Notes under the pieces: generated by a model | What the model was told of the DNA's origin: nothing | What the model saw: only the letters and a program-made list of their open reading frames with translations | The model's database searches: none | Shown: positions 1-64,000 of the stretch, one piece after another | How positions within the stretch are numbered: the stretch's first letter is position 1 | Layout of the letters: each line of letters starts with the position of its first letter | Source of the DNA: a virus | Taxonomy: Duplodnaviria; Caudoviricetes | Direction: 5' to 3' (one strand) | Virus record (IMG/VR): IMGVR_UViG_3300008116_000002 | DNA length: 64,000 nt | Program-made: the position numbers and the translations under genes

Positions 1-340
1 TAAAGAGAATCTAATTGTTGACGAATGGTCCGAGAAACAATATAATCCCTATATTATAAACAAGGGTCTTTCGTATGGACATGATACTGTTATTCCTGCG
101 AATGAGATGAATTCTAGACCTCATTTGGACAAAACCCTTCAATTTCATTTCCTTATAAATATTATTAGGCCTAAAAAAAGATTCAATAAATGGATCAAGG
201 CCGAGAAGGTCGATGATTTGGAAACAGTAAAAGAATACTATGGCTACAGCACAGAGAAGGCCAAACAAATTCTTCCGCTTCTGAATGAATCGATTATAGA
301 TGAAATGAGAAAAAGAATAACAAAGGGCGGCAAGAAATGA
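1..340 (+). CDS. 62: Clamp loader small subunit (gp62), 5'-truncated by the window
   Basis: Frame is open from the window edge: ...YNPYIINKGLSYGHDTVIPANEMN...QFHFLINIIRPKKRFNKW...KEYYGYSTEKAKQILPLL; sits immediately upstream of regA as in T4-like phages. Confidence 0.9.
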   Translation, partial: KENLIVDEWSEKQYNPYIINKGLSYGHDTVIPANEMNSRPHLDKTLQFHFLINIIRPKKRFNKWIKAEKVDDLETVKEYYGYSTEKAKQILPLLNESIIDEMRKRITKGGKK

Positions 341-771
341 ATACAGATATTATTTCCATTAATTACCCGGGGTATAATCCCCTGGAAGTGATTCTTAAAG
401 AACCCGACGATTTTCTAAAGGTAAGAGAGACCTTGACAAGAATCGGCGTTGCTTCGAGAAAAGATAAAACCCTATATCAGTCGTGCCACATTTTACATAA
501 GCAGGGAAGATACTTTATTGTACACTTTAAAGAGCTATTTGCTTTAGATGGTAAAGTCGCAGATTTAACTGATAATGATTTACAGCGTAGAAATACTATT
601 GCCAAGTTGCTGGTAGACTGGGGTTTGATAGAAATTAATAATTCGCACCTATTTACAGATTATGCTCCCCTTTCCCAGATCAAAGTCATTTCCCATAAGG
701 AAAAGGATGATTGGAAATTGGAAACAAAATATAATATTGGTAAGAAAAAATTAAGTGGTGCATATAAATAA
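337..771 (+). CDS. regA: Translational repressor RegA
   Basis: PDDFLKVRETLTRIGVASRKDKTLYQSCHILHKQGRYFIVHFKELFALDG is the RegA signature. Confidence 0.97.
   Translation: MNTDIISINYPGYNPLEVILKEPDDFLKVRETLTRIGVASRKDKTLYQSCHILHKQGRYFIVHFKELFALDGKVADLTDNDLQRRNTIAKLLVDWGLIEINNSHLFTDYAPLSQIKVISHKEKDDWKLETKYNIGKKKLSGAYK
763..770 (+). promoter_or_regulatory. T4-type late promoter
   Basis: Exact TATAAATA overlapping the regA stop codon, upstream of pqqA and hsp20. Confidence 0.75.
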
Positions 772-869
772 TTTGTAGTTCGATAATGATCTCAAATTGG
801 ACCTTGCTACAGCATCTCCAATGAACTGATCGTAACAGCAGTACTTTTTAATCTTTCAAGGAGACTATT

Positions 870-941
870 ATGTGGACTAAACCTACAGCAAAAGATATGC
901 GTTTTGGATTTGAAATCACAATGTATATCGCAAATAGATAA
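870..941 (+). CDS. pqqA: PQQ precursor peptide PqqA (23 aa; missed by the ORF track)
   Basis: Manual translation MWTKPTAKDMRFGFEITMYIANR*; has the E-x-x-x-Y core (EITMY) and the MWxKP...R-x-G-F-E pattern; SD AAGGAG upstream. Confidence 0.93.
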   Translation: MWTKPTAKDMRFGFEITMYIANR

Positions 942-958
942 TCATCCCTTCGGGATGG
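942..958 (+). other. Stem-loop right after the pqqA stop
   Basis: TCATCCC-TTC-GGGATGG inverted repeat; no U tract. Confidence 0.5.
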
Positions 959-959
959 G

Positions 960-989
960 ACTGGTTGGCAGTTCCAGTTAAAACTGCCA
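960..989 (+). other. Putative H-type RNA pseudoknot
   Basis: S1 ACTGG(960-964)/CCAGT(974-978); S2 TGGCAGT(966-972)/ACTGCCA(983-989); loops of 1, 1 and 4 nt. Confidence 0.6.
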
Positions 990-1086
990 TCTAAAGAAAG
1001 GACTATGCCGAATGGATAGTTTAATTTCGCAGTTTGTTTTTGGTACCCCAGCATGGGGAAATAACTCGCTTAATAAGGAGACCGAT

Positions 1087-1308
1087 ATGTTGTATTACGC
1101 TAATATGGCCATTGATGCCATCCAGTCAGGAAAAACCACGTGGCTTCAAACTTTCGTCAAGGAAGAACAAGTACGCAAACCTCTTCAACAGTTTGTAGAT
1201 GCACAGACAGCCTACACAAAACAGATTACCAAGACATGGTATGATGTAACAGGTGCTGCTGCAAAAGCAACAGTTGATAAAGTATTTTCTAAGGAGGTGA
1301 AAGAATGA
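1087..1308 (+). CDS. Small helical hypothetical protein (loosely phasin-like)
   Basis: Start reassigned to ATG 1087 after SD TAAGGAG; amphipathic Q/A/T-rich helices; ATGA overlap with hsp20. Confidence 0.7.
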   Translation: MLYYANMAIDAIQSGKTTWLQTFVKEEQVRKPLQQFVDAQTAYTKQITKTWYDVTGAAAKATVDKVFSKEVKE

Positions 1309-1796
1309 ACTGGCTGCTATCCAATGTACCAAAAGACTTTGACAAATTTTTTGTAGGCTTTGACGAACAGTTCAATCGCCTGGCAAAAATGCATGATGAT
1401 ATCACAAAGAACATTCCTAATTATCCTCCATACAATATCAAAAAAACAGGTGACAATACATACCTGATTGAAGTTGCTGTCGCAGGTTTTGCGAAGCAAG
1501 ATATTGAGATTGAGTTAGTTGACGGCAAGATGGTCGTTACTGGCAAAACTCATAGTGATGATGATAGCAGTTTCTTATTCAGAGGAATTGCAAATAGAGC
1601 ATTTACTCGCACTTTTGCTTTAGATGATCAAATCGAAGTTAAAGATGCAGAAATGTTTAATGGTATGTTAAAGATTTTCTTGGAGCGTATTATTCCCGAG
1701 CATAAGAAGCCTAAGAAAATTGATGTTAAAGATACTAGTGAAACTTCTAAACCTAGCAAAAAGTCTAAAGAACTTTTACTAGAAGAAGACAAGTAA
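1305..1796 (+). CDS. hsp20: Small heat shock protein (Hsp20/IbpA family)
   Basis: NYPPYNI...IEVAVAGF...FLFRGIANRAFTRTFAL...AEMFNGMLKIFLERIIPEHKKPKKI alpha-crystallin domain. Confidence 0.96.
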   Translation: MNWLLSNVPKDFDKFFVGFDEQFNRLAKMHDDITKNIPNYPPYNIKKTGDNTYLIEVAVAGFAKQDIEIELVDGKMVVTGKTHSDDDSSFLFRGIANRAFTRTFALDDQIEVKDAEMFNGMLKIFLERIIPEHKKPKKIDVKDTSETSKPSKKSKELLLEEDK

Positions 1797-1800
1797 TTTA

Positions 1801-1816
1801 GGGGGCTTCGGCCCCC
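1801..1816 (+). terminator. T4-style CUUCGG hairpin (terminator or processing site)
   Basis: GGGGG-CTTCGG-CCCCC immediately after the hsp20 stop; U tract weak. Confidence 0.6.
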
Positions 1817-1932
1817 TGTACATATGATCAAAAAATGGTTTAAAAAATTTTTTAAGTGGTGGAGCGACTCTATCATTCATATAAGAAAGTATGATAGAGA
1901 TACGCCGCCCTGGTATTGATAAAGGATAAAAA

Positions 1933-2268
1933 ATGGTAAAGCTACTTAAACTAATCACAAGTGAAGAAATTGTAGGGAATTGCACAAAGAAGGGATCTAA
2001 GATTTACATAGACAAACCATGTGCTATTATGTTAATTTCCTCAAAGTCTACTCCAGACCAACATTCAATGGCATTGATTCCCTACGCTGCATATGCGAAG
2101 GATCATAAAATAGAAATTGAAAAGCGTCAAGTTGTATGGGAAGCAGATCTAGAAGATGATGTGTTGAATCAATACAATGCTATCTTCGGTTCAGGTATTC
2201 AAATTGTATCTGGAGATGTACCTAGAAACATTCCGAATATTTCCCAGCTTAGTGTTGTTGGGTCTTAA
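1933..2268 (+). CDS. Conserved T4-like hypothetical protein (Sm-like fold suspected)
   Basis: VKLLKLITSEEIVG...LIPYAAYA...LNQYNAIFGSGI; SD AAGGA; type usually found between hsp20 and gp43. Confidence 0.75.
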   Translation: MVKLLKLITSEEIVGNCTKKGSKIYIDKPCAIMLISSKSTPDQHSMALIPYAAYAKDHKIEIEKRQVVWEADLEDDVLNQYNAIFGSGIQIVSGDVPRNIPNISQLSVVGS

Positions 2269-2567
2269 GAGTTTTTATCTTTTCCCGAACCAATAATACA
2301 ACCCTCACCCCCAAAGGCTGGATCATCGCTATATTCTATAATAGTCCATGATCCAGTTTCTTTGTTTCTATACATAACAATTTTAGTGAGAAAATCATTA
2401 TATACTTGATTGGTTACTAGAAACTCTAACTTTTCCCCATAATTAGTTTTTAAATTATTTAGCATTTCGGATAGAGGCGAACACAATACAGGTTTATGTC
2501 TCTGGGATATCTGAGAATAAGCCAGAGGTGAAATTAAAATCATAAACAAAAGAATTAAGGTTTTCAT
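2265..2567 (-). CDS. Secreted or periplasmic hypothetical protein
   Basis: Start reassigned to MKTLILLFMILISPLAYS (signal peptide); two Cys. Confidence 0.65.
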   Translation of the reverse strand: MKTLILLFMILISPLAYSQISQRHKPVLCSPLSEMLNNLKTNYGEKLEFLVTNQVYNDFLTKIVMYRNKETGSWTIIEYSDDPAFGGEGCIIGSGKDKNS

Positions 2568-3360
2568 TTCGTATCCTTTGCGTTGTTTTTTCACAATCCA
2601 CCCATTTTAGATTGTTGTAATGTTGATAGGGCCATGTGCCTTTGGGTAACAAACATACTCCTAATTCTGGGCTATTTTCTATTCTTACCTGAACTATAGC
2701 CCAGACTAACCATGCAAAATATAGAACTGTTAAACTAGTTAAACACCAGCATAAAATTTTATACTGCAATCTTTTCTTTTTTCTTGCATTTATTTTAGCA
2801 AGCTCTCTTTCACGCTGCATTTCTATAGCAATCGCCCCAGCCTGTTCTTGGCCGACTTTTTCCATCATGTCGTTTACTTCAGTCCATAGCGTACCAAGTT
2901 CGGGTGGGCTGTTATAGACCATGATTTCGCGCAGTTCTTCGCCCATGTGCTGAAGCTGCTTTTTAAGTAAAACACGCTGTAGAGCACGTTTACCTAGACT
3001 GTCTTCTCCATGATAAACTTCTGTTTTACTACGTCGTTCTTCTTCTTCAAATATGGCCTTGCACTTGTAGTAGTTGTCAAAGTATGCACCTAGTTGCTGT
3101 CCAATTTCTGTGTAGATATTAGTTGTATCACCCGACTTCTTGTTTAATTCTATTATGCGATTTTTTTCTTCAATGTACTGATTGCGTTCCTGAACCGTAG
3201 GTTGGCGATCTTTAAATTTATTATGAAATTGATCGTCAAGATCTTTGAGGACCTCCTTGACATCCCCAGCCGCACCTTTAATATCCTTATAAAGTTTACA
3301 GCCTTCCTTGACGAGTTTAACTGCTCCGTTTGCTAAAGCAAACAGTGTTAATGGATCCAT
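2494..3360 (-). CDS. Coiled-coil protein with one C-terminal TM helix
   Basis: 288-aa ORF; long helical region, then YKILCWCLTSLTVLYFAWLVWAIV, then a Cys-containing tail. Confidence 0.75.
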   Translation of the reverse strand: MDPLTLFALANGAVKLVKEGCKLYKDIKGAAGDVKEVLKDLDDQFHNKFKDRQPTVQERNQYIEEKNRIIELNKKSGDTTNIYTEIGQQLGAYFDNYYKCKAIFEEEERRSKTEVYHGEDSLGKRALQRVLLKKQLQHMGEELREIMVYNSPPELGTLWTEVNDMMEKVGQEQAGAIAIEMQRERELAKINARKKKRLQYKILCWCLTSLTVLYFAWLVWAIVQVRIENSPELGVCLLPKGTWPYQHYNNLKWVDCEKTTQRIRNENLNSFVYDFNFTSGLFSDIPET

Positions 3361-3366
3361 TTTCTT

Positions 3367-3579
3367 TTATTTTTTATCCCTGTTCTTCACGGCCTCTTTT
3401 AACATAGATTTAATCATTAGTAAAACTCTTCCCTTTTCTCTTTCGGTAAGATGTTTGACTAACATCAGTTTGTCATCATAACTTTTAGCACCATCTAAAA
3501 AGTCGGCAGGAACAGATATCTTTTTCTTTTTCTTAAATTTCTTTAATTCGTTTTTTAGCTTATCTTGTTCCTCCGACAT
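3367..3579 (-). CDS. Small basic hypothetical protein
   Basis: 70-aa ORF with SD, in a co-directional cassette. Confidence 0.6.
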   Translation of the reverse strand: MSEEQDKLKNELKKFKKKKKISVPADFLDGAKSYDDKLMLVKHLTEREKGRVLLMIKSMLKEAVKNRDKK

Positions 3580-3590
3580 TTTTTCTTCTC

Positions 3591-3767
3591 TTATTTTTTC
3601 TCTGGAATCTTAGTGCCTTCTAACTTTTTATGCACTTTGATTGTTTTACAAACTTCTTTTTCTTTTTTAGTCTTGTTATCAAACTCTTTGACACAGACTT
3701 TTTTTTCTTCTGCCGCATAAGCCAATGGCATTGTTGCGATTAATAACGCTGTAATTAAATTTTTCAT
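3591..3767 (-). CDS. Small exported Lys-rich protein (58 aa; missed by the ORF track)
   Basis: Manual translation MKNLITALLIATMPLAYAAEEKKVCVKEFDNKTKKEKEVCKTIKVHKKLEGTKIPEKK*; signal peptide, Cys pair, ATGA overlap with the upstream gene. Confidence 0.7.
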   Translation of the reverse strand: MKNLITALLIATMPLAYAAEEKKVCVKEFDNKTKKEKEVCKTIKVHKKLEGTKIPEKK

Positions 3768-3988
3768 TTCTTTTCCTTTGAAGTAAATTTTTCAGATGCG
3801 GTAAATCCAAGACCACCGATGACGATATACATCATATATTCATAGGTGGTAGGATTTACTTTTCTTTCAAAAAACATTTCTGCAATAAACCCAATGGCTA
3901 GCAAAGCAAATGCCAAAAAGGTTATTACTCTTTTGCTGCTTGGATTTTGCTCTCCTTCACCGGAGAGCATTTTGGCCAGAAAGTTCAT
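3764..3988 (-). CDS. Two-TM membrane protein, holin candidate
   Basis: 74 aa, two hydrophobic segments, basic C-terminus, in the endolysin operon. Confidence 0.6.
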   Translation of the reverse strand: MNFLAKMLSGEGEQNPSSKRVITFLAFALLAIGFIAEMFFERKVNPTTYEYMMYIVIGGLGFTASEKFTSKEKK

Positions 3989-4474
3989 TTATAGCTCCGG
4001 ATGTGGAGGTTGTGCTGGTGCTTCTTTACCACCAAAGCCTGCAGCAACATTAGGCGCAAAGCTTGCAAACGCATCAGGTGCTGCTGCAAATGGGCTTGCT
4101 GTAGATGTTGCTACTGCCGCACTACCTAGTGATATTGAGGCACTCAACCCGTTAACCGGAGGTGTAGGTGGCGGAGTATATGGTTTGTTCGCTGCATCTA
4201 ATGCTTTAGCTCTTAAATCCTTATCGTCACCTGCTAGCATAATGCCAGACAATGTACCAGTTAAGAATGTAGCAATCGGAATAATTAATTCAAAGAACTT
4301 ATTATCCACTGGGCTCATACCATTCATTGGTTGAGTAACAAAGATTAAACTATATAGAACAACAAAAACAATTCCAAATAGTGTTAACCCTAAAACGATA
4401 CCAATAAAGAATTTTAATCTCGCGTTTAATTCTTCAGTTGTATATCTTGGTCCTTCCCATATATCTTTAATCAT
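3989..4474 (-). CDS. Two-TM membrane protein with Pro/Ala-rich tail (lysis-associated candidate)
   Basis: FFIGIVLGLTLFGIVFVVLYSLIF and FFELIIPIATFLTGTLSGIML; directly downstream of the lipoprotein gene. Confidence 0.65.
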   Translation of the reverse strand: MIKDIWEGPRYTTEELNARLKFFIGIVLGLTLFGIVFVVLYSLIFVTQPMNGMSPVDNKFFELIIPIATFLTGTLSGIMLAGDDKDLRAKALDAANKPYTPPPTPPVNGLSASISLGSAAVATSTASPFAAAPDAFASFAPNVAAGFGGKEAPAQPPHPEL

Positions 4475-4716
4475 TTACATTCTCCTTTTTTCGGCATCTG
4501 TTGTGCAGGCTGCGCTATATTTGTATTTCCCGGTGCGGCTCCAACCTTATCTTTTTCATATGGAGTCAAATCCTCAGGGCAAGTTCCATTGGCACTACAA
4601 TATGGTTTTTTACATTCTTTCTTTTCCCAATTGTCTGGATCTTGACAGGGATAACGATAGTTCTCCGAGCAAGCAACCAGCAAAGGTAATAGTAAAAGTG
4701 CTAAATATCTCATCAA
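4471..4716 (-). CDS. Lipoprotein (o-spanin candidate)
   Basis: Lipobox LLVA-C after a hydrophobic signal; Pro/Cys-rich mature part; adjacent to the endolysin. Confidence 0.7.
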   Translation of the reverse strand: MMRYLALLLLPLLVACSENYRYPCQDPDNWEKKECKKPYCSANGTCPEDLTPYEKDKVGAAPGNTNIAQPAQQMPKKGECK

Positions 4717-5330
4717 TGTCCTCCCAGAACATGAAGTGCGTGAGCATAATGCTTTTTGCGATCTTCAAGTCCTATGGTCCCACCATTGATTCTTTTTGTC
4801 ATGGTAAGAATGTCTCCGGTGTCTGCCCATTGATTTAGTTTATTTGTTTCCCAAAACCAACACGCGGATTGTGCAGCACCCTCAAAAGTCTGAGTATATT
4901 CTGCAGCCTCTTCTGGAGAAATTTCTAATGAAGCGGCAAACCAAGTGTAGTTTGTTTTACCTGTCAATTGAATAAGTCCGCGACCTCGGTATCTCCACCC
5001 GTCGCCTGATGCTTCGTCACCGTTGCCCATACGATTCGCATAGATACGATTCGCAATTTTCTCTGGTTTCTTTTCGTAGGTTTTTGCAGTTGCAATATCC
5101 GAAAAGTATTTCCCAAATATTTTTACCAGGCTTTCTGCTTTATAATTTAGATTTTCTGTGAGAAAAACAAACCCGCCCGATTCATGTGCACACTGTGCAA
5201 CGAATGCTGCAATCCTTTGGGGAGTGTTGATTTCATAATCCGGTAATAATTGACTCAATGCATTATGCCACTGATCAATATAAGGATTCTTAGGTAATAA
5301 TTGTTTAAGCTGAGCTTTGGTCAGTTCCAT
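4713..5330 (-). CDS. Glycoside hydrolase family 19 endolysin
   Basis: IAAFVAQCAHESG, ENLNY, YRGRGLIQLTGKTNY, TKRINGGTIGLEDR motifs. Confidence 0.93.
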   Translation of the reverse strand: MELTKAQLKQLLPKNPYIDQWHNALSQLLPDYEINTPQRIAAFVAQCAHESGGFVFLTENLNYKAESLVKIFGKYFSDIATAKTYEKKPEKIANRIYANRMGNGDEASGDGWRYRGRGLIQLTGKTNYTWFAASLEISPEEAAEYTQTFEGAAQSACWFWETNKLNQWADTGDILTMTKRINGGTIGLEDRKKHYAHALHVLGGH

Positions 5331-5453
5331 TTAGTTTCCTTTAAGTTATGATAATAAAGTCATGTGCTTGACCTTAAGGTTCAACTCAAAAGAAAAACGG
5401 ACGAAGAATGCCAAAAAGCACGAAAAAAGGATTACTTTTAGTAATCTCCCTTA

Positions 5454-5461
5454 TATTTATA
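5454..5461 (-). promoter_or_regulatory. T4-type late promoter for the lysis cassette
   Basis: TATAAATA on the minus strand about 125 nt upstream of the endolysin start. Confidence 0.75.
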
Positions 5462-5490
5462 TTGCACCCTAGCAATAGATATATTATAAT
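5462..5490 (+). promoter_or_regulatory. Sigma70-like promoter (gp43)
   Basis: TTGCAC-17 bp-TATAAT, back-to-back with the divergent late promoter. Confidence 0.65.
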
Positions 5491-5516
5491 TAGGCGTTAA
5501 ACGAGGAGCAAAACTA

Positions 5517-8006
5517 ATGAAATTCTACACTAGCGTCAATCAGTATGGTAACAATATTTTGGTTAGGGGCGTGAACAATGGCAAAATGGTTCAGGAAAGA
5601 ATCCCCTTTAAACCGACGCTTTTTGTCAAATCCAGAGAGGAAAGTAAGTACAAATCCCTATACGGGGAAAATCTTCAATCTATAAATTTTGAGAATATTA
5701 ACGACGCCAAGGATTATATTTCTCAGTATAAAGATGTAGAAAACTTTCCGATCTTCGGTAATACCAATTTTGCGTATCAGTATATAACTGAGAACTTTTC
5801 TGATAACATAGAATTTGATATTTCTCAGATTAAAATTTGGTCCTTGGATATTGAAACATCTGCGGACAATGGATTCCCCGATGTATCAAGCGCACAGGAA
5901 AAGGTTCTTCTAATTACAATTCAAGATTACGAAACGAAGAAACTTACCACATTCGGTCTAAATGATTACGCCCCTAAAACTGAAAAGCATACCTATATTG
6001 GATGTAAAGATGAGATAACACTTCTCACTAAATTTTTAGATTTTATTTCCAGTGATTACCCTCACATCATAACAGGTTGGAACGTAGAATTTTTTGATAT
6101 CCCGTACCTATGTAATCGCATTCGAAGAATTCTTGGCGAGGATACACTTAGAACTTTTTCTCCCTGGAGAAATGTCAAGGAAAAAAACATCATCAAATTG
6201 AAGAAAGAAAATATTTCTTTTGATCTTCTCGGCATCGCTATTCTAGATTATTTAGATTTGTACAAGAAGTTTACTTATACAAATCAGGAATCCTACAAAC
6301 TAGATCACATCGCAAAAGTAGAACTAGGTAAAGAAAAATTATCCTATGAAGGAACCTTTACAGACTTTTATAAAAATGATTGGGAAAGGTTTGTTGACTA
6401 TAACATTCGAGATGTGGAACTTGTAGATGAACTAGAAGAAAAGATGAGACTAATTGAACTCATCTTAACTATGGCTTATGATGCAAAGTGTAATTATATT
6501 GATATCTTTTCTGCAGTAAGAACTTGGGATTGTATTCTTTATAATGAACTATGGAAAAAGAATATTGTAGTCCATCAAAGAGAGAATAGATCTGGCAGAC
6601 AAATTGCGGGTGCTTATGTCAAGGAACCTAAACCTGGTAAGTACAACTGGGTAGTTTCTTTTGATGCTACTAGTCTGTATCCAAGTATTATTATGCAGTA
6701 TAATATGTCTCCGGAAACTCTAATTACAGACTATCCATATCTGTATGATGTTAGTATATCTAAACTTCTGGAGAGTAAAGAAGATCTATCAGAACTTGAA
6801 GATAGAGATTATTGTATGACATCAAATGGTAGATGTTTCTCCAGAGATAAGCAAGGTGTATTTCCTGAAATTGTTCAAAAGTTATTTGATGATAGAAAGA
6901 AATATAAGAAACTGATGTTGGATGCTCAGAGTCAGTATGAAGAAACTAAAAATAAGCATTGGCTAAAAGAGATATCTAAGTATAATAACTTTCAGATGGC
7001 TAGAAAAATTCAAATGAATTCTTTGTTCGGAGCCATGGCAAATGAATACTTTAGATTTTATGACGACCACATTGCAGAAGGTATTACTTTAACAGGGCAG
7101 TATATTATTCAAAGTGTAGGTAAAGCCTTAGATGATTACCTGAATAAGGTATGCGGCACTAAAGACTTTCCTTATTCTTTTTATTCCGATACTGATTCCT
7201 GTTATATCACATTAGATCCCCTGGTTGAAAAATTCTACAAGAATCAATCCAAGGAAAAGATTGTTGGTATTCTCGACAAGATTTGTGAAACTAAGATTCA
7301 GGAAGTTCTAAATAAAGCATGCGATGGTATTGCATCCTACACAAATGCCTTTGATAAAAAAATTGTTTTTAAACGAGAGGCAATCGCAGAAACGGGTGTT
7401 TGGGTAGCTAAGAAAAGATATGCTTTGAACGTCTCGAATAATGAAGGGGTTCAATATAAAGAGCCCAAGTTGAAGGTGATGGGATTAGAAATCGTCAGAT
7501 CATCTACACCTGAGCCTGTAAGAGATGCACTTAGAGCGGCAGTTAAACTTGCACTAACCTCTGACGAGGAAACGCTTCAGAATTATATTAGAGACTTTGA
7601 ATCGGAATACAGAAAAATTAATCCAGAGGAGATATCCTTCCCTAGGGGAGTAAACGGATTAGATAAATATTCAGATAAAGCAAATATATATAAGCAAGCA
7701 ACTCCAATGCATGTCCGAGGAGCATTGCTTTATAATTTTTACTTGGAAAAATATGATCTAAGTAAAAAGTATCAGAGAATTAAAGAGGGTGACAAAATTA
7801 AGTTCATCTATCTCAAGGAACCTAATACTATAGGTGAGAACTGTATCGCATTTAACACTGTTATACCTCCAGAAATGGATCTTAGAAAATTTGCAGACTA
7901 TGATACAATGTTTGCGAAATCCTTTCTAGAACCTTTAACTACAATATTGGATGGTATTGGTTGGACAGCTAAACCGCAAGCTACATTAGAAGGATTATTC
8001 GGATGA
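5517..8006 (+). CDS. 43: Family B DNA polymerase (gp43)
   Basis: Exonuclease DIET and YNIRD; polymerase FDATSLYPS, KIQMNSLFG, YSDTDS; C-terminal clamp-binding LEGLFG. Confidence 0.99.
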   Translation: MKFYTSVNQYGNNILVRGVNNGKMVQERIPFKPTLFVKSREESKYKSLYGENLQSINFENINDAKDYISQYKDVENFPIFGNTNFAYQYITENFSDNIEFDISQIKIWSLDIETSADNGFPDVSSAQEKVLLITIQDYETKKLTTFGLNDYAPKTEKHTYIGCKDEITLLTKFLDFISSDYPHIITGWNVEFFDIPYLCNRIRRILGEDTLRTFSPWRNVKEKNIIKLKKENISFDLLGIAILDYLDLYKKFTYTNQESYKLDHIAKVELGKEKLSYEGTFTDFYKNDWERFVDYNIRDVELVDELEEKMRLIELILTMAYDAKCNYIDIFSAVRTWDCILYNELWKKNIVVHQRENRSGRQIAGAYVKEPKPGKYNWVVSFDATSLYPSIIMQYNMSPETLITDYPYLYDVSISKLLESKEDLSELEDRDYCMTSNGRCFSRDKQGVFPEIVQKLFDDRKKYKKLMLDAQSQYEETKNKHWLKEISKYNNFQMARKIQMNSLFGAMANEYFRFYDDHIAEGITLTGQYIIQSVGKALDDYLNKVCGTKDFPYSFYSDTDSCYITLDPLVEKFYKNQSKEKIVGILDKICETKIQEVLNKACDGIASYTNAFDKKIVFKREAIAETGVWVAKKRYALNVSNNEGVQYKEPKLKVMGLEIVRSSTPEPVRDALRAAVKLALTSDEETLQNYIRDFESEYRKINPEEISFPRGVNGLDKYSDKANIYKQATPMHVRGALLYNFYLEKYDLSKKYQRIKEGDKIKFIYLKEPNTIGENCIAFNTVIPPEMDLRKFADYDTMFAKSFLEPLTTILDGIGWTAKPQATLEGLFG

Positions 8007-8437
8007 AAAAATTACTATTATTACTAGTTGCACTGCCCCTATTTGCATTTGCACAAAAAACACCTCAAGGTGTAACATATGATGCTCAGATTTTAAAAGT
8101 TAATGACGGAGATACTATCGTTATTGCTGCACCGTTTTTGCCTGCTCCCCTAAAACCCCAATTGGCGGTACGTGTCTTCGGGGTAGACACTCCAGAAAAA
8201 GGCTTTCGTGCAAAGTGTGAAGCCGAGAATCAGCGAGGACTTGCAGCCTCAGAGTTTACTAAAAACGCTGTTGCCAAATCAATTAAGCGTCAGGTCATCC
8301 TCTACGACTGGGATAAGTTCGGTGGTCGTGTATTGGGTGATATCATTTTAGATGGACAAAGCTTAAGAGCGATGTTAATTAAGAATGGTTTCGCCAGAGA
8401 ATATTATGGTGAGGCAAAACAAAGTTGGTGCGATTAA
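8003..8437 (+). CDS. Thermonuclease (SNase family) with signal peptide
   Basis: DGDT, VRVFGVDTPE, DKFGGRVLG, GFAREY motifs; N-terminal signal sequence. Confidence 0.9.
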   Translation: MKKLLLLLVALPLFAFAQKTPQGVTYDAQILKVNDGDTIVIAAPFLPAPLKPQLAVRVFGVDTPEKGFRAKCEAENQRGLAASEFTKNAVAKSIKRQVILYDWDKFGGRVLGDIILDGQSLRAMLIKNGFAREYYGEAKQSWCD

Positions 8438-8440
8438 TTA

Positions 8441-8469
8441 TAGACTTATTGCATAGATTGCAATATAAT
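8441..8469 (+). promoter_or_regulatory. Sigma70-like promoter (uvsX)
   Basis: TAGACT-17 bp-TATAAT. Confidence 0.65.
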
Positions 8470-8494
8470 ATAGATTATTACTTTAGGAGATATT

Positions 8495-9553
8495 ATGTCT
8501 TTACTTGAAAAATTGAAAAAGAATTCTACAATCAAAGAAACTGAAATTTTAGAAAAGTCCAAATTCTTTAATAAGAAGGACATGATTCAAACTTCGGTTC
8601 CCATGATGAATGTTGCTTTATCCGGAAGTCTTGAGGGTGGTCTAACTCCGGGACTAACTGTTTTTGCTGGACCATCTAAACATTTTAAAACCGCTTTTTC
8701 TTTATTGTTGGCAAAATCTTATTTGGAAAAATATGAAGATTCTGTTGTATTGTTTTATGACTCTGAGTTTGGCAGCCCTCAGTCTTATTTTGATAGCTTC
8801 GGAATTGACACCTCACGTGTACTACACACTCCGATAACGGACATTGAACAATTGAAGTTTGATGTTATGTCGCAGATTAATAATGTAGAGCGAGGCGATC
8901 ATGTTATTGTTATTGTAGATTCCGTAGGAAATCTTGCTTCAAAGAAAGAAGTTGATGATGCTCTCGAAGGTAAATCTGTTGCAGACATGACCCGAGCAAA
9001 GCAGATGAAATCTTTGTTCCGTATGATTACACCACATCTAACCATTAAAGATATTCCAATGGTTGTTGTGAATCATACCTATTCAGAAATTGGTCTTTAT
9101 CCTAAGCAGATTGTTTCTGGAGGAACAGGAATTTATTATTCTGCAGATAACATCTTTATCATCGGTCGTCAACAGGAAAAAGATGGAACAGAAGTTGTAG
9201 GATATAACTTTATCGTAAATGTAGAAAAGTCCCGTTTCGTAAAAGAAAAGTCAAAGATTCCAGTTGAAGTTTCTTTTGATGGTGGTATCAGCAGATGGTC
9301 AGGATTGCTTGACGTTGCTTTGGAGGGTGGATTTGTAATTAAGCCTTCGAATGGTTGGTACTCTCTAAAAGGTGATGAAAAGAAATATAGACTAAAGGAT
9401 ACTTATACCAAAGAGTTTTGGTTGCCTGTTTTAACAAATAAAGAGTTTAGAAGTTACATAGAAACAAGATATCAAGTCGCAGGTGGAAGTATAATGAGTA
9501 CTTTCAGTGATGACGATTTAACAGAGGAGTTCGAGAATGCAAGTGAAATATGA
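8495..9553 (+). CDS. uvsX: RecA-like recombinase UvsX
   Basis: Walker A AGPSKHFKT, FYDSEFG, IVDSVGNLASKKE, SGGTGIYYSAD. Confidence 0.98.
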   Translation: MSLLEKLKKNSTIKETEILEKSKFFNKKDMIQTSVPMMNVALSGSLEGGLTPGLTVFAGPSKHFKTAFSLLLAKSYLEKYEDSVVLFYDSEFGSPQSYFDSFGIDTSRVLHTPITDIEQLKFDVMSQINNVERGDHVIVIVDSVGNLASKKEVDDALEGKSVADMTRAKQMKSLFRMITPHLTIKDIPMVVVNHTYSEIGLYPKQIVSGGTGIYYSADNIFIIGRQQEKDGTEVVGYNFIVNVEKSRFVKEKSKIPVEVSFDGGISRWSGLLDVALEGGFVIKPSNGWYSLKGDEKKYRLKDTYTKEFWLPVLTNKEFRSYIETRYQVAGGSIMSTFSDDDLTEEFENASEI

Positions 9554-9827
9554 ACCTTGGAGCATTCAAAAGGATGGTAAAGATGCTTGGGGAGTAAAAA
9601 TCTTAGAAGGCACCTTCAACGAATTGACAATCGCTATTAACGATGTTAAACTTGAGGAAGATGATAATGTAGCAGTAGACTACGACATTATTTATTCTTT
9701 AGCCCCTACGTCGGAAATAGATGAGAATGAATTCAATGAAGTATTGTCATTTATTATTCAAGACATTTTAGTAAAGGCAATGAATGCACACGAAGATAGA
9801 ATGCGTAATCCTCCAGAACTTACTTAA
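9537..9827 (+). CDS. Small acidic protein, positional gp40 (head assembly chaperone) candidate
   Basis: Between uvsX and gp41, as T4 gene 40 is; sequence similarity not evident by eye. Confidence 0.45.
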   Translation: MQVKYEPWSIQKDGKDAWGVKILEGTFNELTIAINDVKLEEDDNVAVDYDIIYSLAPTSEIDENEFNEVLSFIIQDILVKAMNAHEDRMRNPPELT

Positions 9828-11205
9828 TGATGATGCGTATATGAGGAAAGTAATTCCGTTTTTAAAGCGGGATTACTTTTTAGAGTCAGGTGAGAAAATT
9901 GTATTTGATAAGATTAAATCTTTTATAGATTCCTACAACTCCTTGCCAACCAAAGATGCTTTGGTTATCGCATGTCAAAATGATAGATCTTTAAACGAGG
10001 ATCAATTTCAAGAAGTATTCAATATAGTACAAACTTTAGATCCAACAGAACATAATAAAGAATGGCTGTATAAGGAAACAGAAAAATTCTGTAAGGACAA
10101 AGCAGTTTATAATGCTATTCTTTCCTCGGTTGCTATTCTGGATGGTCGAGATAAAAATAAATCAGAGGATGGTATTCCTTCGATGCTCCAAGAAGCACTT
10201 GGAGTTTGTTTCGATGATACTGTAGGACATGACTATATTAGAAATGCAGATAGCAGATATGATTTCTATCATAAGGTAGAAACGAGAATTCCTTTTGATC
10301 TGGACTTCTTCAATAAGATCACTAACGGAGGCATGCCGAATAAAACTTTGAATGTAGTTTTGGCAGGTACAGGGGTTGGTAAATCTTTGTTTATGTGTCA
10401 TGTAGCAGCATCTGTTCTTGCACAAGGTAAAAATGTTCTTTATATTACTCTTGAGATGGCGGAAGAGAGAATTGCGGAACGTATTGATGCGAATCTAATG
10501 AACATCTCATTAGATCAATTAAAAGAGTTGCCAAAGGCATTATTTGATTCTCGTATCGAAAAGATTAGAAACAAAACCGAAGGCGCTCTGATCATTAAAG
10601 AATATCCTACTACCGGAGCACACTCTGGTCATTTCAAATCTTTATTGAATGAACTGCAGTTAAAGCGCCAGTTTAAGCCTGATCTAATTGTAATTGACTA
10701 TCTGAATATTTGTGCAAGTTCTAGATTAAAAGCAGGTGCAGGTGTTAACTCTTATACTTTAGTTAAGTCTATTGCAGAAGAACTACGAGGACTTGCAGTT
10801 GAAGAAAATGTTCCTATTCTAAGTGCGACTCAGACTACTAGAACTGGTTATGGTAATACAGACGTAGAACTAACAGACACATCTGAATCTTTTGGCTTGC
10901 CCGCAACTGTTGACTTTATGTTTGCTTTGATCTCTACAGAAGATCTTGAAAATATGAATCAACTAATGGTGAAGCAATTGAAGAATAGATATAACGATCC
11001 TACAGTAAATAAAAGATTCGTTATTGGTGTAGATAGATCTAAGATGAAGTTATATGACTTAGAAGCCTCCGCACAAAAGAACATTGCTGATTCTGGTATT
11101 AATCATTCCTCTATGCCTAAGTATGACAAAATGCCTCAAGCAAGAGATATGTTACCAAAAGACTTATCACTAAAGGCTAGAGATTTTTCAAAGATTAAAC
11201 TATGA
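9784..11205 (+). CDS. 41: Replicative helicase (gp41, DnaB-like)
   Basis: Walker A AGTGVGKS, YITLEMAEERIAERID, IDYLNIC, ATQTTR, SESFGLPATVD. Confidence 0.98.
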   Translation: MHTKIECVILQNLLNDDAYMRKVIPFLKRDYFLESGEKIVFDKIKSFIDSYNSLPTKDALVIACQNDRSLNEDQFQEVFNIVQTLDPTEHNKEWLYKETEKFCKDKAVYNAILSSVAILDGRDKNKSEDGIPSMLQEALGVCFDDTVGHDYIRNADSRYDFYHKVETRIPFDLDFFNKITNGGMPNKTLNVVLAGTGVGKSLFMCHVAASVLAQGKNVLYITLEMAEERIAERIDANLMNISLDQLKELPKALFDSRIEKIRNKTEGALIIKEYPTTGAHSGHFKSLLNELQLKRQFKPDLIVIDYLNICASSRLKAGAGVNSYTLVKSIAEELRGLAVEENVPILSATQTTRTGYGNTDVELTDTSESFGLPATVDFMFALISTEDLENMNQLMVKQLKNRYNDPTVNKRFVIGVDRSKMKLYDLEASAQKNIADSGINHSSMPKYDKMPQARDMLPKDLSLKARDFSKIKL

Positions 11206-11411
11206 AAACTTTAAAAGGAAAACTTCTTTCAAACGGCAATTTAAAGAGTCAGGATATGAATACTATATCGGAGATTGATTCGCCGGTACCGATTAATGTT
11301 AAAGATCTAAAGTTACCAAGTACAACAAGTGTTGATTCTTCTAAACCTATGAATGAGGAAGATCTAAAAATTTATATGTTCTGGAAAGAAATATTGGAAA
11401 ACAATCCATAA
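11202..11411 (+). CDS. Hypothetical protein
   Basis: ATGA-coupled to the helicase gene. Confidence 0.5.
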   Translation: MKTLKGKLLSNGNLKSQDMNTISEIDSPVPINVKDLKLPSTTSVDSSKPMNEEDLKIYMFWKEILENNP

Positions 11412-11441
11412 ATAATAGTATAGAAACTTCGGAAGGTTACT

Positions 11442-11927
11442 ATGGAACTTACTGTAGTTGGAGCCAAAGATCGTAATCTTACCAAAATTTTTAAACTAGC
11501 TGCGAACTTCTTTGCAGCTAAACTCTTATCACCTAGAATAGTAAAGAATATAATTCTTAAAATTACTATTCGAGATAGTTTAGATGCAGGCGGATATTGC
11601 GACTGTATCCCAACAACCAATCCCCCTAGAGTGTTTGTGATAGACATTCTCAGAACCAGAAAAAAGATCCATATGTTTACCGCTCTCGCACACGAAATGG
11701 TACATTTGAAACAATTGGCAACTGGTGAATTGAAAGATAGAAAACTAAAAACTAAATACATTAGAGTTTGGAGAGGCGAAATATATGAGGATGATATATC
11801 CTATTGGGATCACCCTTGGGAATTTGAAGCATACGGAATGCAGGACAGTCTGGTTGCAAAGTTTTTAATAGAACAAAATCAATTTAAAAATTTAAATCAA
11901 AGACGACAAGATTGGTATATGCCATAA
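11442..11927 (+). CDS. HExxH zinc metallopeptidase-like protein
   Basis: ALAHEMVHLKQ and downstream PWEFEAY; CATAAATA late-like box at 11407-11414. Confidence 0.8.
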   Translation: MELTVVGAKDRNLTKIFKLAANFFAAKLLSPRIVKNIILKITIRDSLDAGGYCDCIPTTNPPRVFVIDILRTRKKIHMFTALAHEMVHLKQLATGELKDRKLKTKYIRVWRGEIYEDDISYWDHPWEFEAYGMQDSLVAKFLIEQNQFKNLNQRRQDWYMP

Positions 11928-11982
11928 TGCTTAAATTCGGAGGATTCATGATGTAACCTTAGTATAAAATAAAGGAGAAATT

Positions 11983-12165
11983 ATGGGAGAGAGTATTTTT
12001 TCGTTGTATGATATTATACAACTAGGTTTGATGCTTCTAGCTTGCTATTGTTGTAAGGCATATGGATACCAAAAAGGTATTGTGGACACGCTAGAATATT
12101 TTGAAAAGAGTGGAGTTATCGAAATCCCAACGGAAGAGCCAGTTGAGGAAAAGGAGAAAAATTAA
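11983..12165 (+). CDS. Small membrane protein
   Basis: SD AAAGGAG; one hydrophobic segment and an acidic tail. Confidence 0.6.
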   Translation: MGESIFSLYDIIQLGLMLLACYCCKAYGYQKGIVDTLEYFEKSGVIEIPTEEPVEEKEKN

Positions 12166-12206
12166 CAAACTGATAATATTAGCAAATCAACAATATTATT
12201 AAAGTG

Positions 12207-12242
12207 ATAATACCCTAGCGTTTCCCTAGGGTATTATTTTGG
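12207..12242 (+). terminator. Intrinsic terminator
   Basis: 12-bp stem ATAATACCCTAG/CTAGGGTATTAT, 7-nt loop, T run. Confidence 0.75.
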
Positions 12243-12256
12243 CTGGAAAAAAGTGC

Positions 12257-12285
12257 TTGACAAGATGACCATTTTGTGCTATAAT
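12257..12285 (+). promoter_or_regulatory. Strong sigma70-type early promoter
   Basis: TTGACA-17 bp-TATAAT with extended TG and an A-tract UP element. Confidence 0.88.
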
Positions 12286-12308
12286 TATGGTATAGTGAAA
12301 GGTCGGAT

Positions 12309-12683
12309 ATGAACTTTAATGTAGGACAAGACGTAGAGATCCAAACCAAGATGCGGTCACACCGACTTGGCGTGGACTATGACTATTCTACTTTTAAGGG
12401 TAAGGTGGTACCTAATCCTAAATGGATTGATTCGGATTACGTTTGTGTGTACACGGGCGAACCGAATTACCCGACCTCAGTAATTCATAAGAGATTTATT
12501 GTGGGACACGTGTTCTCACAAGCAAGAACGAACGAGCGTATATTTCAAGTTAAGTCCAAATCAAAGGGCAAGACATATATGGTCGTATCGAAGGGCGGGG
12601 CGATTACGTGCAACTGTACGGGGTTTGGTTTCCGTCGTAAGTGTAGCCATTCGGACAAAGTCCGTCAGCTTTTGGAAAAATAA
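12309..12683 (+). CDS. SWIM zinc-finger protein
   Basis: C-terminal CNCTGFGFRRKCSH (CxC...CxH). Confidence 0.8.
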   Translation: MNFNVGQDVEIQTKMRSHRLGVDYDYSTFKGKVVPNPKWIDSDYVCVYTGEPNYPTSVIHKRFIVGHVFSQARTNERIFQVKSKSKGKTYMVVSKGGAITCNCTGFGFRRKCSHSDKVRQLLEK

Positions 12684-12686
12684 TGC

Positions 12687-12715
12687 TTGACTTCTTGTCC
12701 ATATGGTTATATAAT
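12687..12715 (+). promoter_or_regulatory. Sigma70-type early promoter
   Basis: TTGACT-17 bp-TATAAT; shares TGCTTGAC and TATAATTATGGT flanks with the 12257 promoter. Confidence 0.85.
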
Positions 12716-12770
12716 TATGGTGTAGTAGTTGAAATTGATTCGTTTATTTTATATCATGGAGATCTAAATT

Positions 12771-13151
12771 ATGTCTAAATTTACAGTTGCAGGTGTTTCT
12801 ACTCAGAACGGTATCACTAAGGTTCGTTTCGCGAATGACATCGTGGCTCGCACCAAGCTGTTGTCCAAAGGTGGTCACTCTCCCCTAGAACTTGTTGAGC
12901 TGCCTAAGGCAATGACCAAGGCAGAAGCTTGTCAGTATCTGCTTGATCTAGGTGGCGTGTTTTCTAGTTACAAGAGTCTTATTACTGAGACCAAGGACAA
13001 GAAAAACGGTGTAGGTCCAGTCAAGGCACCGGCGGCAGTTAAGCCTAGTAAGGCTGCTAAGGTTACTAAGGCAAAGCCCACTAAGGTTATTGCACCTAAG
13101 GTGCAGGAAGAAGATCTTGAGATCACTGAGATCAAAGAACTGGCTGCATAA
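12771..13151 (+). CDS. Early protein with Lys/Ala/Pro-rich (histone-like) tail
   Basis: KFTVAGVSTQNGITKVRFAND...PVKAPAAVKPSKAAKVTKAKPTK; strong codon bias. Confidence 0.75.
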   Translation: MSKFTVAGVSTQNGITKVRFANDIVARTKLLSKGGHSPLELVELPKAMTKAEACQYLLDLGGVFSSYKSLITETKDKKNGVGPVKAPAAVKPSKAAKVTKAKPTKVIAPKVQEEDLEITEIKELAA

Positions 13152-13178
13152 ATAACCGGAAGGTGTTATGAAGTTGAA

Positions 13179-13200
13179 AGCGCCCTTCGGGGCGCTGTCT
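13179..13200 (+). terminator. UUCG hairpin terminator
   Basis: AGCGCCC-TTCG-GGGCGCT followed by T-rich sequence. Confidence 0.7.
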
Positions 13201-13224
13201 TGTCTTGTATAAAGGATGTTTTTT

Positions 13225-14034
13225 ATGGATGAATATTCAAATTTTTTACCTACGTATGGTATTGTTGGATTGGGGTTCGTAGGCTCTGCAGTTAAGCATT
13301 CAATGCAGGGCAGGGCTAATATTAAAGTAGTCGATGTTGATCCAACCAAATCTTCGCATAGTATAGAACAGTTAATAGATTGTGAAGGTGTTTTTGTTTG
13401 TGTACCAACACCTCAGGCAGATGATGGAGTGTGCGATACGTCAGCTTTAGAAGATGTTTTGACCAAATTAGAATACTACACCGGACCAATTATCAGTAAG
13501 TGTACTGCTCCCCCTGCTTTTTATAAAAAGTTGAGCGAGAAGTATATTAATCTGATCCATGCCCCAGAATTTCTAACTGCGGCAAATGCTAAGCAAGATT
13601 ATATATTAGGCACTTTTGCTATGATTGGCGGATCATCTAGTGCGTTTAGAGGTGAGGCGGAACGTATTATAAGAATTGGGCAAAAGAATTTAAAAGACGT
13701 TAGACATTGTAGTGTTGAAGAAGCAGCGTTGGCAAAGTATGGCATTAATACTTTTCTTGCAACCAAGATTGTGTTCATGAATGAAATGTATTTGCTTTGT
13801 GAAAAGACAGGAGTAGACTTTGATAAGGTTGCCGAGTTAATTAAACTTGATTCTCGTATTGGTTCTACTCATATGAAAGTACCAGGACCAGATGGCTTTG
13901 GTTTTGCAGGAATGTGTTTTCCTAAAGACACTTCTGCACTATATCATTATGCGAAATCAAATGGTATAGAAATGGAACATATGAAAAATGTAATTGAAGT
14001 AAACAAAAAGTTAAGAAACATCGGTAAAAACTAA
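13225..14034 (+). CDS. ugd: UDP-glucose/GDP-mannose dehydrogenase family protein (short form)
   Basis: GIVGLGFVG Rossmann motif, FVCVPTP, PEFL, KYGINTFLATKI, GFAGMCFPKD. Confidence 0.9.
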   Translation: MDEYSNFLPTYGIVGLGFVGSAVKHSMQGRANIKVVDVDPTKSSHSIEQLIDCEGVFVCVPTPQADDGVCDTSALEDVLTKLEYYTGPIISKCTAPPAFYKKLSEKYINLIHAPEFLTAANAKQDYILGTFAMIGGSSSAFRGEAERIIRIGQKNLKDVRHCSVEEAALAKYGINTFLATKIVFMNEMYLLCEKTGVDFDKVAELIKLDSRIGSTHMKVPGPDGFGFAGMCFPKDTSALYHYAKSNGIEMEHMKNVIEVNKKLRNIGKN

Positions 14035-14043
14035 GACTTACTG

Positions 14044-14051
14044 TATAAATA
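14044..14051 (+). promoter_or_regulatory. T4-type late promoter upstream of the tRNA-array leader
   Basis: Exact TATAAATA. Confidence 0.8.
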
Positions 14052-14072
14052 ATTGATACTTTAAGGAAACAA

Positions 14073-14177
14073 ATGTTTCATCTAATACAAAACCCCAGTG
14101 TAAGTTGCAAGTCATATGACAGACAGTCAGAGGCCTTTGCACGCACAAATATTCTATGGAGTTATATCGAGGGTTAG
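14073..14177 (+). CDS. Putative attenuator leader peptide (34 aa, contains all 20 amino acids)
   Basis: SD TAAGGA; MFHLIQNPSVSCKSYDRQSEAFARTNILWSYIEG*; last codons overlap an antiterminator strand. Confidence 0.75.
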   Translation: MFHLIQNPSVSCKSYDRQSEAFARTNILWSYIEG

Positions 14178-14204
14178 AGTATTAAAACGATACTAAGTTT
14201 TGAT

Positions 14205-14241
14205 AACCCTCGGCACTCACAAGGTCCCGAGGGTTTTTGTT
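14205..14241 (+). terminator. Intrinsic terminator/attenuator upstream of the tRNA array
   Basis: AACCCTCGG(14205-14213)/CCGAGGGTT(14227-14235) plus TTTGTT; the 5' arm can alternatively pair with CGAGGGTTA(14168-14176). Confidence 0.8.
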
Positions 14242-14277
14242 ATGAGGTGTTAACACTTTAATAAGTCAAAAAAGTGC

Positions 14278-14306
14278 TTGACACAGATACCAAGTTGTGC
14301 TATAAT
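14278..14306 (+). promoter_or_regulatory. Strong sigma70-type early promoter of the tRNA array
   Basis: TTGACA-17 bp-TATAAT with extended TG. Confidence 0.88.
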
Positions 14307-14384
14307 AAGCACATATTAAAGAAGTAGGCAATGCAAGACAGCGTTGCTTGTAGTAAATGTTATTTAACAATTTGTACTAGTTTT

Positions 14385-14461
14385 GCCCACTTAGCTCAGT
14401 CGGTTAGAGCACAATCTTGATAAGGTTGGGGTCCCTGGTTCGATTCCAGGAGTGGGTACCA
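14385..14461 (+). tRNA. tRNA-Ile(GAU)
   Basis: Cloverleaf, anticodon loop TTGATAA, encoded CCA. Confidence 0.95.
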
Positions 14462-14462
14462 A

Positions 14463-14538
14463 GTCCCATTCGTCTAGTGGCCTAGGACATCGCCCTTTCA
14501 CGGCGGTAACAGGAGTTCGAGTCTCCTATGGGACGCCA
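14463..14538 (+). tRNA. tRNA-Glu(UUC)
   Basis: Cloverleaf, loop CTTTCAC, CCA. Confidence 0.95.
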
Positions 14539-14581
14539 TTTGATATGCCGATTGAGAAATAGTACAGTCAACATATCAAAT

Positions 14582-14659
14582 GGTAAGGTGGCTGAGTGGT
14601 CCAAAGCAGCAGTCTGCAAAACTGTAAAGCCGCCGGTTCAAATCCGGCCCTTACCTCCA
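14582..14659 (+). tRNA. tRNA-Cys(GCA)
   Basis: Cloverleaf, loop CTGCAAA, U73 discriminator, CCA. Confidence 0.93.
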
Positions 14660-14664
14660 GATAA

Positions 14665-14739
14665 GGTCTCAAAGTGTTCATGGACGCACATATGCCTGTC
14701 ACGCATAAAGAAGGGGATCGTTACCCCTTGAGACCGCCA
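14665..14739 (+). tRNA. tRNA-Asp(GUC), atypical D and T loops
   Basis: Acceptor GGTCTCA/TGAGACC, loop CTGTCAC, G73, CCA; T loop reads GATCGTTA instead of GTTCGA. Confidence 0.85.
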
Positions 14740-14780
14740 GAACCCCCGGGATCCCTTACCCGGTAATATTACTAGGGGGT

Positions 14781-14946
14781 ATTGACAGCCACAATGTCAG
14801 GGTGTCGAGATCGGAGCTACCTCAAAACTCCTGGGAAGGAGTGACGAAAAGTCTCGAAGGACAGCGCTGCAACTGACCTTAATAAAAGCGGACGGACAGT
14901 GAAACAACTCAGGAAAGGGCGAGTGCTGGGTGCTCGTAGCTTTCCA
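14781..14946 (+). ncRNA. Putative structured ncRNA A ending in CCA
   Basis: GC-richer intergenic stretch with several stems; GAGCTAC/GTAGCTT helix followed by T-CCA; shares a GGACAG..AACAACTC.AG motif with ncRNA B. Confidence 0.5.
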
Positions 14947-14948
14947 TT

Positions 14949-15030
14949 GCCCATGTGGTGAAATGGTAGACACGCTTGCCTTAGGAGCAAGTACGAGAGT
15001 GTGGCGGTTCGAGTCCGTCCATGGGCACCA
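14949..15030 (+). tRNA. tRNA-Leu(UAG)
   Basis: Cloverleaf with variable arm, loop CTTAGGA, CCA. Confidence 0.93.
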
Positions 15031-15122
15031 TATTGAAGTGTTGTTTAGGGTGGCAGGTAAAAGTTTAACAAGACTTTGAGGGCTGGAATTCCCGATCTGT
15101 GAACAGCAGAACACTTCAATAT

Positions 15123-15197
15123 GGGGAATTGGCGTAATTGGGAACGCAGTAGCTTTGCAAGCTTCAGTCAGGAGTTCGAATCTCCTATTCTCCACCA
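15123..15197 (+). tRNA. tRNA-Ala(UGC)
   Basis: G3:U70 pair, loop TTTGCAA, CCA. Confidence 0.94.
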
Positions 15198-15204
15198 AAT
15201 ATTT

Positions 15205-15282
15205 CGGGGAGTAGCTTAGTCCGGTTAAAGCGCCTGCTTTGGGAGCAGGAGATCGAGAGTTCGAATCCCTCTTCCCCGACCA
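15205..15282 (+). tRNA. tRNA-Pro(UGG)
   Basis: Cloverleaf, loop TTTGGGA, CCA. Confidence 0.95.
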
Positions 15283-15289
15283 GTTTTAT

Positions 15290-15364
15290 TCCAGAGTAGC
15301 TCAGCGGCAGAGCCGCGGACTGTTAATCCGTTGGTCGTTGGTTCGATCCCAACCTCTGGAGCCA
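15290..15364 (+). tRNA. tRNA-Asn(GUU)
   Basis: Cloverleaf, loop CTGTTAA, CCA. Confidence 0.95.
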
Positions 15365-15370
15365 GTTTTA

Positions 15371-15455
15371 GGATGACGAGCAGCATTGGTGACTGCAGCA
15401 GACTGTAAATCTGTCGCCTCAGGCATACGGGGTTCGATTCCCTGGTCATCCACCA
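15371..15455 (+). tRNA. tRNA-Tyr(GUA)
   Basis: Cloverleaf with variable arm, loop CTGTAAA, CCA. Confidence 0.93.
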
Positions 15456-15458
15456 TAC

Positions 15459-15533
15459 GGGAGATTAGCTCAGTGGTAGAGCAGCGCCCTTACAAGGCGA
15501 AGGTCAATGGTTCGACCCCGTTATCTCCTACCA
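15459..15533 (+). tRNA. tRNA-Val(UAC)
   Basis: Cloverleaf, loop CTTACAA, CCA. Confidence 0.95.
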
Positions 15534-15541
15534 GATTTTAT

Positions 15542-15618
15542 CTGGCGTTAGCTCAGTTGGATAGAGCAACAGCCTTCTAAGCTGTGGGTCGGGGGTTCGA
15601 ATCCCTCACGCCAGGCCA
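15542..15618 (+). tRNA. tRNA-Arg(UCU)
   Basis: Cloverleaf, loop CTTCTAA, CCA. Confidence 0.96.
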
Positions 15619-15624
15619 TACAAT

Positions 15625-15698
15625 TGGGGATTAGTGAAATGGTATCACACCGGATTTTGATTCCGAGGTCGTAAGTTCGATTCTTACATCCCCTGCCA
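15625..15698 (+). tRNA. tRNA-Gln(UUG)
   Basis: Cloverleaf, loop TTTTGAT, CCA. Confidence 0.93.
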
Positions 15699-15730
15699 AA
15701 TCGTTATTAAAGTGTTAATAAAACAAATGC

Positions 15731-15759
15731 TTGACAAGAAATTGATTCGGTGTTATAAT
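15731..15759 (+). promoter_or_regulatory. Strong sigma70-type early promoter
   Basis: TTGACA-17 bp-TATAAT with extended TG. Confidence 0.88.
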
Positions 15760-15788
15760 TATGATATAATGTAAATAAGGAGATACAA

Positions 15789-15929
15789 ATGCAACGAAAA
15801 CGTATCGCCAAGCCCCGTAACCCGCTGGTGGCTTTGGCATTGTTTAAGAAAGCGGGTAAGCATCAAAAAACAAACAAAGCATTACGTAGGGAATATAGAG
15901 CGGGCATAGCTCAGTTGGTAGAGCAGTAG
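15789..15929 (+). CDS. Small Lys/Arg-rich protein whose stop lies inside tRNA-Lys (46 aa; missed by the ORF track)
   Basis: SD TAAGGAG; MQRKRIAKPRNPLVALALFKKAGKHQKTNKALRREYRAGIAQLVEQ*. Confidence 0.75.
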   Translation: MQRKRIAKPRNPLVALALFKKAGKHQKTNKALRREYRAGIAQLVEQ

Positions 15930-15975
15930 ACTTTTAATCTATGTGTCGTGGGTTCGAATCCCTCTGCCCGTACCA
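15900..15975 (+). tRNA. tRNA-Lys(UUU)
   Basis: Cloverleaf, loop CTTTTAA, CCA. Confidence 0.95.
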
Positions 15976-16056
15976 TATTAAAACACATTTCGAGCGGTGT
16001 TCCGATATCGGCCAGCCCGCCCCAAAGTAGATGTCTAGGGTAGTGTGTTTTAATAT

Positions 16057-16405
16057 GGTGAAGAAGCAAGGTTGGGATTTCGTCAGATAATGACGGTGCG
16101 CTGAAAAAACCCAGTAATGCGAAGCCGAAAGGCATCCTTGCGGTAAGCAGAAAGTTGGCGTGGCGACCAATCATCATAAAGTTCCGGTTACTACTTTCCT
16201 GAAAGTAGCGTATGGTAAACGAGAAAGTCCCGGTGGCTATGGCACCGTTAGCGAGACATAGACTCTGTATTTCGATGCGGTGTCTCCGGTGTCTCAGACA
16301 ACATAGCAACGTGGACACTACGCAGCAAACCGCTATTAGTGTTTGGACAGGGCAACAACTCCAGCATAGGGGCGATCTGTGGAAAGACGTGGCCTAAGCA
16401 AGAAT
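16057..16405 (+). ncRNA. Putative large structured ncRNA B (about 350 nt)
   Basis: Many stems in an AT-rich genome: GCAAGG/CCTTGC, CGTCA/TGACG, GCC-GAAA-GGC, CTACTTT/AAAGTAG, CGGTG/CACCG, GAGACA/TGTCTC with an inner UUCG hairpin; no credible ORF; flanked by tRNAs. Confidence 0.6.
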
Positions 16406-16410
16406 ACGAT

Positions 16411-16486
16411 GGTGTCTATAGTGTAGTGGTCTGCACGCCAGATTGTGGGCCTGGCAGTATGAGTTCAATCCTCATTAGACACCCCA
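16411..16486 (+). tRNA. tRNA-His(GUG)
   Basis: G-1 and C73, loop TTGTGGG, CCA. Confidence 0.9.
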
Positions 16487-16540
16487 AAGTTAATCGCGTG
16501 TGAGGCGTGGGGCTTCGGCCCCTAACCTATTTGTACTTGT

Positions 16541-16630
16541 GGAAGTGTGGCAGAGTCCGGTTTATTGCAACAGTCTTGAAAACTGTCGAACAGAAATGTT
16601 CCGTGAGTTCGAATCTCACCGCTTCCGCCA
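16541..16630 (+). tRNA. tRNA-Ser(UGA)
   Basis: Long variable arm, loop CTTGAAA, G73, CCA. Confidence 0.95.
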
Positions 16631-16643
16631 CTAAGGAGTAATT

Positions 16644-16793
16644 ATGCCAATGTATGAAACAACAGTAAGAACGCCACAGGGTGAAGTAAAAGATAGAGTG
16701 TTTGCAAAAGATTTACAAGAAGCAAGAATGCTTTTTGAACAAAGACACGGACCTAGAAACGTACCATATATACCTAAAGTAATTCCAAGTTAG
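16644..16793 (+). CDS. Small hypothetical protein (49 aa; missed by the ORF track)
   Basis: SD TAAGGAG; MPMYETTVRTPQGEVKDRVFAKDLQEARMLFEQRHGPRNVPYIPKVIPS*. Confidence 0.7.
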   Translation: MPMYETTVRTPQGEVKDRVFAKDLQEARMLFEQRHGPRNVPYIPKVIPS

Positions 16794-16805
16794 AAGGAGA
16801 AACAA

Positions 16806-17369
16806 ATGCCTGCAATTTTTTTAGTTAGTGATACTCATTTCGGCCATGCAGGCGTTTGTAAATTTCTACGTGACGATGGCACTAAATTACGTCCATGGGA
16901 TAACCCCGAGGACATGGATGAAGAAATGGTCAAGCGGTGGAATGAAACTGTTAGACCAAAAGATAAAGTTTATCATTTAGGAGATGTAGTTATTAATCGA
17001 AAGGCTTTAAAAACGCTTAGTAGATTAAACGGTGAAAAGGTCTTAATCAAAGGTAATCACGACATCTTTAAACTTGAAGAATACACTGAGTATTTTAAAG
17101 ATGTTCGAGGTTATCATGTACTGAATGGAATGATTCTAAGCCACATTCCTATTCATGAAGAAAGCCTTGCGAGGTTCGGGACTAATATTCATGGACATCT
17201 ACATTACAATCGTGTAAAGAAAAATGAAGTCATTGATCCTCGTTATCACTGCGTATGTGTAGAGCATACCGACTACCGCCCAATTCTTTTTGAGGATGTC
17301 ATTAAAAAGATTCAAGAAGAGGGTGGGCATATTGGATTTAAAAATGGCAATGGACCTATTATAGATTGA
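16806..17369 (+). CDS. Calcineurin-like metallophosphoesterase
   Basis: SDTHFGH, HLGDV, KGNHD, SHIP, IHGHLH motifs. Confidence 0.93.
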   Translation: MPAIFLVSDTHFGHAGVCKFLRDDGTKLRPWDNPEDMDEEMVKRWNETVRPKDKVYHLGDVVINRKALKTLSRLNGEKVLIKGNHDIFKLEEYTEYFKDVRGYHVLNGMILSHIPIHEESLARFGTNIHGHLHYNRVKKNEVIDPRYHCVCVEHTDYRPILFEDVIKKIQEEGGHIGFKNGNGPIID

Positions 17370-17379
17370 GGAGTTTGAA

Positions 17380-17586
17380 TTGAATACTAAGTTGAAAGCA
17401 ATTAAACAGACAGCTATGATGGTAGTTATCATATGTCTTATTCCTATGATTCTAACGTTTTTGTTTACTTCCGAGATAGCATCTTATATTTTTATCATAG
17501 GTATGGTAGCATTTTTTATATACATTATGTATTCTGTAAATCTAGCATTTATAGAATTTGAGGAAAAGTTTAAAAATAAGGAGTAA
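17380..17586 (+). CDS. Small two-TM membrane protein
   Basis: TTG start after GAGGAG; two hydrophobic helices. Confidence 0.55.
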   Translation: MNTKLKAIKQTAMMVVIICLIPMILTFLFTSEIASYIFIIGMVAFFIYIMYSVNLAFIEFEEKFKNKE

Positions 17587-17592
17587 GTATTT

Positions 17593-17687
17593 GGAGCGTT
17601 GGCCGAGTTGGTCGAAGGCACTTTCCTGCTAAGAAAGCATCTGGGCAAAAACCTGGATCATTGGTTCGAATCCAATACGCTCCGCCA
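17593..17687 (+). tRNA. tRNA-Ser(GCU)
   Basis: Long variable arm, loop CTGCTAA, CCA. Confidence 0.94.
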
Positions 17688-17692
17688 GCAAT

Positions 17693-17724
17693 GCCCCCGT
17701 AGTTTAATGGTAAAACAGCGGATT
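17693..17724 (+). pseudogene. Orphan 5' half of a tRNA, broken in the anticodon loop
   Basis: GCCCCCG-TA-GTTTAATGGTAAAAC-A-GCGGA-TT gives the 5' acceptor strand, D arm and 5' anticodon strand; no matching 3' half found; a late promoter follows directly. Confidence 0.75.
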
Positions 17725-17725
17725 G

Positions 17726-17733
17726 TATAAATA
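17726..17733 (+). promoter_or_regulatory. T4-type late promoter of the endonuclease gene
   Basis: Exact TATAAATA, then SD AAAGGAG. Confidence 0.8.
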
Positions 17734-17752
17734 ATAGTAAAGGAGAAATCTT

Positions 17753-18403
17753 ATGCTATTATGCAAATTTTGCCAAAAAGAATGTAAGAATGAAAACTCA
17801 TTGAGGAATCACAAGAGACTTTGTAAAGAAAATCCAAATAAACAACCACACCCTAAAGGTAATAGCGGAAAAGTTGGTTGGAATAAAGGGCTAACTGCAG
17901 AAACTGATGATAGAGTTTTTGCTAATAGAGAAGCTTTACGAAAACAAAGAAAAGAAAATGGTTCTAATTGGATAGGAAGAAAGCATTCAGATGAAACTAA
18001 AGAATTATTATCAATAAGAGCGTCTGAACGTTTATGTAAAAATTCAAAATACTCTATAAATTTTGAATATAAACCTGGAATCATATTAGAATCTTCATAT
18101 GAAGTTGAAACTGCTAAAATTTTAGATGAATTGAATATAGAATGGATTAAAGTTAGGACTGGTTATAAATGGGATGACAATGGAAAGATAAGAAGATATG
18201 TCCCTGATTTTTTCCTTCCGAAATATAACATATTTCTAGATCCAAAAAATGATTATTTGATTAAAAAAGACAAAATAAAAATAGATTCTGCAATGAAACT
18301 TAATTCAATAACTATTATTGTGTTATCAAAAGATGATTTGAATGTAGAATCTATAAAAAGTAAATTGCCTACCGTAGCTCAAGGAGAGCAGGGTGCCTTA
18401 TAA
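17753..18403 (+). mobile_element. Free-standing homing-type endonuclease (Zn finger + NUMOD3-like + PD-(D/E)XK-like domain)
   Basis: CKFC...H...C, GWNKGLT, GRKHSDETKELLS, SSYE...YVPDFFLPKYNIFLDPK; very AT-rich. Confidence 0.75.
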
Positions 18404-18457
18404 GCACTTCGACCAGATAAGTCCCAGGTTGTGGTTCGATTCCGCACGGTAGGACCA
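18368..18457 (+). tRNA. tRNA-Ile(UAU) with long variable arm
   Basis: Acceptor CCTACCG/CGGTAGG, A73, loop CTTATAA, T arm GGTTCGATTCC, CCA. Confidence 0.8.
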
Positions 18458-18459
18458 GA

Positions 18460-18534
18460 GGTAATGTAGCATAACGGTAGTGCACCGCCTTCATACGGCG
18501 CAAGGTATAGGTTCAAATCCTATCATTACCACCA
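18460..18534 (+). tRNA. tRNA-Met(CAU), probably elongator
   Basis: Paired G1:C72, loop TTCATAC, CCA. Confidence 0.85.
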
Positions 18535-18544
18535 TAGTTTCAGA

Positions 18545-18620
18545 CGCGGATTAGGGAAGAGGTCATCCCGCTAGGCTCATAACCTGGAGATCGCTGGTTC
18601 GAATCCGGCATCCGCAACCA
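18545..18620 (+). tRNA. Initiator tRNA-fMet(CAU)
   Basis: C1:A72 mismatch, CGCGG start, loop CTCATAA, CCA. Confidence 0.9.
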
Positions 18621-18628
18621 GTTTATAA

Positions 18629-19216
18629 ATGAATATGAAAATTTATGATAATGTTTTACCGAATCAAACTTTTTCTAATTTAAAAAATAGAATTTTTGAT
18701 TCCAATTTCCCTTGGTTTTTTAGTAGAACTTCTGTAGAAAATCCTATAGAGGATAATATTTTAACCTATAGTTTTTCTCATGCGGTTATGAATCACGGTG
18801 TGCCAAATTCTATAATATTTGACACAATTAATAGTTGCATCTTAACCATGTTAGATAATTGTAATATAAAACTAAATATGTTATTAAGTATTAGACTTGG
18901 ATTACTACAACCAGTGTCTAGAGAAAATCATAGTAATGATCCGCACGTGGATAGTCAAGAAAAACACAAGGTGGGTTTATTCTATTTAAATACTACAGAT
19001 GGCGCAACAACAGTATATAATGAAAAGTACGATCCTTCTACAAAGATGGATCCAACAGAATATTATAGATCGGTTCTAAATAGAAATCTTTCTATTCAGT
19101 CCAAAGTAGAATGCACTGAAAATAGATTAGTTATTTTTGATGGTATGTATTATCATTCAAGTACTACTCCTACCGATGTACCTAGGAGAGTAGCATTAAA
19201 TTTTAATTTTGTATGA
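18629..19216 (+). CDS. 2OG-Fe(II) oxygenase-like protein
   Basis: PHVD (HxD), LFYLNTTDGAT, ENRLVIFDG, HSS...RVALNFN double-stranded beta-helix pattern. Confidence 0.75.
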   Translation: MNMKIYDNVLPNQTFSNLKNRIFDSNFPWFFSRTSVENPIEDNILTYSFSHAVMNHGVPNSIIFDTINSCILTMLDNCNIKLNMLLSIRLGLLQPVSRENHSNDPHVDSQEKHKVGLFYLNTTDGATTVYNEKYDPSTKMDPTEYYRSVLNRNLSIQSKVECTENRLVIFDGMYYHSSTTPTDVPRRVALNFNFV

Positions 19217-19218
19217 TA

Positions 19219-19296
19219 CCGCCATTAGCTCAATTGGAATAGAGCGCAACGCTACGGACGTTGAGGTTAGGGGTTCGAGTCCTTTATGGCGGGCCA
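19219..19296 (+). tRNA. tRNA-Arg(ACG)
   Basis: Cloverleaf, loop CTACGGA, CCA. Confidence 0.94.
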
Positions 19297-19874
19297 GTTT
19301 CTGAAGGTGGAATTGCTATTAATTCTTCAATACCAAAGTAATAGTCTTTAAGAATTTCTGACATTAGATCGCATATTTTTATATTTTTTTCAAAACCAGC
19401 AAGATCATTTTTTCTACCTTCTATTTGCTTTTCAACAAGTTCAAGTATTAAATTTTTTCTTTTGGTTTTAGAATTTACTCGACGTAGTACTTGTTTTAAA
19501 TGTTCGAGATGAACATTACATACATTAATATTGTGGTGCATATCTGTTCGTATTTTTATAACCTCATCCTGCATTAGGACAATTAGATCATCTGTTTCTG
19601 GGTTTAAGTTAGGAACAAGTCTTGACACCATCTGAGAAATATGTTCTAATGCAGCATTGCGAAGAGTTAGATCTTCTGAGGACTCACCTAACAGATCAAA
19701 TTCTTTTCTTCGAATAGGATCGATTAGAATTTCATATGCAAGTTTAATACGAACGAATATTTGTTCATCCCCACCCTTGTCGGGATGATGCACTTGAGCC
19801 AATGAACGAAATTTTATTTTAATTTCTTCATCTGTTGCATCAATCGGAATATCTAATTCGATGTAAGGATTCAT
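19284..19874 (-). CDS. J-domain (DnaJ-like) protein
   Basis: NPYIELDI...FRSLAQVHHPDKGGD...AYEILIDPIRRKEFD. Confidence 0.9.
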   Translation of the reverse strand: MNPYIELDIPIDATDEEIKIKFRSLAQVHHPDKGGDEQIFVRIKLAYEILIDPIRRKEFDLLGESSEDLTLRNAALEHISQMVSRLVPNLNPETDDLIVLMQDEVIKIRTDMHHNINVCNVHLEHLKQVLRRVNSKTKRKNLILELVEKQIEGRKNDLAGFEKNIKICDLMSEILKDYYFGIEELIAIPPSETGPP

Positions 19875-19912
19875 GGCTATAAATTATTTTATAGTATTTA
19901 TTAGGAGATAGT

Positions 19913-20095
19913 ATGTCAGGAAAAGGATCTAAACCAAGACCATTTGCAATAACCAGGGAACACTTTGTAGAAAACTGGGATATGATTTTTAACAAAGAAA
20001 ACAATACTGGTACAGATAAAAATGAGTATCAAGACATTCTTTCAACCGAGGAAGCAGTATTATCAGCTTTCGAAAACTTAAAGGAAGTAAAATGA
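19913..20095 (+). CDS. Small hypothetical protein
   Basis: SD TAGGAG; MSGKGSKPRP...; ATGA-coupled to the next gene. Confidence 0.75.
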   Translation: MSGKGSKPRPFAITREHFVENWDMIFNKENNTGTDKNEYQDILSTEEAVLSAFENLKEVK

Positions 20096-20991
20096 ATCTC
20101 GCTGGTGTTAACGGCAGCATAGCGGTCTCCAAAACCGAAGGACGGGGTTCGAATCCCTGGCGGGGTGCCAAATATATTGCTCTACTACTTGCATTCGTAA
20201 CTTGCTTTGCGTCTGCGCATGAGCCTAAAAAGAAAAAGAAAAAGAAAGTAGTTACTGCGGAAACTGCAAGCTATGTGGTGTACAACAATACAAAAGATGC
20301 TTACGAGTATATTAGAGAAAAAGAAAAGGTTCGCCCAATAGCAAGTGTCACTAAGCTAATGACGGCAATGGTTGCTCTAAATTATGATTTGAATTTAAAT
20401 CGAGAACTTAAAATTCAATCTAAGGTAGGTGGGACTTTACCGAGAAACAAAAGTTATACTAGGCAAGAATTGTTTGGAGCAATGCTTGTTCGAAGTGATA
20501 ACTCCGCGGCAGAAACTTTGGCTAGTGATTTTCCTGGAGGTAGAGAAGCCTTTATTCGTGAGATGAATAAATTTGCAAACTATATCGGTATGCGAGATAC
20601 AAACTTCGATGATCCAACAGGACTGAGCGCTGCAAATACTTCGACAGCCACAGATGTTGCGGCGATGGTTGCACATGCAGCACAATATACTTTGATTCGA
20701 GAAACTAGTACAAAGAAGCAGGTTGAAATTGATACTCAATATAAGAGAAAAATTAGAAAACTTGTTTTAAACAATACAAACAAACCTGTTCTTTTTAACT
20801 TTGATGATATTGTCGTTAGTAAAACAGGCTTTACCTCCAGAGCAGGATATTGTTTGGCTTTGGCAGTTGAACGAAACAATCAAAGATATTCTGTAGTTAT
20901 TTTGGGTTCTAGAAATAAGCAAGCTAGAATTCATAAAGCCGAGGACATTTTGTATAATCATATTGCATACAAAGATATTGACACTAATTAA
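20092..20991 (+). CDS. D-Ala-D-Ala carboxy/endopeptidase (peptidase S11, PbpG/DacA-like), with tRNA-Trp nested in frame
   Basis: SxxK (SVTK), SxN (SDN), KTG motifs; signal peptide KYIALLLAFVTCFASA. Confidence 0.9.
   Translation: MNLAGVNGSIAVSKTEGRGSNPWRGAKYIALLLAFVTCFASAHEPKKKKKKKVVTAETASYVVYNNTKDAYEYIREKEKVRPIASVTKLMTAMVALNYDLNLNRELKIQSKVGGTLPRNKSYTRQELFGAMLVRSDNSAAETLASDFPGGREAFIREMNKFANYIGMRDTNFDDPTGLSAANTSTATDVAAMVAHAAQYTLIRETSTKKQVEIDTQYKRKIRKLVLNNTNKPVLFNFDDIVVSKTGFTSRAGYCLALAVERNNQRYSVVILGSRNKQARIHKAEDILYNHIAYKDIDTN
20096..20170 (+). tRNA. tRNA-Trp(CCA)
   Basis: Acceptor ATCTCGC/GCGGGGT, loop CTCCAAA, T arm GGTTCGAATCC, G73, CCA. Confidence 0.88.
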
Positions 20992-21006
20992 GAAAGAATA
21001 TATAAT
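20978..21006 (+). promoter_or_regulatory. Sigma70-type promoter
   Basis: TTGACA-17 bp-TATAAT. Confidence 0.8.
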
Positions 21007-21029
21007 TAGACTAGTTCAAAGGGGAAGTT

Positions 21030-21503
21030 ATGAGAAAAAAGTTGGACATTCAAGAAATCAAAAGTTTCATTGAATCGCAAAGCCCGGAAACTAAAATTTA
21101 TCTTGGAGCGGACTCTGAACGATATAAACATAATGGTAAATGGTATGCGGATTATACTATTGCAGTTGTAGTTCATATTGATGGTCGCCATGGGTGTAAA
21201 ATTTTTGGTGAGGTTCAAACTGAACTAGATTATGATGCAAAAAACAGCAAACCATCTATGCGTTTGATGAATGAGGTCTACAAGGTTGCAGAATTGTATC
21301 AAAAGATTGTGGATGTCGTCGAGGACAGACACGTAGAAATACATTTGGATATTAACCCAGATGAAAAACATAACAGTAGTATTGTGATTCAGCAAGCAGT
21401 TGGTTATATCAAAGGTATGTGTAATGTGGTACCTATGGTTAAACCAAAAGCATTTGCCGCAAGTTATGCAGCAGATAGACTTAAAGAATTGCTTGCAGCA
21501 TGA
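21030..21503 (+). CDS. RNase H-like YkuK-family protein
   Basis: IYLGADS, RLMNEV, EIHLDIN, VKPKAFAASYAADR. Confidence 0.8.
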   Translation: MRKKLDIQEIKSFIESQSPETKIYLGADSERYKHNGKWYADYTIAVVVHIDGRHGCKIFGEVQTELDYDAKNSKPSMRLMNEVYKVAELYQKIVDVVEDRHVEIHLDINPDEKHNSSIVIQQAVGYIKGMCNVVPMVKPKAFAASYAADRLKELLAA

Positions 21504-21508
21504 AATTC

Positions 21509-21582
21509 GCCCTCTTAGTTAAATGGTATAACAGTTGATTTGTAATCATCTATTGGCAGTTCGATTCTGTCAGAGGGCACCA
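21509..21582 (+). tRNA. tRNA-Thr(UGU)
   Basis: Cloverleaf, loop TTTGTAA, CCA. Confidence 0.94.
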
Positions 21583-21598
21583 TTTTAGAAAGGTCGGT

Positions 21599-21799
21599 AT
21601 GTTAGGATTGGAACAGGCAGGTGTATTTTTAGGAGCAACAATTCTTATTGGCTTTGGTATAGCATTTATTGGAATGGTTGTGATTTTTCTTAATAACATG
21701 ATTCATAGATTTTGGAAGCCGTTAAACTGGTTCGGAAAGTATTTTAACTTTAACGAGCCAACCAACCCTGAGCCTCCAAAAACTAAACCTTCATTATAA
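21599..21799 (+). CDS. Small membrane protein
   Basis: Single long hydrophobic helix; SD AAGG. Confidence 0.6.
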   Translation: MLGLEQAGVFLGATILIGFGIAFIGMVVIFLNNMIHRFWKPLNWFGKYFNFNEPTNPEPPKTKPSL

Positions 21800-21808
21800 G
21801 GAGTTTGT

Positions 21809-21961
21809 ATGCAAAAGGAATTACTAAAAGAAAATGGACCTAAGTGTGGTTGTGGTCGTAGCCCAAGTGGGTATTGCATTGGTTGGCATGGACTTTCTGA
21901 ATCGGAATATAAAGAGCGTTTGGAACAATACAAGCAAGATCTAGGCGAGAACGACAAATAA
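21809..21961 (+). CDS. Small Cys/His protein resembling a CDGSH iron-sulfur motif (50 aa; missed by the ORF track)
   Basis: SD TAAGGAG; KCGCGRSPSGYCIGWHG. Confidence 0.7.
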   Translation: MQKELLKENGPKCGCGRSPSGYCIGWHGLSESEYKERLEQYKQDLGENDK

Positions 21962-21971
21962 ATAGTTACAT

Positions 21972-22045
21972 GCGGGATTAGTTTAATGGTAAAACGAAAG
22001 CCTTCCAAGCTCTAATCATCGGTTCGATTCCGATATCCCGCTCCA
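21972..22045 (+). tRNA. tRNA-Gly(UCC)
   Basis: GCGGGAT acceptor, loop CTTCCAA, U73, CCA. Confidence 0.95.
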
Positions 22046-22049
22046 TAAT

Positions 22050-22337
22050 ATGCGTATTCAAAAAGATGAGACTTACGAGCAATGGTCAGAAAAGGTTCGT
22101 CTTTTTGAATATGGAGTTGCACTGCAAAGAATTGCTAAAGGCGACGATATAGATATTGTTTTGGAGTCTATGTCGAAAAAAATTAATCAAAAACTTTTGC
22201 ATCCTTTGATCGAAAGCATCAAACAATCATGTCAAATAGATTATGATCCTTTGATCGCAAGAAAAAATTACGAAGAAAATTACTTAGGAAAAGCAAATCC
22301 TGTAGCAGATCATATGAATGATGTAGACTTCTATTAA
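22050..22337 (+). CDS. Protein resembling the isolated dimerisation domain of glutamyl-tRNA reductase
   Basis: ALQRIAKGDDIDIVLESMSKKINQKLLHP resembles the HemA C-terminal A-L...G-E-D...L...NK-L-H-P pattern. Confidence 0.6.
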   Translation: MRIQKDETYEQWSEKVRLFEYGVALQRIAKGDDIDIVLESMSKKINQKLLHPLIESIKQSCQIDYDPLIARKNYEENYLGKANPVADHMNDVDFY

Positions 22338-22367
22338 TCACAAAGACCCCCTTAAACTTTGTGTCTA

Positions 22368-22375
22368 TATAAATA
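22368..22375 (+). promoter_or_regulatory. T4-type late promoter
   Basis: Exact TATAAATA, then SD AAAGGAGG. Confidence 0.8.
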
Positions 22376-22392
22376 GATATAAAGGAGGGTCT

Positions 22393-22821
22393 ATGATAGA
22401 TATTAATGAATTCATTAAAACTAGTAAACAAGAACGGCAATCTCATTTATTATTATCTGAAAAATGTATTGAACGTGGGGGAAATTCGACCAATCACAAG
22501 GGGGTATTAGCTCAGTATTTGAATACCTCTATCCCTTCGGGTAGAATACTTTTATGCCATGCGTGCAACAATGAAAAATGTAGTAATCCAAAACATTTAT
22601 ATTGGGGTACAGACAAAGAAAATATTACTGAAGATAATAAAAAATGGAAATCTGTTTGGGAAAGAACCATTGAAAAATATGGATATGAGGAAGCCTGCAG
22701 GATAAATTCTCGTAAGCAAATTGGAAACAAAAATGGTTCGGGCAATAAAGGTAAATCTAAAACTGAAGAACATAAAAAAAAGATAGCAAAGTCTATTAAA
22801 AGCAATTATAATAAGATGTGA
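22393..22821 (+). mobile_element. Homing-type HNH/His-Cys endonuclease with NUMOD3-like tail
   Basis: LCHACNNEKCSNPKHLYWGTDKEN; KGKSKTEEHKKKIAKS; own late promoter. Confidence 0.75.
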
Positions 22822-22831
22822 TGTATTTAAT

Positions 22832-22917
22832 GCGAGTGTGGTGGAACGGTATACACTTTGGACTTAAAATCCAACGCCCGTAAGGGATTGAGGGTTCAAA
22901 TCCCTCCACTCGTACCA
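22832..22917 (+). tRNA. tRNA-Leu(UAA)
   Basis: Variable arm, loop CTTAAAA, CCA. Confidence 0.95.
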
Positions 22918-22948
22918 GTGTTTTATATTTTTATTTTAAGGAGATTGA

Positions 22949-23485
22949 ATGAAAACAGTAGGTGATAAACTTGAATCATTTTCAGTTACCGGTGTTAATC
23001 CCGGTAAGGATGATTTCTTTACTATTACAGAAAAATCTTTTGAAGGTAAGTGGAAAGTAATTGTTTACTATCCAAAAGATTTTACATTCGTATGCCCAAC
23101 AGAAATCGTAGCATATGATAAATTGTTCCAAGACTTTGCAGATCGTGATGCAGTATTGTTGACAGGTTCAACAGATAATGAATTCTGCAAACTAGCATGG
23201 CAACGTAGTCATGAAGATCTTTCAAAGATCAAGCATATTCAATTTGCTGACACCGCACGTGAATGGGGCGTATCTTTGATCGAGCAATTGGGTGTGTTCT
23301 ACGCACCGGCAGGCGCAGCACTTCGTGCAACCTTTATCGTTGATCCAGAGAACACCATTCAGCACGTTACCGTAAACAACTTGAACGTTGGTCGTAGCCC
23401 AGAAGAAACACTTCGTATTCTTGATGCGCTACAAACTGGTGAACTATGTGCATGCAATCGCACAATCGGCGGAGAGACTCTATAA
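22949..23485 (+). CDS. ahpC: Peroxiredoxin AhpC
   Basis: YPKDFTFVCPTE peroxidatic Cys; ALRATFIVDP; GELCACN. Confidence 0.96.
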   Translation: MKTVGDKLESFSVTGVNPGKDDFFTITEKSFEGKWKVIVYYPKDFTFVCPTEIVAYDKLFQDFADRDAVLLTGSTDNEFCKLAWQRSHEDLSKIKHIQFADTAREWGVSLIEQLGVFYAPAGAALRATFIVDPENTIQHVTVNNLNVGRSPEETLRILDALQTGELCACNRTIGGETL

Positions 23486-24003
23486 TGACTGCTTGGGTAG
23501 ATACACTAAAAGAAGTAAGTATTCCTGAGTATGCCAAGGATACTAAACTTAATTTAGATGCGGTTATCAAACGTAGTTCACTACCCGCAGAAGAGGCGGA
23601 GGCAATTGCTCTTGCAGCTGCCTTTGCTACAGGTAATAGTAAACTATGGACATGGCTTCACGATCAACTTACAGATCGTAAAGAGGCAGATGCCGCTCTT
23701 ACCGCAGGCGCAATCATGGCACAAAATAATGTATGGTATCCATATGTTGAAATGGCAGATGATGCGAACCTAAAAGGTCTTCCTGCTCAACTTCGTATGA
23801 ATGCAATTGCAAGCCATGGTGGTACAACAAAGGCAAGGTTTGAAGCATATAGTCTTGCAGCAAGTATTGTGGGCAAGTGTCATTTTTGTGTAAAAGCGCA
23901 TTACGAAACTTTGAAGCAAGAAGGTTATACTGTAGAACAATTACGAGACATTGGTCGTATTGCTGCAGTAATGAAAAGTGTTGCAAGTGTTTTAGCTAAT
24001 TAA
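23485..24003 (+). CDS. ahpD: Alkylhydroperoxidase AhpD
   Basis: Start reassigned to the TAATG-coupled ATG; SIVGKCHFCVKAH; MAQNNVWYPY. Confidence 0.93.
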   Translation: MTAWVDTLKEVSIPEYAKDTKLNLDAVIKRSSLPAEEAEAIALAAAFATGNSKLWTWLHDQLTDRKEADAALTAGAIMAQNNVWYPYVEMADDANLKGLPAQLRMNAIASHGGTTKARFEAYSLAASIVGKCHFCVKAHYETLKQEGYTVEQLRDIGRIAAVMKSVASVLAN

Positions 24004-24010
24004 AGCACAA

Positions 24011-24087
24011 GGGCCGGAAGCTTAATTGGTATAAGCGTCCGACTCATAATCGGGGGACAGTGAGTTCGAGTCTCACCCGGCCCACCA
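24011..24087 (+). tRNA. tRNA(CAU), probably Ile2 (lysidine type)
   Basis: GACTCATAATC anticodon arm typical of Ile2, A73, CCA. Confidence 0.85.
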
Positions 24088-24101
24088 TTTAAGGAGAAGT
24101 T

Positions 24102-24362
24102 ATGCTAGGTATTATAGAAAATGATCGTGTAGATAAAGGTAGATATACCTCGCAAGAAGCAGCAAATAAAGTAGGTGGCATTTATAATTTGGTTTTAATT
24201 GCAAGTGCCAGAGCACGAGAACTAAAAAAACATCAATCCGCAGATACTGCAAGAACTATGATTGTTGCGGCACTCGCAGATGTTGAAGATGGTAAGGTAG
24301 GTGCAGATTATCTGCGTAGGCATCAAAAAGATATTGACAAACAATATCGCAAAAGCAAATGA
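24102..24362 (+). CDS. rpoZ: RNA polymerase omega-like subunit
   Basis: RYTSQEAANKVGGIYNLVLIASARARELKK...IVAALADVEDGK aligns by eye to omega (R-x-T...F/Y-x-LVL-x-A-x-x-RAR...ALxEI-x-x-G). Confidence 0.8.
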   Translation: MLGIIENDRVDKGRYTSQEAANKVGGIYNLVLIASARARELKKHQSADTARTMIVAALADVEDGKVGADYLRRHQKDIDKQYRKSK

Positions 24363-24373
24363 ACAACTTGTGA

Positions 24374-24402
24374 TAGACTTTTTCCGAAAAGTATATTATA
24401 AT
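24374..24402 (+). promoter_or_regulatory. Sigma70-like promoter
   Basis: TAGACT-17 bp-TATAAT. Confidence 0.7.
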
Positions 24403-24449
24403 TGTACTGTAGTTAAATGCTACATTTTTTTATTTTAATGGAGATCAAT

Positions 24450-24701
24450 ATGTTGAAAGAACGTATTTTGAAAGTACTTAAGTCTGGTCGCCAATACACT
24501 CCTGCTCAACTCGCAGGTTTGACTGGCACTTCTGAGGATTCTATTCGTCCTCGTATCAGCGAGCTTCGTTCTGAAGGCTTCGCAATCTACACTAACAGCA
24601 CCAAGAATGGCAAGACTGCATATCGCCTAGGCACTCCTAGTCGTAAGATGGTTGCTGCTGCTTATCATCTTTATGGCAGCGAGGCATTTGCTCGGGTATA
24701 A
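24450..24701 (+). CDS. Winged helix-turn-helix DNA-binding protein
   Basis: Start at MLKERIL after GGAG; TPAQLAGLTGTSEDSIRPRISELRSEG. Confidence 0.8.
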   Translation: MLKERILKVLKSGRQYTPAQLAGLTGTSEDSIRPRISELRSEGFAIYTNSTKNGKTAYRLGTPSRKMVAAAYHLYGSEAFARV

Positions 24702-24729
24702 TCTAATCCTTATTGCCTAAACTTATATT

Positions 24730-25278
24730 ATGAATATCAATTTTTCCGATCCTTCAGTTAAGAAAGAGATGAACAAACTAGTCGCTGCCAAGCGCAGTGG
24801 TCTAGTCAAGTTGACGCAAGATCAGCTTGAGAGTATCGCCCAATACTCTAAGTGGAAATATGAAGAGAAGAAGGCTTCTTTATCTCCTCAAAAGAAAGCA
24901 GCTCTTCGCAAAAAGACTCGTGCAGCTCACAGAGCTAAAAAAGCAGACCCATCTAAATTCGGAAAGACCGAATACACCGCTCTAAAGACCAGAGCGAAAG
25001 AAAAGAATCTGCCATTTGATCTAACTCCAAGCTTTTTGCAGGATCTCTTTGATACGACAAACGGTGTTTGTCAACAAACAGGTATTCCTTTTGATATGAC
25101 TTTAGGCACTAAAAAGAATAGAAACCCGTTGCGGCCTAGCATTGATCGTATATCCTCAGATGGCGGATATACTCAGGACAATGTGCGAGTAGTCCTTACA
25201 CTGGTAAATATTGCGAAAGCTGATTTTTCAGATGACGTAGTAAATCTGGTAATTAAGGCCTGGGCTGAAAAAATTTAG
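24730..25278 (+). CDS. Basic protein with C-terminal HNH-like nuclease domain
   Basis: CQQTGIPF...RPSIDRISSDGGYTQDNVRVV. Confidence 0.65.
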   Translation: MNINFSDPSVKKEMNKLVAAKRSGLVKLTQDQLESIAQYSKWKYEEKKASLSPQKKAALRKKTRAAHRAKKADPSKFGKTEYTALKTRAKEKNLPFDLTPSFLQDLFDTTNGVCQQTGIPFDMTLGTKKNRNPLRPSIDRISSDGGYTQDNVRVVLTLVNIAKADFSDDVVNLVIKAWAEKI

Positions 25279-25293
25279 AGTTAGATCCCCTTG

Positions 25294-25318
25294 GGGCGAC
25301 GAAAGTCGCCCTTTTTTT
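25294..25318 (+). terminator. Intrinsic terminator ending the tRNA/early region
   Basis: GGGCGAC-GAAA-GTCGCCC-TTTTTTT. Confidence 0.92.
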
Positions 25319-25335
25319 GTCTCGTATTTTCTAGA

Positions 25336-25343
25336 TATAAATA
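25336..25343 (+). promoter_or_regulatory. T4-type late promoter
   Basis: Exact TATAAATA at the start of the late block. Confidence 0.85.
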
Positions 25344-25362
25344 TTATTAAATTAATATTTGG

Positions 25363-26388
25363 ATGGAACTTATGATTCAAGCATTTAAAGAATTCCTCAC
25401 AGAAGCCAGAGAAACCGGCAAAGCCTCAGACGCAGAGGGCAAATTGCATGAACTTCTAACCGGTTTTCATTTCAATAAAAAGAAACACGTAGAATCATAT
25501 CGTGAAGAAGGTCAAACACCTCAAGAAGTTCACGATAGATTAAAGTCCGAAGTTAGTGCTGCAACTTATGATAGAATTCATAAGCATGCTAATGAAATGG
25601 CTAATCATCTACATAACTTTATTAAAGCATCGGGCTTTAAAGGTAAAGTAGGTAAAACAGCCTGGACATCTCAGACATCGGACATTGAGCATTTTACGGG
25701 AAAGAAAGATCCGAATAATGAATCAGATCTGATGACTACTTTGGTTCACGGAAAAGGCTCTACTAAACCTGAAGGCACCACTGAGCATATTGGCTTTAGT
25801 ATGAAATATGCAGATAATGCTCCAACATTAAAAAATAAAACTCCAAAGACAATGGCTGAAAGCTATAACATGGATCATAAAACCTTAGCTGAACCTCACG
25901 AAGAACATATGAAAAATGTTAGAGTTCATCTTCGTGCAGGCGAAAAAACTTCTGCGGCAGAAATGCATAAGAAGTTTAAAGAATTAAAAGGTACAGATAA
26001 AGGTAATGCGATAGAAAAAACTTCTAACTCTTCTCGTATTGAGATGATCGGTAGACTTCATGATCACCTTGCTAAAATGAATCCGCAAGAATTGCACGAT
26101 CATATATTGAATCATATTGCAGGACCAACCAACTCTACTGTTATTATGGCAAGTACCTCAAGCGAAGGTAAACATCATATTCTTGATACCAGAGAGCACT
26201 ACAAAAAAATATTAGCAGAACATAAAGATAGTTTATCTGTTAAAAAGGGTACAGGTACAACGATGTCTATTATCGGAAAAGAAGGTAAGCCATTACTAAA
26301 TTTCCAAGCTGTTAATAAAGGCAGACCAACTAAGACACCTGAGTTTATTGCTAAACCTGGTGCAGCTCTAATGAAAACCTCAGTATGA
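25363..26388 (+). CDS. Putative head-packaged protein with PD-(D/E)XK-like motif
   Basis: N-terminal AFKEFLTE motif; KLHE...SDLM...GFSMK. Confidence 0.55.
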   Translation: MELMIQAFKEFLTEARETGKASDAEGKLHELLTGFHFNKKKHVESYREEGQTPQEVHDRLKSEVSAATYDRIHKHANEMANHLHNFIKASGFKGKVGKTAWTSQTSDIEHFTGKKDPNNESDLMTTLVHGKGSTKPEGTTEHIGFSMKYADNAPTLKNKTPKTMAESYNMDHKTLAEPHEEHMKNVRVHLRAGEKTSAAEMHKKFKELKGTDKGNAIEKTSNSSRIEMIGRLHDHLAKMNPQELHDHILNHIAGPTNSTVIMASTSSEGKHHILDTREHYKKILAEHKDSLSVKKGTGTTMSIIGKEGKPLLNFQAVNKGRPTKTPEFIAKPGAALMKTSV

Positions 26389-27560
26389 AAAACTTTTTAT
26401 CCTTCCTAGCAGAACAAGTTGCACCCGAAAAGTCTAAAGCGGTTAAACACCTTTCGCATTTGGGAGGTGAAGCTCATTTCAATAGTAAAGAAGAATCTGA
26501 AGCTGATCTAAAACGATTAGAAGATCTGCACAAATATCTAAAGGGCGACCAATCTACAACTAAAAGTGTGGTGATTAAAGCAGACGGTTCACCTTCATTT
26601 GAAATGGGGCATGTCAAAAATCCTGAAACAGGACAAAGAGAATTTGGTGTAGCATATAAAGGTGCTTCTAAAGGATATGCCTTCAATCAGAAAGACATAG
26701 ATGAGAAGTTTGGACACTCTGAAGGTTTACATTCTAAGATGTCTCAGCTATTAGAACACGGCAAAAAAGTTTTAAGTCCATTACATGGAGTCTATCAAGG
26801 CGACTTCATGGGCAGTTCTAAGGATGGTACGATTAAAAAAGAAGGCGATGAGATTACTCATAAAGAGAATTTAATTAAGTATCATTACCCTGCAAATTCA
26901 GAAGAAGGTAAGGCAGTAAAGCGAGCAAAAATTAGTCTATCTTTACACACTCGTATAGATAAAGAACAGCCTGAATATGAAGTAGACACATCTAAATTTT
27001 ATTCTCATCCTGATGTTCATATCTTCAATAACAAATTGAACAAAAGAAATCTTAACTATAATTTAGATGATAGAAAAGATTTCGAAAAGCATTACACCAA
27101 GGCGATGCAGCATTTTGCCAACATAGATAACCATGATGAGTTAATACAAGGTCACAGTCAGCATCTACACACATATATTAATAAAACAGTTAGAACGGGA
27201 ACCGCACCTTCGCCTGCAGGCTATAAGAAACATTTAGATACTGTGCTACAAAAAGAAGTAGAAAAAGTAAAGAAGCCTGAGACTAAGATGAAAAAGTTCA
27301 ACGATAAATTAGCAATGATGCATCATGTGGAAACCAATAAACAACAATTCGGCGAACTGTTTAATGCTCACAGAAGTCTTGATAGAGCAAAAAATATTTT
27401 GTTAAAGACTTTAGAAAACTCTGGGCAAAATCAAAAACATACTATTGATGGCCAACATACTAACCCAGAAGGATTTGTTGTTGCATATAAAGATGGCTCT
27501 GTAGCAAAGGTGGTAAATAGAAGTAAAGAAGGATTTTCAGGAAAGAATTTAAATAAATGA
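26385..27560 (+). CDS. Ligase/nucleotidyltransferase-fold protein (KxDG ... EGFV)
   Basis: IKADGSPS, YQGDFM, PEGFVV, AKVV; N-terminal MKNFLSFLAE. Confidence 0.6.
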   Translation: MKNFLSFLAEQVAPEKSKAVKHLSHLGGEAHFNSKEESEADLKRLEDLHKYLKGDQSTTKSVVIKADGSPSFEMGHVKNPETGQREFGVAYKGASKGYAFNQKDIDEKFGHSEGLHSKMSQLLEHGKKVLSPLHGVYQGDFMGSSKDGTIKKEGDEITHKENLIKYHYPANSEEGKAVKRAKISLSLHTRIDKEQPEYEVDTSKFYSHPDVHIFNNKLNKRNLNYNLDDRKDFEKHYTKAMQHFANIDNHDELIQGHSQHLHTYINKTVRTGTAPSPAGYKKHLDTVLQKEVEKVKKPETKMKKFNDKLAMMHHVETNKQQFGELFNAHRSLDRAKNILLKTLENSGQNQKHTIDGQHTNPEGFVVAYKDGSVAKVVNRSKEGFSGKNLNK

Positions 27561-28330
27561 TAAGTTTCAAATCCTACTTAGCTGAAGATACTACCAAGCA
27601 TACACTTCATGTCTTTGATATAGACGACACGCTGTTACATACGACTGCCAAAATACACGTAAGAAATAAAGAAGGTAAAGTAGTAGACACTCTTACCAAC
27701 CAACAGTTCAACGATCACAAATTGCCTGCAGGACATAGTTATGACTTTAGTGAATTTAGAAATGCTGCAAAGTTTAGAAAAGAATCTAAACCTATTCATT
27801 CTATGATTAACAAAGTTAAGTCCGTAGCAAGCAAACCCGGTCACCATGTTATATTCAATACCGCAAGAGCAAACTTTGATGATAAGAATACCTTCTTAGG
27901 TGCCTTCAAAGATCACGGCATACCTATGCATAAAATCCATGTTATCAGAGCAGGCAACATTAATATGGAAGGCCCTCCCGCGGAAAAGAAAGCCGTAGTT
28001 ATTCATGGCTATATAAAGAAACATAAGTACAATGATGTACACATGTATGACGATAGCAAAACGAATTTAAGATCGTTTCTATCTTTAAGAAATAAACATC
28101 CGAATACAAACTTCCATGCACATCACATTGTTGGTTCGGATGCTAAACGCTTTGTGAATGAAAACTTTGCTGATGGTCGTAACCCAGAAGACAAGGGTGA
28201 CAGCAAACGCTACAAAGTACCTACTAAAGCTAGTATTACAACCTTGCGTCGTGTTGCTAAAGAAGGAGGACGTAGAGGACAATTAGCGCATTGGATGGCT
28301 AATATGAAGAGCGGTAAACGTAAAGCCTAG
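27557..28330 (+). CDS. HAD-superfamily phosphatase
   Basis: VFDIDDTL, FNTAR, MYDDS; N-terminal MISFKSYLAE. Confidence 0.8.
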   Translation: MISFKSYLAEDTTKHTLHVFDIDDTLLHTTAKIHVRNKEGKVVDTLTNQQFNDHKLPAGHSYDFSEFRNAAKFRKESKPIHSMINKVKSVASKPGHHVIFNTARANFDDKNTFLGAFKDHGIPMHKIHVIRAGNINMEGPPAEKKAVVIHGYIKKHKYNDVHMYDDSKTNLRSFLSLRNKHPNTNFHAHHIVGSDAKRFVNENFADGRNPEDKGDSKRYKVPTKASITTLRRVAKEGGRRGQLAHWMANMKSGKRKA

Positions 28331-28382
28331 CATTATTAATAGGGTACATAGCAAAGTATAATTTCGTGTCAATGGAAAGTCA

Positions 28383-29183
28383 ATGAAAAGTATTAAAGAA
28401 AAGCAAAATTTGGTCAACTTGGCTAAAGCATTGGGTCAGAATGCTGACCCTACTTTGGTTAAAGAACTTGCTGCTTTCAATGCCATTAAGCAAGACGCTC
28501 ATGCATCAATTAAAAAAACTGCGTTGAAAGATCTGACGGAGGCATTTAAAAAAGTAGATTTGGAAAAAGAAATACAACAGGTTATCGAATATCCTGTTCC
28601 TCCAACTTTAGATGAGGTGTTACAAACTTTAAAAGAAGAGGATAACACAAATGAGCTGGTACAACCACAAACCGAAGAAGCACCCATCCGAGAATCAGAA
28701 ACAACCGACCCCGAACCAACCCTCGCCGAAAGAGCCGCAAAGGTAATTAGCGAAGCTCCGAAAAAAGATAGCTTTCAACAACCTGATCCTGATCCAGTAG
28801 AAAAGAATTTTAGAGATGTACAATTAAAATTAAAATTCTTAGAACAAGCTATTGGTAAAATTGCAGCATATGGACCAGGCGGCGGTGCGGGCGATACAAC
28901 ATCAATTACATCGTATACGAAGTTAGTAACCTCTTCTACTTATGTGGTTAGTAGAAAAGATTACTATGTAGGAATAAATTACTCGGGTGCTACTACTATA
29001 ACTCTACCTTCTATAAATGTGGAGAATGGTAGACAGTTGGTAATTAAAGATGAATCTGGTAATGCAAGTTTAAATCCAATTACTGTTTTGGGTAATGTAG
29101 ACAATGATCCGAATGGATTTATTATAAAAATAAACAATGGCGGAATACAATTAATTTATAGAAATGGTTGGAGAATAATATGA
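28383..29183 (+). CDS. Hypothetical (probable virion) protein
   Basis: Helical N-half; after GGGAG a beta-rich C-domain DYYVGIN...TITLP...VIKDESG. Confidence 0.6.
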   Translation: MKSIKEKQNLVNLAKALGQNADPTLVKELAAFNAIKQDAHASIKKTALKDLTEAFKKVDLEKEIQQVIEYPVPPTLDEVLQTLKEEDNTNELVQPQTEEAPIRESETTDPEPTLAERAAKVISEAPKKDSFQQPDPDPVEKNFRDVQLKLKFLEQAIGKIAAYGPGGGAGDTTSITSYTKLVTSSTYVVSRKDYYVGINYSGATTITLPSINVENGRQLVIKDESGNASLNPITVLGNVDNDPNGFIIKINNGGIQLIYRNGWRII

Positions 29184-30541
29184 CATATCTTTTTAGTAAT
29201 ACCGTCATTGTTGCTAATGAAGTGGAAATAAAAAATGATGCAGCTAACACTTTACCTATAAGTATAATACATGAGGGAAATGTTGTAAATCATTATAATG
29301 AGCTTCCTGTAACATTGTCAGCAGGTGCATCTGACGCATTTGGTAGATTGAGAATTAGTAATCCTTACACATTGGGAGATTACAAACACTTATATGGCAT
29401 CGATCCCAATTTTATAGATAAACTTGATAACGGCGGAACCATTGCGTTCGTTAGAAATCAAGCATGCGCAAAGCTAGCCACAAATGCACACCCCCATAGT
29501 AATGTTATACATCAAACTAAAATGTATCATCATTATATGCCGGGCAAGAGTCAGTTAATAAAAAGCACCTTTAATTTTTATTCTAACACCACAAACGTAA
29601 TTAAACGTACCGGATATTTTGACGAGTATAATGGTATTTATTTTGAACAAGATGGCAATGGAGTTCTAAGTTTTTGTATAAGAACAGATGTATCTGGTTC
29701 AGCAAGTGATGCTAGAAAGATACCACAAAGTCAATGGAATGTAGACAAATGTGATGGTACGGGACCTTCAAAGTTTAACCTAGATATCACAAAGACACAA
29801 ATTCTTTTTATAGATTTTCAGTGGTTAGGCGTTGGTAGAGTACGCTGTGGATTTGTGCATGATGGTATTTTTATATCCGCCCATGAATTTTATAACAGTA
29901 ATAACTTAGATGTAGTTTATATGAGTAATCCTAATCTACCAGTTAGATGTGAGATTAGAAATGTTGGTGCTACCACCGGAGCGAATCTAGATCAAATTTG
30001 TTCTACTGTAATTAGTGAAGGCGGTTATGTGGAATCGGGACAGGATTGGGGGGTAACTAGTCCTAGTTCCCGTTCGCTAAATTCTGGTAATACTTTACCA
30101 ATTATGGCAATTAAACTAGCACCAACTCTGCGAGGATATCCGAATCGAGAAACCGTAAGAATGGGGCAAATAAGTTTATACAGTTCTGCTAGTACAATTA
30201 AATATAAACTGATAAAGCTTCCAAACGAAGGTTTTTTAATAGGTGGCGACTGGGCAAATGTTAATATAGAAAGCGGAGTTTTATATAACTCAAATGCGAC
30301 TCTGTCTATTGATGGCGAAGAAATTGATAATGGGTTCATAACCGCAACTGCTGGTTCGGGGTCATCGGGTAAAGCGACTGCGGGAACTGCAACACCAAAT
30401 GCCCCAAGTGTTGCTAAGAAAAATTTCATTACGCAGAATTACTTCAATTCTAATAGCGAAGTTTTTGTAGTAGTCGTTACCAATATTGGGCCAGATCCAA
30501 CAACTGTGGAAGCTGGGGTGCAATGGCGTGAGATTTACTGA
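29180..30541 (+). CDS. Probable virion structural protein
   Basis: ATGA-coupled start; DAFGRLRISNP, YMPGKSQ, DFQWLGVGRVRCGF, NLPVRCEI. Confidence 0.65.
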   Translation: MTYLFSNTVIVANEVEIKNDAANTLPISIIHEGNVVNHYNELPVTLSAGASDAFGRLRISNPYTLGDYKHLYGIDPNFIDKLDNGGTIAFVRNQACAKLATNAHPHSNVIHQTKMYHHYMPGKSQLIKSTFNFYSNTTNVIKRTGYFDEYNGIYFEQDGNGVLSFCIRTDVSGSASDARKIPQSQWNVDKCDGTGPSKFNLDITKTQILFIDFQWLGVGRVRCGFVHDGIFISAHEFYNSNNLDVVYMSNPNLPVRCEIRNVGATTGANLDQICSTVISEGGYVESGQDWGVTSPSSRSLNSGNTLPIMAIKLAPTLRGYPNRETVRMGQISLYSSASTIKYKLIKLPNEGFLIGGDWANVNIESGVLYNSNATLSIDGEEIDNGFITATAGSGSSGKATAGTATPNAPSVAKKNFITQNYFNSNSEVFVVVVTNIGPDPTTVEAGVQWREIY

Positions 30542-30557
30542 TCCAAATATCAAAACA

Positions 30558-30565
30558 TATAAATA
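30558..30565 (+). promoter_or_regulatory. T4-type late promoter
   Basis: Exact TATAAATA. Confidence 0.8.
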
Positions 30566-30591
30566 ATAAGAATTATATTCTGATAGAGCTC

Positions 30592-32427
30592 ATGAAATTT
30601 AAAGATTACATCCGAGAAGAAGCCAGCAAACCTGATACCATAGTAGTCCTTAATGGCCGCATGAATCCAATGACTCGTGGCCACGAGGAAAATATAAATG
30701 GTATGCTAAAATTTGCCAAAAATCACAAAGCTGATCATTTGGTAATCGCTTCCCATTCTCATGATAGTAAGAAAAATCCATTAACTCCAGAACAAAAATT
30801 AAAGCATCTTAAAAGAGCTTTTCCCGGGGTTAATATAAAAACGTCATCTAAAGAACATCCTACAATATTTCATCAGCTATCTCAGGTACATTCTCAGGGG
30901 TATTCCCATGTGGTATTGCCCTCCGGTTCCGACCGCACTGAGGATTATGATAGAATAAAAGAATATAATGGTAAGCATGGCAAACATGGTTACTATAACT
31001 TTAAGACAATTACAACTGCCAGCACCGGAGAAAGACAAGAAGGTATCTCAGGAACAGACATGAGAAATCATGTTACTAATAATAATTTTAAAAAGTTCAG
31101 AGAAAATCTTCCTTCTAAATTATCTGCAAATGAACAGCATGCCAGAGAAGTGTTTAATGATGTAAAGACTGGGCTGACACCAAAGAAAAAAGTTACCGAG
31201 GATTATGAAAATCCAAATCGCTTTGATTGGGGCACTCCTGGCGGTACTAAGTATATGCAGAAAATGACTCCGAATAAACCTATTGAGTGCGTAACGCCCA
31301 ATGAGGTCTGGAGCGAAAAGATGGGAATGTGTGTTCCTATTAGAGAAGCATATATTAATAATGAAATTTTTAAATTGGATGAAATCGTTGAAGCAAAAAA
31401 TGGTGACAAAGGTCCTATCGTATTTCGAGGATCAACCTATGTTACTATAAAATTAAACGAAGGTGTTACTGTTAAGCACTGGCTTAAAGATATTAAAGAG
31501 TCAACCGGCAAACTTGTTGAAAAGAAAACTACTGAGCCTGTTGTAACTTATAAGAAAAGATTTAGCGAAAAGAGAATACCTGCCTTATTAATGACTAAGG
31601 AACAACTTGTAGAAATGAATAAAGAAAATTCTCAAATTACCTACATGGGATATAAGACAGAGCATTTTGATATGTGCCCCTCTGCACATGCTTTATTCAC
31701 CAAATTAATGACTTTAGATAAATTAAATCCTAAGTACATTCTTCAAGCAATGCAGGCAACAGATCACTATTTGGGTATAGAAAAAAATGCACAGGCGAAA
31801 GGATTCGCTAACGAACAAATGGTACATGACTTTAATATGAAATTTGCTATTGCACATGACACCTTAAATATGTTATACGTTGAAGATAAAGATTTAGAAT
31901 TCATGCAAGATCATCTTAAGATTATGTCTGATTTAAGTATGCATAGAGACGGAACCTTTGCGAATGAACCTTTAGGTACAGTAACTGTACAAGGTACAAG
32001 TATGGAAGAAAGTTCAGACAGCGCTGATTATAAAATTGTTATAGAACCCGGCGGTAGAAAACGTAAAGTTCGTATGTTTAAAGAACAAAGAAAGACAATA
32101 ACTATGAATAACAAATATTCTAATCTTCGTAAAAGAATTCAAGAACTTTACGAACCAGATGCTCCTACCCATAACCGAGACATTAATTTCTCAAACGAAA
32201 AAGATGTGTTCCATGGTATAGATCACCCAATTGCTGACCAACACGTAGATGGAAAAGCTGTTGGAATGGTATCTTTTAAATCTTTTATGAATGATCCTGT
32301 TAATCAAAGGGTGGCAGCAGAGCACGAGAAAGATAGACAAGATGTGCATAGAGCTCAAACTCAATTAGGATTGAATCCAAGCCCTGCATATAAGCAGATG
32401 AAAAAAGTAAAACAACTGGAGCCATAG
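30592..32427 (+). CDS. HxGH-class nucleotidyltransferase (cytidylyltransferase-like) with additional C-terminal domains
   Basis: GRMNPMTRGH, KKNPL, SGSDR, ISGTDMR; N-terminal MKFKDYIREE. Confidence 0.82.
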   Translation: MKFKDYIREEASKPDTIVVLNGRMNPMTRGHEENINGMLKFAKNHKADHLVIASHSHDSKKNPLTPEQKLKHLKRAFPGVNIKTSSKEHPTIFHQLSQVHSQGYSHVVLPSGSDRTEDYDRIKEYNGKHGKHGYYNFKTITTASTGERQEGISGTDMRNHVTNNNFKKFRENLPSKLSANEQHAREVFNDVKTGLTPKKKVTEDYENPNRFDWGTPGGTKYMQKMTPNKPIECVTPNEVWSEKMGMCVPIREAYINNEIFKLDEIVEAKNGDKGPIVFRGSTYVTIKLNEGVTVKHWLKDIKESTGKLVEKKTTEPVVTYKKRFSEKRIPALLMTKEQLVEMNKENSQITYMGYKTEHFDMCPSAHALFTKLMTLDKLNPKYILQAMQATDHYLGIEKNAQAKGFANEQMVHDFNMKFAIAHDTLNMLYVEDKDLEFMQDHLKIMSDLSMHRDGTFANEPLGTVTVQGTSMEESSDSADYKIVIEPGGRKRKVRMFKEQRKTITMNNKYSNLRKRIQELYEPDAPTHNRDINFSNEKDVFHGIDHPIADQHVDGKAVGMVSFKSFMNDPVNQRVAAEHEKDRQDVHRAQTQLGLNPSPAYKQMKKVKQLEP

Positions 32428-32428
32428 A

Positions 32429-32863
32429 ATGGATGAATTGAAAACAGCGTTAACTAAAGTTTTAGCAAATACTTTCGTTATGTACTTTAAAGCACATGCA
32501 TATCATTGGAATGTAGAGGGAATGTTTTTCCCCCAGTTCCATGAATTTTTCGGAAACCTATACGAAGAACTACACGGTGCAGTCGATCCTATTGCTGAAC
32601 ACATTAGAGCAATTGACGGTTACGCTCCAGCATCCTTATCAGATATAAAGTCTGCTTCTGTGATAGCAGAAAGTATGCTCATAACAGAACCTAAACAAAT
32701 GATTAGTAATTTAATTTCTGATAATAATTTAGTTATTATTTCTTTAATGCAAGCGTATCAGGAAGCAGAAAAGGTTTCGGAAATAGGGTTGGCAAATTTC
32801 CTACAAGACAGAATCGACATTCATCAAAAACATGGTTGGATGCTAAAGGCTAGTGCAAAATGA
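32429..32863 (+). CDS. dps: Dps (ferritin-like) protein
   Basis: KAHAYHWNVEG..FPQFHEFFGNLYEE...VDPIAEHIRA; HQKHGWML. Confidence 0.93.
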   Translation: MDELKTALTKVLANTFVMYFKAHAYHWNVEGMFFPQFHEFFGNLYEELHGAVDPIAEHIRAIDGYAPASLSDIKSASVIAESMLITEPKQMISNLISDNNLVIISLMQAYQEAEKVSEIGLANFLQDRIDIHQKHGWMLKASAK

Positions 32864-33303
32864 TTACATTTAAAAATTTTACTCAGGAAATTTCAGAAGA
32901 AGATATCGATAATCTAATCGAATCTTTAGAATGGGAAGATGTCATTGAGCTTTTTGATGAGGAAAATTTTATATTAGACGAGGCTATCTCCGCAACTGAA
33001 AGACTTAAGCGTGGGCAAAAGATGCGCTCAAGAAAAGAGATGCTTAAGATTGCAAGAAATATTAAGTTAAAAAGAGCTGCAAATACAGATGTTTTAAAAA
33101 GAAGATCTAAAGTGTCTGCAAGAAAACTTCTTATGAGAAAGTTTCTGAAGGGAAGAAGCAAGTCTGATCTTTCCGCAGGAGAAAAAAGTGCGTTGGAAGC
33201 TAGAATTTCTGCAGCGCTAAAAATGGCGAAAAATCTTCCAGATAGATTAATGCCAAAGGTTAGAGATATTGAAAGAAAACGTTTGCATAGTAGGGGAAAA
33301 TGA
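32860..33303 (+). CDS. Basic hypothetical (prohead core-like) protein
   Basis: MITFKNFTQE, acidic N-terminus with ILDE, Arg/Lys-rich helices. Confidence 0.6.
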   Translation: MITFKNFTQEISEEDIDNLIESLEWEDVIELFDEENFILDEAISATERLKRGQKMRSRKEMLKIARNIKLKRAANTDVLKRRSKVSARKLLMRKFLKGRSKSDLSAGEKSALEARISAALKMAKNLPDRLMPKVRDIERKRLHSRGK

Positions 33304-34124
33304 GCATGAAGTTTAAAGAACTCAGAGAAAGTATTACCTCTAGAATGATATCCATGGCGGTGAAACATACTACACCAAAGAAAAAATCCATGGTGAAAGA
33401 AGGTGAGGCAGAGGATTCTTTAGCTAAATCGGATAAAGACAAGTTTAAGTCCAAATCTTATATGGATAATGATGGCGGTGCGGCGGTACCAAAGAACTTT
33501 AATGGTGCTGACAAATATATGGATAAAGGCCCTGCTAGCGGTACTGTAAAGAAAACTTATATGGATAAAGGCCCGGCTACTCCTCCTGTAGTAAAAGAGG
33601 AATATCCGCAAATAGGAGATGGAATTTATCTAGAATTAGATGATGTTTTAATTGAAACAGAAATTATAGATGAAACCGAAGATGGTTTTATTATTTACAT
33701 GGATGAGCAAAGTGAAACTTTAGTATCAAAAATTCCTGAGTTTATTTTTGGGAAAGATACTGTTGATTCTTTGAAAAGAATTAAAGATAGGGATCGTGAA
33801 AATCAGGATCCTATGAAGAAAACTGCAGCTGCTGCAGATTTTTGGAGTAAAAGATTAAACAATCCTACAGGAAAAAATGTTAATGAAGCAGAGTATCAGG
33901 GTCGGGATGTTTCATTAAATAAACCAATGGCGGGCGATGTAGCTAAATCAAAAGTTTATGTTAAGGGGCCCAGCGGAAGAGTAGTGAAAGTAAATTTCGG
34001 TGATAAAAATCTTAGTATTAAAAAGCATATTCCTGCCAGAAGAAAATCTTTTAGAGCAAGGCACAAATGCGAAACCCCTGGACCAAAACACAAAGCAAGG
34101 TATTGGTCGTGTAAAGCTTGGTAA
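33300..34124 (+). CDS. Hypothetical protein with conserved basic C-terminal domain
   Basis: EAEYQGRDVSLNKP...KVNFGD...ARRKSFRARHKC...ARYWSCKAW; three YMDxxP-like repeats. Confidence 0.7.
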   Translation: MSMKFKELRESITSRMISMAVKHTTPKKKSMVKEGEAEDSLAKSDKDKFKSKSYMDNDGGAAVPKNFNGADKYMDKGPASGTVKKTYMDKGPATPPVVKEEYPQIGDGIYLELDDVLIETEIIDETEDGFIIYMDEQSETLVSKIPEFIFGKDTVDSLKRIKDRDRENQDPMKKTAAAADFWSKRLNNPTGKNVNEAEYQGRDVSLNKPMAGDVAKSKVYVKGPSGRVVKVNFGDKNLSIKKHIPARRKSFRARHKCETPGPKHKARYWSCKAW

Positions 34125-34178
34125 TAGGCATCATTTTTTAATAATAAATAATTTAAGTAACATTAAAAGGAAATAAAA

Positions 34179-35483
34179 ATGGCACGTATAACAAACAACT
34201 TATTTGAATCAATTCAAAAAGTGACTGCCGGCGAAGTCGTAGAAAGTTCGGTAGATAAAGCTCATTACTGCGCTACACACGTAGAACACGCTCTTTTGGG
34301 CTATGGACAATGTATTTCAGAACAACATGCTGAACCAGATGAGAATGGCGATATTGCATGGTATACTGTTCAATTCCCAACGGGAACTCATAAAATTTCT
34401 ACAAACCAACTTAGAGTTGTAGAAGGCAAATCTCATATGCATTCTAAGAAGATGGCTGAAGATACCGAAGCCATCGAGGAAGCTGAAGGCGGAATTCCAA
34501 AGACCGACAGACATAAAAAATTAGCATCGCATTATGGCGATCCAAATCGCATTACCAGAGGCGATGTCATCACTGCTGCTAAAAAGAATGCAATGAAGGA
34601 AGCTAAAGATGTAAGCGCTTTCGATTGGAAGAGTAAATCTAAGGCACCTGAAAGTAAATTTTCGGCTAAGAAAACTGCTTCCGGAACCATTTATACTAAA
34701 AAGTATAAAGAGGAAAAGGATGATGATGATTTAAAATCACCTTCAAGAAGAGCTAGAGATTCTGCAGCAGTTCTCGGTAAAGGTGAAGTAAGAAAACAAA
34801 AATCCATGAAAGAGGGAACCATGCAAACAGTTATTAACCATAATGACTTCGTATTAGAAGTCACAGACAATCCTACGTTTAAAGATTATTTTGCAGCAAT
34901 GCAAGCAATTGTTCCTTCTCTTGACGAGAACGTACAACAAGAAATGATTACAATTGCGACTGAAGCCTACAAAGAAGGTTACATTGACGTAATCTTAGAA
35001 TCAATGGCAAAACAGGCATTTACTGATAGGATAAATAATTATAGAAAAGCAGGCTATGAAGTATATAATGAAAAGTATGTAGTGAATTCTGGCGATCCAT
35101 ACGTAGAATATACTGTAGAAAAGAACGGCGAAGTAACGAAGTATGTACATACCGGTGTTGCTATGCAAGTTAGTGAAGAAGATGAGATTCAGACTTCTGT
35201 AGATTCTCAGGGTCGTATTCGTTATATGAAAGATCCAAAGAATCCTAGTCCACAAAAATCATCTGTAGATGATAAAGGTAGACTACAATATAAGGATACA
35301 GACAGACCAAATTCTTCTTCCGTAGATGATCAAGGTCGTATTCAGTATATGAGAGATCCAAATAATCCTACTCCTCAGTATTCTTCAGTTGATTCTAAGG
35401 GTAGACTACAGTACAAGGGACCTACTGCTGGTCCTCAGCAAACTACTGTAGATGACAAAGATAGAATTATCTTCCGTAAGTAA
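34179..35483 (+). CDS. Hypothetical late protein with five C-terminal VDxxGR repeats
   Basis: AATAAATA box at 34143-34150; several x-x-E putative maturation sites; repeats visible in the translation. Confidence 0.7.
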   Translation: MARITNNLFESIQKVTAGEVVESSVDKAHYCATHVEHALLGYGQCISEQHAEPDENGDIAWYTVQFPTGTHKISTNQLRVVEGKSHMHSKKMAEDTEAIEEAEGGIPKTDRHKKLASHYGDPNRITRGDVITAAKKNAMKEAKDVSAFDWKSKSKAPESKFSAKKTASGTIYTKKYKEEKDDDDLKSPSRRARDSAAVLGKGEVRKQKSMKEGTMQTVINHNDFVLEVTDNPTFKDYFAAMQAIVPSLDENVQQEMITIATEAYKEGYIDVILESMAKQAFTDRINNYRKAGYEVYNEKYVVNSGDPYVEYTVEKNGEVTKYVHTGVAMQVSEEDEIQTSVDSQGRIRYMKDPKNPSPQKSSVDDKGRLQYKDTDRPNSSSVDDQGRIQYMRDPNNPTPQYSSVDSKGRLQYKGPTAGPQQTTVDDKDRIIFRK

Positions 35484-35543
35484 TGGCGTAAGCCCGACAG
35501 GTCGGGGTCGTTAGCCCGATCAAAAAATAATAAGGAGAGCAAA

Positions 35544-36398
35544 ATGTCTCAATGGGGCAATTTAGATTACAAAGAATTGTTGGGAACCGCGGCAGTAGTT
35601 GAGGGCGCAACTAACGTAACAACAACAATCGGTAGCTTTACTACAGCTAACGTAAGACCAGGAGACGCTCTTCTGATTTCGAACGTTAAGTATAGAGTAG
35701 CAGCTATTACTTCTAATACAACTTTAACACTAAGTAATGCCTATACTGCAGCAACAGGTGCAGGCAGGGCAATGGCTATACAACAATCGCCTAAAGATCT
35801 TCTAACCTATGGTTGGACGTCAAACGTTAATTACGATAACCTAGTAGGTAAGCGTAATGTATTTGGTGTAGATAAATTAGAAGTTCAAAATCCTGATGTA
35901 AAAGCCAAAGGTATTAACTCACCAGGCTGGGTGCATTATAAGACTTGGACAAACACTCAGGGCTCTACTCGTCACAGAGCAGAAACTTTAGTTGCAATGT
36001 CGAAGAACTTTAATAGTAATGCTATTCCTTCACTGCAACTTGATGCACCAGATGATGCAACAATTCCTGATTATGGTGTAACCGTTTCAACAGTTAGTGC
36101 AACTAAGACAGGTACTGCGGCATCACCAAGTGCAATTTATGCGGCAACAGGAACAGTTATTCCTTCAGGTCCGACCCCAACATATACATGGCAGTTCTCG
36201 CCAAATAATATCGTTTGGGTAGGTCTATTGAACAACGATGGTCCGGTAAACACAGGAAATGCTACATCGTCAATAACTCTATCTAATATCTACGCAACAC
36301 CTAATGTTATTAGTGGTTATGTAAGAGTTGTAGTTGGTGCAGCAGGAACAACTGATACAGCAACATCTGCAGCATTCCAGATTGTAGCAGGTTCCTAA
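35544..36398 (+). CDS. Virion structural protein (tail or baseplate associated)
   Basis: MSQWG start, SPGWVHY...RHRAETLVAM, C-terminal Ig-like TYTWQ...YVRVVV. Confidence 0.65.
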   Translation: MSQWGNLDYKELLGTAAVVEGATNVTTTIGSFTTANVRPGDALLISNVKYRVAAITSNTTLTLSNAYTAATGAGRAMAIQQSPKDLLTYGWTSNVNYDNLVGKRNVFGVDKLEVQNPDVKAKGINSPGWVHYKTWTNTQGSTRHRAETLVAMSKNFNSNAIPSLQLDAPDDATIPDYGVTVSTVSATKTGTAASPSAIYAATGTVIPSGPTPTYTWQFSPNNIVWVGLLNNDGPVNTGNATSSITLSNIYATPNVISGYVRVVVGAAGTTDTATSAAFQIVAGS

Positions 36399-36424
36399 TT
36401 AGTGAAATAAATTAAAAGAAAATA

Positions 36425-39328
36425 ATGGCAGATCTAAAATTATCTGATTTACTTGCCGCGACCGCTATATCTGAAGATACCTTCATTTATGGTATTCAAA
36501 ACGGCATAAGTAAAAAGATTGGTTCAAATGTTTTATTCCAAAATCTAACCGACCCTATTCTTAAAGGTAGGGTCGTTTTAGATGGTGTGCAATTAATTAA
36601 GGGAACCGATACTAATCAAACTATTAGTGTAACTAAATCAAGAACTGAATTTAGTACAGGTTCTCTTGTGATGTACCCTAGTCTGCCAGAACCTTCTATT
36701 GATGGCGTTATTAAAATTCTAACCTTGGCAAATACGCAAGGTGGCAGAGTTGAAATAACTACAGCAAATTCTAGAATATTTCCTAATGTCTCAATTACTA
36801 TGGATAAGCGTGGCGAGAGCCTTATGCTTATCTATAGTAGTAATTCTTATTCTAATGGCTGGGTTATCTTAGGAACAACACCTGGTCTGAAAACAAGTTT
36901 AGAATTACCTGAAGCAAATATTAGTGATCAAAGAATTCGTAGAGCTATTAGTGCGGGCAACGAAACTATAATTTATGATGAAGCTAACGGTAAAATTCGC
37001 ATAGGCGATCTTTCTAATACTGTAGCGCAAATTAGTTTAGCCAATGTAACAACTGACGATTTACGTGAAGGTAACATCAACTTATACTTCACAAATAATA
37101 GAGCAGTAACTGCTCTAATTCCGGATTTAAATCAACTTAGAAAACCTAACGCAAATGTAATATACGTTTCAGTAAATGGTGATGACCGTTTAGACGGTTT
37201 AACAATGCCGAATGCTATTGCAAATATTCATGTTGCATTAAGTAGAGTTAACGCATATTGGACTGTTAAAGTTTTCCCAGGCGTTTATACGTTATATGGA
37301 AATCCTGTTACTATTCCAAGAAAAGTTTCTTTGATCGGTAATGATTTAAGAACTTGTGATATCTATCCTGAGAATCAAACCGAAGACATGTTCTATATGA
37401 ACAACGGAGCATATGTCAATGGGTTTACATTCAGAGGGCATAGAGCAGCAAATCCGAATGATATTAAAAACGGATCTGCAGTATTCTCCTACAATCCCGA
37501 TGGGTCTGCAGGAAATATTACAACCAGTCCATATATTCAGAATTGTTCGTCTATTACCACTACCGGCACTGGCGTAAGAGTAAATGGTAATTACGTGGGC
37601 GGACTACGTTCAATGGTTCTTGATGCCTATACGCAGTTTAATCAGGGTGGCATAGGTGTACACCTGTTGAACAAGGGATATATGCAGTTAGTATCTCTAT
37701 TCACAATTTGCTGCGAATATTCCGTTCTTGCAGAACATGGTGGTTTTGGTTCCATTACTAACTCTAATAGCTCATTTGGTAATTTTGGTTTAGTTGCAGA
37801 TGGTGCAAGTGAAACTTTATATTCTGCAAAAATAATTAGGCAAATTTCAAGTAGAGCAGTTGAAATAGAAACAACAGTTAAGCCAAATATTCAAGATAGA
37901 TTATTAATGGCTAACTATAATCAAGAAAAATGTTTTAGAGACACTGGTCTAATTGTAGATTCCTTAGCGTTAGATTTAGCATATCAATCAAATACTCAGT
38001 CAAGATTCGCAGGATTACAGTACTGGGCACAGAGCGTATCTAAAGTATTAGATCAAAAAAATGAAGTTTCATCTACACTTAGATATCTAAAGACCTTAGC
38101 TACGAACGTAGTAATTAACAGTACTAACTGGGATAATGCTGCCAATGTACCTTTTCAGGGAACAAATACACAAGTTATTTTGGGCGCCGCTCCCGGCGAT
38201 GGCAACACTTCTAATTTGGTTGCAGGTGCGTTTGATTTATTTTTAGATGTTTATGAAAATGGTTTATTTGGCGTTACTGACAGGATAATACCTAATTCAT
38301 ATCCCGCAAATTCAAATCCAGTCATTCAAAATACTGCAAATTTACTTATTGCAAATAAGAACTTCATGCAGTCTGAAGCGCAGGCATTTTTGACAACAAA
38401 TTTTCCATACGCGACATATATTCCCGGAACAAGTATGTTCCTAGATGCGGGTAAACTTATAGATGCTATAACTTTTGATGTTTTACATGGCGGTAATAGA
38501 CAAACTATTACCAGGGCAATATTATATTATGATTATATACAGGATTCAACCGCAGTTAGAAATCAAAGGGTTCAAACCAGCGGAGCTTTCTCCTTTATTA
38601 AAACCTTTATAGACGATATTCTAACTCTAACGCCTATTGCAAATACTTATCAAACTACTTATACTCAAAATACTACTATAGGTAATGCAGTAACCAGTAG
38701 CGAAGTTTTATATGTAAGAAATAGGATTGATGACATAACAAATATTATTGATAACGGTCCTGATTATGAAAATGTTCAATATAATATTGAACCGATCTCG
38801 CTTACCGCAAATACTAACCCCAATGTAGTTCTCGCCACTCAGATTATTCTGGCAAACAGAGATTTTATTAGAGCAGAAGTACTTGAGTATGTAAATCAAA
38901 ATTGGAAAGATTTAAGTAATGGTACAAGAAACTTCTATACAGTAAACGAATCAACTGACGTATCTTCTAACCTTTGCATTGTTACTTTTGATGAGAAAAT
39001 TCTTGCCGTAGATAGACCTTTGGCAAATAATAGAATTAGTTTTTATCAGGGAAGTTACATATCAGGTTCTAGTCATACTTTTGAATATGTAGGTGCGGGA
39101 ACTCAATTATTGCCTGCCTTACCAATGAATGGCGGCATACCTGTACAAGACCATGAAGTTGTTGAAACTCGTGGAGGTTCAGTATACTATACAAGTACAG
39201 ACCATAAGGGTGATTTTAGAATTGGTAACGAACTACTAATTAATAGAGCAACTGGTACGATCAACGGTAGAACATTTAATAAGAGCTTGTTCGCGGTTAT
39301 GACCCCGTACATTTTGGCATTACAATAA
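36425..39328 (+). CDS. Large baseplate/tail protein with beta-helix-like domain
   Basis: YVSVNGDD...VFPGVY...LIGNDLRT...SPYIQNCSSIT...; C-terminal GGSVYYTSTDHKGDFRIG. Confidence 0.7.
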   Translation: MADLKLSDLLAATAISEDTFIYGIQNGISKKIGSNVLFQNLTDPILKGRVVLDGVQLIKGTDTNQTISVTKSRTEFSTGSLVMYPSLPEPSIDGVIKILTLANTQGGRVEITTANSRIFPNVSITMDKRGESLMLIYSSNSYSNGWVILGTTPGLKTSLELPEANISDQRIRRAISAGNETIIYDEANGKIRIGDLSNTVAQISLANVTTDDLREGNINLYFTNNRAVTALIPDLNQLRKPNANVIYVSVNGDDRLDGLTMPNAIANIHVALSRVNAYWTVKVFPGVYTLYGNPVTIPRKVSLIGNDLRTCDIYPENQTEDMFYMNNGAYVNGFTFRGHRAANPNDIKNGSAVFSYNPDGSAGNITTSPYIQNCSSITTTGTGVRVNGNYVGGLRSMVLDAYTQFNQGGIGVHLLNKGYMQLVSLFTICCEYSVLAEHGGFGSITNSNSSFGNFGLVADGASETLYSAKIIRQISSRAVEIETTVKPNIQDRLLMANYNQEKCFRDTGLIVDSLALDLAYQSNTQSRFAGLQYWAQSVSKVLDQKNEVSSTLRYLKTLATNVVINSTNWDNAANVPFQGTNTQVILGAAPGDGNTSNLVAGAFDLFLDVYENGLFGVTDRIIPNSYPANSNPVIQNTANLLIANKNFMQSEAQAFLTTNFPYATYIPGTSMFLDAGKLIDAITFDVLHGGNRQTITRAILYYDYIQDSTAVRNQRVQTSGAFSFIKTFIDDILTLTPIANTYQTTYTQNTTIGNAVTSSEVLYVRNRIDDITNIIDNGPDYENVQYNIEPISLTANTNPNVVLATQIILANRDFIRAEVLEYVNQNWKDLSNGTRNFYTVNESTDVSSNLCIVTFDEKILAVDRPLANNRISFYQGSYISGSSHTFEYVGAGTQLLPALPMNGGIPVQDHEVVETRGGSVYYTSTDHKGDFRIGNELLINRATGTINGRTFNKSLFAVMTPYILALQ

Positions 39329-39338
39329 AGGATTAAAA

Positions 39339-39701
39339 ATGGCAACGTTAGTTCCCTTAAATACTTTTAAAACAATTGCGGCAAATATTACTACGAATCA
39401 AACATTACTCTATACTACTCCTGAAGAAGTCGCAACAATTATTCTTACAGCTCAGGTAAGTAATACGGGAAGCGCCGACGCTAATGTTACATTTATTCAT
39501 AGATCCAATGTATTAGTAGGTGGCACTAGAGTAATTACTGATACAGAATTGGTTAAAGATTTTGACATCCCTACAAAAGATGCATCATCAGTTATTGTAG
39601 GTAAAATTGTTTTAGAAGAAAATCAGGCAGTTCTGGTTAGAGGTAGCGCAAATGCTACTCTAAAAATTCTTTTAAGCTTGTTAGAAACTTCATTAGTATA
39701 A
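39339..39701 (+). CDS. Small virion adaptor protein (paralogue of 51069..51410)
   Basis: [19 protein letters not shown]...ILTAQVSN...IVLEENQ...LSLLETS. Confidence 0.7.
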
Positions 39702-39705
39702 AAAA

Positions 39706-41475
39706 ATGTCCTTAAAAAGTCTAAGCGGAAGAGTAAGGGTAAAAAACCCGGCAAGTGCGGATCCGGCACGATATAGCTATTTAAACGTAGAAAATGCGGA
39801 ACCTAATTTAGGGTTACCGGATGCAGATGGCTACATTTTAAAGGGTGATGTAAACGGAAGACGATATTGGACTGCAGGTGCTGCCAACGTAAGACCTTCT
39901 CTTAGATATGACTACATTGCAAGCGAAGGGCAAAATGTTTTTAGTAATACTACCGTAAGTTTAACAGGTAGATCTTTATTCTTTGCAAATACAGATGTAG
40001 TTTTAGTTCATATCAACGGGGTATTACTTTCTCCAACTGGTAATGTTCTTTTAGGTGCAGAACAGATACCTGACTACACCTTGGGCGATAGTTCTATAAC
40101 ATTGTCCGAAGCTGCATCCGCAGGCGATATTGTTACAATTATGCCTGTTCTTGGTGGGTCTAGTGGAGATCGAGGACCAGCTGGACCAACAGGCCCGCAG
40201 GGTGCTACGGGTGCAACTCTTTTAGTTGGTGGACCTACAGGTGCAACCGGAGTTCGAGGAGCAACAGGTGCCACTGGTGCAACAGGACCTACGGGACCGC
40301 AAGGCTCTACAGGATTAGGTGCCACAGGCGCAACAGGGCCAACCGGTCCGACGGGACCTACGGGGCCTACAGGCCCCGCAGCAGCGACAGGTGCAGAAGG
40401 TTCGACCGGAGCCACAGGCCCAACCGGTGCTACGGGAATTGGTGCAACAGGTCCAACAGGTGCCACGGGTGCGACAGGTCCTAGCGGCCCATCGGGATTT
40501 ATAGGACCATCTGGGCCTTCGGGTCCTACAGGATCTACAGGTTCGACCGGAGCCACCGGACCTACGGGACCAACAGGGCCTTCGGGACCAACAGGACCAT
40601 CTGGACCCACTGGCCCATCGGGATTTATCGGACCTACCGGACCAAGCGGACCTACCGGACCTAGTGGGCCGACGGGACCAACAGGGCCTTCGGGACCAAC
40701 CGGACCAAGCGGACCTACGGGAGTCTCGGGGCCTAGTGGCCCTTCAGGGCCTTCCGGACCTAGTGGAGCAAGAGGACTTCAAGGACTTCAAGGAATACAA
40801 GGAATACAAGGATTGCAAGGAAATCCTGGCTCCCAAGGTATTCAAGGGCCAACAGGACCTACTGGGCCCACTGGGCTTACTCCCGCAATAGGCGGATCGA
40901 CTACGCATATACAGTACAATAACAACGGATCCCTATCCGGAGATTCAAACTTAACATGGACGGCTAGCGGATCAGGTAGAAATTTAATAGTTGGTGGATC
41001 AGATGGCACAGCAAATCATGGAATAGTTTCTAGATTCTTTAATTTCAATTCTTCCGGCACGACGATATATTATAACGTCGCATCGACTTGGATTTCTTTT
41101 GATATTGCAAGTGGGCAAAAATTCCGAATCGCAAACAACGGAGACGTAACTGCGGCGGGTGACGTTATTGCGTATGGTGTATCTGATATTAGACTAAAGA
41201 ATAATATTAAGGTTATAGACAAGGCGTTAAATAAAGTATTACAGCTAGAAGGTATAACTTATAATTGGAACAATATTGCTGCTGAAAAAATAGAAAAATC
41301 TACAACAGAAAGAGAATCTGGTATTATTGCACAACAAGTTAAAGAAGTTTTGCCTGAGGCTGTTTCTGAAAGAGCAGATGGTTATTTAGGAGTACGTTAC
41401 GAAAAACTAATACCTCTTTTAGTTCAAGCAATTAAGGAGTTGAAGGAAGAAGTAGAAGAACTTAAAAATCGTTAA
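39706..41475 (+). CDS. Collagen-like tail fibre with C-terminal intramolecular chaperone (peptidase S74-type)
   Basis: Long G-P/A/S-T/S repeat; SDIRLKNNI...[15 protein letters not shown]...[17 protein letters not shown]. Confidence 0.88.
40170..40880 (+). repeat. Collagen Gly-X-Y coding repeat (Thr/Ser-rich)
   Basis: Period-9 DNA repeats such as GGACCTACG/GGTGCAACA. Confidence 0.9.
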
Positions 41476-41493
41476 TTTTATTGAAAGTATATT

Positions 41494-43179
41494 ATGAGAT
41501 TTCATATTTTGGGAATACCTCATACGGTAACATCTAAAGAATATAATGCCTGCGCATATACGCAAAAGGTTGTTAAATTTGGTAAGATGATGACACAGAG
41601 AGGGCATACTGTTATTCATTATGGGCATGAAGATTCTGATCTTATTTGTTCTGAACACGTTAGTGTAATTACAAACAAAGATTTAGAAATTGCATATGGT
41701 AATTATGATTGGAGAAAAAACTTTTTTAAGTTTGACGTAAATGATCATGCTTATCAAACATTCTACAAAAATGCAATTGCTGAAGTAGGTAAAAGAAAGC
41801 AAAAGAATGATTTTATTTTACCTTTTTGGGGGCATGGTGTAAGACCTATTTGCGACGCTCATCAGCATGATATGATTGTAGTTGAGCCAGGTATAGGATA
41901 CGCCGGCGGACATTGGGCAAGATGGAAAGTATTTGAATCCTATTCTATAATGCACGCATTTTATGGAATGCAGGGAGTCGGGCATTGTCAGTCTGATTGG
42001 TATGATGTAGTTATACCAAATTACTTTGACGAAGAAGATTTTATTTATTCTGAGGAAAAAGAAGATTATATTTTGTTTTTGAGCAGGGTGTACGAAGGCA
42101 AGGGTATTCATATTGCAGTACAAGCAGCACAAGCAGCGGGAGTTAAGTTAATTGTTGCAGGTCAAAATCCAGACAATCTTCAATTCCCTGATAATGTTAC
42201 TTACGTTGGTTATGCAGATGTAGAAACAAGAAAAAGATTGATGGCAAAAGCCAAAGGATTAATTGTAGCATCGTTGTATATGGAACCATTTGGTGGTGTG
42301 CAAATAGAAAGTTTATTATCCGGAACACCGACTATTACTACAGATTGGGGCGCATTTACAGAAAATAATATACAAGGTGTTACTGGATATAGATGCAGAA
42401 CATTTGCAGATTTTGTAAACGCAATGAAAAATGTGGACAAAATCAAATCATCGGATTGTAGAAAACAAGGGGAAAGATTTTTACTTCAGAATGTTGCCCC
42501 AATGTATGAGAAGTATTTTCAAGATGTGCTAAATGTATATACCGGAAAAGGCTGGTATGAAATTAAAAAGAAAAAGGAACCAAAAAAAATTTTTATAGAC
42601 TGCGGAACACATATGTTCCAAGGATTTGAGAAACACAGATTAAATTTAAACATAGATAATAAATGGGTAATACATGGGTTTGAAGCTAATCCATATGTTT
42701 ACGAAGCAGCAAAAGATTTAAGAAAAAATTACATATCTGAAGGTTTAAATTTTAATCATCATAATCTAGCGGTAGGAACTAAAACTAAATCATCCACAGT
42801 TAATTGTGCTTGGGCAGGATATTTGGGAGGGTTTTTGCACGTTGGATCCAACACGTTAAAAAATCCTCCAGCAGTTGATACAGTTTTTGGTGAGAATTTT
42901 GATTATGTGGAAAAAAGAATACATGAAATTAATTTTTCAGACTTTGTTAAAAACATATGTGATGACGAAGATTATTCAATTTTAAAAATGGATATTGAGG
43001 GTTCGGAATTTGAGGTTTTGGATCATATGATATTAACGGGCGCTATTAAATTATTCAAAGAGGTTTATATAGAATTTCATCAAAGATTTTTTGATAATCC
43101 CTCTTTTTATGAACAAAAAATTCTAAAGTATAAAGAATTTTTTAAAGAAAATAATATAATTCTAAGGGAAGATGGATAA
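41494..43179 (+). CDS. Glycosyltransferase (GT-B, GT4-like) fused to an FkbM-type methyltransferase
   Basis: FLSRVYEGKG, EPFGGVQIESLLSGTPTITTDWGAFTE; then FIDCGTH, GFEANP, LKMDIEGSEFEVL. Confidence 0.88.
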   Translation: MRFHILGIPHTVTSKEYNACAYTQKVVKFGKMMTQRGHTVIHYGHEDSDLICSEHVSVITNKDLEIAYGNYDWRKNFFKFDVNDHAYQTFYKNAIAEVGKRKQKNDFILPFWGHGVRPICDAHQHDMIVVEPGIGYAGGHWARWKVFESYSIMHAFYGMQGVGHCQSDWYDVVIPNYFDEEDFIYSEEKEDYILFLSRVYEGKGIHIAVQAAQAAGVKLIVAGQNPDNLQFPDNVTYVGYADVETRKRLMAKAKGLIVASLYMEPFGGVQIESLLSGTPTITTDWGAFTENNIQGVTGYRCRTFADFVNAMKNVDKIKSSDCRKQGERFLLQNVAPMYEKYFQDVLNVYTGKGWYEIKKKKEPKKIFIDCGTHMFQGFEKHRLNLNIDNKWVIHGFEANPYVYEAAKDLRKNYISEGLNFNHHNLAVGTKTKSSTVNCAWAGYLGGFLHVGSNTLKNPPAVDTVFGENFDYVEKRIHEINFSDFVKNICDDEDYSILKMDIEGSEFEVLDHMILTGAIKLFKEVYIEFHQRFFDNPSFYEQKILKYKEFFKENNIILREDG

Positions 43180-43266
43180 CAATTGAGATATAATTTTGGC
43201 GAGTAACCTATAGTAATTGAATTCTTTTTTTCATGAAATGCTATCTACTATCCAATTTTGGATTAA

Positions 43267-43274
43267 TATAAATA
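43267..43274 (+). promoter_or_regulatory. T4-type late promoter
   Basis: Exact TATAAATA. Confidence 0.8.
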
Positions 43275-43298
43275 ATAGAGAAAAGTCTTGGAAAAAGA

Positions 43299-46200
43299 AT
43301 GACAAGAGCACGAGTATTTTCAAAAGGTTTGGGTGGCGGAGGCGGAGCAAATGCTAATATAAATTTAGCAGATGTCCTACCTCTTCTTACTACTGCTAAT
43401 GTAATTGAGATTTTCCCAAATGTTTACTACAGTAATGCTAGAGTATTTGCAAATATTAATCTTGCAAGTCTAGATGATCTGTTTGATGTAGGAAATACTA
43501 CTGGTAAGGTCGCAGGACAAGGGCTAGTTTGGAATGGAAATGTTTGGACATTTGGTAACATTTCTGCAAATTTAAGTCTATTTACTACTGACGATTTACC
43601 TCAGGGCAATACCAATTTTTACTTCTCTAATGCTCTGGCTAGACGAGCATTTACTGCAGGAACCCCTTCAATTGTAATCGACTGGAATCTAGGTACCATT
43701 TCGGCTAACCTAGAAGCAGTTGCTGCGTCTGCAAATACAACTGATACATTACCAGAAGGCGCTGTTAATCTTTACTATAGAGACTCGAGAGCGCACGCTA
43801 ATTTAAAATTAGCTAGACTTTCTGATTTAAGTGATGTATATACAAAAGGTGATATCCTACCAACAGGTCATCCTGGGGCAGGAACTCCCTTAACTCAAGT
43901 AAATACCGGATATACTTTAGTTTGGCATGAAGAATCTAATTCATGGATTGCCGGCAGAGTAGTATCTGAAGAATCAAATGTTGCTAATTCTGCAATAGAA
44001 GCCAATACTGTATTAAGTCTTGGTAATCTTACAACAAATGATTTAGCTGAAGGCAATGTAAATTTCTATTTTACCAATGCTCGTGTTTTAGCCAATGTAG
44101 AAAGAATGAGTATCAACGTATTGGCAGATGTCAATACTTCAGATAGTCAAGAAGGTTACATACTTACTTACATTGGATCTACTTGGGTTGCAAGATCTCT
44201 AGGTAATATCTCAAATATTGATATTGTAGTATCCACAAACTTCGCAAACACCGCAGGGTTAGCTAATGTTGCTCTAATAGCCAATACTGCAAATTTAGCT
44301 TTAGTAGCTAGTGTTGCAAACTTAGCCCTTAATACCCAATTAGCTAATTCTGCGACCTTCGCATTTACTGCAAACGTTGCGAACCTTGCGTTAGTAGCAT
44401 TGACTGCTTTAACAACAAATGCGGCAACACAGGTTCAGAATTTAAATAATTTTACTACTGCTAATTTAGCAGAAGGTGTAAATCTTTACTATACAAATGC
44501 AAGAGTTCTATCTAATGTAGAACAAATGAGTATTAATGTATTGGCAGATGTCAATACAACAAATGTTTCCGTTGGTACAGGCATTGGCTATGTTTTAACT
44601 TGGACAGGTTCAGAATGGGCGCCTAATGCCTTGCCCGGTGCAAGCGATACTTCAGGTTTTGCAGAAAGATCCAATGTAGCTAACGTAGCGTTGTCCGCAG
44701 TATCTACAGAAAGAGCTAATGTAGCAAATACTGTTTTAACGCTAAGTAATTTTACAACTGCGGATTTACGCGAATCTTTTAGCAATCTTTATTACACATC
44801 TCAAAGAGTACGAGATGATATTCAAAATGCTATTCTCAATAAAGATATTGAGATAGGCGATGCAATTGTTAATGGTAATCTTAATGTTAGGGGAAATTTA
44901 ACATTACTAAATAGCGATAATGTTTTAGTTAAAGCCAGAAGAATAACTTTAGCTTCACAGGCATCTGGAGTATCCCAGGCAGAAGGCGCTGGCATCTATA
45001 TTGAAGGTGCCAATGTAGCATTCGCATATAGTCAGACAAATGATGGTTGGGGTTTAGATAAAAATCTAACCATCAATGGTAACCTATTACCTGCAGTAAA
45101 TGGACAATATAACTTAGGTCAACCCGGAAAGTTATGGAGAGGCGTTTATATTGGCGCCCAAACCATCTTCTTAGGCAATACCTCTATTGGTGAAAATCCA
45201 ACGGGCGGATTAATCGTTCAAGATCAGTTTGGTAATCCTGCAGGAATTGATTTATCTAATATTGTTGGTACCGAATATGTTTCGATTAACAGATTAATAG
45301 GTAATACAAACCCCGAAATAGAAAATCAAGCCTATATCGGCGGTAATGTTAAGCAATTCACATCCGGCAAGACGGGTAATATTTACTTTGGTATTTTAAA
45401 GGATGGAACTGTTAACGAATTCGCAGGTATGCGAGTTATTGAAGCCAATATTGATGGTAATGTAAGAAGTGATGTTCTATTCTACAATGATTATGAAAAT
45501 AGAAATAATTCTACAATTAGATTGGGATTATATGGTGATGGTAATATTGGTTTAACAAGTAATCTTGTTATATTCAATAACATTAATTTAATTGATAGAT
45601 TTGGTAATTTTGTAGGTAACGCATTCTTAGGTACTACAGACGTAGCAATAGAAAAAGGCGGCACCGGCGCTAACACCCGACCAAATGCAAGAAGAAATCT
45701 ATTCTCAGATTTCTCGGGCGGCCTTGTAGCTAAGATTGGCGGAGCAACAAATACACTTGTAGCAACATCTATTGTTGCAGGTACAGGTGTTTATGTAACG
45801 GATGGTGATGCACAGAATGGTAGTCCAACTATTGCTATTGGTCAGAACGTACATCCTACTGCATCAGTTATATTTAGTAACGTTACTGTTAATGGACAAT
45901 TAAACAGCGATGACATTACTGCGGCAGTTATTACCGCAAGAACAGATTTAATTGTTCAAGGTAATTTGACAATTCGTGGTAATATTACTACAATTAATTC
46001 TACCACAGTAGTAATTGATGATAAGAATTTAGTACTTGCGAATAATGCGATCGATGCATCGCAAGCGGATGGTGCGGGCATTACAATTAATGGTGCCAAT
46101 GCTACAATTAATTACGCAAGTGGCGGCGACAAGTTTGTAGTAAATAAAGCATTAGAAGTACAAGGCAATTTAACTTTAGGTTCGTATTCTGTTACCGCAG

Positions 46201-46913
46201 AACAAGTTAATGTTACTGGCGATAAAGTAATTCTTCTTTCATCGGTTGCAGGATCACCAACTTCCAATGCAAGCTTAGTAGTAAATAGAGGATCCAGTCC
46301 AGATGTAGATTTAAAATGGAATGAATCTACTGATCGTTGGGAATTTACTAACGACGGCACAAACTATTTTGTTTTACCCAGACCAGAAGAATATGACAAT
46401 GTAATATATGATGTTTCAATACAGAGTGGAACCACTCCTGCTCTAAGTGCTAATTTAATTCTAAATGGAAGAAAATCTGGTAATGTAATTTCTACAGATA
46501 GAATTGAAATTGTTGGTTCTGGTTTAGTAAAAGTAACAAGAACAAATGATGACAAGTTAAATATTGCAGCAGGCGTTGGTACAATTACAGTAACAAATAT
46601 TGATAATGCCGGAAATTATGTTCTAGATCAATTTCCGCTAGGAACCTATAGATCAGCAAAGTACGTTTATAGTGCTTTAACGACATCATATATTTCTGGC
46701 GGCCCACATCACGCAACAGGAGAAATTTTAGTATTGCATGATGGTGCAAATGCGTATATTACTCAGTATGCAATGTTGACGTCTACAGACGATGATGTAA
46801 TTAATTTGGACGCCGACATAAATAGTGGGAACCTAAGATTGTTAGCAACTGCAACGTCGGGTGGTCATTTGGTTACCTTAAAATTAACTGGTATAACTTA
46901 TACTGAAATATAA
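43299..46913 (+). CDS. Long tail fibre/baseplate protein
   Basis: Repeated TTxxLxEGxxNLY(F/Y)(T/S)NxR motif, V.DKNLVLA..GAGI blocks, C-terminal YRSAKY...GEILVLHDG..AYITQYA. Confidence 0.75.
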   Translation: MTRARVFSKGLGGGGGANANINLADVLPLLTTANVIEIFPNVYYSNARVFANINLASLDDLFDVGNTTGKVAGQGLVWNGNVWTFGNISANLSLFTTDDLPQGNTNFYFSNALARRAFTAGTPSIVIDWNLGTISANLEAVAASANTTDTLPEGAVNLYYRDSRAHANLKLARLSDLSDVYTKGDILPTGHPGAGTPLTQVNTGYTLVWHEESNSWIAGRVVSEESNVANSAIEANTVLSLGNLTTNDLAEGNVNFYFTNARVLANVERMSINVLADVNTSDSQEGYILTYIGSTWVARSLGNISNIDIVVSTNFANTAGLANVALIANTANLALVASVANLALNTQLANSATFAFTANVANLALVALTALTTNAATQVQNLNNFTTANLAEGVNLYYTNARVLSNVEQMSINVLADVNTTNVSVGTGIGYVLTWTGSEWAPNALPGASDTSGFAERSNVANVALSAVSTERANVANTVLTLSNFTTADLRESFSNLYYTSQRVRDDIQNAILNKDIEIGDAIVNGNLNVRGNLTLLNSDNVLVKARRITLASQASGVSQAEGAGIYIEGANVAFAYSQTNDGWGLDKNLTINGNLLPAVNGQYNLGQPGKLWRGVYIGAQTIFLGNTSIGENPTGGLIVQDQFGNPAGIDLSNIVGTEYVSINRLIGNTNPEIENQAYIGGNVKQFTSGKTGNIYFGILKDGTVNEFAGMRVIEANIDGNVRSDVLFYNDYENRNNSTIRLGLYGDGNIGLTSNLVIFNNINLIDRFGNFVGNAFLGTTDVAIEKGGTGANTRPNARRNLFSDFSGGLVAKIGGATNTLVATSIVAGTGVYVTDGDAQNGSPTIAIGQNVHPTASVIFSNVTVNGQLNSDDITAAVITARTDLIVQGNLTIRGNITTINSTTVVIDDKNLVLANNAIDASQADGAGITINGANATINYASGGDKFVVNKALEVQGNLTLGSYSVTAEQVNVTGDKVILLSSVAGSPTSNASLVVNRGSSPDVDLKWNESTDRWEFTNDGTNYFVLPRPEEYDNVIYDVSIQSGTTPALSANLILNGRKSGNVISTDRIEIVGSGLVKVTRTNDDKLNIAAGVGTITVTNIDNAGNYVLDQFPLGTYRSAKYVYSALTTSYISGGPHHATGEILVLHDGANAYITQYAMLTSTDDDVINLDADINSGNLRLLATATSGGHLVTLKLTGITYTEI

Positions 46914-46916
46914 TAA

Positions 46917-49900
46917 ATGCAAGATTTTAGAGTAAAATCCGGACTAAGAGTCGATGGTAATGTATATGGCGTTACCAATTTAACCGTTACCTATAGCGGT
47001 TCCTTTGGTAATATTAGAGTTACCGGAGATATTGTAGGTAATGTTGTTGGCACAGTTAGTAGCTTAGCCAATCATACTACATCAAATCTTGCAGAGGGTA
47101 ACAATCTATATTATACAAATGCCAGAGCATACGCTAATTTAACTTTAGCCAGTATCAATGCTCTGGCGGATGTTGATACTGTTAATGTTTCTCCGCTATT
47201 AGGATATGGATTACTTTGGGACGGTTCAAAATGGGCGCCAAACGTAATCACAGTTTCAGATACAGAATTAGCGAATGTTGCTAATAGTGTTCTTGGTATT
47301 GTACAACAATCTATTTCATCATTCCAAGCAAATGCTGCTCTCGTATCGGAAGAAGCAAACGTTGCTAATGTTGTTAGAACTTTAGCGAATTTCACTACTG
47401 CAAACTTAGCAGAAGGTACTAATCTTTACTTTACTTCTGAAAGAGTGCTAGATGCCTTAGAAGGCAATAATGTTACAGTTAATAATTTAACTGTATCTGG
47501 TGATTTAGAAGTACAAGGAAATATTGTAACTATTAATACTGCAACACTAGTTGTAGAAGATAAAAATATTCTTCTTGCGAACGGTGCAATTAATGCCGGC
47601 CAAGCTAACGGTGCAGGTATTACCATTGCGGGTGCAAATGCATCCATTACATATGATTCAGCCAACGATCAATTTGAAACTAATAAAGATTTAGAAGTAC
47701 AAGGTAATGTAAATATTGCCGCAGCAACTGAAGCAGCAAATGGATCGACTACTGGCGCACTAACAGTTACAGGTGGCGCATATATTGCTGGTAATTTGAA
47801 TGTTGCTGGTGCAATATTCTCAGAAGCAGAGCCGGTAATTAATTTAAGTGCAATGAATCAGAGCTTGGCGGTATTAAGATCGCAAGTTCTCGCACCTTCA
47901 AGTAACGTATTATATGTAAATGGCAACGGTGATGATGCAAACGATGGTTTCTCATATGCAAACGCTCTTGCTAATATTCACACTGCATTAAATCGCGCAC
48001 AACCTTGGACAACAGTTTTTGTTAAGAGCGGCGATTATGTACTTTATAATCAGCCAGTAACAATTAAGCAAAGAGTTGGTTTGGTTGGTGATAACTTAAG
48101 AACAACAACTGTTAGACCAAGTCAAGCAAACGTAGATATGTTCTACGTTGAAAACGCATCATATGTAACAGGAATTACATTTAGAGATCATATTGCACCT
48201 GCTGCAGTATTCTCATATAATCCAGATGGTTCCGCTGGAACTATTGTAACAAGCCCGTACATCCAAAATTGCTCATCCATTACAACTACCGGTACAGGTA
48301 TGCGTGTAAATGGTAATTATGTAAGCGGATTACGTTCAATGGTTTGTGATTCTTATACCAATACTAATGAAGGTGGTATAGGAATTCATATGTTGAACAG
48401 AGGCTATACTCAGTTAGTTTCTGTATTTACTATTTGCTGTGATATTGCTGTACTTTGCGAGGATGGAGGTTTCTGTTCTATCACAAACTCCAACGCATCG
48501 TTTGGTAGATTGGGTCTATTAGCAAGAGGTGTTAGCCAGCCGCTAAACTTCGGAAAGTTCGATTCAATCGTAGATACGGATGAAGGAACCAAATATTTAA
48601 TTAAGGATTTGAATTCAAGACCGAACTATGGTGACGCAGTTCTGTTTGCCAATTACAATCAAGAAAAATGTTCTAGAGACACAGGTTTAATTGTAGATTC
48701 ATTGGCATTTGATTTGGCATATCAGTCAAATACACAATCTGCTTTCTCTGGTTTACAATATTGGGCACAAGCAGAATCTGCTATTCCAAACCAGGCAGAG
48801 GAAACAATTGCCGCATTTAATTATGCTAAAGATTTAGCAACGAATGTTGCATTAAATATTACCATTACATCTCCAAGACAAGCAAATGTTACCCAAACAT
48901 CTGGCACTGCTGGGGCATGGGTATCGAGAATTTCTGACGGATTTGATTTAGTTGCAAATATTATTACCGGCGGAACGATAGGTGTAACTGATAGAATTAT
49001 TCCAAATGGATTCCCTGCAAATACAAATGTAGCTGTTAATGATGCAGCCAATTTAGTTCTTCTGAACAAGTCATTTATTCAGAAAGAAGTAATTGCATTT
49101 GTTAATCAAGAATATCCAGGATTCTTTAGTAATGCAAGTAATTTTATTGATGCAGCAAATGCTGCATCAAAATGCGAAAGAGATACAGGTTACTTACTTG
49201 ATAGTATAGTATTTGACTTCCTACATAATGGTAATAGACAAGCTATTACTTCGGGTGTATATTATTATAATAATGATTTCAATACTACACAAATTGCCAA
49301 TCAAATTCCGCAAACAACTGCGGCATATGATTTTATTGGATCCATAGTTGATGATATTGTAAGAAATAAAAAGGTTGCGGCATATAATCAAGAAAAATGT
49401 GAAAGAGATACTGGTCTAATCGTAGATTCTCTAGCATTTGATTTAGCTTATAATAGTAATACGCAATCCAACTTCGCAGGTTTACAATACTGGTCTCAGA
49501 CATCTTCGGCAATCCCTAACCAGTCTGAAGAAACTGTGGCAGCAATTAATCATGCCAAAGTATTAGCTGCAAATGTTGCACAAAATATTACTATTGCTTC
49601 TCCAAAGCAAGCTAATATTCTGCAAGTATCTGGTACAGGTGGTAGCGCACTAGAGTCAAATACAATTACTAATAATTATAACTTAATTATTGATATTATT
49701 AATAATGGAACTGTTGGTGTAACTGATAGAATTGTTCCTAACAGATTCCCCGCTAATTCTGATGTAAATGTTAATAATGCTGCGAATTTAATTCTTTTGA
49801 ATAGATCATTTATCCAGGCAGAAACAATTGCGTATATAAATCAAACATACCCAGGATTCTTTGCTAACGCTAATAACTTTATTGATCCTGTAAATGCAGA

Positions 49901-51062
49901 AGCAAAATGTTCAAGAGACGTTGGATTCATTTTAGATAGCGTAGCTTTTGATTTAAGACATGATGGTAATAGACAATCGATTCAATCGGGTGTGTTCTAC
50001 TATAACTTCAGTGCAAACACAACTCAAATTAATGATCAGATTGTACAGACCGGCGCAGCATATAATTTTATTGGTAGTATCATAGATGAGGTTGTAAGAG
50101 GAGTTCCTGTAGCAAATGTAAGGCAAAATGTCTATACTCAAAATACTACAGCAGCGACTGCCGCAACCTTTGAAGAAGCAAACATTGTTCTGCAGAAAAT
50201 TAGTTTAATTAATAATATTATTACTAGTGGGCCAAATGTTGCTCTGGCCAAAACATCATTAAGCGGAAATGTTATTACAATCTCCACAAATGTGTCAAAT
50301 GCAGTTAAATTAATTTTAGCAAACAAAGATTTTATTAGAGCAGAGACAATTGAATTTGTAAATGCTACATTGTTCGATCCTCCGTATCAGTCTGTTTATA
50401 GACAAAATACTACAGCTTTCCCTGCGGCAAGTTTAACCGAAGCAAACTTAGTATTAAATAATATAGATCTAATTACAAATATTATTGAGAATGGTGCAAA
50501 TGCTGCTCCTGCTAGAAGACCAATATCTTATAGTACGTTAAGTAATGACTCAAATGTAATTAATGCAGCTAAAATTATTCTATCTAATAGAGACTTTATT
50601 GTTGCAGAAGTAAATGGATACATTAATAGAAATTGGGCAAATATTAGTAATGGAACAGTTGCTTTCTATACAGTAGCTAACAGCACACCGCTTGTAGGAA
50701 ATACTTCGTTAGTTACTTTCCTTGAGGGTGCGATAGAAGATATTACTCCGATAGCAAATTCTACAGTGAGTTTCCATCAACCAAGTTATATTTCTGCGTT
50801 GGGTTACACATTTGAATATATTGGTTCGGGCACTAATTTACAAACGGCATTACCGTATAATGGCGGATTCCCGATTCAAGAAAATGAAGTTACTGAAGAA
50901 AAAGGCGGAAGAGTTTATTTCACAAGTACAGACCAACAGGGCGACTTTAGAATTGGTACAGAACTAGTTTTCAATAGAGTAGATGGAACAATTTCAGGTA
51001 GAACATTTACCAAGGCATTGTTCTCAGTTATGACACCATATATATTAGCAGTCGAAGGATAA
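46917..51062 (+). CDS. Large baseplate/tail protein (paralogue of 36425..39328)
   Basis: Same YVNGNGDD...SPYIQNCSSIT and FTSTDQQGDFRIG blocks; NYNQEKCxRDTGLIVDSLAFDLAY block repeated. Confidence 0.75.
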   Translation: MQDFRVKSGLRVDGNVYGVTNLTVTYSGSFGNIRVTGDIVGNVVGTVSSLANHTTSNLAEGNNLYYTNARAYANLTLASINALADVDTVNVSPLLGYGLLWDGSKWAPNVITVSDTELANVANSVLGIVQQSISSFQANAALVSEEANVANVVRTLANFTTANLAEGTNLYFTSERVLDALEGNNVTVNNLTVSGDLEVQGNIVTINTATLVVEDKNILLANGAINAGQANGAGITIAGANASITYDSANDQFETNKDLEVQGNVNIAAATEAANGSTTGALTVTGGAYIAGNLNVAGAIFSEAEPVINLSAMNQSLAVLRSQVLAPSSNVLYVNGNGDDANDGFSYANALANIHTALNRAQPWTTVFVKSGDYVLYNQPVTIKQRVGLVGDNLRTTTVRPSQANVDMFYVENASYVTGITFRDHIAPAAVFSYNPDGSAGTIVTSPYIQNCSSITTTGTGMRVNGNYVSGLRSMVCDSYTNTNEGGIGIHMLNRGYTQLVSVFTICCDIAVLCEDGGFCSITNSNASFGRLGLLARGVSQPLNFGKFDSIVDTDEGTKYLIKDLNSRPNYGDAVLFANYNQEKCSRDTGLIVDSLAFDLAYQSNTQSAFSGLQYWAQAESAIPNQAEETIAAFNYAKDLATNVALNITITSPRQANVTQTSGTAGAWVSRISDGFDLVANIITGGTIGVTDRIIPNGFPANTNVAVNDAANLVLLNKSFIQKEVIAFVNQEYPGFFSNASNFIDAANAASKCERDTGYLLDSIVFDFLHNGNRQAITSGVYYYNNDFNTTQIANQIPQTTAAYDFIGSIVDDIVRNKKVAAYNQEKCERDTGLIVDSLAFDLAYNSNTQSNFAGLQYWSQTSSAIPNQSEETVAAINHAKVLAANVAQNITIASPKQANILQVSGTGGSALESNTITNNYNLIIDIINNGTVGVTDRIVPNRFPANSDVNVNNAANLILLNRSFIQAETIAYINQTYPGFFANANNFIDPVNAEAKCSRDVGFILDSVAFDLRHDGNRQSIQSGVFYYNFSANTTQINDQIVQTGAAYNFIGSIIDEVVRGVPVANVRQNVYTQNTTAATAATFEEANIVLQKISLINNIITSGPNVALAKTSLSGNVITISTNVSNAVKLILANKDFIRAETIEFVNATLFDPPYQSVYRQNTTAFPAASLTEANLVLNNIDLITNIIENGANAAPARRPISYSTLSNDSNVINAAKIILSNRDFIVAEVNGYINRNWANISNGTVAFYTVANSTPLVGNTSLVTFLEGAIEDITPIANSTVSFHQPSYISALGYTFEYIGSGTNLQTALPYNGGFPIQENEVTEEKGGRVYFTSTDQQGDFRIGTELVFNRVDGTISGRTFTKALFSVMTPYILAVEG

Positions 51063-51068
51063 AATCAA

Positions 51069-51410
51069 ATGGCAACCGCATTAAACGTATTCAGAACAGT
51101 TACAGCAGACCTTACAACCGAAGATAAGTTGTTATATACTGCACCAAGCAGAAAAACATCTATTTTCCTTTCGGTTCAGGCTACTAATCTAACTAATAAT
51201 ACTGTTCAAGTATCTTTTTATCATGGATCAACTGCAAATGTAAAGACTGCTCTTGCTAAAAACTTCAAAATTCCAACAGGCGATTCTATGGCAGTTATCA
51301 GCGCGGGTGCTAAGTTGGTGTTAGAAACAGGACAAAAAGTATATTCAAGCGCAAGCGCAAACAATTCAGTTCAATTAGTAATGAGCGTACTAGAATCAGC
51401 AAATGACTAA
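51069..51410 (+). CDS. Small virion adaptor protein (paralogue of 39339..39701)
   Basis: LNVFRTVTADLTT..LLYTAP...LVLETGQ...MSVLESAN. Confidence 0.7.
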   Translation: MATALNVFRTVTADLTTEDKLLYTAPSRKTSIFLSVQATNLTNNTVQVSFYHGSTANVKTALAKNFKIPTGDSMAVISAGAKLVLETGQKVYSSASANNSVQLVMSVLESAND

Positions 51411-54400
51411 ACTAATATCGGGAAGAATTGCTAAAGTAGACAGCGCTAATGTCAGTGCTGATCGTTATCAATTCATAGAGCTTTCAGAAACAGAACCAGA
51501 TTTAGGCCTACCTTCTGAGTTAGGTCAAATATTCACCTCAGACTTATCCGGTAACAGATATTGGGTTCGTTTAGATACTGCAAACGTAACAGAACTTAAT
51601 AATCTATATTTTACCAATACTAGAGTTATAAGTGCTCTTGTTGGTGCAAATGTATCTTTAAATAATTTAATTGTATCCGGTGATCTAGAAGTACAAGGCA
51701 ATCTTGTAACTTTAAATGTGGTTTCCGTTTCAATTGAAGATAAGAATTTATTACTGGCAAATGGTGCCACTAATTCAGCCGCAGCAGATGGCGCAGGAAT
51801 CACTATTGCGGGTGCTAATGCTGAAATAACATATCAAAATACCGGCGATAGAATTAATTTCAACAAACCGGTTAATGTTCAAGGCAATTTAACGATCGAT
51901 GGTTCGTTTGTTGGCAATGGCTTAATAATTAGAAACATTGCTGTTACTGATGAAATATTAACAGGAAATATTTTAGGTCAAGGGTTTACATCTAATACAA
52001 TTGTTGTATCCGAAACCTTAACTGGTAATATAATCACTGCAAATGTAGTAACTTCAAAAGAATGGTATGGCATTTATACTGCCAACGTACTAGAAACTTC
52101 GGGCAACCTGTACTATACAAATGATAGAGTATTCTCATTTGTAACAGGAATGTCTATAGGTGACCTTGTAGATGTTGCAAATATCTATACCCACAATGGC
52201 GGAGCTTATGTAGGTATACAGGAAGGACAAGCTTTAGTTTGGGATGGTAATGTATTTATTCCAGTATTCGTTAATAGTGAAGTTGCAAACGTAGCAGATC
52301 TTGCTGTTAAGGTTCTAAATTTAGAAAATCAAACTACTGCCAATGTCCGTGAAGCAGCATCCAATCTATACTTTACAAATACTAGAGTATTAGATGCGAT
52401 TTCACTTGCAACTATTAATCCAAATAATATTAACGCAAATAATATTGTTGTAGATAGTATTACTGCAAATATTTGGAACAGAATATATACGGCAAATGTA
52501 ATTGAAACTGCAGGTAATTTATATTTTACCACACAAAGAGCTAGAAGTTCCGTTTCAAACAGTACAGGTGTTTATTATAGTTCAGACAATGGGGTGTTCT
52601 CAATTGGACAAGATGTTGCAATAACATCCGATGTTCAATTTAGAGATTTAACACTATCAGGTAATTTATTCATATTAGGTAATGTCGCAATTATTGCAGC
52701 CAATACCTTAGAAATTAATGATCCGATTATACATCTTGGTTTAGGTAATCCAGGTGATCAGTGGGATATTGGATTCGTTGGGCATTATGTAGACGCCGGG
52801 GACAGACACACAGGTCTCTTTAGAGATGCAACTGATAAGAAATTTAAATTTTTCAGCAATACAACTGTAGATCCTAGTAATGTAAATTATATCGATACTA
52901 CTGAAGATTCATTTAGATTAGCTTCAGTTGTTGCAGAGACATTTGAAGGTAATGTAATTGGTACTGTAAGCAGTATCGCCAATCATAATACTGATGCTCT
53001 TGCTGAAGGCGTAAATAACCTTTACTATACCAATGCAAGAACTGTCCAAACAGTAACACCATTATTAACTACTGCAAATGTAGTAGAATTAACTAATCAA
53101 TATTTTACTAACGTTAGAGTTCTACAAGCAGTAGAACCAAGATTAACTACTGCAAATGTAGTAGAATTAACTAATCAATATTTTACTAACGTTAGAGTTC
53201 TACAAGCAGTAGAACCAAGATTAACTACTGCTAATGTAACAGAACTAGATAATCTATATTTTACCAATGCTCGTGTTCTAGCTAATGTAGAACAAATGAG
53301 TGTTAATGTGTTTGCTGATGTTGATATTTCAGGTGTTGCTGTAAATGCAACATTAGTTTGGGATGGTACGAAGTTTGTTCCAGGTTCTACAGATACGTCT
53401 TTAAGATCTAACTTCGCAAATGCTGCAACTTTTGCTAACATTGCAGGATCATCTAATGTTGCCCTACTTGCAGACTTAGCTAATTTAGTATCTTCGTTAA
53501 GTAATCATAATACTTCGAATCTTGCTGAAGGTACTAACTTATATTATACAAATAGTAGAGTTTTATCAGCATTAGTTTTTGCAAATGTTTTAGTTGCGGA
53601 TTTAACAGCAGCAGGTAATCTTGTTGCAAATGGTCTAATCATCCGCGGTATTAATGTTAATGATAATTTTCTGACGGGCAATATTAACATTACGAATATT
53701 GCCGCAGCAAATGTAATTAATGCAAATATTATTTCTGCGCAGCAATGGCAAGGAATTTATACTGCCAATGTAATTGAATCGCCAACAAATTTATACTTTA
53801 CTAATACCAGAGCAATTTCTGTAGTAACGCCTTTATTAACTACGGCGAATGTAAATGAATTTGGATCGAATCTTTACTTTACACCTGAAAGAGTAGTTCA
53901 GACAGTAACGCCTTTATTAACTACGGCGAATGTAAATGAATTTGGATCGAATCTTTACTTTACACCTGAAAGAGTAGTTCAGACAGTAACGCCTTTATTA
54001 ACTACAGCAAACGTAAATGAAACAGGTGCAAATCTATATTTTACCCCTACAAGAGTAGTTCAAACAGTAACGCCTCTATTAACTACAGCAAACGTAAATG
54101 AAACAGGTGCAAATCTATATTTTACAAATGCGAGAGTTTTAGCTTCTCTTGTTAATGCAAATGTTCTAGTTGCAGATTTAACAGCAGCAGGTAATTTAGT
54201 AGCAAATGGTTTAATTATTCGCGGTATTAATGTTACTGATGCTGTACTAACAGGCAATCTTACCGTTACTAATATTACAAATGGTAATGTAATTATTGCG
54301 AATGTTATTTCTTCACAAGTTTGGCAGAATTTATATTCCGGCAACATAATTGAATCCACAAATCTATTCTTCTCAAATGCAAGAGTAAATGTAGCAGTTC

Positions 54401-55809
54401 GTCCGATGATGACGACTGCAAATGTGGTAGAAAAGGATAACCTATATTTTACAATTCAACGAGTATTTGATACCTTATCATATGCAAATTTAGGATTAAA
54501 CAATCTAACAGTTATCGGTGATTTAGAAGTACTTGGGAATACCGTTACTCTAAATACCGGTATTCTTACTGTTGAAGATAAAAACATTACGCTGGCAAAT
54601 GGATCTACTTCTGCTGCGGTAGCAGATGGTGCAGGTATTCATGTCGCCGGCGCCGGCGCCAATATCATTTATGAAGTCGCAGGTGATGTTTGGGGCTTTA
54701 ATAAAGATATTAGAGTTACCGGCAATATAATTGCAACCGCAAACTTAATTGCGAATGGCTTAATAATCAGAAACATTAACGTATCTGATACTGTTCTTGC
54801 AGGTAACGTAACAGGTACGGCTGTTACTGGAGCAAATTTATTAGCTGATAGTGTAACAGCTAATATTTGGAATAGATTATATACTGCAAATGTAATTGAA
54901 ACTGCAGGTAATTTATATTTCACAACTGCAAGGGCAAGAGCATCCTTTACTGCTGGCGAAAATGTTACGATTACTGATGGTGAAATTTCAGCACAATTAG
55001 GATCTACAGTTGTAGTTAATGATAGCACAACAGTTGTGGCTGCAGCAAATACTTTAACCTATTCAATGGGTAGAAATATAACTGATCCAAGAAACGTATT
55101 AGTTATTATCGAAGGTTTATTGCAGATACCTACAACAGATTATACTGTTAGTGGTTCTAGTTTAACATTAACCTCGCAGCCTCCGGTTGGTACTAGTATT
55201 GAAATAAGATTCTTTGGTACTGAGGCATTTAGATCTACTACACCATCAACACTTGCTACAGTTAATACATTTGTTGGTAACGGAGCAAATTCTAGTTTCA
55301 ATTTAACAGTTAGTCCTCCAAGTAAATCATATGTTACCGTAGTTATTGACGGTGTTACGCAATTAGCTGAAGCATATGAAATAGTAGGTACAACTTTAAT
55401 TTTAGATGAAGCACCAGATAATTCTGCAAATATTGATGTAAGAATTATAACCGGTGTTGGTACAGGTGCATTCAACACCAGAACATTTAATGGCGACGGT
55501 GCCAATACTAATTTTACAATTACTTCAGGGTTTTCCAACGATACTATACTTGTATTTGAGAATGGTGTTGCGCAGGTACCTGTTACCGATTATAATGTTT
55601 CAGGAACCACATTACAATTTACAACAGCACCCGCACCAAATGTAATTGTTCAAATTAGGGAATTAGGAGTGGTTCCGAACGTAAGTCAACAATCTAATAA
55701 TTTAGTTTTTGTTATGGCAAATTCATTACATTGGCAAGGCGAAACTATTACAACAGTTTCTGCAGCATTAAATCAATTAGCAGCTAGACTATACACCGCA
55801 GGTTATTAA
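51403..55809 (+). CDS. Long tail fibre with tandem repeats
   Basis: N-terminus similar to 39706 gene (SGR...RYxFxxxxxxEPxLGLP); many LTTANVxE..NLYFT repeats; C-terminal FxGxGxxxxF / VxIDGVxQ domains. Confidence 0.78.
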   Translation: MTKLISGRIAKVDSANVSADRYQFIELSETEPDLGLPSELGQIFTSDLSGNRYWVRLDTANVTELNNLYFTNTRVISALVGANVSLNNLIVSGDLEVQGNLVTLNVVSVSIEDKNLLLANGATNSAAADGAGITIAGANAEITYQNTGDRINFNKPVNVQGNLTIDGSFVGNGLIIRNIAVTDEILTGNILGQGFTSNTIVVSETLTGNIITANVVTSKEWYGIYTANVLETSGNLYYTNDRVFSFVTGMSIGDLVDVANIYTHNGGAYVGIQEGQALVWDGNVFIPVFVNSEVANVADLAVKVLNLENQTTANVREAASNLYFTNTRVLDAISLATINPNNINANNIVVDSITANIWNRIYTANVIETAGNLYFTTQRARSSVSNSTGVYYSSDNGVFSIGQDVAITSDVQFRDLTLSGNLFILGNVAIIAANTLEINDPIIHLGLGNPGDQWDIGFVGHYVDAGDRHTGLFRDATDKKFKFFSNTTVDPSNVNYIDTTEDSFRLASVVAETFEGNVIGTVSSIANHNTDALAEGVNNLYYTNARTVQTVTPLLTTANVVELTNQYFTNVRVLQAVEPRLTTANVVELTNQYFTNVRVLQAVEPRLTTANVTELDNLYFTNARVLANVEQMSVNVFADVDISGVAVNATLVWDGTKFVPGSTDTSLRSNFANAATFANIAGSSNVALLADLANLVSSLSNHNTSNLAEGTNLYYTNSRVLSALVFANVLVADLTAAGNLVANGLIIRGINVNDNFLTGNINITNIAAANVINANIISAQQWQGIYTANVIESPTNLYFTNTRAISVVTPLLTTANVNEFGSNLYFTPERVVQTVTPLLTTANVNEFGSNLYFTPERVVQTVTPLLTTANVNETGANLYFTPTRVVQTVTPLLTTANVNETGANLYFTNARVLASLVNANVLVADLTAAGNLVANGLIIRGINVTDAVLTGNLTVTNITNGNVIIANVISSQVWQNLYSGNIIESTNLFFSNARVNVAVRPMMTTANVVEKDNLYFTIQRVFDTLSYANLGLNNLTVIGDLEVLGNTVTLNTGILTVEDKNITLANGSTSAAVADGAGIHVAGAGANIIYEVAGDVWGFNKDIRVTGNIIATANLIANGLIIRNINVSDTVLAGNVTGTAVTGANLLADSVTANIWNRLYTANVIETAGNLYFTTARARASFTAGENVTITDGEISAQLGSTVVVNDSTTVVAAANTLTYSMGRNITDPRNVLVIIEGLLQIPTTDYTVSGSSLTLTSQPPVGTSIEIRFFGTEAFRSTTPSTLATVNTFVGNGANSSFNLTVSPPSKSYVTVVIDGVTQLAEAYEIVGTTLILDEAPDNSANIDVRIITGVGTGAFNTRTFNGDGANTNFTITSGFSNDTILVFENGVAQVPVTDYNVSGTTLQFTTAPAPNVIVQIRELGVVPNVSQQSNNLVFVMANSLHWQGETITTVSAALNQLAARLYTAGY
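53065..53231 (+). repeat. Perfect 78-bp tandem repeat (2 copies plus partial)
   Basis: LTTANVVELTNQYFTNVRVLQAVEPR encoded twice with identical DNA at 53065 and 53143. Confidence 0.92.
53824..54135 (+). repeat. 81-bp tandem repeat (4 copies)
   Basis: Units start at 53824, 53905, 53986, 54067; VTPLLTTANVNE(F/T)G(S/A)NLYFT. Confidence 0.92.
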
Positions 55810-55824
55810 ACATAAATAATTTAT

Positions 55825-56235
55825 ATGGCAAGAAGAATAAGCAGATTACAAATAGAAACAAGTGCAGCTAGTAACAATGACATACTGGTTGTGGAGGCTG
55901 GCGACTTTGTTTTTAAGAATCTTGCCAATGTCTACGCTGGCATTAGTCCAAATTCAAATGTGGAAGGTAATATTAGATTTACCGGTTCGGTAACTGCTAA
56001 TTCTTTTGCTTCTGCAGGCACGGGTACTCCCACAGTAAGTTCTGAAACAAGTATTAATCTAAGTGCTAATGGTGCAAATGGTGGCGCAGTAGTAGTACAA
56101 AATTCAGCCTTAAGATTAAGATCATATTCTACTGGAAATTTATCCTCTCTTACTGCAGTTGAGGGAGATCTAGTTTACAATAATACAACTAAAACTCTCC
56201 AATTTTATAATGGTACAGTTTGGGCAAACGTCTAA
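55825..56235 (+). CDS. Small tail-fibre-associated protein
   Basis: CATAAATA box at 55811-55818; C-terminal GDLVYNNTTKTLQFYNGTVW. Confidence 0.7.
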   Translation: MARRISRLQIETSAASNNDILVVEAGDFVFKNLANVYAGISPNSNVEGNIRFTGSVTANSFASAGTGTPTVSSETSINLSANGANGGAVVVQNSALRLRSYSTGNLSSLTAVEGDLVYNNTTKTLQFYNGTVWANV

Positions 56236-56254
56236 GAATTAGATAAAGAATCAA

Positions 56255-59496
<3,242 letters not shown>

Positions 59497-59497
<1 letters not shown>

Positions 59498-60567
59498 TGG
59501 CTCTTTTAAATGACGGAGAAATTAGTCTAGGTGGTAGTTCTACAGGTAGATCTATAAATTTAGAATTAAGCAAATTACCCGCAGCCATAGTTAGTCTTAA
59601 TGATTCGGATGTACGAAGTCTAGCCGGCATTCTATCCGGCACTATTTCCCTAGAAAATTTTTACGGTAAATCTGTCTACATATATGGGCAGGAAGAATTT
59701 ACCTCGGCTGGAACCTACACCTGGGTTTGTCCAGAAGGAGTTACCGCAGTATCTGTTTTATGCATAGGCGGTGGCGGCGGCGGTGATGCAGGTTCTGATC
59801 TTATTGGCGTAGGTGGAGGCGGCGGTGGCGGCGGTCTTGCCTACAGAAATAATATTTCCGTTATACCAGGACAAAGCTATACCATAGTTGTAGGTGCAGG
59901 CGGATTCGGTCAGATTACAGTGAATAGAGTAACTACACAAGTAAGTACAGATGGTGGACAATCTAGCGCATTTTCCTGCATTGCGACGGGCGGGGCAAAA
60001 GGTGCCAGAACTGCTGCCACAGTCGTAATTGGTTCAACCGCGGATGGCGATGGTGGGGGAAGATCGGGAGTATTTAATGGTGGGGCATCAGGCGGAGTAG
60101 GTGGTTCAATCGACACTTCCGTTTTAGGATTTAGAGGACCTGGGGGTGGCGGAGCTGCAGGTTATACTGGCACAGGAGGCTATGGCGCACGTGGTCAAAG
60201 GGCATCTGGCACACCAACTTCTGCTGCAGGATTTGCTGGAGGACCAGGAGCAGGTGGCGGCGCAGGCGGTGGAGGCTCAGCTTTTAGAAGCGATGTTGTT
60301 AGAGTAGCCACCGGAGCAGGTGGAGGTGGTGTAGGAATTTATGGCGCAGGTCCCAATGGCGCAGGTGGCACGGGTGGTTCCTCAACCGTAGCTGCGGTGG
60401 ATGGTGGTGATGGTTCAAGTGGTTCTTTTGGCTATTATGGTGCAGGTGGAGGTGGAGGAGTAGGTGGAGATTCTAGATCAGCACAGGACGGAAAAAACGG
60501 TGCGGTAAGAATTATTTGGCCTGGTCAATTAAGAGCATTCCCACAAACAATTACAGAAAATGTATAA
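59497..60567 (+). CDS. Glycine-rich tail-tip adhesin candidate
   Basis: TAATG-coupled to the fibre gene; short N-domain GEISL...SLND..VRSLAG...ISLENFYGKS then polyglycine motifs. Confidence 0.65.
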
Positions 60568-62149
60568 AGAATATATTGTTAGCTTAAATCGAGGTGTGGA
60601 TTACGACGCTTTCTGGAATCAAATAGAAAACGAGAGCGAAAACGATTCCTTTGTACCATCTAGACGAGTAGAAATAATTAATAATAGAGATGGTAGCTCA
60701 CGTAGTTGCCATTATTCTTTAACAGATGAAGAAGCGGCAAACTTAAAAAATGATTCTAGAGTTTATTCGGTTGAAATTCCCCCTGATCAAAGAGACGATG
60801 TAAAAATTGGTCTAAGAGCTTTTCAGGTAGGAGACTTTTCAAAAGGAAATTCTTCTTCGGGTGACAGAAGAAACTGGGGATTAAAAAGGATAAACGAAGC
60901 AACAAATGTCTATGGCACAGGTAATACTGCAAATGATATTTACAAGTATATCTTAGATGGCACAGGCGTAGATGTAGTTATACAAGATAGCGGTATTGAA
61001 GTTGCTCATCCTGAATTTAAAGATGATGCGGGCAGCTCAAGAGTACAACAAATAAATTGGTATACTGAAAGTGGCTTAGGTGGAACACAGAATGCAAATC
61101 ATTACAGAGATTTTGATGGCCATGGAACTCACGTAGCAGGAATTGTTGCAGGCAAAACTTTTGGTTGGGCAAAAAATGCAAGAATATATTCCCTGAAGGT
61201 TAATGGTCTTGAGGGAGCAGGCGATACTAACACAGGTATTTCCATTACAGATTGCTTTGATGTAATTAAACTTTGGCATAGAAGAAAACCAATAGATCCT
61301 AAAACAGGATTTAGAAGACCAACCATTGTTAATATGAGTTGGGGATATAGTTTAACATATTCAAGTGTATCATCTGTAACCTATAGAGGAACAACTTACA
61401 CTGACGGAAGTACTACAGGAGATGCTGCATACCGCTGGACAAATTATGGCTTAGTTAATTTGACCAGTGGAGGAAACTTTGTAACTAATTTTAGATTGGG
61501 TTCTGTTGATACAGATATACAAGAATTAATAGATGAGGGAATACATGTTGTAATTGCGGGTGGAAATAATTATCATAAAATAGATGTACCATCAGGAGTA
61601 GATTATAATAATAGTTTTGTAACTGGTGGTTCCACATATGAATATCATAGGGGGTCTAGTCCGTATGATGATGAGGCATTAAAGGTTGGAAATATTGATA
61701 CCATCACTTTTAACGCAGTACAAGACCAAAAAGCACATTCAAGTGAAACAGGGCCAGGTATAGATATTTGGGCACCGGGTGCAAACGTAGTAAGTGCAAC
61801 AAGTAACATTAATGAATATAGCAATGTTTCATATAATTTAGATTCAGGTTTTAAGCAAATTAATTTAAGCGGTACATCTATGGCAGCCCCGCAGGTATGC
61901 GGAGTAGGCGCACTTGTTTTACAATTAAATCCAGGATTAACCCCTGCAAATTTAAAGAACTGGTTTGTTACAAAAGCAGTAAGTAATTCGGTTATATATA
62001 CTTCGAATGTCAACAATGATTACACTAATACAAGATCGTTGTTAGGCGGAAATAATAGATTTTTATATAATCCATTTGGTATAGAATCAGATTGTAATTT
62101 AGTTGGTCCTGTAACCATTACCAATGGAGCATTTACTTTAGAAAAATAA
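60560..62149 (+). CDS. Subtilisin-like serine protease (S8) with I9-like propeptide
   Basis: VDVVIQDSG (Asp), GHGTHVAG (His), SGTSMAAPQV (Ser). Confidence 0.93.
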   Translation: MYKEYIVSLNRGVDYDAFWNQIENESENDSFVPSRRVEIINNRDGSSRSCHYSLTDEEAANLKNDSRVYSVEIPPDQRDDVKIGLRAFQVGDFSKGNSSSGDRRNWGLKRINEATNVYGTGNTANDIYKYILDGTGVDVVIQDSGIEVAHPEFKDDAGSSRVQQINWYTESGLGGTQNANHYRDFDGHGTHVAGIVAGKTFGWAKNARIYSLKVNGLEGAGDTNTGISITDCFDVIKLWHRRKPIDPKTGFRRPTIVNMSWGYSLTYSSVSSVTYRGTTYTDGSTTGDAAYRWTNYGLVNLTSGGNFVTNFRLGSVDTDIQELIDEGIHVVIAGGNNYHKIDVPSGVDYNNSFVTGGSTYEYHRGSSPYDDEALKVGNIDTITFNAVQDQKAHSSETGPGIDIWAPGANVVSATSNINEYSNVSYNLDSGFKQINLSGTSMAAPQVCGVGALVLQLNPGLTPANLKNWFVTKAVSNSVIYTSNVNNDYTNTRSLLGGNNRFLYNPFGIESDCNLVGPVTITNGAFTLEK

Positions 62150-62150
62150 T

Positions 62151-62540
62151 ATGCAATTTGAATTGACTGAAGATAATTTTATTATGTTTGCGGTAAAAAA
62201 TTACGATAATCCTGGTTGTGTGGGGATGGATGAATTTTATGATGACTTAAAAAGATTTAAGTATATAAAAAGATTACTTAGAAAACATAATGTTGGTAAA
62301 GATTTAAAAGAAAGATTAATTTTAAATCACATTATAGTTCTTGGTAATTTGTTTGGGGTTGAAGCCACAACTAAAATGTTATTTTTTAAACTTGAGAAAA
62401 AGTTTTGGCCTCAGATAAAAACCTTTTTAGTATTTCTAAATTATATGCCATTAAAAGTTATAGTATCACCGGGTGTGGAAATTTTAGATATAGACATACC
62501 GATCGACGAAAAAATTTTTGAAACTTTAAAGACAATCTAA
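62151..62540 (+). CDS. Conserved T4-like hypothetical protein
   Basis: ELTEDNFIMFAVKNYDNP...EFYDDLKRFKYIKRLL...RLILNHIIVLGNLFG. Confidence 0.8.
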   Translation: MQFELTEDNFIMFAVKNYDNPGCVGMDEFYDDLKRFKYIKRLLRKHNVGKDLKERLILNHIIVLGNLFGVEATTKMLFFKLEKKFWPQIKTFLVFLNYMPLKVIVSPGVEILDIDIPIDEKIFETLKTI

Positions 62541-62541
62541 T

Positions 62542-63111
62542 ATGGGACGATTTGTAGATTCAATTATTGCTTATAGAATTTTAACATTATTAGTTACTCC
62601 TTTTGAAAATACTGAGGCATTTCGTCGCGGAATAATTGATACCAAAGGCAAAGAATTAAAAAAGATGAGCGATCTTAAATCTGTTGAAGATAGAGACGCT
62701 TATACTTTATTACATAGATTAGTATATAGAATAAAAAGAATAATAGAGAAAGTGCCCATTGATAATAAAAAGATTGTATCTTTAGCTGCGGCATATTCTC
62801 TAATTAAAGAACATCTGAATAATAATAAAGAACCAATAAATTTAGAAGAACAATATCTTAAAAGACTAGATACTAATCTTAACGAAGAAGTTGCTTATTT
62901 AGAAACACTTATGGAAAAGAACAAGATGTTTACGTTTAAGCAATTTACTGAGGAAAATGGTCCAGTCGCAGCAGCTCCCGCAAATAACGCAGCAGCTACA
63001 CCTGGCATTGCAGGTTTAGGAAAAGATGTACCTGTTAGTGTAAAAGCGCAAAAAAGATATACCTCTAAAAATTCTAAATTTATGTTTAGACGAGGAAAAG
63101 TAAATGGCTGA
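62542..63111 (+). CDS. Conserved T4-like hypothetical protein
   Basis: DSIIAYRILTLLVTPFENTEAFRRGIID..G; internal FTFKQFTEE motif. Confidence 0.75.
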   Translation: MGRFVDSIIAYRILTLLVTPFENTEAFRRGIIDTKGKELKKMSDLKSVEDRDAYTLLHRLVYRIKRIIEKVPIDNKKIVSLAAAYSLIKEHLNNNKEPINLEEQYLKRLDTNLNEEVAYLETLMEKNKMFTFKQFTEENGPVAAAPANNAAATPGIAGLGKDVPVSVKAQKRYTSKNSKFMFRRGKVNG

Positions 63112-63445
63112 GCAAAAGATTAGAGATCTAGATACAGATATTAGAGTGTCTGTTTTAGAAACTCAGGTTAATTCGTTAACTCATGATCTTGAGAAAATAG
63201 AAAAGAAAATTGATGATAACTATTCAGTTCTCCACACCAGAATAAATGAATTGGATGAGGCGTTTGAAATAAAAAATGAAAAGATATTGAAAAAGATAGA
63301 TGACCATAGTTTGGCAAGCACCCAACACACCAGAGAACTTTTGGATAAGATTAATAAAATCGAAAAATGGAGATGGATGATTATGGGCGGGGCCTTGGTT
63401 GCTGGTTATGTTCTGGCACATATTAGAATGGAAAATCTATTTTAA
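63104..63445 (+). CDS. Coiled-coil protein with C-terminal TM helix
   Basis: Heptad region, then EKWRWMIMGGALVAGYVLA. Confidence 0.7.
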   Translation: MAEQKIRDLDTDIRVSVLETQVNSLTHDLEKIEKKIDDNYSVLHTRINELDEAFEIKNEKILKKIDDHSLASTQHTRELLDKINKIEKWRWMIMGGALVAGYVLAHIRMENLF

Positions 63446-63448
63446 CAC

Positions 63449-63477
63449 TTGACATTCTACCTGTGATATAATATAAT
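63449..63477 (+). promoter_or_regulatory. Sigma70-type promoter (primase)
   Basis: TTGACA-17 bp-TATAAT. Confidence 0.8.
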
Positions 63478-63499
63478 TTAGGCTTATATAGGAGCCTAA

Positions 63500-64000
63500 A
63501 TGTCTTTATTTGTCGATCTAAAATATTTAAAATTAGTTAGTTCACAACTGCCCCTTTTTAAACAAAAGGGCGATCATCTATATAATTGCAGATGTATCAT
63601 CTGTGGTGATTCTTCCAAAAAGAAAAATAGAGCAAGGGGATACTTTTACTCATCGAAGAACGAACTGTATTATAAGTGTCACAATTGCAGCGCTTCTATG
63701 CACTTTGGTTCATTTCTAAAACAGTTTTTTAATGTACAATATAATCATTATGCTTTAGAAAGATATGGTCAAGGAATTCCAAAAAATAAACCTCATCAAA
63801 GTGTTGAGGAAAAATTTAAAATGGCTGAACCTGTTTTTGAAAAGAAAACCGAAAGACTTATTGATAAAATTTTAGATAGAGTAGATACCTTACCCGAGGA
63901 TCATATTGCAGTAAAGTTTTGCGAAAAAAGAAAAATTCCTGTAGAAAAGTATGAGGATATATACTTCATTGATAATGTTAAAAACATAGAACAACTAAGT
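63500..64000 (+). CDS. 61: DNA primase (gp61), 3'-truncated by the window
   Basis: Manual translation MSLFVDLKYLKLVSSQLPLFKQKGDHLYNCRCIICGDSSKKKNRARGYFY...YYKCHNC (zinc ribbon); SD AGGAG. Confidence 0.95.
   Translation, partial: MSLFVDLKYLKLVSSQLPLFKQKGDHLYNCRCIICGDSSKKKNRARGYFYSSKNELYYKCHNCSASMHFGSFLKQFFNVQYNHYALERYGQGIPKNKPHQSVEEKFKMAEPVFEKKTERLIDKILDRVDTLPEDHIAVKFCEKRKIPVEKYEDIYFIDNVKNIEQLS

Follow-up and report, generated by a model that had tools for sequence, protein, structure and literature searches.

The stretch of DNA analysed here, hereafter the window, is 64,000 nt long and belongs to an uncultured T4-like myovirus of freshwater. On its + strand, at 870-941, lies an intact ORF of 23 codons, translated as MWTKPTAKDMRFGFEITMYIANR and closed by a TAA stop. 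It is flanked by phage genes on both sides, gp62 and RegA upstream and orf73, Hsp20 and gp43 downstream, and the series continues with UvsX and gp41 and then with 25 tRNA genes. The features of the locus are the following.

337-771, + strand: regA, translational repressor (PF01818, 159 bits, E 5.5e-47), the upstream backbone gene.
763-770, + strand: TATAAATA, a motif resembling the T4-type late promoter, overlapping the regA stop codon about 100 nt upstream of the pqqA ATG.
786-833, + strand: two-tier stem-loop of the pqqA 5′ leader, outer helix 786-791/828-833, inner helix 796-801/817-822.
858-863, + strand: Shine-Dalgarno sequence AAGGAG, 6 nt upstream of the pqqA ATG.
870-941, + strand: pqqA (TIGR02107, 39.3 bits; PF08042, 40.2 bits; homologous ORFs in at least 172 viral contigs; coding-type substitution pattern).
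943-957, + strand: hairpin with a TTCG loop directly 3′ of the pqqA stop, the first element of the backbone leader and the right edge of the insertion.
960-990, + strand: H-type pseudoknot of the backbone leader before orf73/hsp20, outside the pqqA cassette, in which both helices vary but stay paired.
1087-1308, + strand: orf73, small helical protein (conserved in relatives by tblastn), its stop overlapping the hsp20 start, a downstream backbone gene.
1305-1796, + strand: hsp20, small heat-shock protein (PF00011, 57.7 bits), a downstream backbone gene.

An earlier interpretation made from the letters of the window (the sequence-only reading) had described at this position a 23-residue ORF with a PqqA core and a strong Shine-Dalgarno sequence, and had named a search with the PqqA profile as one way to check it. 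The ORF and its ribosome site are as described, and both curated PqqA models were matched over their full length at about twice their cut-offs, namely NCBIfam TIGR02107 (39.3 bits against a cut-off of 20, E 4e-10, model positions 1-21 of 21) and Pfam PF08042 (40.2 bits against 21.1, positions 1-19 of 19); the score falls within the range of genuine cellular copies (39 against 36-48 bits). Members of the family are peptides of about 20-40 residues carrying Glu-x-x-x-Tyr, the source of the PQQ carbon skeleton, and the Glu and Tyr are the residues on which PqqD and PqqE act. The peptide of the window, 23 residues long, has this cross-link motif at Glu15 and Tyr19, together with the leader residues of the family (Trp, Pro and Arg-x-Gly) as Trp2, Pro5 and Arg11. 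A six-frame check of the window gave 870-941 as the single PqqA-like ORF. Its composition is phage-like, since its GC content (31.9%) is lower than that of the window (37.4%), and a GGAG at the same spacing from the pqqA start is nearly universal in the viral loci shown. Judged by these matches, 870-941 is a real, full-length member of the PqqA family.

The backbone in which the gene lies has no close cultured counterpart in the searches that we made: the identity of gp43 to its counterparts in cultured phages does not exceed 49%, the nearest being those of Kyanoviridae cyanophages, and a megablast of the first 4 kb against cultured phages returned no close relative and one single match, 155 nt of regA in cyanophage S-CAM7. 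The DNA of the window was nevertheless found in many freshwater metagenomes. The gene order gp62-regA-(orf73)-hsp20 is kept in the relatives found through RegA, and pqqA was present in only one of the 80 that were sampled, which indicates that it is dispensable for this phage backbone in general. In relatives that lack pqqA (L125-L136), whose gp62 and RegA are up to 89% and up to 88% identical to those of the window, the GGGATGGGA leader begins within a few bases of TATAAATAAT or of a sequence close to it. The window has about 170 nt, including pqqA, placed exactly between the late-promoter motif and this conserved structured leader. This comparison indicates that pqqA is a cassette of about 170 nt inserted between the late-promoter motif and the orf73-hsp20 leader. 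A same-site pqqA was found in 20 IMG/VR contigs, whose gp43 is only 42-83% identical to that of the window. The sequence-only reading had placed the gene in the regA-hsp20 interval behind TATAAATA; several relatives without pqqA carry the motif at the same place, and the placement stands with the refinement that a 73-codon ORF (1087-1308) lies between pqqA and hsp20. The start of this ORF is most likely at 1087 and not at 1012, where a 98-codon ORF had been listed, because the ATG at 1012 sits inside an RNA hairpin conserved among the relatives. A Pfam search with the orf73 product gave no significant match; by eye the protein is phasin-like.

Some features further along the window were recorded on the way. 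A 272-residue ORF at 13216-14034 matches UDP-glucose/GDP-mannose dehydrogenases; the match takes in their central domain and a part of the N-terminal one, and the NAD-binding domain seems to be missing its beginning. The 25 tRNA genes (14385-24087) are interspersed with small ORFs; a D-Ala-D-Ala carboxypeptidase ORF (20092-20991, PF00768) has the tRNA-Trp gene (20096-20170) overlapping its 5′ end.

The motif TATAAATA at 763-770 is the probable start of a transcript carrying pqqA, orf73 and hsp20. It occurs at the same place in 14 of 24 syntenic loci with pqqA and also in locus L124; among the ten relatives without pqqA that are shown, four have TATAAATA and three more its TAAATAAT core. The nine copies found in the window correspond to chance level (10 expected), and for this motif it is the placement that is informative, the window-wide count being uninformative: eight of the nine copies have the orientation of the coding strand (+), and of these eight, five are found 17-26 nt upstream of ORF starts, which is the spacing expected of T4-type late promoters. 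The copy before pqqA is 100 nt from the ATG, compared with 17-26 nt for the copies elsewhere, and this counts against the late-promoter reading. A sigma-70 scan at the pqqA locus gave chance-level matches only.

Structured RNA was found on both sides of the gene. For the stem-loop of the pqqA leader, RNAalifold on eight phage leaders predicted 14 pairs, nine of them with compensatory changes, the eight leaders having been hand-picked and a regular-expression search for the hairpin having given no matches; the single-sequence fold of 778-1000 gave a z of -3.45. Downstream, the GGGATGGGA core of the 943-957 hairpin is the element that stands directly after TATAAATAAT in the relatives without pqqA. 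A terminator scan detected no + strand intrinsic terminator after pqqA (the two matches were one hairpin read on the minus strand), so that the gene runs into the leader shared by orf73 and hsp20, unlike many other phage pqqA copies, which end in a canonical terminator. This leader (943-1086), also present in the relatives without pqqA, comprises the GGGATGGGA hairpin, the pseudoknot, whose third loop is A-rich, then another hairpin and a conserved AACTCGCTTAATAAGGAG-like ribosome-site region. The pseudoknot was tested by a constrained helix search with shuffles, and in six of nine sequences the observed score was attained in no more than 4 of 200 shuffles; its topology recalls that of preQ1-I, and an Rfam search of 600-1400 with E up to 1 returned no match. 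Metatranscriptome contigs from three studies (1570, 912 and 392 nt) span pqqA without mismatch, which would agree with transcription of the gene, but they give no strand, transcript ends or level, and DNA carry-over is possible. Two RNA runs (X15 and X16) also contained short contigs of other pqqA variants over 873-919, with 3-4 mismatches and different starts such as Met-Lys-Trp-Glu-Thr; other pqqA genes, probably cellular, were thus also present in these RNA libraries.

To look for the rest of the pathway, we used as tblastn queries PqqB, C, D and E from one Burkholderiales genome (confirmed with NCBIfam) and two PQQ methanol/alcohol dehydrogenases. Nothing better than an E of about 1 was obtained in the window, in line with the earlier statement that it holds no other pqq genes, and about 1.84 Mb of related viral loci contained no homologue of these proteins. 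Each of five large viral records (164-367 kb; completeness at least 93% in four) contains a single pqqA and no pqqB, pqqC, pqqE or PQQ alcohol dehydrogenase over the cut-off; radical-SAM matches in three large phages were rejected as PqqE, since they reached at most 29 bits against a cut-off of 381. Linkage of pqqA to pqqBCDE is therefore absent in the window and in the related viral records. Such linkage is usual and not family-defining, because genuine stand-alone pqqA copies of cells lack it as well.

The peptide was then compared by tblastn with 50,697 phage records. All 10 records of Methylophilales/Methylophilaceae phages were matched at 65-73% identity, among them Venkman, four Melnitz isolates, MEP301, MEP401, MEP402 and P19250A, as were one spring-water phage and an Acinetobacter phage; no cyanophage was matched in this collection. 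The survey of phage genomes proposed in the sequence-only reading thus showed a lone pqqA in every cultured Methylophilales phage of the collection. Its remark that such a gene escapes standard ORF callers was borne out by the GenBank records inspected (Venkman, P19250A and Melnitz), in which pqqA is unannotated in all three; the Melnitz records instead show a 'hypothetical protein' that covers pqqA on the other strand (Melnitz-1, MZ577095.1, 4961-5069). Lone pqqA-like ORFs with an Arg-Leu-Gly-Phe-Glu core were noticed in Acinetobacter phage MD-2021a (H15/H16) and at IMG/VR loci such as L207, L223, L230 and L249. The viral loci with this core probably belong to other host groups, and with the Acinetobacter phage they indicate that the habit of carrying a lone pqqA is not limited to phages of methylotrophs.

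IMG/VR was surveyed with degenerate DNA patterns, a strict one, which returned 55 contigs with pqqA, and then a looser one fixing only Gly13-Tyr19, which added at least 117 more, for at least 172 in all. In all 172 contigs listed the Trp-x-x-Pro leader is in place, and the ribosome site, ATG and stop, which the patterns did not require, are intact. The first 55 contigs alone represent at least four unrelated gene contexts (T4-like, two others and one that includes phages of about 360 kb). The constancy of Glu and Tyr in the viral copies is by construction, because the search patterns fixed both residues; Trp2, Pro5 and Arg11, none of them fixed by the pattern, are invariant in the 117 contigs of the looser scan, while synonymous differences occur in 31% (Pro codon) and 62% (Arg codon) of the sequence pairs. 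Among all the 23-codon viral copies listed there are 131 distinct nucleotide versions of 55 peptides. This pattern shows that the lone pqqA is under purifying selection in many unrelated phages. Invariant residues over synonymous variation, together with the GC content, make it unlikely that this is a chance ORF, that it is an element acting as RNA only, or that it is a neutral passenger picked up recently.

On the cellular side, pqqA was found in 113 of 401 sampled Burkholderiales genomes, many of which have 2-7 copies. Two streamlined genomes of 1.3 Mb (G179 and G375) have three pqqA genes apiece, all of them stand-alone and with an intrinsic terminator at the end; the distance to pqqE is hundreds of kb in every case, pqqB follows none of them, and neither genome has an operon-linked pqqA. 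Phage P19250A, which infects a streamlined Methylophilaceae, encodes exactly the peptide of these copies, and the two genomes also encode PqqE and PQQ dehydrogenases. In Methylophilaceae, 3-12 pqqA copies per single pqqBCDE cluster have been described (PMC4109929).

The form found in the window, Glu-Ile-Thr-Met-Tyr, is rarer than Glu-Val-Thr-Met-Tyr. Among about 185,000 species genomes, the strict phage-type pattern with Glu-Ile-Thr-Met-Tyr was met in a single one, a MAG of Noviherbaspirillum, where pqqB lies downstream of the gene. Arg-Phe-Gly-Phe-Glu-Ile-Thr-Met-Tyr occurs in 13 of the 401 Burkholderiales genomes, several of them having the exact C-terminal half of the window's peptide; five of the latter were tested, and each encodes 2-7 PQQ alcohol dehydrogenases, and most of the cellular Ile-form pqqA genes with the identical C-terminal half are followed by pqqB. 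From peptide similarity alone, the host would most likely be a freshwater Burkholderiales that makes PQQ and has PQQ alcohol dehydrogenases. The peptide points to a PQQ-making Burkholderiales other than the Methylopumilus/OM43 type, so the host need not be a methylotroph of that type. The sequence-only reading had taken the MRFGFE variant as a sign of a betaproteobacterial host; given the cellular matches this is reasonable, RFGFE being matched by Burkholderiales (former Betaproteobacteria) and by all the cultured Methylophilales phages.

A further element was found upstream of other copies. Of 144 distinct viral pqqA loci, 80 have the motif TAATGATTTTC-nn-TA, an imperfect AATGA-N3-TCATT palindrome, 80-100 nt upstream of the ATG, compared with an average of 9.6 and a maximum of 17 in shuffles. 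In the viral loci checked by eye the motif lies just upstream of a sigma-70-type promoter. Stand-alone pqqA genes of cells share it (L091, L092, L096 and L101), and perfect versions of the palindrome precede cellular copies of this type. In the lineage of the window it is down to one half-site, now part of the covarying RNA stem. The palindrome is a candidate operator, possibly a Fur-box-like or response-regulator site; a literature search found no paper linking pqqA to a Fur box, despite the shared AATGA-N3-TCATT core. A clean promoter swap, with a late promoter taking the place of the host promoter, was rejected on the ground that one subgroup has TATAAATA overlapping an intact palindrome. 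It is conceivable, and we put it forward as a tentative view that is less likely true than false, that pqqA travels as a mobile module exchanged among Burkholderiales chromosomes and at least six unrelated phage lineages and re-wired in the T4-like one. Such a module may consist of operator palindrome, promoter, leader hairpin, 23-codon ORF and terminator, and in the T4-like lineage it may have moved behind the late promoter with loss of the operator. As most phage copies keep the host regulator site, viral precursor synthesis would on this view obey the PQQ regulon of the host. If the peptide variant tracks the host, as that of P19250A does exactly, the 72-bp gene would serve as a host barcode for uncultured phages.

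Considering these data together, we regard it as probable that 870-941 is a functional, phage-borne stand-alone pqqA, acting as a helper gene that would supply a consumable substrate and so sustain PQQ synthesis by the host during infection. This role is suggested by the family membership, the lone-gene pattern, the selection and the multi-copy habit of the hosts themselves. According to this proposal, pqqA would be transcribed during infection, most likely late, as the first cistron of a TATAAATA-driven pqqA-orf73-hsp20 message whose 5′ end would carry the conserved hairpin, and the longer-lived PqqB, C, D and E (and PqqF/G) of the host would convert the phage peptide to PQQ. Since each PQQ made uses up one peptide and a T4-like infection is expected to bring down host transcription, the precursor would run out first; its resupply would keep the PQQ-dependent periplasmic alcohol/methanol dehydrogenases, and with them the energy supply, working until lysis. 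A point against resupply is that PQQ is tightly bound in existing dehydrogenases. The idea of an auxiliary gene that feeds the stoichiometric step of host PQQ synthesis, already put forward in the sequence-only reading, is thus favoured by the lone-gene pattern and by selection, the function itself being predicted from sequence.

The same reading had offered a decoy as the alternative. Such a peptide would occupy PqqD/PqqE, yield no PQQ and shut down host synthesis, for instance so that resources are redirected or competing phages excluded. A gene that comes without any pathway enzyme would be compatible with this, as would the Ile that this lineage has in place of the commoner Val between Glu and Tyr, in a phage-type pattern met in full in a single species genome of about 185,000. 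Against it, the cross-linked Glu15 and Tyr19 and all the invariant leader residues are intact and the score is like that of cellular copies; the Ile form with the identical C-terminal half is found in cellular pqqA genes, most of which precede pqqB; and the peptide of P19250A is the functional form of its host type, identical to that encoded in the 1.3-Mb genomes. We consider a decoy highly improbable on these grounds. Likewise, a neutral passenger, a small piece of host DNA recently acquired and unused by the phage, would account for a tiny, cheap cassette that most relatives of the backbone lack; this is very unlikely in view of the same-site gene in phages whose gp43 is only 42-83% identical, the 55 peptides encoded in 131 nucleotide versions without change at the key residues, the phage-like GC, the undamaged ribosome site, start and stop of all 172 contigs listed, and the compensatory changes in the leader hairpin.

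A role at the regulatory or RNA level, in which the palindrome or the hairpin titrates a regulator of host pqqA or an RNA-binding factor, or a use of PQQ outside the dehydrogenases, such as antioxidant or metal handling, is somewhat less remote and still improbable as the main explanation. The excess of TAATGATTTTC-nn-TA in viral loci (80 of 144 against 9.6 in shuffles), its presence before cellular stand-alone copies and the covariation of the leader hairpin speak for it, but the codon-level selection shows that the peptide itself is maintained, and the lineage of the window retains a single half-site of the palindrome. A regulatory or RNA-level role may exist in addition to that of the peptide.

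Methylotrophs, abundant in lakes and coastal seas, are fed by methanol/alcohol dehydrogenases whose cofactor is PQQ. Resupply of the precursor only, as in the helper role that we favour, suggests that the supply of PqqA limits PQQ synthesis once host gene expression stops; if this is so, a very small and easily overlooked gene would join the viral controls on one-carbon cycling. The idea is open to bench work, as pqqA is present, unannotated, in the cultured phage-host pairs inspected. Viral surveys undercount pqqA because gene callers with a minimum length miss it, and its presence and variant provide a clue to the hosts of abundant uncultured freshwater phages.

Viral pqqA as such is already known, and lone viral copies are common and usually unannotated. 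A virus-encoded PqqA was reported in the Lake Baikal viral population VP_266 (Coutinho et al., 2020, PMC7678222), and pqqA is listed among the viral genes of reservoir-sediment contigs (PMC13188868). These cases are of the same kind as ours, precursor genes on phage contigs with predicted methylotroph or PQQ-user hosts that were read as auxiliary metabolic genes. The representative of VP_266, however, also has a methanol dehydrogenase, whereas the phage of the window and its large relatives carry pqqA alone, and PMC7678222 and PMC13188868 give no anatomy of the locus, for which the insertion site, leader hairpin and promoter context are defined here. In the OM43-phage literature, as far as it could be searched, pqqA is unmentioned.

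The cultured Methylophilales phages resemble the window in having a lone pqqA of 23-24 codons with the MRFGFE core and peptides 65-73% identical. They differ in context, the gene lying in early or lysis regions of siphoviruses, or beside a tRNA in Melnitz, and in the core, which is Glu-Val-Thr-Met-Tyr in these phages and Glu-Ile-Thr-Met-Tyr in the window; some of their copies have their own hairpin or terminator-like structure after pqqA, whereas that of the window runs into the shared leader. The stand-alone pqqA of Methylophilaceae/Burkholderiales chromosomes belongs to the same peptide family, is monocistronic and away from pqqBCDE, occurs in several copies and shares the common palindrome (PMC4109929). 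These cellular copies have an intrinsic terminator and a sigma-70-type promoter, while the window's pqqA has no + strand terminator and a phage late-promoter motif upstream.

For this window, the new elements are the insertion point, now defined, the setting behind a late-promoter motif, and the covariation in the leader hairpin. As to the proposed role, the model of an auxiliary gene for a consumable component is psbA of cyanophages, which encodes D1, a subunit that is damaged and replaced. The likeness lies in the phage supplying only the fast-turnover part of a host energy system while the host supplies the rest; the difference is that D1 is replaced as a subunit and PqqA is a substrate that is chemically consumed, its role in phages being predicted from sequence.

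Follow-up and report, generated by a model that had tools for sequence, protein, structure and literature searches.

The question raised by this locus is why a late promoter motif, a short open reading frame (ORF) encoding all 20 amino acids and an intrinsic terminator stand in a row before a large array of tRNA genes. The window, which is the whole stretch of 64,000 nucleotides that was analyzed, comes from a freshwater T4-like phage, and its leader region shows the following features:

14044..14051, + strand: TATAAATA, T4-type late promoter motif of the leader transcript, with the start expected at about 14058.
14063..14067, + strand: Shine-Dalgarno sequence AAGGA, 5 nt 5' of the ATG at 14073.
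14073..14177, + strand: leader ORF of 34 codons plus TAG, with 20 amino acids and 26 distinct codons.
14106..14141, + strand: two-tier hairpin within the leader ORF (outer TGCAAG/CTTTGCA, inner TGAC/GTCA), where RNA polymerase might pause.
14167..14189, + strand: antiterminator 5' strand, which spans the stop codon together with the three codons before it and 12 nt after it.
14196..14213, + strand: antiterminator 3' strand, of which 14205-14213 doubles as the terminator 5' arm.
14205..14241, + strand: intrinsic terminator, stem 14205-14213/14227-14235 followed by TTTTTGTT (U-run).
14278..14306, + strand: sigma-70 promoter, consensus TTGACA-17-TATAAT with TG extension, 3' of the terminator.
14385..24087, + strand: 25 tRNA genes with small ORFs in between, the proposed regulated target.

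The late promoter motif, the Shine-Dalgarno sequence, the 34-codon ORF with its 20 amino acids and the terminator, all reported in the preliminary description, were found in place; the separate early promoter that it described at 14278 is a perfect match to the consensus. The array, whose first tRNA begins at 14385, shows 19 identified amino-acid specificities, and no tRNA-Phe was found in it. The leader stands before the main part of the array, and further sigma-70 promoters are located inside the array.

We propose, with a probability of about 0.75 and on the basis of sequence and comparison, that transcription is attenuated here in a ribosome-mediated manner, with a leader ORF on which nearly the entire decoding system would be put to the test. 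Sequence comparison of the window with its relatives shows the ORF with its composition, two mutually exclusive structures that are conserved and co-vary, and the place before tRNA arrays; from these we infer translation of the ORF, the efficiency of termination, the switching, the physiological trigger and a part of the internal hairpin in pausing. RNA initiated at the late promoter (14044) would carry the 34-codon ORF, and the hairpin 14167-14189/14196-14213 would sequester the terminator 5' arm. A ribosome located at the stop codon while the polymerase makes 14205-14241 would cover the antiterminator 5' strand, so that the terminator would form and transcription would stop short of the tRNA genes. 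A ribosome waiting in approximately the first 28-29 codons, or no translation at all, would allow the antiterminator to form and give read-through into the array. Because nearly every amino acid is represented in the ORF by one or two codons, and Arg, Ser, and Ile by both of their isoacceptor boxes, late tRNA synthesis would rise whenever almost any tRNA became scarce, was cleaved or stayed uncharged, and the product tRNA would close the feedback loop. The phage would then probably make extra tRNAs only when ribosomes read slowly, and the sigma-70 promoter at 14278 would give ungated early expression of the array.

Many IMG/VR relatives, whose DNA polymerases are 73-83% identical, show syntenic leaders ahead of Ile-Glu-Cys-Asp... 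arrays; the arrays behind the relatives' leaders are syntenic and contain 20-28 tRNAs. Altogether, 59 distinct leaders were collected from uncultured relatives, nearly all before tRNA arrays; they fall in six sequence classes, and since leaders in one class share ancestry, leader counts do not represent independent events. Across the six classes, the ORF, the start signals, the terminator and the antiterminator over the stop codon recur before tRNA arrays. All 59 versions keep a start codon and an ORF of 29-43 codons, most often preceded by a Shine-Dalgarno sequence, and every one ends in or beside the antiterminator 5' strand despite complete turnover of the sequence. The peptides of classes A, B, C and D and of L053 are unalignable, and their layout is the same as in the main family.

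The last codons of the window leader, CGAGGGTTA (14168-14176), are an exact complement of TAACCCTCG (14204-14212). This 9-bp match had been reported before, and it proved exact but understated, as it belongs to a 16-bp two-part hairpin (14167-14189/14196-14213). The antiterminator duplex has a predicted energy of -19.1 kcal/mol; of its 16 bp, eight lie beyond the terminator stem (comparison with shuffled sequences, p=0.002). The antiterminator hairpin (-18.7 kcal/mol, z -5.3) and the terminator (-17.5 kcal/mol, z -4.3) share positions 14205-14213 and are mutually exclusive, and the full leader RNA, when untranslated, is predicted to fold as the antiterminator. No anti-antiterminator (1:2 pairing) was found in the window leader, where the hairpin 14106-14141 leaves the antiterminator strand free; an untranslated leader would therefore read through, unlike that of trp. 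An AACCC/GGGTT pairing of the 1:2 type was noticed by eye, and it is weak and too short.

In 20 of 26 leaders, the stretch that pairs best with the terminator arm coincides with the end of the ORF (last codons or stop codon), and the position of the antiterminator relative to the stop codon is kept. The antiterminator reaches at least 3 bp past the terminator stem in 34 of 36 leaders, 26 of them with p<=0.05; a few relatives show weak antiterminators (L111, p=0.5; L105, p=0.3). The helices of class C are 10-20 bp long, all with p<=0.015, and contain compensatory changes. Between classes, the antiterminator sequence co-varies, with compensatory changes that are class-specific, and the terminator stem is conserved or co-varying in all of them. 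Metatranscriptome contigs extend across the T-run of the window (14147-14306, 14218-14368, and 14221-14383). One contig shows a match that ends at 14240, and no metatranscriptome contigs were found over 13357-14105. These are assembled contigs of low depth (2-6), and DNA carry-over is possible.

The window leader is the only ORF with 20 kinds of amino acids among the 226 ORFs of 29-42 residues in the window, where about 0.1-0.2 would be expected. The preliminary description had proposed a comparison with random ORFs, and this confirmed that the full set is rare, with a probability of 3e-4 for 34 codons under the phage's own amino-acid usage. Taken alone, the completeness of the window leader is suggestive, and the relatives are needed to make the case compelling. 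The check on related phages that was also proposed there shows that near-full amino-acid coverage is kept together with the ORF and the antiterminator pairing although the peptides diverge: 38 of the 59 distinct peptides contain 20 kinds, 20 contain 19 kinds and one contains 18. The probability of a full set is 0.005-0.044 with uniform usage and 0.0016-0.013 with the pooled composition of the leaders. Column shuffling of 23 main-family peptides gave 1.2 full sets (maximum 6) against the 16 observed. Rare residues stay in the leaders and shift their positions; within the main family, His is found in at least eight columns, Val in at least nine and Cys in three. The window leader shows no runs of regulatory codons, and most amino acids are present once or twice in its 34 codons.

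Coverage extends to codon boxes. The window leader contains both Arg boxes (AGA and CGC), both Ser boxes (AGT and TCA) and the three Ile codons (ATA, ATT, and ATC), as previously described. In 26 leaders, both Arg boxes are present in 22 (13.6 expected), both Ser boxes in 25 (16.9 expected) and Ile ATA together with ATY in 20 (10.0 expected); both Leu boxes show no excess (12, with 13.0 expected). As a control, ORFs were taken from a scan for CC-type terminators and for a 15-nt class C pattern, mostly from unrelated phages, and none of the 288 ORFs ending before these 206 mostly unrelated terminators contains 20 kinds. Every ORF of up to 45 residues with 20 kinds before a CCCTCGG-type terminator precedes a tRNA array. 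Among non-leader ORFs, 20 kinds were found in five of 2716: at least two of these (L095 and L079) overlap tRNA genes, and the pair from L093 and L112 is located in the tRNA-Glu/tRNA-Cys spacer, where no terminator was seen. The remaining non-leader ORF of this type is found in L001. The comparisons of leaders support the view that the leader has been selected to hold every, or nearly every, amino acid.

The codons of the leader had also been described as matching most anticodons of the downstream array. This did not hold: 15 of 33 codons are exactly complementary to array anticodons, with 14.3 +/- 2.5 expected, so the match is at chance level and this part of the claim is uninformative. A tuning of leader codons to array anticodons was accordingly rejected, and codon choice in the leader mirrors ordinary phage usage. 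We also rejected the idea that a residue absent from the leader corresponds to a tRNA absent from the array, as no consistent match was found. The rule holds only for Phe-less leaders (L084 and L095/L108). It fails for the window, which has two Phe codons and no tRNA-Phe found, for the Val-less L091, L107, and L174, since Val-less leaders precede arrays with tRNA-Val, and for L219.

In a simple model, the leader is blind to residues whose codons lie within the antiterminator strand. The only Gly codon of the window is the last codon of the leader, where a stall would escape sensing, and its only Trp codon is located at the border of the sensing zone. Upstream of the antiterminator, this zone contains 18-20 kinds, not always 20. 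With a strict footprint of 12 nt ahead of the A-site codon, all 20 kinds are kept in two of 57 leaders (mean 17.8); with a 9-nt footprint, all 20 are kept in 12 of 57 and at least 19 in 31 of 57. The claim that shortage of almost any tRNA would be sensed is supported by the comparison, with the reservation that the sole Gly of the window would go unsensed and that the zone holds 18-20 kinds.

Part of these results would also be expected of an attenuator that reports the general status of translation (ribosome availability, elongation rate, coupling or inhibitors) and not single tRNAs, with a varied composition that merely samples the codons of the phage in a representative way, an idea already put forward for whiB7/wblC. 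Such an element agrees with a codon choice like ordinary phage usage, with absent residues that do not track absent tRNAs and with default read-through without translation, which follows from the missing anti-antiterminator; moreover, the whiB7 uORF responds to many stresses (PMC10274678). A representative sample, however, would give about 15 kinds in 33 codons and not 19-20, and selection for completeness is indicated by single codons for Cys, His, Val, Phe, and Trp that have changed place and by the presence of both boxes for Arg, Ser, and Ile. In addition, the genes downstream are tRNAs. We consider this alternative unlikely.

A second alternative, to which we give a still lower probability, is a non-coding structured RNA with an incidental frame, such as a processing site, a small RNA, or a stabilizing 3' structure with an insulating terminator. 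It would account for the strong conservation of the structures and for the terminator loop GTACCCCTAAAGTC, which is conserved beyond the needs of a terminator, and translation of the leader is itself predicted from sequence. Against it, a frame of 29-43 codons with its start is kept in 59 of 59 leaders and ends at the antiterminator 5' strand, completeness in amino acids is meaningless for an untranslated RNA, and no matching Rfam family was found.

The hairpin inside the leader ORF (14106..14141) has a predicted energy of -9.7 kcal/mol. In 24 relatives, 85.6% of the cells pair, compared with 26-43% when the partners are slid, and in the inner helix 95.8% of the cells pair, with double changes at three of four pairs. 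The window itself shows GAC/GTC in place of GGC/GCC in the inner helix, which changes Gly to Asp and Pro to Ser and keeps the pair. The folding energy of the whole ORF is ordinary in every class (z -2.5 to +0.9), so the internal pause hairpin is supported only in the main family. An ordinary small late gene, encoding a functional peptide of 34 residues before an ordinary terminator, with a coincidental full set and complement, might be suggested by the fairly conserved main-family motif Cys-Lys ... Ala-Phe-Ala-Arg ... Trp and by the many small late ORFs of T4-like phages, but it is the least probable explanation and a highly improbable one: the conserved codons overlie a co-varying RNA hairpin in which the window alters two residues and keeps the pair, the unalignable peptides of six classes still show 19-20 kinds and the same RNA layout, and the antiterminator exceeds the terminator stem with compensatory changes.

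As an attenuator sensing almost any tRNA, the phage element can be compared with known systems. Leader-peptide attenuation is a textbook mechanism, known from operons for amino acids, from certain synthetase genes and from stress regulators, and multivalent attenuators are found in enterobacteria, such as those of ilvGMEDA (Ile/Leu/Val) and thr (Thr/Ile). The phage element shares with ilvGMEDA, thr, trp, his, leu, and pheA a short leader ORF with start signals, whose translation is predicted, and an intrinsic terminator before the genes. As in trp, his, leu, thr, and ilv, the antiterminator 5' strand would be masked by a ribosome finishing the ORF, and a hairpin inside the leader could pause RNA polymerase. 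It differs from these five in that it has no clustered codons for one to three regulatory amino acids, no 1:2 anti-antiterminator, so that absence of translation should give read-through, and regulated genes that are tRNAs instead of biosynthetic enzymes. T-box riboswitches, found in Gram-positive aminoacyl-tRNA synthetase leaders, bind one uncharged tRNA directly and without translation. A decision between terminator and antiterminator that reports tRNA charging would be common to both, whereas the conserved feature in the phage is an ORF. In the Rfam search, with E<=10, only tRNA itself reaches the gathering threshold and no T-box match was obtained; the best non-tRNA match is His_leader, with 18.8 bits against a threshold of 49 (E 1.3).

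The closest published system is the whiB7/wblC uORF attenuator of Actinobacteria. In whiB7, the residues encoded by the uORF determine the starvations to which it responds, as removal of single codons has shown, and induction follows knock-down of tRNAs, synthetases and many amino-acid pathways (PMC10274678). The uORF of M. smegmatis whiB7 contains every residue except Cys; whiB7 uORFs have 25-40% Ala and often lack several residues (PMC10274678). Both systems show a longish and diverse uORF, an intrinsic terminator and an alternative antiterminator, with efficient translation leading to termination and a stall leading to read-through, which on the phage side is predicted. They have no sequence relation. 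Furthermore, the phage leaders are compositionally flat (Ala 4.6% pooled), with 19-20 kinds in 29-43 codons, their target is a tRNA array instead of a WhiB-like transcription factor, and their promoter is late and/or sigma-70.

The preliminary description knew of no phage tRNA-array attenuator, and none was found described in the literature searched. To our knowledge, leader-peptide attenuation has not been reported for tRNA genes, and we know of no described leader that retains the complete amino-acid alphabet. If the proposed attenuator is correct, the speed of decoding would feed back directly on the tRNA supply of phages, which would explain late expression of large phage tRNA arrays without waste and would provide a mechanistic link from these arrays to the depletion of host tRNAs and to defence systems that cleave tRNA. 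A more specific and tentative reading, which we would sooner doubt than accept, is that the leader serves the phage as a sentinel that detects attack on the tRNA pool. One tRNA species would be lost late in infection, to an anticodon nuclease of the host or to tRNA decay induced by infection; ribosomes would stall at the matching codon, the switch would open and the late promoter would remake the whole set of phage tRNAs. Such a counter-defence circuit would regulate itself and would be the first case of tRNA genes controlled by attenuation. As the element is compact (about 200 nt) and made only of universal parts (promoter, ORF, and hairpins), it is testable in vitro and in E. coli, and it could be used in general to report when decoding is stressed for any one tRNA or amino acid.

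The promoters bear on the claim that the leader gates late transcription of the array. From the T4-like gene set (regA, gp43, UvsX, and gp41) we infer that a gp55-type factor uses TATAAATA. This motif occurs nine times in the window, with 10 expected, and is not over-represented; eight of the nine copies are on the + strand, most of them 15-30 nt 5' of start codons, including tail-fibre-like genes (43267). It is found 5' of all main-family and class A leaders recovered by an extraction that was anchored on the motif itself, and it also precedes several class C leaders as well as L053 and L230. The leader of some relatives is driven by a sigma-70 promoter, alone or beside the late motif, so the gate is not strictly late; the claim of a leader attenuator before the array is supported comparatively, and its restriction to late transcription is not. 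Sigma-70 promoters similar to 14278-14306 occupy the same place in relatives, and purine-rich Shine-Dalgarno sites are found at the same spot in most of them. The leader ATG of some relatives sits on the predicted transcript start, so these leaders would be leaderless.

No cultured relative was found; blastn of the leader region of the window gave tRNA matches only, and blastn with class B and class C leaders gave no match. The UDP-glucose-dehydrogenase-like protein encoded upstream shows matches of up to 35% identity, and no viral loci were obtained through it. The leader family is abundant in lake metagenomes. In 14 DNA runs, which come from separate studies, the 4-kb region of the window is almost fully covered.

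On re-reading the sequence, all the elements listed in the preliminary description, which had proposed a 20-amino-acid leader attenuator before the tRNA array, were present in the window:

14044-14051, + strand: TATAAATA, the proposed late promoter
14063-14067, + strand: AAGGA, the proposed SD sequence
14073-14177, + strand: ORF of 34 codons (the leader) with all 20 amino acids
14168-14176, + strand: CGAGGGTTA, exact complement of TAACCCTCG at 14204-14212
14205-14213 with 14227-14235, + strand: terminator, a G+C-rich hairpin followed by TTTTTGTT
14278-14306, + strand: perfect extended sigma-70 promoter
14385 (start of the first gene) onwards, + strand: array of 25 tRNA genes

The 9-nt complementarity is exact and the actual pairing is more extensive than had been reported: the antiterminator, which excludes the intrinsic terminator (14205-14241), is a two-part 16-bp hairpin formed by 14167-14189 with 14196-14213 (-18.7 kcal/mol, z -5.3). 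The terminator hairpin shows -17.5 kcal/mol (z -4.3), 14205-14213 is common to both structures, and the antiterminator form is preferred when the whole leader RNA of the window is folded alone.

Judged from sequence comparison, this element is probably a ribosome-mediated attenuator (probability of about three in four). Transcription would begin near 14058, and a hairpin inside the ORF may pause the RNA polymerase until a ribosome is loaded. A ribosome located at the stop codon while the polymerase makes 14205-14241 would cover 14167-14189, the terminator would form and the transcript would end. A ribosome waiting for any aminoacyl-tRNA earlier in the ORF would allow the antiterminator to form first and the polymerase to enter the tRNA array, and a ribosome that never starts on the leader would also lead to the antiterminator first and to read-through. 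Since the product is tRNAs, this would be a feedback loop on decoding capacity. According to the antiterminator geometry, a stall would go unreported at codons that lie in the antiterminator strand or immediately ahead of it. When the sensing zone of 57 leaders was defined by structure starting 9 nt ahead of the A-site codon, it contained a mean of 18.5 kinds of amino acid in 30 codons, with 20 kinds in 12 leaders and at least 19 in 31; at 12 nt, the mean was 17.8 kinds and only two of the 57 leaders had 20. In the window leader, Gly lies outside the sensing zone and Trp on its border. The sensor would therefore be nearly, not perfectly, complete.

Relatives with syntenic arrays (Ile-Glu-Cys-Asp-Leu-Ala-Pro..., 20-28 tRNAs) show the same layout upstream of the first tRNA: TATAAATA, a short ORF, a terminator and one or two sigma-70 promoters. 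Collection and comparison of these upstream regions bore out the expectation that a short ORF is kept before the tRNA arrays despite divergent peptides. Scanning for the terminator stem alone recovered additional leader classes, whose peptides are unalignable with the main family (window-like leaders) or with one another: class A (loci L139, L219, L120, L122 and L123), class B (L193, L211, L442, L443 and L447), class C (24 versions, whose array order differs and begins with Gln), class D (L230) and a distant leader (L053). The leader is absent from related lineages with reduced arrays, such as L017/L041 and L002/L004/L005, the latter being the closest polymerase relatives of the window, and from the large tRNA arrays of unrelated phages examined. 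In two arrays with leaders (L084:6720-6798 and L219:7987-8065), a 79-nt gene after tRNA-His, called tRNA-Tyr(GTA) by ARAGORN, occupies the position of tRNA-Phe(GAA) in relatives and is the second Tyr gene of each array, which may be explained by a switched anticodon or by a miscall. The window shows neither a tRNA-Phe nor a tRNA-Tyr gene at this place, and tRNA-Phe is absent throughout it.

Among 59 distinct leaders (29-43 codons), 38 contain 20 kinds of amino acid, 20 contain 19 and one contains 18; leaders of one class cannot be counted as independent events, and the independent evidence consists of the six classes and the residue relocations. Random ORFs of leader size contain about 15 kinds. 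A full set is expected in 0.5% (33 aa) to 4.4% (41 aa) of cases under uniform amino-acid use, and in 0.16-1.3% under the pooled composition of the leaders. Under the amino-acid usage of this phage, the probability of all 20 residues in a 34-codon ORF is 3e-4; full coverage is uncommon in matched random ORFs. Of the 226 window ORFs with 29-42 aa, the leader alone has all 20 residues; within the window, this completeness is by itself suggestive and not decisive against chance. Residues of 23 main-family peptides (mean identity 44%) were also permuted within alignment columns (5000 shuffles). Full sets fell from 16 observed to 1.2 (maximum of 6 in 5000), and mean kinds from 19.65 to 17.67 ± 0.20, because residues are kept while their positions change. 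In main-family leaders, at least eight different alignment columns are used by the single His, nine by Val, seven by Asp and three by Cys; Phe relocates where the usual Phe is lost. No 20-kind ORF was found among 288 ORFs ending just upstream of 206 mostly unrelated terminators, and all 20-kind ORFs of up to 45 aa that were found upstream of CCCTCGG-type terminators precede a tRNA array.

At codon level, both Arg boxes are covered in 22 of 26 leaders (13.6 expected), both Ser boxes in 25 (16.9 expected) and ATA plus ATY in 20 (10.0 expected); both Leu boxes show no excess (12 of 26 versus 13.0 expected). The suggested match of leader codons to array anticodons did not hold, since 15 of 33 are exact complements versus 14.3 ± 2.5 expected, which is uninformative, and no consistent link was found between a missing leader residue and a missing tRNA in its array. 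Two relatives (L093:4972-5085 and L112:11099-11218) show an ORF of 37-39 codons with all 20 amino acids within the 385 nt that separate tRNA-Glu from tRNA-Cys. As no terminator was seen downstream of it, this ORF probably arose by chance and illustrates the appearance of a false positive.

The best complement of the terminator 5' arm, between the start codon and the arm, is formed by the last codons and stop in 20 of 26 leaders. The antiterminator helix reaches at least 3 bp beyond the terminator stem in 34 of 36 leaders and exceeds 95% of shuffles in 26 of them. This outer portion is free of the constraint imposed by the terminator, and its sequence is class-specific with complementarity kept: L053 has 13 bp, L214 has 19 bp and L174 has 17 bp with a bulge. 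Class C, tested in 30 sequences with 24 distinct peptides, has 10-20 bp throughout (p<=0.015 in every case). Helix swaps in class C include GGTAAG/CTTACC versus GGAAAG/CTTTCC, and variation is also seen in the terminator stems (CCCTCGG, CCCTCTG, CCCTCTA, CCCCGA and CCCCAAGA). In the main family, 3-C and 2-C terminator versions accompany GAGGGTT and GAGGTT at the ORF end, respectively. Thus, the antiterminator pairing is kept in relatives with co-varying sequence, and the comparative evidence for the attenuator interpretation of the preliminary description is strong. The main-family ORF also contains a conserved two-tier hairpin: 85.6% of cells pair, versus 26-43% for slid partners, and three of the four pairs of the inner helix show double changes. 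In the window, Gly is replaced by Asp and Pro by Ser with the base pair retained, which shows that the constraint at this place is on RNA and not on peptide. An Rfam search gave no family match. The main-family terminator loop (12 nt, GTACCCCTAAAGTC between arms; L088:7415-7450, alignment A1 columns 191-217) is near-invariant although the ORFs of these leaders share only about 44% identity. Such conservation exceeds the needs of a terminator loop, and the loop could serve in protein binding or in a tertiary contact; the loop of the window and class A differs (CACTC...).

TATAAATA was found upstream of all the main-family and class A leaders extracted, an extraction itself anchored on TATAAATA; in L082, of the main family, the exact motif is absent from the 260 nt searched upstream of the terminator. 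A tandem sigma-70 promoter and TATAAATA were found in L053, L230 and several class C members, and in class B and some class C members the sigma-70 promoter stands alone, with an ATG that sometimes coincides with the predicted transcript start. As in the window, an additional sigma-70 promoter is usually located downstream of the terminator in relatives. The proposed gating of late transcripts therefore stands for the window; across the group, where sigma-70 promoters drive the leaders of some classes, the gate is not confined to late transcripts. In L084 (3101-3130), L095 (6607-6636), L403 and L336, the leader ATG lies 6-9 nt past the -10 element (TATAAATA or TATAAT), and translation of leaderless or near-leaderless transcripts is predicted. 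The window contains nine copies of TATAAATA (10 expected), eight of them on the + strand and most shortly upstream of start codons, including those of tail-fibre-like genes. Two copies lie within the tRNA array, at 17726-17733 upstream of an ORF (17753-18403) and at 22368-22375 upstream of an HNH endonuclease gene (22393-22821).

Literature searches found no account of tRNA genes, in phages or elsewhere, being controlled by attenuation. Among published systems, the whiB7/wblC uORF attenuator is the closest: efficient uORF translation leads to termination and stalling to read-through, and the system is induced by knock-down of tRNAs, synthetases and amino-acid pathways (PMC10274678). The M. smegmatis whiB7 uORF contains all residues except Cys, and whiB7 uORFs without their only Trp or without His codons respond more weakly to the corresponding starvation (PMC10274678). 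The whiB7 study shows the feasibility of the principle. In contrast to whiB7/wblC, the phage element is short and compositionally flat, without Ala enrichment, its leaders hold 19-20 kinds through complete sequence turnover, and its target is tRNA genes; unlike the trp/his/ilv type, it has neither regulatory codon runs nor an anti-antiterminator. On sequence grounds, it would represent a variant form of leader-peptide attenuation.

The window (37% G+C) contains regA, gp43-type DNA polymerase, UvsX and gp41-type helicase genes in T4-like order, followed by tail-fibre-like genes. Its DNA polymerase is about 48% identical to cyanomyovirus polymerases and 73-83% identical to those of many uncultured IMG/VR contigs, and blastn did not find the leader in any cultured relative. 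Fourteen DNA runs from separate studies, mostly of freshwater or lake water and several labelled fungus metagenome, each contain 85-97% of the region of about 4 kb around the leader (12000-16000), which indicates a widespread phage lineage.

In lake metatranscriptomes, available as assembled contigs, exact or near-exact contigs span 14147-14306, 14218-14368 and 14221-14383, extending over the U-run, which lies before the sigma-70 start site, and one matches 14106-14240 and diverges exactly past the U-run; none covers 13357-14105. With a depth of only 2-6 and possible DNA carry-over, these contigs are weak evidence, compatible with terminated and read-through leader transcripts alike. Outside the tRNAs, the best-represented part of the 5-kb stretch is a Lys/Ala-rich ORF of 126 aa (12771-13151), without a PHROGs family, which is matched exactly by contigs (12728-13157 and similar) from four RNA runs. 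Furthermore, in the region 15731-15975, a basic ORF of 46 codons (15789-15929), whose final codons extend into tRNA-Lys, is under the control of a consensus sigma-70 promoter (15731-15759), and L002/L004, which have no leader, encode a similar peptide that likewise runs into tRNA-like sequence (L002:19650-19920).

What the first reader, a model, noticed from the sequence alone, without database searches (positions are those of the whole stretch)
14781..14946. Second ncRNA candidate with a tRNA-like CCA end, sharing a core motif with the larger one
Seen: stems TGACA/TGTCA, TCGAGAT/GTCTCGA and ACTCC/GGAGT, and a terminal helix GAGCTAC/GTAGCTT followed by T-CCA just before tRNA-Leu. It contains GGACAGTGAAACAACTCAGGAAAGGGCGA, while ncRNA B contains GGACAGGGCAACAACTCCAGCATAGGGGCGA. 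Inference: two paralogous RNAs with a common functional module; this one may be a tRNA mimic (decoy for anticodon nucleases or synthetases).
Basis: partly seen in the sequence, partly recalled or inferred. Interest (0 to 1): 0.6.

Follow-up and report, generated by a model that had tools for sequence, protein, structure and literature searches.

The report
New pseudoknotted RNA in phage tRNA array
The 209-base gap between two tRNA genes of this T4-like freshwater phage encodes a real, expressed, heavily pseudoknotted RNA. It belongs to a large family, absent from Rfam, that sits between tRNA genes of uncultivated phages, and its "tRNA-like CCA end" is a coincidence.

Summary
RNA A is real but is not a tRNA mimic.

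Three of the four covary with the one ortholog (L107) and with the family.
- **Acceptor helix and CCA.** The 'acceptor' helix is broken in L107. The two C of 'CCA' are the last pairs of a closing helix that covaries across 85 distinct sequences. Other members do not end in CCA.
- **Shared motif.** It is far from chance. It marks about 85 phage tRNA-array loci in IMG/VR.
- **Covariance model.** A model of the 3' module, built without this window or L107, finds exactly two copies in the 64 kb: A (E 1.5e-12) and B (E 4.6e-12).
- **Architecture.** A and B share a 5' pseudoknot, a hairpin whose loop pairs downstream, a conserved 17-19-nt strand and a 3' hairpin.
- **Distribution.** No match in Rfam 15. 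The B core and a 3' module drew no family match in 50,697 cultured-phage records, and the consensus 19-mer drew none in 185,579 prokaryote genomes.
- **Expression.** A freshwater metatranscriptome holds exact contigs of A alone and of B alone.

Function is unknown. My best guess is a stable trans-acting RNA excised by tRNA processing. The scan had already met the B class in other genomes.

The parts
14278..14306 (+). Consensus sigma-70-type promoter that drives the first tRNA block, including RNA A
   Evidence: 12/12 hexamer match with TG extension. No promoter or terminator flanks RNA A itself.
14665..14739 (+). tRNA-Asp with encoded CCA; 5' neighbour of RNA A
   Evidence: ARAGORN and Rfam tRNA model.
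14740..14948 (+). RNA A, whole element (A-like class of the family)
   Evidence: 80% identical syntenic ortholog L107:7009-7217. Same size and placement as family members: motif 143-165 nt after one tRNA and 55-66 nt before the next. Exact 187-nt metatranscriptome contig covers 14742-14928.
14742..14780 (+). 5' H-type pseudoknot. P1 14742-44/14778-80; S1 14746-50/14759-63; S2 14753-56/14774-77.
   Evidence: Family alignment A5: 84% of cells paired against 68% in shuffles, 0/500 shuffles reach the observed value, and all four S1 pairs change on both sides.
14783..14799 (+).
   Evidence: Two compensatory changes and one G-U change in L107. The loop consensus is seen in A2.
14800..14822 (+). Hairpin Px (14800-03/14819-22). 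Its loop bases 14805-11 form pseudoknot PK1.
   Evidence: Stem covaries in A2.
14851..14857 (+).
   Evidence: One compensatory and one improving change in L107. Ten different complementary strand pairs are readable across 22 family members. The equivalent helix in the B class is 100% paired, with 3 pairs changed on both sides.
14827..14842 (+).
   Evidence: One compensatory change in L107.
14859..14890 (+). Hairpin H4 (14859-64/14873-78). Tentative pseudoknot PK2: loop 14865-68 with 14887-90.
   Evidence: H4 has two compensatory changes in L107. PK2 is supported in other members by my reading, but not position for position in L107.
14894..14912 (+). Conserved strand shared with RNA B and the whole family
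   Evidence: Copies found by the model rather than by the pattern keep most of it.
14912..14945 (+). 3' hairpin: closing helix 14912-17/14940-45, internal loop, inner stem 14920-26/14930-36
   Evidence: Model R1, 46.6 bits, E 1.5e-12. Covariation score 0.587 against 0.169 in shuffles, 0/500. One compensatory change in L107.
14949..15030 (+). tRNA-Leu. Its RNase P site would set the 3' end of RNA A.
   Evidence: ARAGORN. The RNase P step is inferred from established tRNA processing.
16183..16411 (+). RNA B core, the co-resident paralog (B-like class)
   Evidence: Aligns to 23 homologs. R1 hit at 16339-16413, E 4.6e-12. Structure counts. RNA contigs lie at 16061-16373, 16147-16370 and 16084-16447; a relative's contig starts at 16183 directly after adapter sequence.

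Best explanation
RNA A (14740-14948) is a genuine, expressed, roughly 205-nt structured non-coding RNA.

**What it is.** It is one of two co-resident paralogs, an A-like and a B-like class, of a large family that I found in neither Rfam nor the papers searched. Family members occupy single inter-tRNA gaps in the tRNA arrays of uncultivated large phages.

**How it is made (inferred).** It has no promoter of its own. It is transcribed from the promoter at 14278 as part of the tRNA precursor. It is then released by the host's tRNA-processing enzymes:
- RNase P, cutting at the 5' end of tRNA-Leu, makes its 3' end;
- an endonuclease cut in the short A-rich spacer after tRNA-Asp's CCA makes its 5' end.

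**How it folds.** The fold is compact: a 5' H-type pseudoknot, a hairpin whose loop pairs about 40 nt downstream, probably a third pseudoknot, a conserved 17-19-nt strand, and a 3' hairpin with a conserved internal loop.

**What it does (inferred, low confidence).** It accumulates as a stable RNA and acts in trans. It probably presents the conserved strand and 3' hairpin to a conserved partner in the host's translation or tRNA machinery.

The 'CCA' is only the end of the closing helix plus one conserved unpaired A.
For: **Family membership**
- The motif scan returned 117 loci. About 85 are tRNA-array loci with the same 3' module.
- Model R1, built without the window or L107, hits A at E 1.5e-12 and B at E 4.6e-12. 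It hits nothing else in the 64 kb.
- R1 gives 96 hits in 86 sources, and ten sources hold two copies.

**Structure**
- Against L107, 52 pairs in ten helices divide as 40 unchanged, 7 compensatory, 3 compatible on one side and 2 broken at helix ends.
- The 5' pseudoknot, the 3' hairpin and the B-class helices all exceed every one of 500 shuffles and all slid controls.

**Expression**
- Metatranscriptome X15 holds a 187-nt contig at depth 87, identical to 14742-14928, and a 313-nt contig identical to 16061-16373.
- In the same run, depth is zero over the flanking tRNAs, so this is not DNA carry-over.

**Co-transcription**
- Two perfect promoters lie at 14278 and 15731, and none lies next to A.

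**Not a known family**
- Rfam 15 gives only tRNAs on A, B and 38 loci, even at E up to 10 on A alone.
- BLAST queries with the B core and with one family member's 3' module drew no family match in 50,697 cultured-phage records. A's own gap, queried with its two flanking tRNAs, matched there only over those tRNAs.
- The only exact hit of the consensus 19-mer in 185,579 prokaryote genomes is a chance coding match.
Against: - No RNA ends are mapped. Contigs cannot show ends, and the A contig stops at 14928, not 14946-48.
- Processing by RNase P and an endonuclease is inferred from the layout, not shown.
- Nothing shows a trans partner. No antisense target exists in the window, and complementarity to E. 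coli rRNA is at chance level.
- In related phages the B class has its own promoter and sits directly before a tRNA. A cis leader role is therefore not excluded.
- PK2 is not kept position for position in L107.
- Motif conservation is partly an artefact of the exact-pattern search. Copies found by the model vary at 2-5 positions.
Confidence: 0.6

Rival explanations
1. tRNA mimic. A terminal 7-bp acceptor-like helix followed by N-CCA would make RNA A a decoy for synthetases, the CCA-adding enzyme or anticodon nucleases.
For: The helix 14814-20/14936-42 and the CCA at 14944-46 exist in this one sequence. L107 also reads CCA at the equivalent place. The RNA lies among tRNAs.
Against: - L107 breaks two internal pairs of the helix and has no compensating change.
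- The CC is paired in a helix that covaries family-wide.
- Most members, and RNA B, do not end in CCA.
- There is no tRNA, tmRNA or Y-RNA-like match at E up to 10.
- There is no T-loop sequence.
Confidence: 0.04
2. Cis-acting element of the tRNA precursor. The RNA would be a folding insulator, or a leader that directs or times RNase E or RNase P cleavage or the transcription of the neighbouring tRNAs, with no role after excision.
For: - It always abuts a same-strand tRNA upstream, and a tRNA often follows within 55-66 nt of the motif.
- In 13 related phages the B class lies between its own promoter and tRNA-Asp, like a leader.
- One RNA contig runs from B into tRNA-His, so precursors exist.
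Against: - The neighbouring tRNAs differ from phage to phage, so it is not tied to any one tRNA.
- Most tRNA junctions in this array do without it.
- Three pseudoknots and a conserved strand are far more than a spacer needs.
- It is present in RNA at high depth where the flanks are absent.
Confidence: 0.2
3. Ribozyme. The RNA would cleave itself at its 5' edge to free the upstream tRNA's 3' end, or would act on tRNAs.
For: - The pseudoknot density resembles that of ribozymes.
- The fold begins 2-6 nt after the upstream tRNA's CCA.
- From my own knowledge, not checked here: small HDV-like ribozymes adjacent to phage tRNAs have been reported.
Against: - No ribozyme family of Rfam matches at E up to 10.
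- The order of strands in the 5' pseudoknot is not that of the HDV fold, by my reading.
- Cleavage there would leave a cyclic phosphate on the tRNA.
Confidence: 0.07
4. Self-assembling or decoy RNA. It would form RNA-only multimers like GOLLD and ROOL, or imitate a piece of rRNA to soak up a ribosomal protein or a ribotoxin.
For: - It shares a genomic niche with GOLLD and ROOL (10.1101/2024.12.08.627333).
- GOLLD lies 100 nt upstream of a B-class copy in L036.
- The motif matches 23S rRNA near position 971-989 in the same sense at 15 of 19 bases; 0.3-1.3% of shuffles do as well.
- Two classes co-reside in at least ten loci.
Against: - The rRNA likeness is marginal, was found after several tries, and is weaker for RNA B at 13 of 19.
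- No self-complementary loops were seen.
- At about 200 nt it is a quarter to a third the size of the cage-forming RNAs.
Confidence: 0.08

Closest known systems
GOLLD RNA (Rfam RF02032) and ROOL RNA (RF03087)
   Same: They are structured, pseudoknotted phage RNAs of unknown function that lie in or beside tRNA arrays. One B-class copy sits 100 nt after a GOLLD in L036.
   Different: There is no model match in the window or in 37 other loci. This RNA is 190-215 nt, against roughly 600-800 nt. It fills exactly one inter-tRNA gap. Its conserved sequences differ from the GOLLD consensus shown.
Phage T4 RNA C and RNA D (species 1 and 2 stable RNAs, rnaC/rnaD)
   Same: They are small stable RNAs encoded inside the tRNA cluster of a T4-type phage. 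They are co-transcribed with the tRNAs and their function is unknown (PMC3014915; annotation).
   Different: The T4 RNAs are 119 and 139 nt. RNA D ends in CCA, and RNA C carries a T-arm-like sequence. Model R1 finds nothing in the T4 region.
The B-like class of the same family, met earlier in this scan (e1-5403640)
   Same: It shares the 3' module, the 5' pseudoknot, the loop-to-downstream pseudoknot and the tRNA-array setting.
   Different: RNA A belongs to a second, A-like class. That class has an extra hairpin (H2) and a different central domain with a probable third pseudoknot. Outside the module the two classes share almost no sequence.
tRNA-like RNAs: tmRNA, bacterial Y RNA-like YrlA (RF02553), viral tRNA-like structures
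   Same: RNA A is located among tRNAs, and this one sequence has a CCA near its 3' end.
   Different: There is no cloverleaf or acceptor/T-arm mimic. The CCA is paired and not conserved. ARAGORN and Rfam give no match.

Membership tests
Unnamed phage tRNA-array RNA family (A-like and B-like classes) | 3' module: the conserved strand followed by a closing helix, an internal loop and an inner hairpin | tested here: met
   R1, built without the window or L107, scores 46.6 bits (E 1.5e-12) at 14888-14960, and all closing-helix pairs are standard.
Unnamed phage tRNA-array RNA family (A-like and B-like classes) | 5' H-type pseudoknot enclosed by a short helix, starting a few bases after the upstream tRNA | tested here: met
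   P1, S1 and S2 lie at 14742-14780. The family alignment A5 shows covariation that 0 of 500 shuffles reach.
Unnamed phage tRNA-array RNA family (A-like and B-like classes) | A hairpin loop that pairs with a strand about 40 nt downstream, preceded by an A-rich run | tested here: met
   14805-11 pairs with 14851-57. It is compensated in L107, ten strand variants are seen in the family, and the B class is 100% paired.
Unnamed phage tRNA-array RNA family (A-like and B-like classes) | Fills one gap between same-strand tRNA genes; about 190-215 nt | tested here: met
   In RNA A the motif lies 154 nt after tRNA-Asp and 55 nt before tRNA-Leu. Family ranges are 143-165 and 55-66.
tRNA / tRNA-like | Cloverleaf recognised by tRNA models | tested here: not met
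   ARAGORN and Rfam RF00005 report nothing in 14740-14948, even at E up to 10.
tRNA / tRNA-like | Conserved acceptor helix followed by an unpaired N-CCA | tested here: not met
   The helix is broken at 2 of 7 pairs in L107. The CC is paired in the closing helix. The CCA is absent from most members.
tmRNA | tRNA-like ends plus a tag reading frame | tested here: not met
   ARAGORN finds no tmRNA in the window.
GOLLD (RF02032) / ROOL (RF03087) | Match to the Rfam covariance model | tested here: not met
   No hit at E up to 10 on 14000-17700 or on A alone. The GOLLD model does find a true GOLLD in L036.
RNase P RNA | Match to the Rfam RNase P models | tested here: not met
   No hit at E up to 10. 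The purine-rich run before 14851 pairs locally as PK1, not as a long-range P4.
T4 RNA C / RNA D | Sequence or structure homology to T4 rnaC or rnaD | tested here: not met
   The best R1 score in the T4 tRNA region is 1.9 bits and lies outside rnaC/rnaD. This tests only the 3' module.
Self-cleaving ribozymes (HDV-like, hammerhead, twister, pistol, hatchet, glmS) | Match to an Rfam model | tested here: not met
   None listed at E up to 10.
Self-cleaving ribozymes (HDV-like, hammerhead, twister, pistol, hatchet, glmS) | Site-specific self-cleavage | not testable with these tools
   Needs an in vitro cleavage assay.

The most novel reading that the evidence does not exclude
The A-like and B-like RNAs are two subunits or isoforms of a new RNA machine of large phages that works directly on tRNAs or ribosomes. 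It might hold tRNA 3' ends or elbows, act as a ribozyme, or imitate an rRNA site to disarm a host defence. That would explain why two diverged classes are kept side by side in the same tRNA array.
Probability: 0.15. Interest if true: 0.85.

Novelty: new variant of a known kind. Interest (0 to 1): 0.64.

Why it matters
Structured RNAs of unknown function in phage tRNA clusters have been an open problem since T4 RNA C and D, and again since GOLLD and ROOL.

- **A tractable third example.** This RNA is only about 200 nt, has three pseudoknots, is widespread, and is present at depth in environmental RNA.
- **Two co-resident classes.** Showing that RNA A is a second class of the same family gives natural chimeras. 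These point to the shared 3' module and the 5' pseudoknot as the functional parts.
- **Unbiased variants.** The family model also finds copies whose motif differs from the search pattern, which a full covariation analysis needs.
- **Annotation.** The result removes a tempting but wrong 'tRNA mimic' label.

Tried and rejected
- **Thermodynamic fold of A alone.** z = -0.97, uninformative, because pseudoknots are not modelled.
- **RNase P RNA idea.** It was prompted by purine-rich runs and an 'AGCAAACCGC'-like stretch in B. I dropped it: no Rfam hit, the run is not conserved in the B class, and in A it is part of PK1.
- **Double T-loop (tRNA-elbow binder) idea.** The AG..A and UG..A signatures described in PMC3664808 are not evident in the motif, so it stays a low-probability thought.
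- **Group I intron likeness.** Short similarities to recalled intron sequence only, and no Rfam hit.
- **Kissing between the H2 loop and the 3' hairpin loop.** I saw no covariation when reading the alignment.
- **Pairing of the motif with the 'GUUAY' stretch of the 5' domain.** Variants are not compensated.
- **Antisense targets.** None in the window. Complementarity to E. coli 16S, 23S and 5S rRNA is at chance level.
- **More A orthologs.** The upstream dehydrogenase-like gene brought none. The helicase brought 79 new loci, of which 13 carry a copy, all B-class. L107 therefore remains the only A ortholog.
- **Whole genome of the window.** Not held.
- **Genome-collection scan.** One chance coding match only.
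- **Contig ends as RNA ends.** The RNA A contig stops at 14928. This says nothing about the true 3' end.
- **Paper searches.** They found no description of this family.

Full report
**Setting.** The window carries 25 same-strand tRNA genes. It also carries a T4-type UvsX recombinase and a DnaB-like helicase, so it comes from a T4-like phage. Sequencing runs that hold this stretch are mostly labelled freshwater, lake-water or fungus metagenomes. RNA A lies between tRNA-Asp (14665-14739) and tRNA-Leu (14949-15030). Two perfect sigma-70-type promoters lie at 14278-14306 and 15731-15759. Neither a promoter nor a terminator flanks RNA A, so it is transcribed inside the first tRNA block.

**The observation.** The 17-nt motif occurs at 14894 and 16345 only. 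Shuffles give a mean of 0.01 matches, and none of 100 reaches two. Folding energy alone is unremarkable (z = -0.97), so the case rests on comparison.

- About 32 are chance matches, most of them in one coding gene.
- About 85 are phage tRNA arrays. There the motif is followed by the same closing helix, internal loop and inner hairpin.
- In these loci the motif typically starts 143-165 nt after a same-strand tRNA and 55-66 nt before the next.
- RNA A, at 154 and 55 nt, is therefore a standard-sized member and not a reduced copy of B.

**Model of the shared module.**
- I built model R1 from 75 such modules, leaving out the window and its one ortholog.
- With filters off, R1 finds two matches in the 64 kb: A at 14888-14960 (46.6 bits, E 1.5e-12) and B at 16339-16413 (45 bits, E 4.6e-12). 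The next best match has E 1.6.
- Over 86 sources it finds 96 matches. These include copies whose motif differs from the search pattern, and ten sources hold two copies.
- On the resulting alignment of 85 distinct rows, 80% of cells pair, against 55% in shuffles. The covariation score is 0.587 against 0.169. No shuffle and no slid control comes close.

**The CCA.**
- In the R1 alignment, C14944 and C14945 pair with G14913 and G14912 as the outermost pairs of the closing helix.
- A14946 matches a consensus A in that alignment, and most members aligned also have an A directly after the closing helix (my reading).
- In L107 one A-U pair of this helix has become G-C.
- Most members, and RNA B, do not end in CCA.
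- No tRNA, tmRNA or Y-RNA-like model matches.
- The tRNA-mimic reading is therefore not supported.

**The rest of RNA A.** L107:7009-7217 is 80% identical to RNA A and syntenic, with the order Ile, Glu, Cys, Asp, RNA, Leu.
- Over ten helices, 52 pairs divide as 40 unchanged, 7 compensatory, 3 compatible on one side and 2 broken at helix ends.
There a short helix encloses an H-type pseudoknot. Across 22 A-like sequences it is 84% paired against 68% in shuffles, and all four S1 pairs change on both sides.
- PK1 shows ten different complementary strand pairs in those 22 sequences, by my reading.
- A further pseudoknot would join the H4 loop to the bases just before the motif. It covaries among several members but not position for position in L107, so I mark it tentative.

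**A and B are one family.** The B core (16183-16411) aligns with 23 homologs, and with 30 once the relatives found through the helicase are added.
- Its equivalent of PK1 is 100% paired, with three pairs changed on both sides.
- Its S2 is 100% paired.
- Its S1 has one invariant pair and one pair that switches cleanly between G-C and C-G.
- The two RNAs thus share a plan: 5' pseudoknot, hairpin with a loop-to-downstream pseudoknot, conserved strand, 3' hairpin. They differ in the centre.

**Expression.**
- Freshwater metatranscriptome X15 contains a 187-nt contig (depth 87) identical to 14742-14928. It also contains a 313-nt contig identical to 16061-16373.
- In that run the flanking tRNA genes and most of the remaining stretch have no depth. 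The few other matches are 90-95% alike and probably come from other organisms' tRNAs (my inference). DNA carry-over would not give this pattern.
- Two other runs hold exact B contigs. In a fourth, a relative's B-class contig begins exactly at the B core's first bases, directly after adapter sequence. That hints at a defined RNA end.
- Contigs cannot prove ends, so the 3' end of RNA A remains unmapped.

**Not a known family.**
- Rfam 15 returns only tRNAs on A, on B and on 38 loci. The one exception is a true GOLLD in L036, 100 nt upstream of its B-class copy.
- The T4 tRNA region, with rnaC and rnaD, does not match R1.
- BLAST queries with the B core and with one family member's 3' module drew no family match in 50,697 cultured-phage records. 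A's own gap, queried with its two flanking tRNAs, matched there only over those tRNAs.
- The only exact hit of the consensus 19-mer in 185,579 prokaryote genomes is a chance coding match.
- I found no paper describing the family.
- Earlier agents of this scan met the B class in other genomes and also called it undescribed.

**Mechanism.**
- Shown: a conserved, pseudoknotted RNA, present in environmental RNA at depth, and co-transcribed with tRNAs.
- Inferred: release by RNase P on the 3' side and by an endonuclease in the A-rich spacer on the 5' side; accumulation as a stable RNA; action in trans through the conserved strand and 3' hairpin.
- The partner is unknown. I found no antisense target.
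- A same-sense likeness of the motif to 23S rRNA near position 971-989 (15 of 19 bases) is marginal.
- A cis role in precursor handling remains a serious rival, because related phages place the B class between its own promoter and a tRNA.

**Verdict.** The paralogy is confirmed and extended. The tRNA-mimic reading is rejected. RNA A is a new, second class of a widespread and apparently undescribed family of phage RNAs.

Noticed in passing
window 16061-16182: The 5' part of 'RNA B' is a separate conserved cassette. It is 79-84% identical to stretches in L039 and L005, where it lies apart from the B-class core; in L005 it lies downstream of it. In metatranscriptome X15 it is contiguous with the B core (contig 16061-16373).
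   Followed up: partly
L189:11001-11249, L170, L145, L184, L168, L160, L151 and others: In 13 phages with a 77-80% identical helicase, a B-class RNA lies between tRNA-Cys and tRNA-Asp. It has its own TTGACA-N17-TATAAT promoter about 20 nt upstream, and its motif differs from the consensus at 2-3 positions.
   Followed up: partly
L035:10728-11000, L048:3383-3655, L077:1995-2267, L093:2925-3197: A 90-residue PpiC-type parvulin (prolyl isomerase) gene with its own ribosome-binding site starts a few bases after the A-like RNA and before tRNA-Met. Pfam PF00639 matches at E 7e-23.
   Followed up: partly
L036:1381-1845: A GOLLD RNA (214 bits) with a tRNA nested in its linker lies 100 nt upstream of a B-class RNA (1947-2134) in the same array.
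   Followed up: no
window 14894-14912 against E. coli 23S rRNA (L120:3030-3048): The conserved strand matches 23S rRNA near position 971-989 in the same sense at 15 of 19 bases, and 0.3-1.3% of shuffles do as well. The match is marginal and unexplained.
   Followed up: partly
window 14536-14583, 15028-15124, 15972-16059: Three other inter-tRNA spacers are long inverted repeats that begin at the upstream tRNA's CCA. I saw them while reading the sequence, and they are also in earlier notes of the scan.
   Followed up: no
L009, L005, L020, L039, L041, L050, L069, L071, L075: Each of these stretches holds two family copies within a few kilobases. In L071 they are one A-like and one B-like copy, as in the window. 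The other eight pairs I did not classify one by one.
   Followed up: partly

What the first reader, a model, noticed from the sequence alone, without database searches (positions are those of the whole stretch)
15731..15975. Early basic peptide whose stop codon lies inside tRNA-Lys: a built-in non-stop mRNA
Seen: consensus early promoter, strong SD and a 46-codon ORF (MQRKRIAKPRNPLVALALFKKAGKHQKTNKALRREYR|AGIAQLVEQ*). Codon 38 begins exactly at nucleotide 1 of tRNA-Lys (15900), and the stop is in the tRNA. Established: RNase P cuts at the tRNA 5' end. The rescue factors ArfA and BrfA are short K/R-rich proteins made from deliberately non-stop mRNAs, so they accumulate only when tmRNA is overwhelmed. 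Inference: RNase P would leave a 37-codon non-stop message, so this may be a phage ribosome-rescue or ribosome-binding factor, or a tmRNA-gated product. Sequence homology to ArfA is not evident by eye.
Basis: partly seen in the sequence, partly recalled or inferred. Interest (0 to 1): 0.8.

Follow-up and report, generated by a model that had tools for sequence, protein, structure and literature searches.

The report
Stop-less basic peptide gene abutting tRNA-Lys
A real, conserved phage gene for a tiny, very basic peptide has no stop codon before the lysine tRNA it runs into; its relatives end in a tRNA, a long hairpin or a terminator instead of a stop, which is the layout of the back-up ribosome-rescue factors ArfA and BrfA and so points to a new, unannotated family of that kind.

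Summary
The ORF is 15789-15929, behind a perfect sigma-70 promoter and an AAGGAG Shine-Dalgarno. Codon 38 starts at nucleotide 1 of tRNA-Lys(UUU) at 15900, and the TAG lies inside the tRNA.

The ORF is a real gene. It belongs to an unannotated family of very basic peptides, with more than 130 clusters at 50% identity. The core is PRNP[LF]V..A.F[KR]KAG.H.K..KA.RR, with N and H invariant. It occurs in phage tRNA arrays and, as a single copy, in about 15% of sampled Burkholderiales genomes.

- **tRNA-Lys members:** in 54 distinct members followed by a tRNA (53 called Lys-UUU), none has a stop before the tRNA. All three frames occur, and stops lie 7 to 242 nt into or past the tRNA.
- **Chromosomal members:** these carry either a covarying 23-bp hairpin or an intrinsic terminator inside the ORF (13 of 40, against 4% of control ORFs). 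They often follow rtcB (11 of 40) or hslVU.
- **ArfA homology:** none is detectable (hhalign probability 0.2%).

Best reading: a programmed non-stop message whose product is gated by tmRNA, probably a new ribosome-rescue factor, with RNase P excision of the tRNA as a new way to truncate the message. The function is untested.

Other agents of this scan reached the same reading on related DNA from other genomes.

The parts
15625..15698 (+). Upstream tRNA-Gln(UUG). Its 3' processing bounds the peptide message on read-through transcripts of the array.
   Evidence: ARAGORN. In 36 of 54 related loci the ORF starts 150 nt or less after a same-strand tRNA, and that tRNA's identity varies.
15731..15759 (+). 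Sigma-70 consensus promoter, TTGACA-17-TATAAT with a TG extension.
   Evidence: 12 of 12 matches. It is kept in the close relatives L001 and L006 but in only 3 of 53 tRNA-Lys-linked relatives overall.
15777..15782 (+). Shine-Dalgarno AAGGAG, 6 nt before the ATG.
   Evidence: Sequence. A Shine-Dalgarno-like site is present in 45 of 53 related loci.
15789..15899 (+). 37 codons of the basic peptide that would remain on the message after RNase P cleavage. They hold the conserved family core.
   Evidence: (N11 and H25 invariant).
15789..15929 (+). Full 46-codon ORF as read on unprocessed RNA. Its last 9 codons and the TAG are tRNA sequence.
   Evidence: Tails of homologues are translated tRNA in any of the three frames.
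15900..15975 (+). tRNA-Lys(UUU). Nucleotide 1 is the first base of codon 38, and the 5' end is the RNase P site that would remove the stop codon.
   Evidence: (71.8 bits). The downstream tRNA is called Lys(UUU) in 53 of 54 related junctions.
15972..16059 (+). Long hairpin that begins with the CCA end of tRNA-Lys. It is a probable 3' processing or termination element of the unit (inferred).
   Evidence: Sequence. Earlier first-reader note e1-5366819.

Best explanation
**What it is.** The ORF encodes a member of an undescribed family of very basic peptides, 37 to 46 residues long. The core is PRNP[LF]V-x-x-A-x-F-[KR]-KAG-x-H-x-K-x-x-KA-x-RR.

**Proposed mechanism.** The gene deliberately lacks a stop codon ahead of an RNA element that forms the 3' end.
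1. In phage and bacterial tRNA arrays that element is tRNA-Lys(UUU).
2. RNase P cuts at tRNA nucleotide 1 (15900) and leaves a 37-codon message ending in AGA with no stop.
3. Ribosomes reaching that end stall with an empty A site.
4. While trans-translation works, tmRNA tags the peptide and it is degraded.
5. When tmRNA is saturated, the peptide accumulates. This could follow phage- or defence-driven RNA cleavage, including tRNA-Lys cleavage.
6. The peptide then acts on stalled ribosomes as a back-up rescue factor, in the manner of ArfA, BrfA or ArfT.

Chromosomal relatives reach the same state with an in-ORF hairpin or terminator. Many sit in an rtcB (RNA ligase) operon, which parallels the PrfH-RtcB rescue-and-repair pair.

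**Shown and inferred.**
- Shown: the gene is real, the family exists, stops are absent before the tRNA, hairpin or terminator, and the rtcB, hslVU and tRNA-array linkage holds.
- Inferred: RNase P truncation in vivo, tmRNA gating, ribosome binding and release-factor recruitment.

**My odds.** Gene real 0.97; non-stop layout is a selected feature 0.75 to 0.8; ribosome-rescue function about 0.45.
For: **Family and coding signal.**
- 13 close homologues and 133 clusters at 50% identity.
- In the core alignment N and H are invariant, and R, V, F, K, A, G, K, K, R are at least 90% conserved.
- The third codon position is the most variable. dN/dS is about 0.18, a figure biased by the search pattern.

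**tRNA junction.**
- 54 distinct cores have a tRNA (53 called Lys-UUU) starting 84-110 nt after the Arg codon.
- None has a stop before the tRNA.
- Frames 2, 0 and 1 occur 22, 17 and 15 times. Stop offsets run from +7 to +242.
- The upstream tRNA varies (Gln, Ala, Gly and others) while the downstream tRNA stays Lys.
- Predicted products are 37-46 residues.

**Other 3'-end elements inside the ORF.**
- Chromosomal Rhodocyclaceae/Burkholderiaceae-type members have a 23-bp hairpin inside the ORF. Seventeen of its pairs show compensatory changes, and the sequences diverge right after it.
- In an HMM-found sample of 40 Burkholderiales loci, 13 have an intrinsic terminator inside the ORF, 19-122 nt after the core and well before the first stop. 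The control is 35 of 807 ORFs (Fisher p = 5e-8).

**Genomic context.**
- rtcB lies on the same strand just upstream in 11 of 40 loci.
- hslVU lies upstream in 5 to 6 loci.
- ArfA is found in 3 of 301 sampled Burkholderiales genomes and the family in 44 of 301, with no overlap.

**Literature.**
- arfA and brfA are made from non-stop mRNA (PMC6299226, PMC6881298).
- ArfT is 40 residues with a KKGGSTNKK tail (PMC6299226); this family has KKAGKHQKTNKA.
- PrfH-RtcB couples rescue with RNA repair (PMC6514570).
- Betaproteobacteria rarely have arfA: 37 of 1000 genomes (PMC11633108).
Against: - **No homology to ArfA.** Pfam and NCBIfam give no hit. A profile search of PDB finds nothing at E up to 10. 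The ArfA HMM does not hit family loci. hhalign gives probability 0.2%.
- **The layout is not universal.** One phage clade ends in a normal TAA that overlaps the next gene's ATG. The RNYLVK clade stops 14-28 nt before other tRNAs. About half of the chromosomal members have ordinary stops.
- **L006 keeps the tail.** It retains only the 5' half of tRNA-Lys yet keeps the same stop and tail, so a tailed 46-residue product is at least tolerated.
- **Frame 2 is the commonest frame.** It gives the shortest read-in, with the stop at tRNA U8-A9-G10. The excess (22 of 54) is not significant (p = 0.25).
- **The exclusive link to tRNA-Lys is unexplained.** A truncation role alone does not account for it, since any tRNA would serve.
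- **ArfB gives only a weak trend.** 21 of 44 family-positive genomes have ArfB against 158 of 257 family-negative ones (p = 0.10).
Confidence: 0.5

Rival explanations
1. An ordinary small basic protein, for instance an RNA chaperone or a cofactor for tRNA or RtcB. Its overlap with tRNA-Lys would be genome compaction in a crowded array. It would be translated co-transcriptionally on the unprocessed precursor up to the stop inside the tRNA, with no role for tmRNA.
For: - L006 keeps the tail and stop after losing the 3' half of the tRNA.
- Several clades have normal stops.
- The frame that stops earliest, at tRNA nucleotides 8-10, is the commonest, in 20 to 22 of 54.
- The rtcB and tRNA-array linkage fits an RNA-handling cofactor equally well.
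Against: - Twelve of 54 members read through the whole tRNA and beyond, and all three frames occur, so the tail is not under selection.
- Compaction does not explain in-ORF terminators 20-100 nt before the stop (13 of 40 against 4% of controls).
- Nor does it explain the covarying in-ORF hairpin in roomy chromosomal loci.
Confidence: 0.25
2. A stress or anti-defence effector tied to tRNA-Lys damage. It could be an inhibitor or decoy for anticodon nucleases that cut tRNA-Lys(UUU) (PrrC, PARIS), or an activator of RtcB repair of cleaved tRNA. The non-stop layout would serve only as a sensor of translational collapse.
For: - The downstream partner is tRNA-Lys(UUU) in 53 of 54 junctions while the upstream tRNAs vary.
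- The gene is linked in an operon with rtcB.
- One chromosomal member lies among Fic, RelE and NACHT genes.
- That PrrC and PARIS target tRNA-Lys(UUU) rests on my own knowledge. I did not check it in a paper here.
Against: - The window has no RtcB, and no nuclease partner is identified.
- hslVU-linked members and members with an ordinary stop lack any tie to tRNA-Lys.
- This reading still needs the non-stop gating, so it is a variant of the best explanation rather than an opposite.
Confidence: 0.15
3. A Lys-codon-rich leader peptide (regulatory uORF) that senses charged tRNA-Lys and tunes transcription or processing of the tRNA-Lys gene behind it.
For: - Seven Lys codons in 37.
- Constant pairing with tRNA-Lys(UUU).
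Against: - The most conserved residues are not Lys: N11 and H25 are invariant, and R10, V14, F19, A22 and G23 are at least 90% conserved.
- Family members thrive without any tRNA downstream, after rtcB or hslU or overlapping another gene.
- No alternative terminator/antiterminator pair is seen between the ORF and the tRNA. They abut with no spacer.
Confidence: 0.07
4. A chance ORF in a stop-poor tRNA spacer; not a gene.
For: Many spurious ORFs cross tRNAs in this array.
Against: Protein-level conservation across more than 130 clusters, a codon-position signal, a conserved Shine-Dalgarno, and single-copy chromosomal homologues.
Confidence: 0.01

Closest known systems
ArfA (alternative ribosome-rescue factor A, YhdL, Pfam PF03889) of E. 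coli and some Beta- and Gammaproteobacteria
   Same: A small, very basic peptide with a hydrophobic stretch followed by a K/R-rich tail. The gene carries an RNA 3'-end-forming element (RNase III hairpin or terminator) before its stop codon, so it is made from non-stop mRNA and gated by tmRNA (PMC6299226). The chromosomal relatives here have exactly such hairpins and terminators. The two families occur in different genomes of the sample.
   Different: There is no detectable sequence relationship and no KGKGSY motif. The family's invariant residues are N and H in PRNP...KAG.H. In the window the truncating element is a tRNA cut by RNase P, which has not been described for arfA. Use of RF2 is untested.
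BrfA (B. subtilis) and ArfT (Francisella)
   Same: These are independent inventions of short basic release-factor-recruiting rescue peptides. brfA is also expressed from a non-stop mRNA through a terminator inside the ORF (PMC6881298). ArfT is 40 residues with a KKGGSTNKK tail (PMC6299226), which resembles KKAGKHQKTNKA here.
   Different: No family match. ArfT is reported not to be regulated the way ArfA is (PMC6299226). ArfT belongs to a broader repeat family (PMC6514570) that Pfam did not match here.
PrfH-RtcB rescue-and-repair module
   Same: A ribosome-rescue gene sits in an operon with the RNA ligase RtcB and responds to RNA damage from biological conflicts (PMC6514570; bioRxiv 10.1101/2021.09.22.461353). 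Eleven of 40 chromosomal family members lie just downstream of rtcB on the same strand.
   Different: PrfH is a release-factor homologue with its own hydrolase domain. This family is a peptide of about 40 residues that could at most recruit a factor.
tRNA punctuation of mitochondrial transcripts
   Same: Excision of a flanking tRNA by RNase P defines the 3' end of an mRNA and can leave it without a complete stop codon (my own knowledge; non-stop mitochondrial mRNAs are discussed in PMC9674279).
   Different: In mitochondria polyadenylation completes the stop codon. Here no such completion is expected, and the lack of a stop would be the regulatory point.

Membership tests
ArfA (PF03889) | Sequence match to the ArfA profile, including the KGKGSY tail motif | tested here: not met
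   No Pfam or NCBIfam hit at E up to 10 for the window peptide and 20 relatives. The ArfA HMM does not hit family loci in 5 genomes. hhalign of the family profile against an ArfA alignment gives probability 0.2%.
ArfA (PF03889) | Gene lacks a usable stop before an RNA processing or termination element (non-stop mRNA) | tested here: met
   Met by gene architecture only. None of 54 tRNA-linked members has a stop before the tRNA. There is an in-ORF 23-bp covarying hairpin and in-ORF terminators in 13 of 40 loci against 35 of 807 controls. No RNA 3' ends were measured.
ArfA (PF03889) | [quoted passage not shown] | not testable with these tools
   Needs biochemistry and genetics.
ArfT / KGG-repeat family | Sequence match to ArfT-like KGG repeats | tested here: not met
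   No Pfam hit of any kind. There is only a loose likeness between KKAGKHQKTNKA and the KKGGSTNKK reported in PMC6299226.
BrfA | Sequence relationship to B. subtilis BrfA | not tested
General family scans gave nothing.
Amino-acid-sensing leader peptide | Conservation confined to the regulatory codons, plus alternative RNA structures before the regulated gene | tested here: not met
   The invariant and near-invariant residues are N, H, R, V, F, A and G. The ORF abuts the tRNA with no spacer. Homologues exist without a downstream tRNA.

The most novel reading that the evidence does not exclude
A new family of tmRNA-gated ribosome-rescue peptides, widespread in phage tRNA arrays and Burkholderiales chromosomes, makes its own message non-stop. 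In the phage version it does this through RNase P excision of the tRNA-Lys gene that it runs into. Rescue of stalled ribosomes would then be wired directly to the tRNA supply and repair modules (tRNA arrays, RtcB) that counter RNA-cleaving defences.
Probability: 0.4. Interest if true: 0.9.

Novelty: new variant of a known kind. Interest (0 to 1): 0.8.

Why it matters
**A missing rescue factor.** Alternative rescue factors (ArfA, BrfA, ArfT) are short, evolve fast and escape homology searches. Most Betaproteobacteria have no known ArfA (PMC11633108). If this family is a rescue factor, it fills part of that gap.

**The layout as a search criterion.** It would also show that the non-stop self-regulation trick arose again, with three interchangeable devices within one family: a tRNA, an RNase III-type hairpin and a terminator. 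That would make the layout itself a usable search criterion for such factors.

**A new regulatory use of tRNA processing.** Making a message non-stop through RNase P processing of a tRNA would be a new regulatory use of tRNA maturation in bacteria and phages.

**A lead for phage biology.** A rescue peptide inside tRNA arrays would add ribosome recycling to the known roles of phage tRNAs in holding translation up against host RNA-cleaving defences. The rtcB linkage suggests a second rescue-and-repair module beside PrfH-RtcB.

All of this can be tested in E. coli with standard ssrA and arfA genetics.

Tried and rejected
- **Cultured-phage DNA searches.** Megablast found nothing, and blastn matched only tRNA-sized pieces of the query, annotated as tRNAs of other kinds. 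tblastn with the peptide found only Acidovorax phage ACP17 and Variovorax phage V45v66, both unannotated at that spot.
I replaced it with a back-translated pattern scan. That pattern biases the sample towards members with the canonical core.
- **PDB profile search:** no hit at E up to 10.
- **Complex prediction** of the Rhodoferax peptide with that genome's RF2: no verdict, score 0.12. This is not evidence either way.
- **ESM Atlas by features:** the nearest clusters are unnamed hypothetical proteins. A mostly viral cluster in which 16% of members carry ArfA appears only at rank 89 with score 0.81, below the level that means anything.
- **AlphaFold2 of the 38-residue core:** two short helices (13-21 and 29-37), mean pLDDT 73. 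It is too small for a meaningful fold search, so I ran none.
- **Metatranscriptome contigs from four studies** do not cover the peptide ORF. A part without cover proves nothing.
- **ArfB co-occurrence:** only a weak, non-significant trend. That tally includes one unpublished genome, G299, which has a sub-threshold match and does not affect the result.
- **Neighbours in the window** show no RNA-repair or translation genes. They are a UDP-glucose dehydrogenase-like protein, a metallophosphoesterase, a D-Ala-D-Ala carboxypeptidase, an RNase H-like protein, AhpC and a CMD-family protein.
- **Weak family hits dismissed as noise:** S21, TacA1, Mitofissin and FliX.

Full report
**1. The observation**

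The window is an uncultured freshwater phage-like contig. It carries 25 tRNA genes between 14385 and 24087 on the + strand. It has no close relative among cultured phages. Its DNA recurs in freshwater metagenomes.

- A 12-of-12 TTGACA-17-TATAAT promoter with a TG extension lies at 15731-15759.
- AAGGAG lies at 15777-15782, followed by the ATG at 15789.
- The 46-codon ORF runs 15789-15929.
- tRNA-Lys(UUU) lies at 15900-15975 (71.8 bits).
- Codon 38 starts on tRNA nucleotide 1, and the TAG is tRNA nucleotides 28-30.

An RNase P cut would leave 37 codons ending in AGA. The product has pI 12 and 13 K+R. Taken alone this could be chance, because many spurious ORFs cross tRNAs in this stop-poor array.

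**2. It is a real gene of an unannotated family**

The word-indexed protein search found 13 homologues. The exhaustive HMMER search found 133 clusters at 50% identity.

A 130-sequence alignment of the core has N11 and H25 invariant. R10, V14, F19, K21, A22, G23, K27, K30 and R33 are at least 90% conserved.

After about residue 38 the sequences lose all likeness. Many tails are recognisably translated tRNA in one of three frames.

Codon-position entropy is 1.30/1.01/1.73 on the codons that my search pattern left free. A Shine-Dalgarno is kept in 45 of 53 relatives.

Pfam, NCBIfam and PHROGs give nothing meaningful. Every named database copy is 'hypothetical protein', in Andreprevotia, Massilia, Pseudoduganella, Ramlibacter, Chitinimonas, Niveibacterium and Undibacterium.

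**3. Where it occurs**

A back-translated pattern of the core found two sets of loci.
- 47 loci in species-representative genomes. Most are Betaproteobacteria, including the isolates Rhodoferax saidenbachensis and Pseudothauera rhizosphaerae.
- At least 117 IMG/VR viral contigs, up to 347 kb long.

An HMM search of 301 sampled Burkholderiales genomes found the family in 44, almost always as one copy.

**4. The junction with tRNA-Lys is conserved and never has a stop**

The loci held gave 119 distinct cores.
- In 54 of them a tRNA starts 84-110 nt after the core's Arg codon. It is Lys(UUU) in 53, and one is called SeC by ARAGORN.
- In none is there an in-frame stop before the tRNA.
- Frames 2, 0 and 1 are used 22, 17 and 15 times.
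- The first stop lies from 7 to 242 nt beyond tRNA nucleotide 1. In 12 cases it lies beyond the whole tRNA.
- These members sit in tRNA arrays with up to 24 tRNAs within 3 kb. Some arrays are in bacterial genome assemblies: L061 (an isolate) and the MAGs L047, L053 and L033.
- The ORF usually fills an inter-tRNA spacer, starting a median of 57 nt after the upstream tRNA.
- That upstream tRNA varies (Gln, Ala, Gly and others), whereas the downstream one is always Lys.
- The predicted truncated products are 37-46 residues.

So the position of the stop is not under selection, while the abutment to tRNA-Lys is.

**5. Relatives without the tRNA use other 3'-end devices**

*In-ORF hairpin.* A chromosomal subfamily in Rhodocyclaceae, Gallionella, Oxalobacteraceae and Burkholderiaceae carries a 23-bp hairpin inside the ORF. 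Seventeen of its pairs show compensatory changes. The sequences diverge right after it, and the stops lie at variable later positions. A helix of that length is an RNase III-type substrate (inference).

*In-ORF terminator.* In the HMM-found, pattern-independent sample of 40 Burkholderiales loci, 13 have an intrinsic terminator (a GC stem plus a T run). It sits inside the ORF, 19-122 nt after the core and well before the first stop. Among control ORFs from the same loci, 35 of 807 have one (Fisher p = 5e-8).

These are the two devices by which arfA and brfA are made non-stop (PMC6299226, PMC6881298).

*Exceptions.*
- One phage clade ends with a TAA that overlaps the ATG of the next gene.
- The RNYLVK phage clade ends 14-28 nt before other tRNAs. 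Its stop lies in the -10 box of a promoter framed by an inverted repeat.
- About half of the chromosomal members have ordinary stops.
- L006 keeps only the 5' half of tRNA-Lys but retains the same stop.

**6. Genomic company**
- In 11 of 40 chromosomal loci the gene lies on the same strand just downstream of rtcB, the RNA 3'-phosphate ligase. It is immediately adjacent in seven.
- Four hairpin-type loci have rtcB 0.6-3 kb downstream.
- Five to six loci follow hslVU.
- One hairpin-type locus lies among Fic, RelE and NACHT genes.
- The window itself has no RtcB, and its neighbours are unrelated auxiliary genes.

The rtcB linkage recalls PrfH-RtcB, where a rescue factor is coupled to repair of damaged RNA (PMC6514570).

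**7. Relation to known rescue factors**

No homology to ArfA can be detected.
- The ArfA HMM misses family loci.
- A profile search of PDB finds nothing.
- hhalign of the family profile against a 15-sequence ArfA alignment gives probability 0.2%.

ArfA occurs in 3 of 301 sampled Burkholderiales genomes, and none of those carries the family. The numbers are small.

ArfB shows only a weak trend: 21 of 44 against 158 of 257, p = 0.10. That tally includes the unpublished genome G299, which does not affect the result.

The likeness to ArfA, BrfA and ArfT is therefore one of design, not ancestry. The shared features are size, charge, a hydrophobic stretch followed by a K/R tail, and the stop-less gene layout.

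**8. Reading**

The best-supported explanation is a programmed non-stop message whose product is gated by trans-translation. It is most likely a back-up ribosome-rescue factor. RNase P excision of tRNA-Lys is the truncating step in the window.

The steps from RNase P cleavage onward are inferred. I found no RNA contig over the ORF, and the complex prediction gave no verdict.

The exclusive pairing with tRNA-Lys(UUU) is not explained by truncation alone. It leaves room for a tie to tRNA-Lys damage. This rests on my own knowledge that anticodon nucleases target this tRNA.

**9. Prior notes of this scan**

After I reached this reading I found that other agents had examined the same family on other genomes. 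They came to the same conclusion (e1-5322415, e1-5322393). That is not independent evidence. The claims they share with this report were all tested here.

Noticed in passing
window 16066-16447 (within the ORF-free spacer 15976-16411 between tRNA-Lys and tRNA-His): RNA contigs with no mismatches, from four freshwater metatranscriptome runs of four studies, cover 16084-16447, 16066-16392, 16127-16370 and 16147-16370. This points to an expressed non-coding RNA of roughly 300-380 nt. No Rfam family matches it at E up to 10. It contains GAGAAAGTCCCGG, which recalls the RNase P RNA CR-I motif, but no RNase P model matches. A spacer of similar length is kept in relatives L008, L010 and L011.
   Followed up: partly
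window 15972-16059: A long hairpin whose 5' arm starts with the CCA end of tRNA-Lys. An earlier first-reader note reports the same kind of CCA-sequestering helix at two other spacers of the array.
   Followed up: no
L069, L074, L082, L085, L091, L095, L097, L168 and others (RNYLVK phage clade), about 90-150 nt after the core's Arg codon: The family ORF's tail runs through an inverted repeat with 14-15 bp arms. The loop and 3' arm of the repeat hold a TTGACA-17-TATAAT promoter for the next tRNA, and the ORF's stop codon lies in the -10 box. This may be an operator-framed promoter or a processing hairpin.
   Followed up: partly
L237, L238, L244, L254, L264 (Undibacterium-type chromosomes): The family gene lies about 100-150 nt downstream of hslU, in an hslV-hslU (heat-shock protease) operon and on the same strand.
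   Followed up: partly
L025, L039, L052 (hairpin-type chromosomal members): Past the hairpin the ORF runs on into what looks like the C-terminal remnant of a TacA-like antitoxin (Pfam TacA1, E = 0.004, below the cut-off). L223 shows RelE, Fic and NACHT neighbours. These loci look like defence or toxin-antitoxin islands.
   Followed up: no
L006 3112-3155: Only the 5' half of tRNA-Lys is left behind the family ORF, up to a degenerate anticodon loop, and it is followed directly by tRNA-Asp. This is a recent deletion inside the array that turned the in-tRNA stop into an ordinary one.
   Followed up: partly
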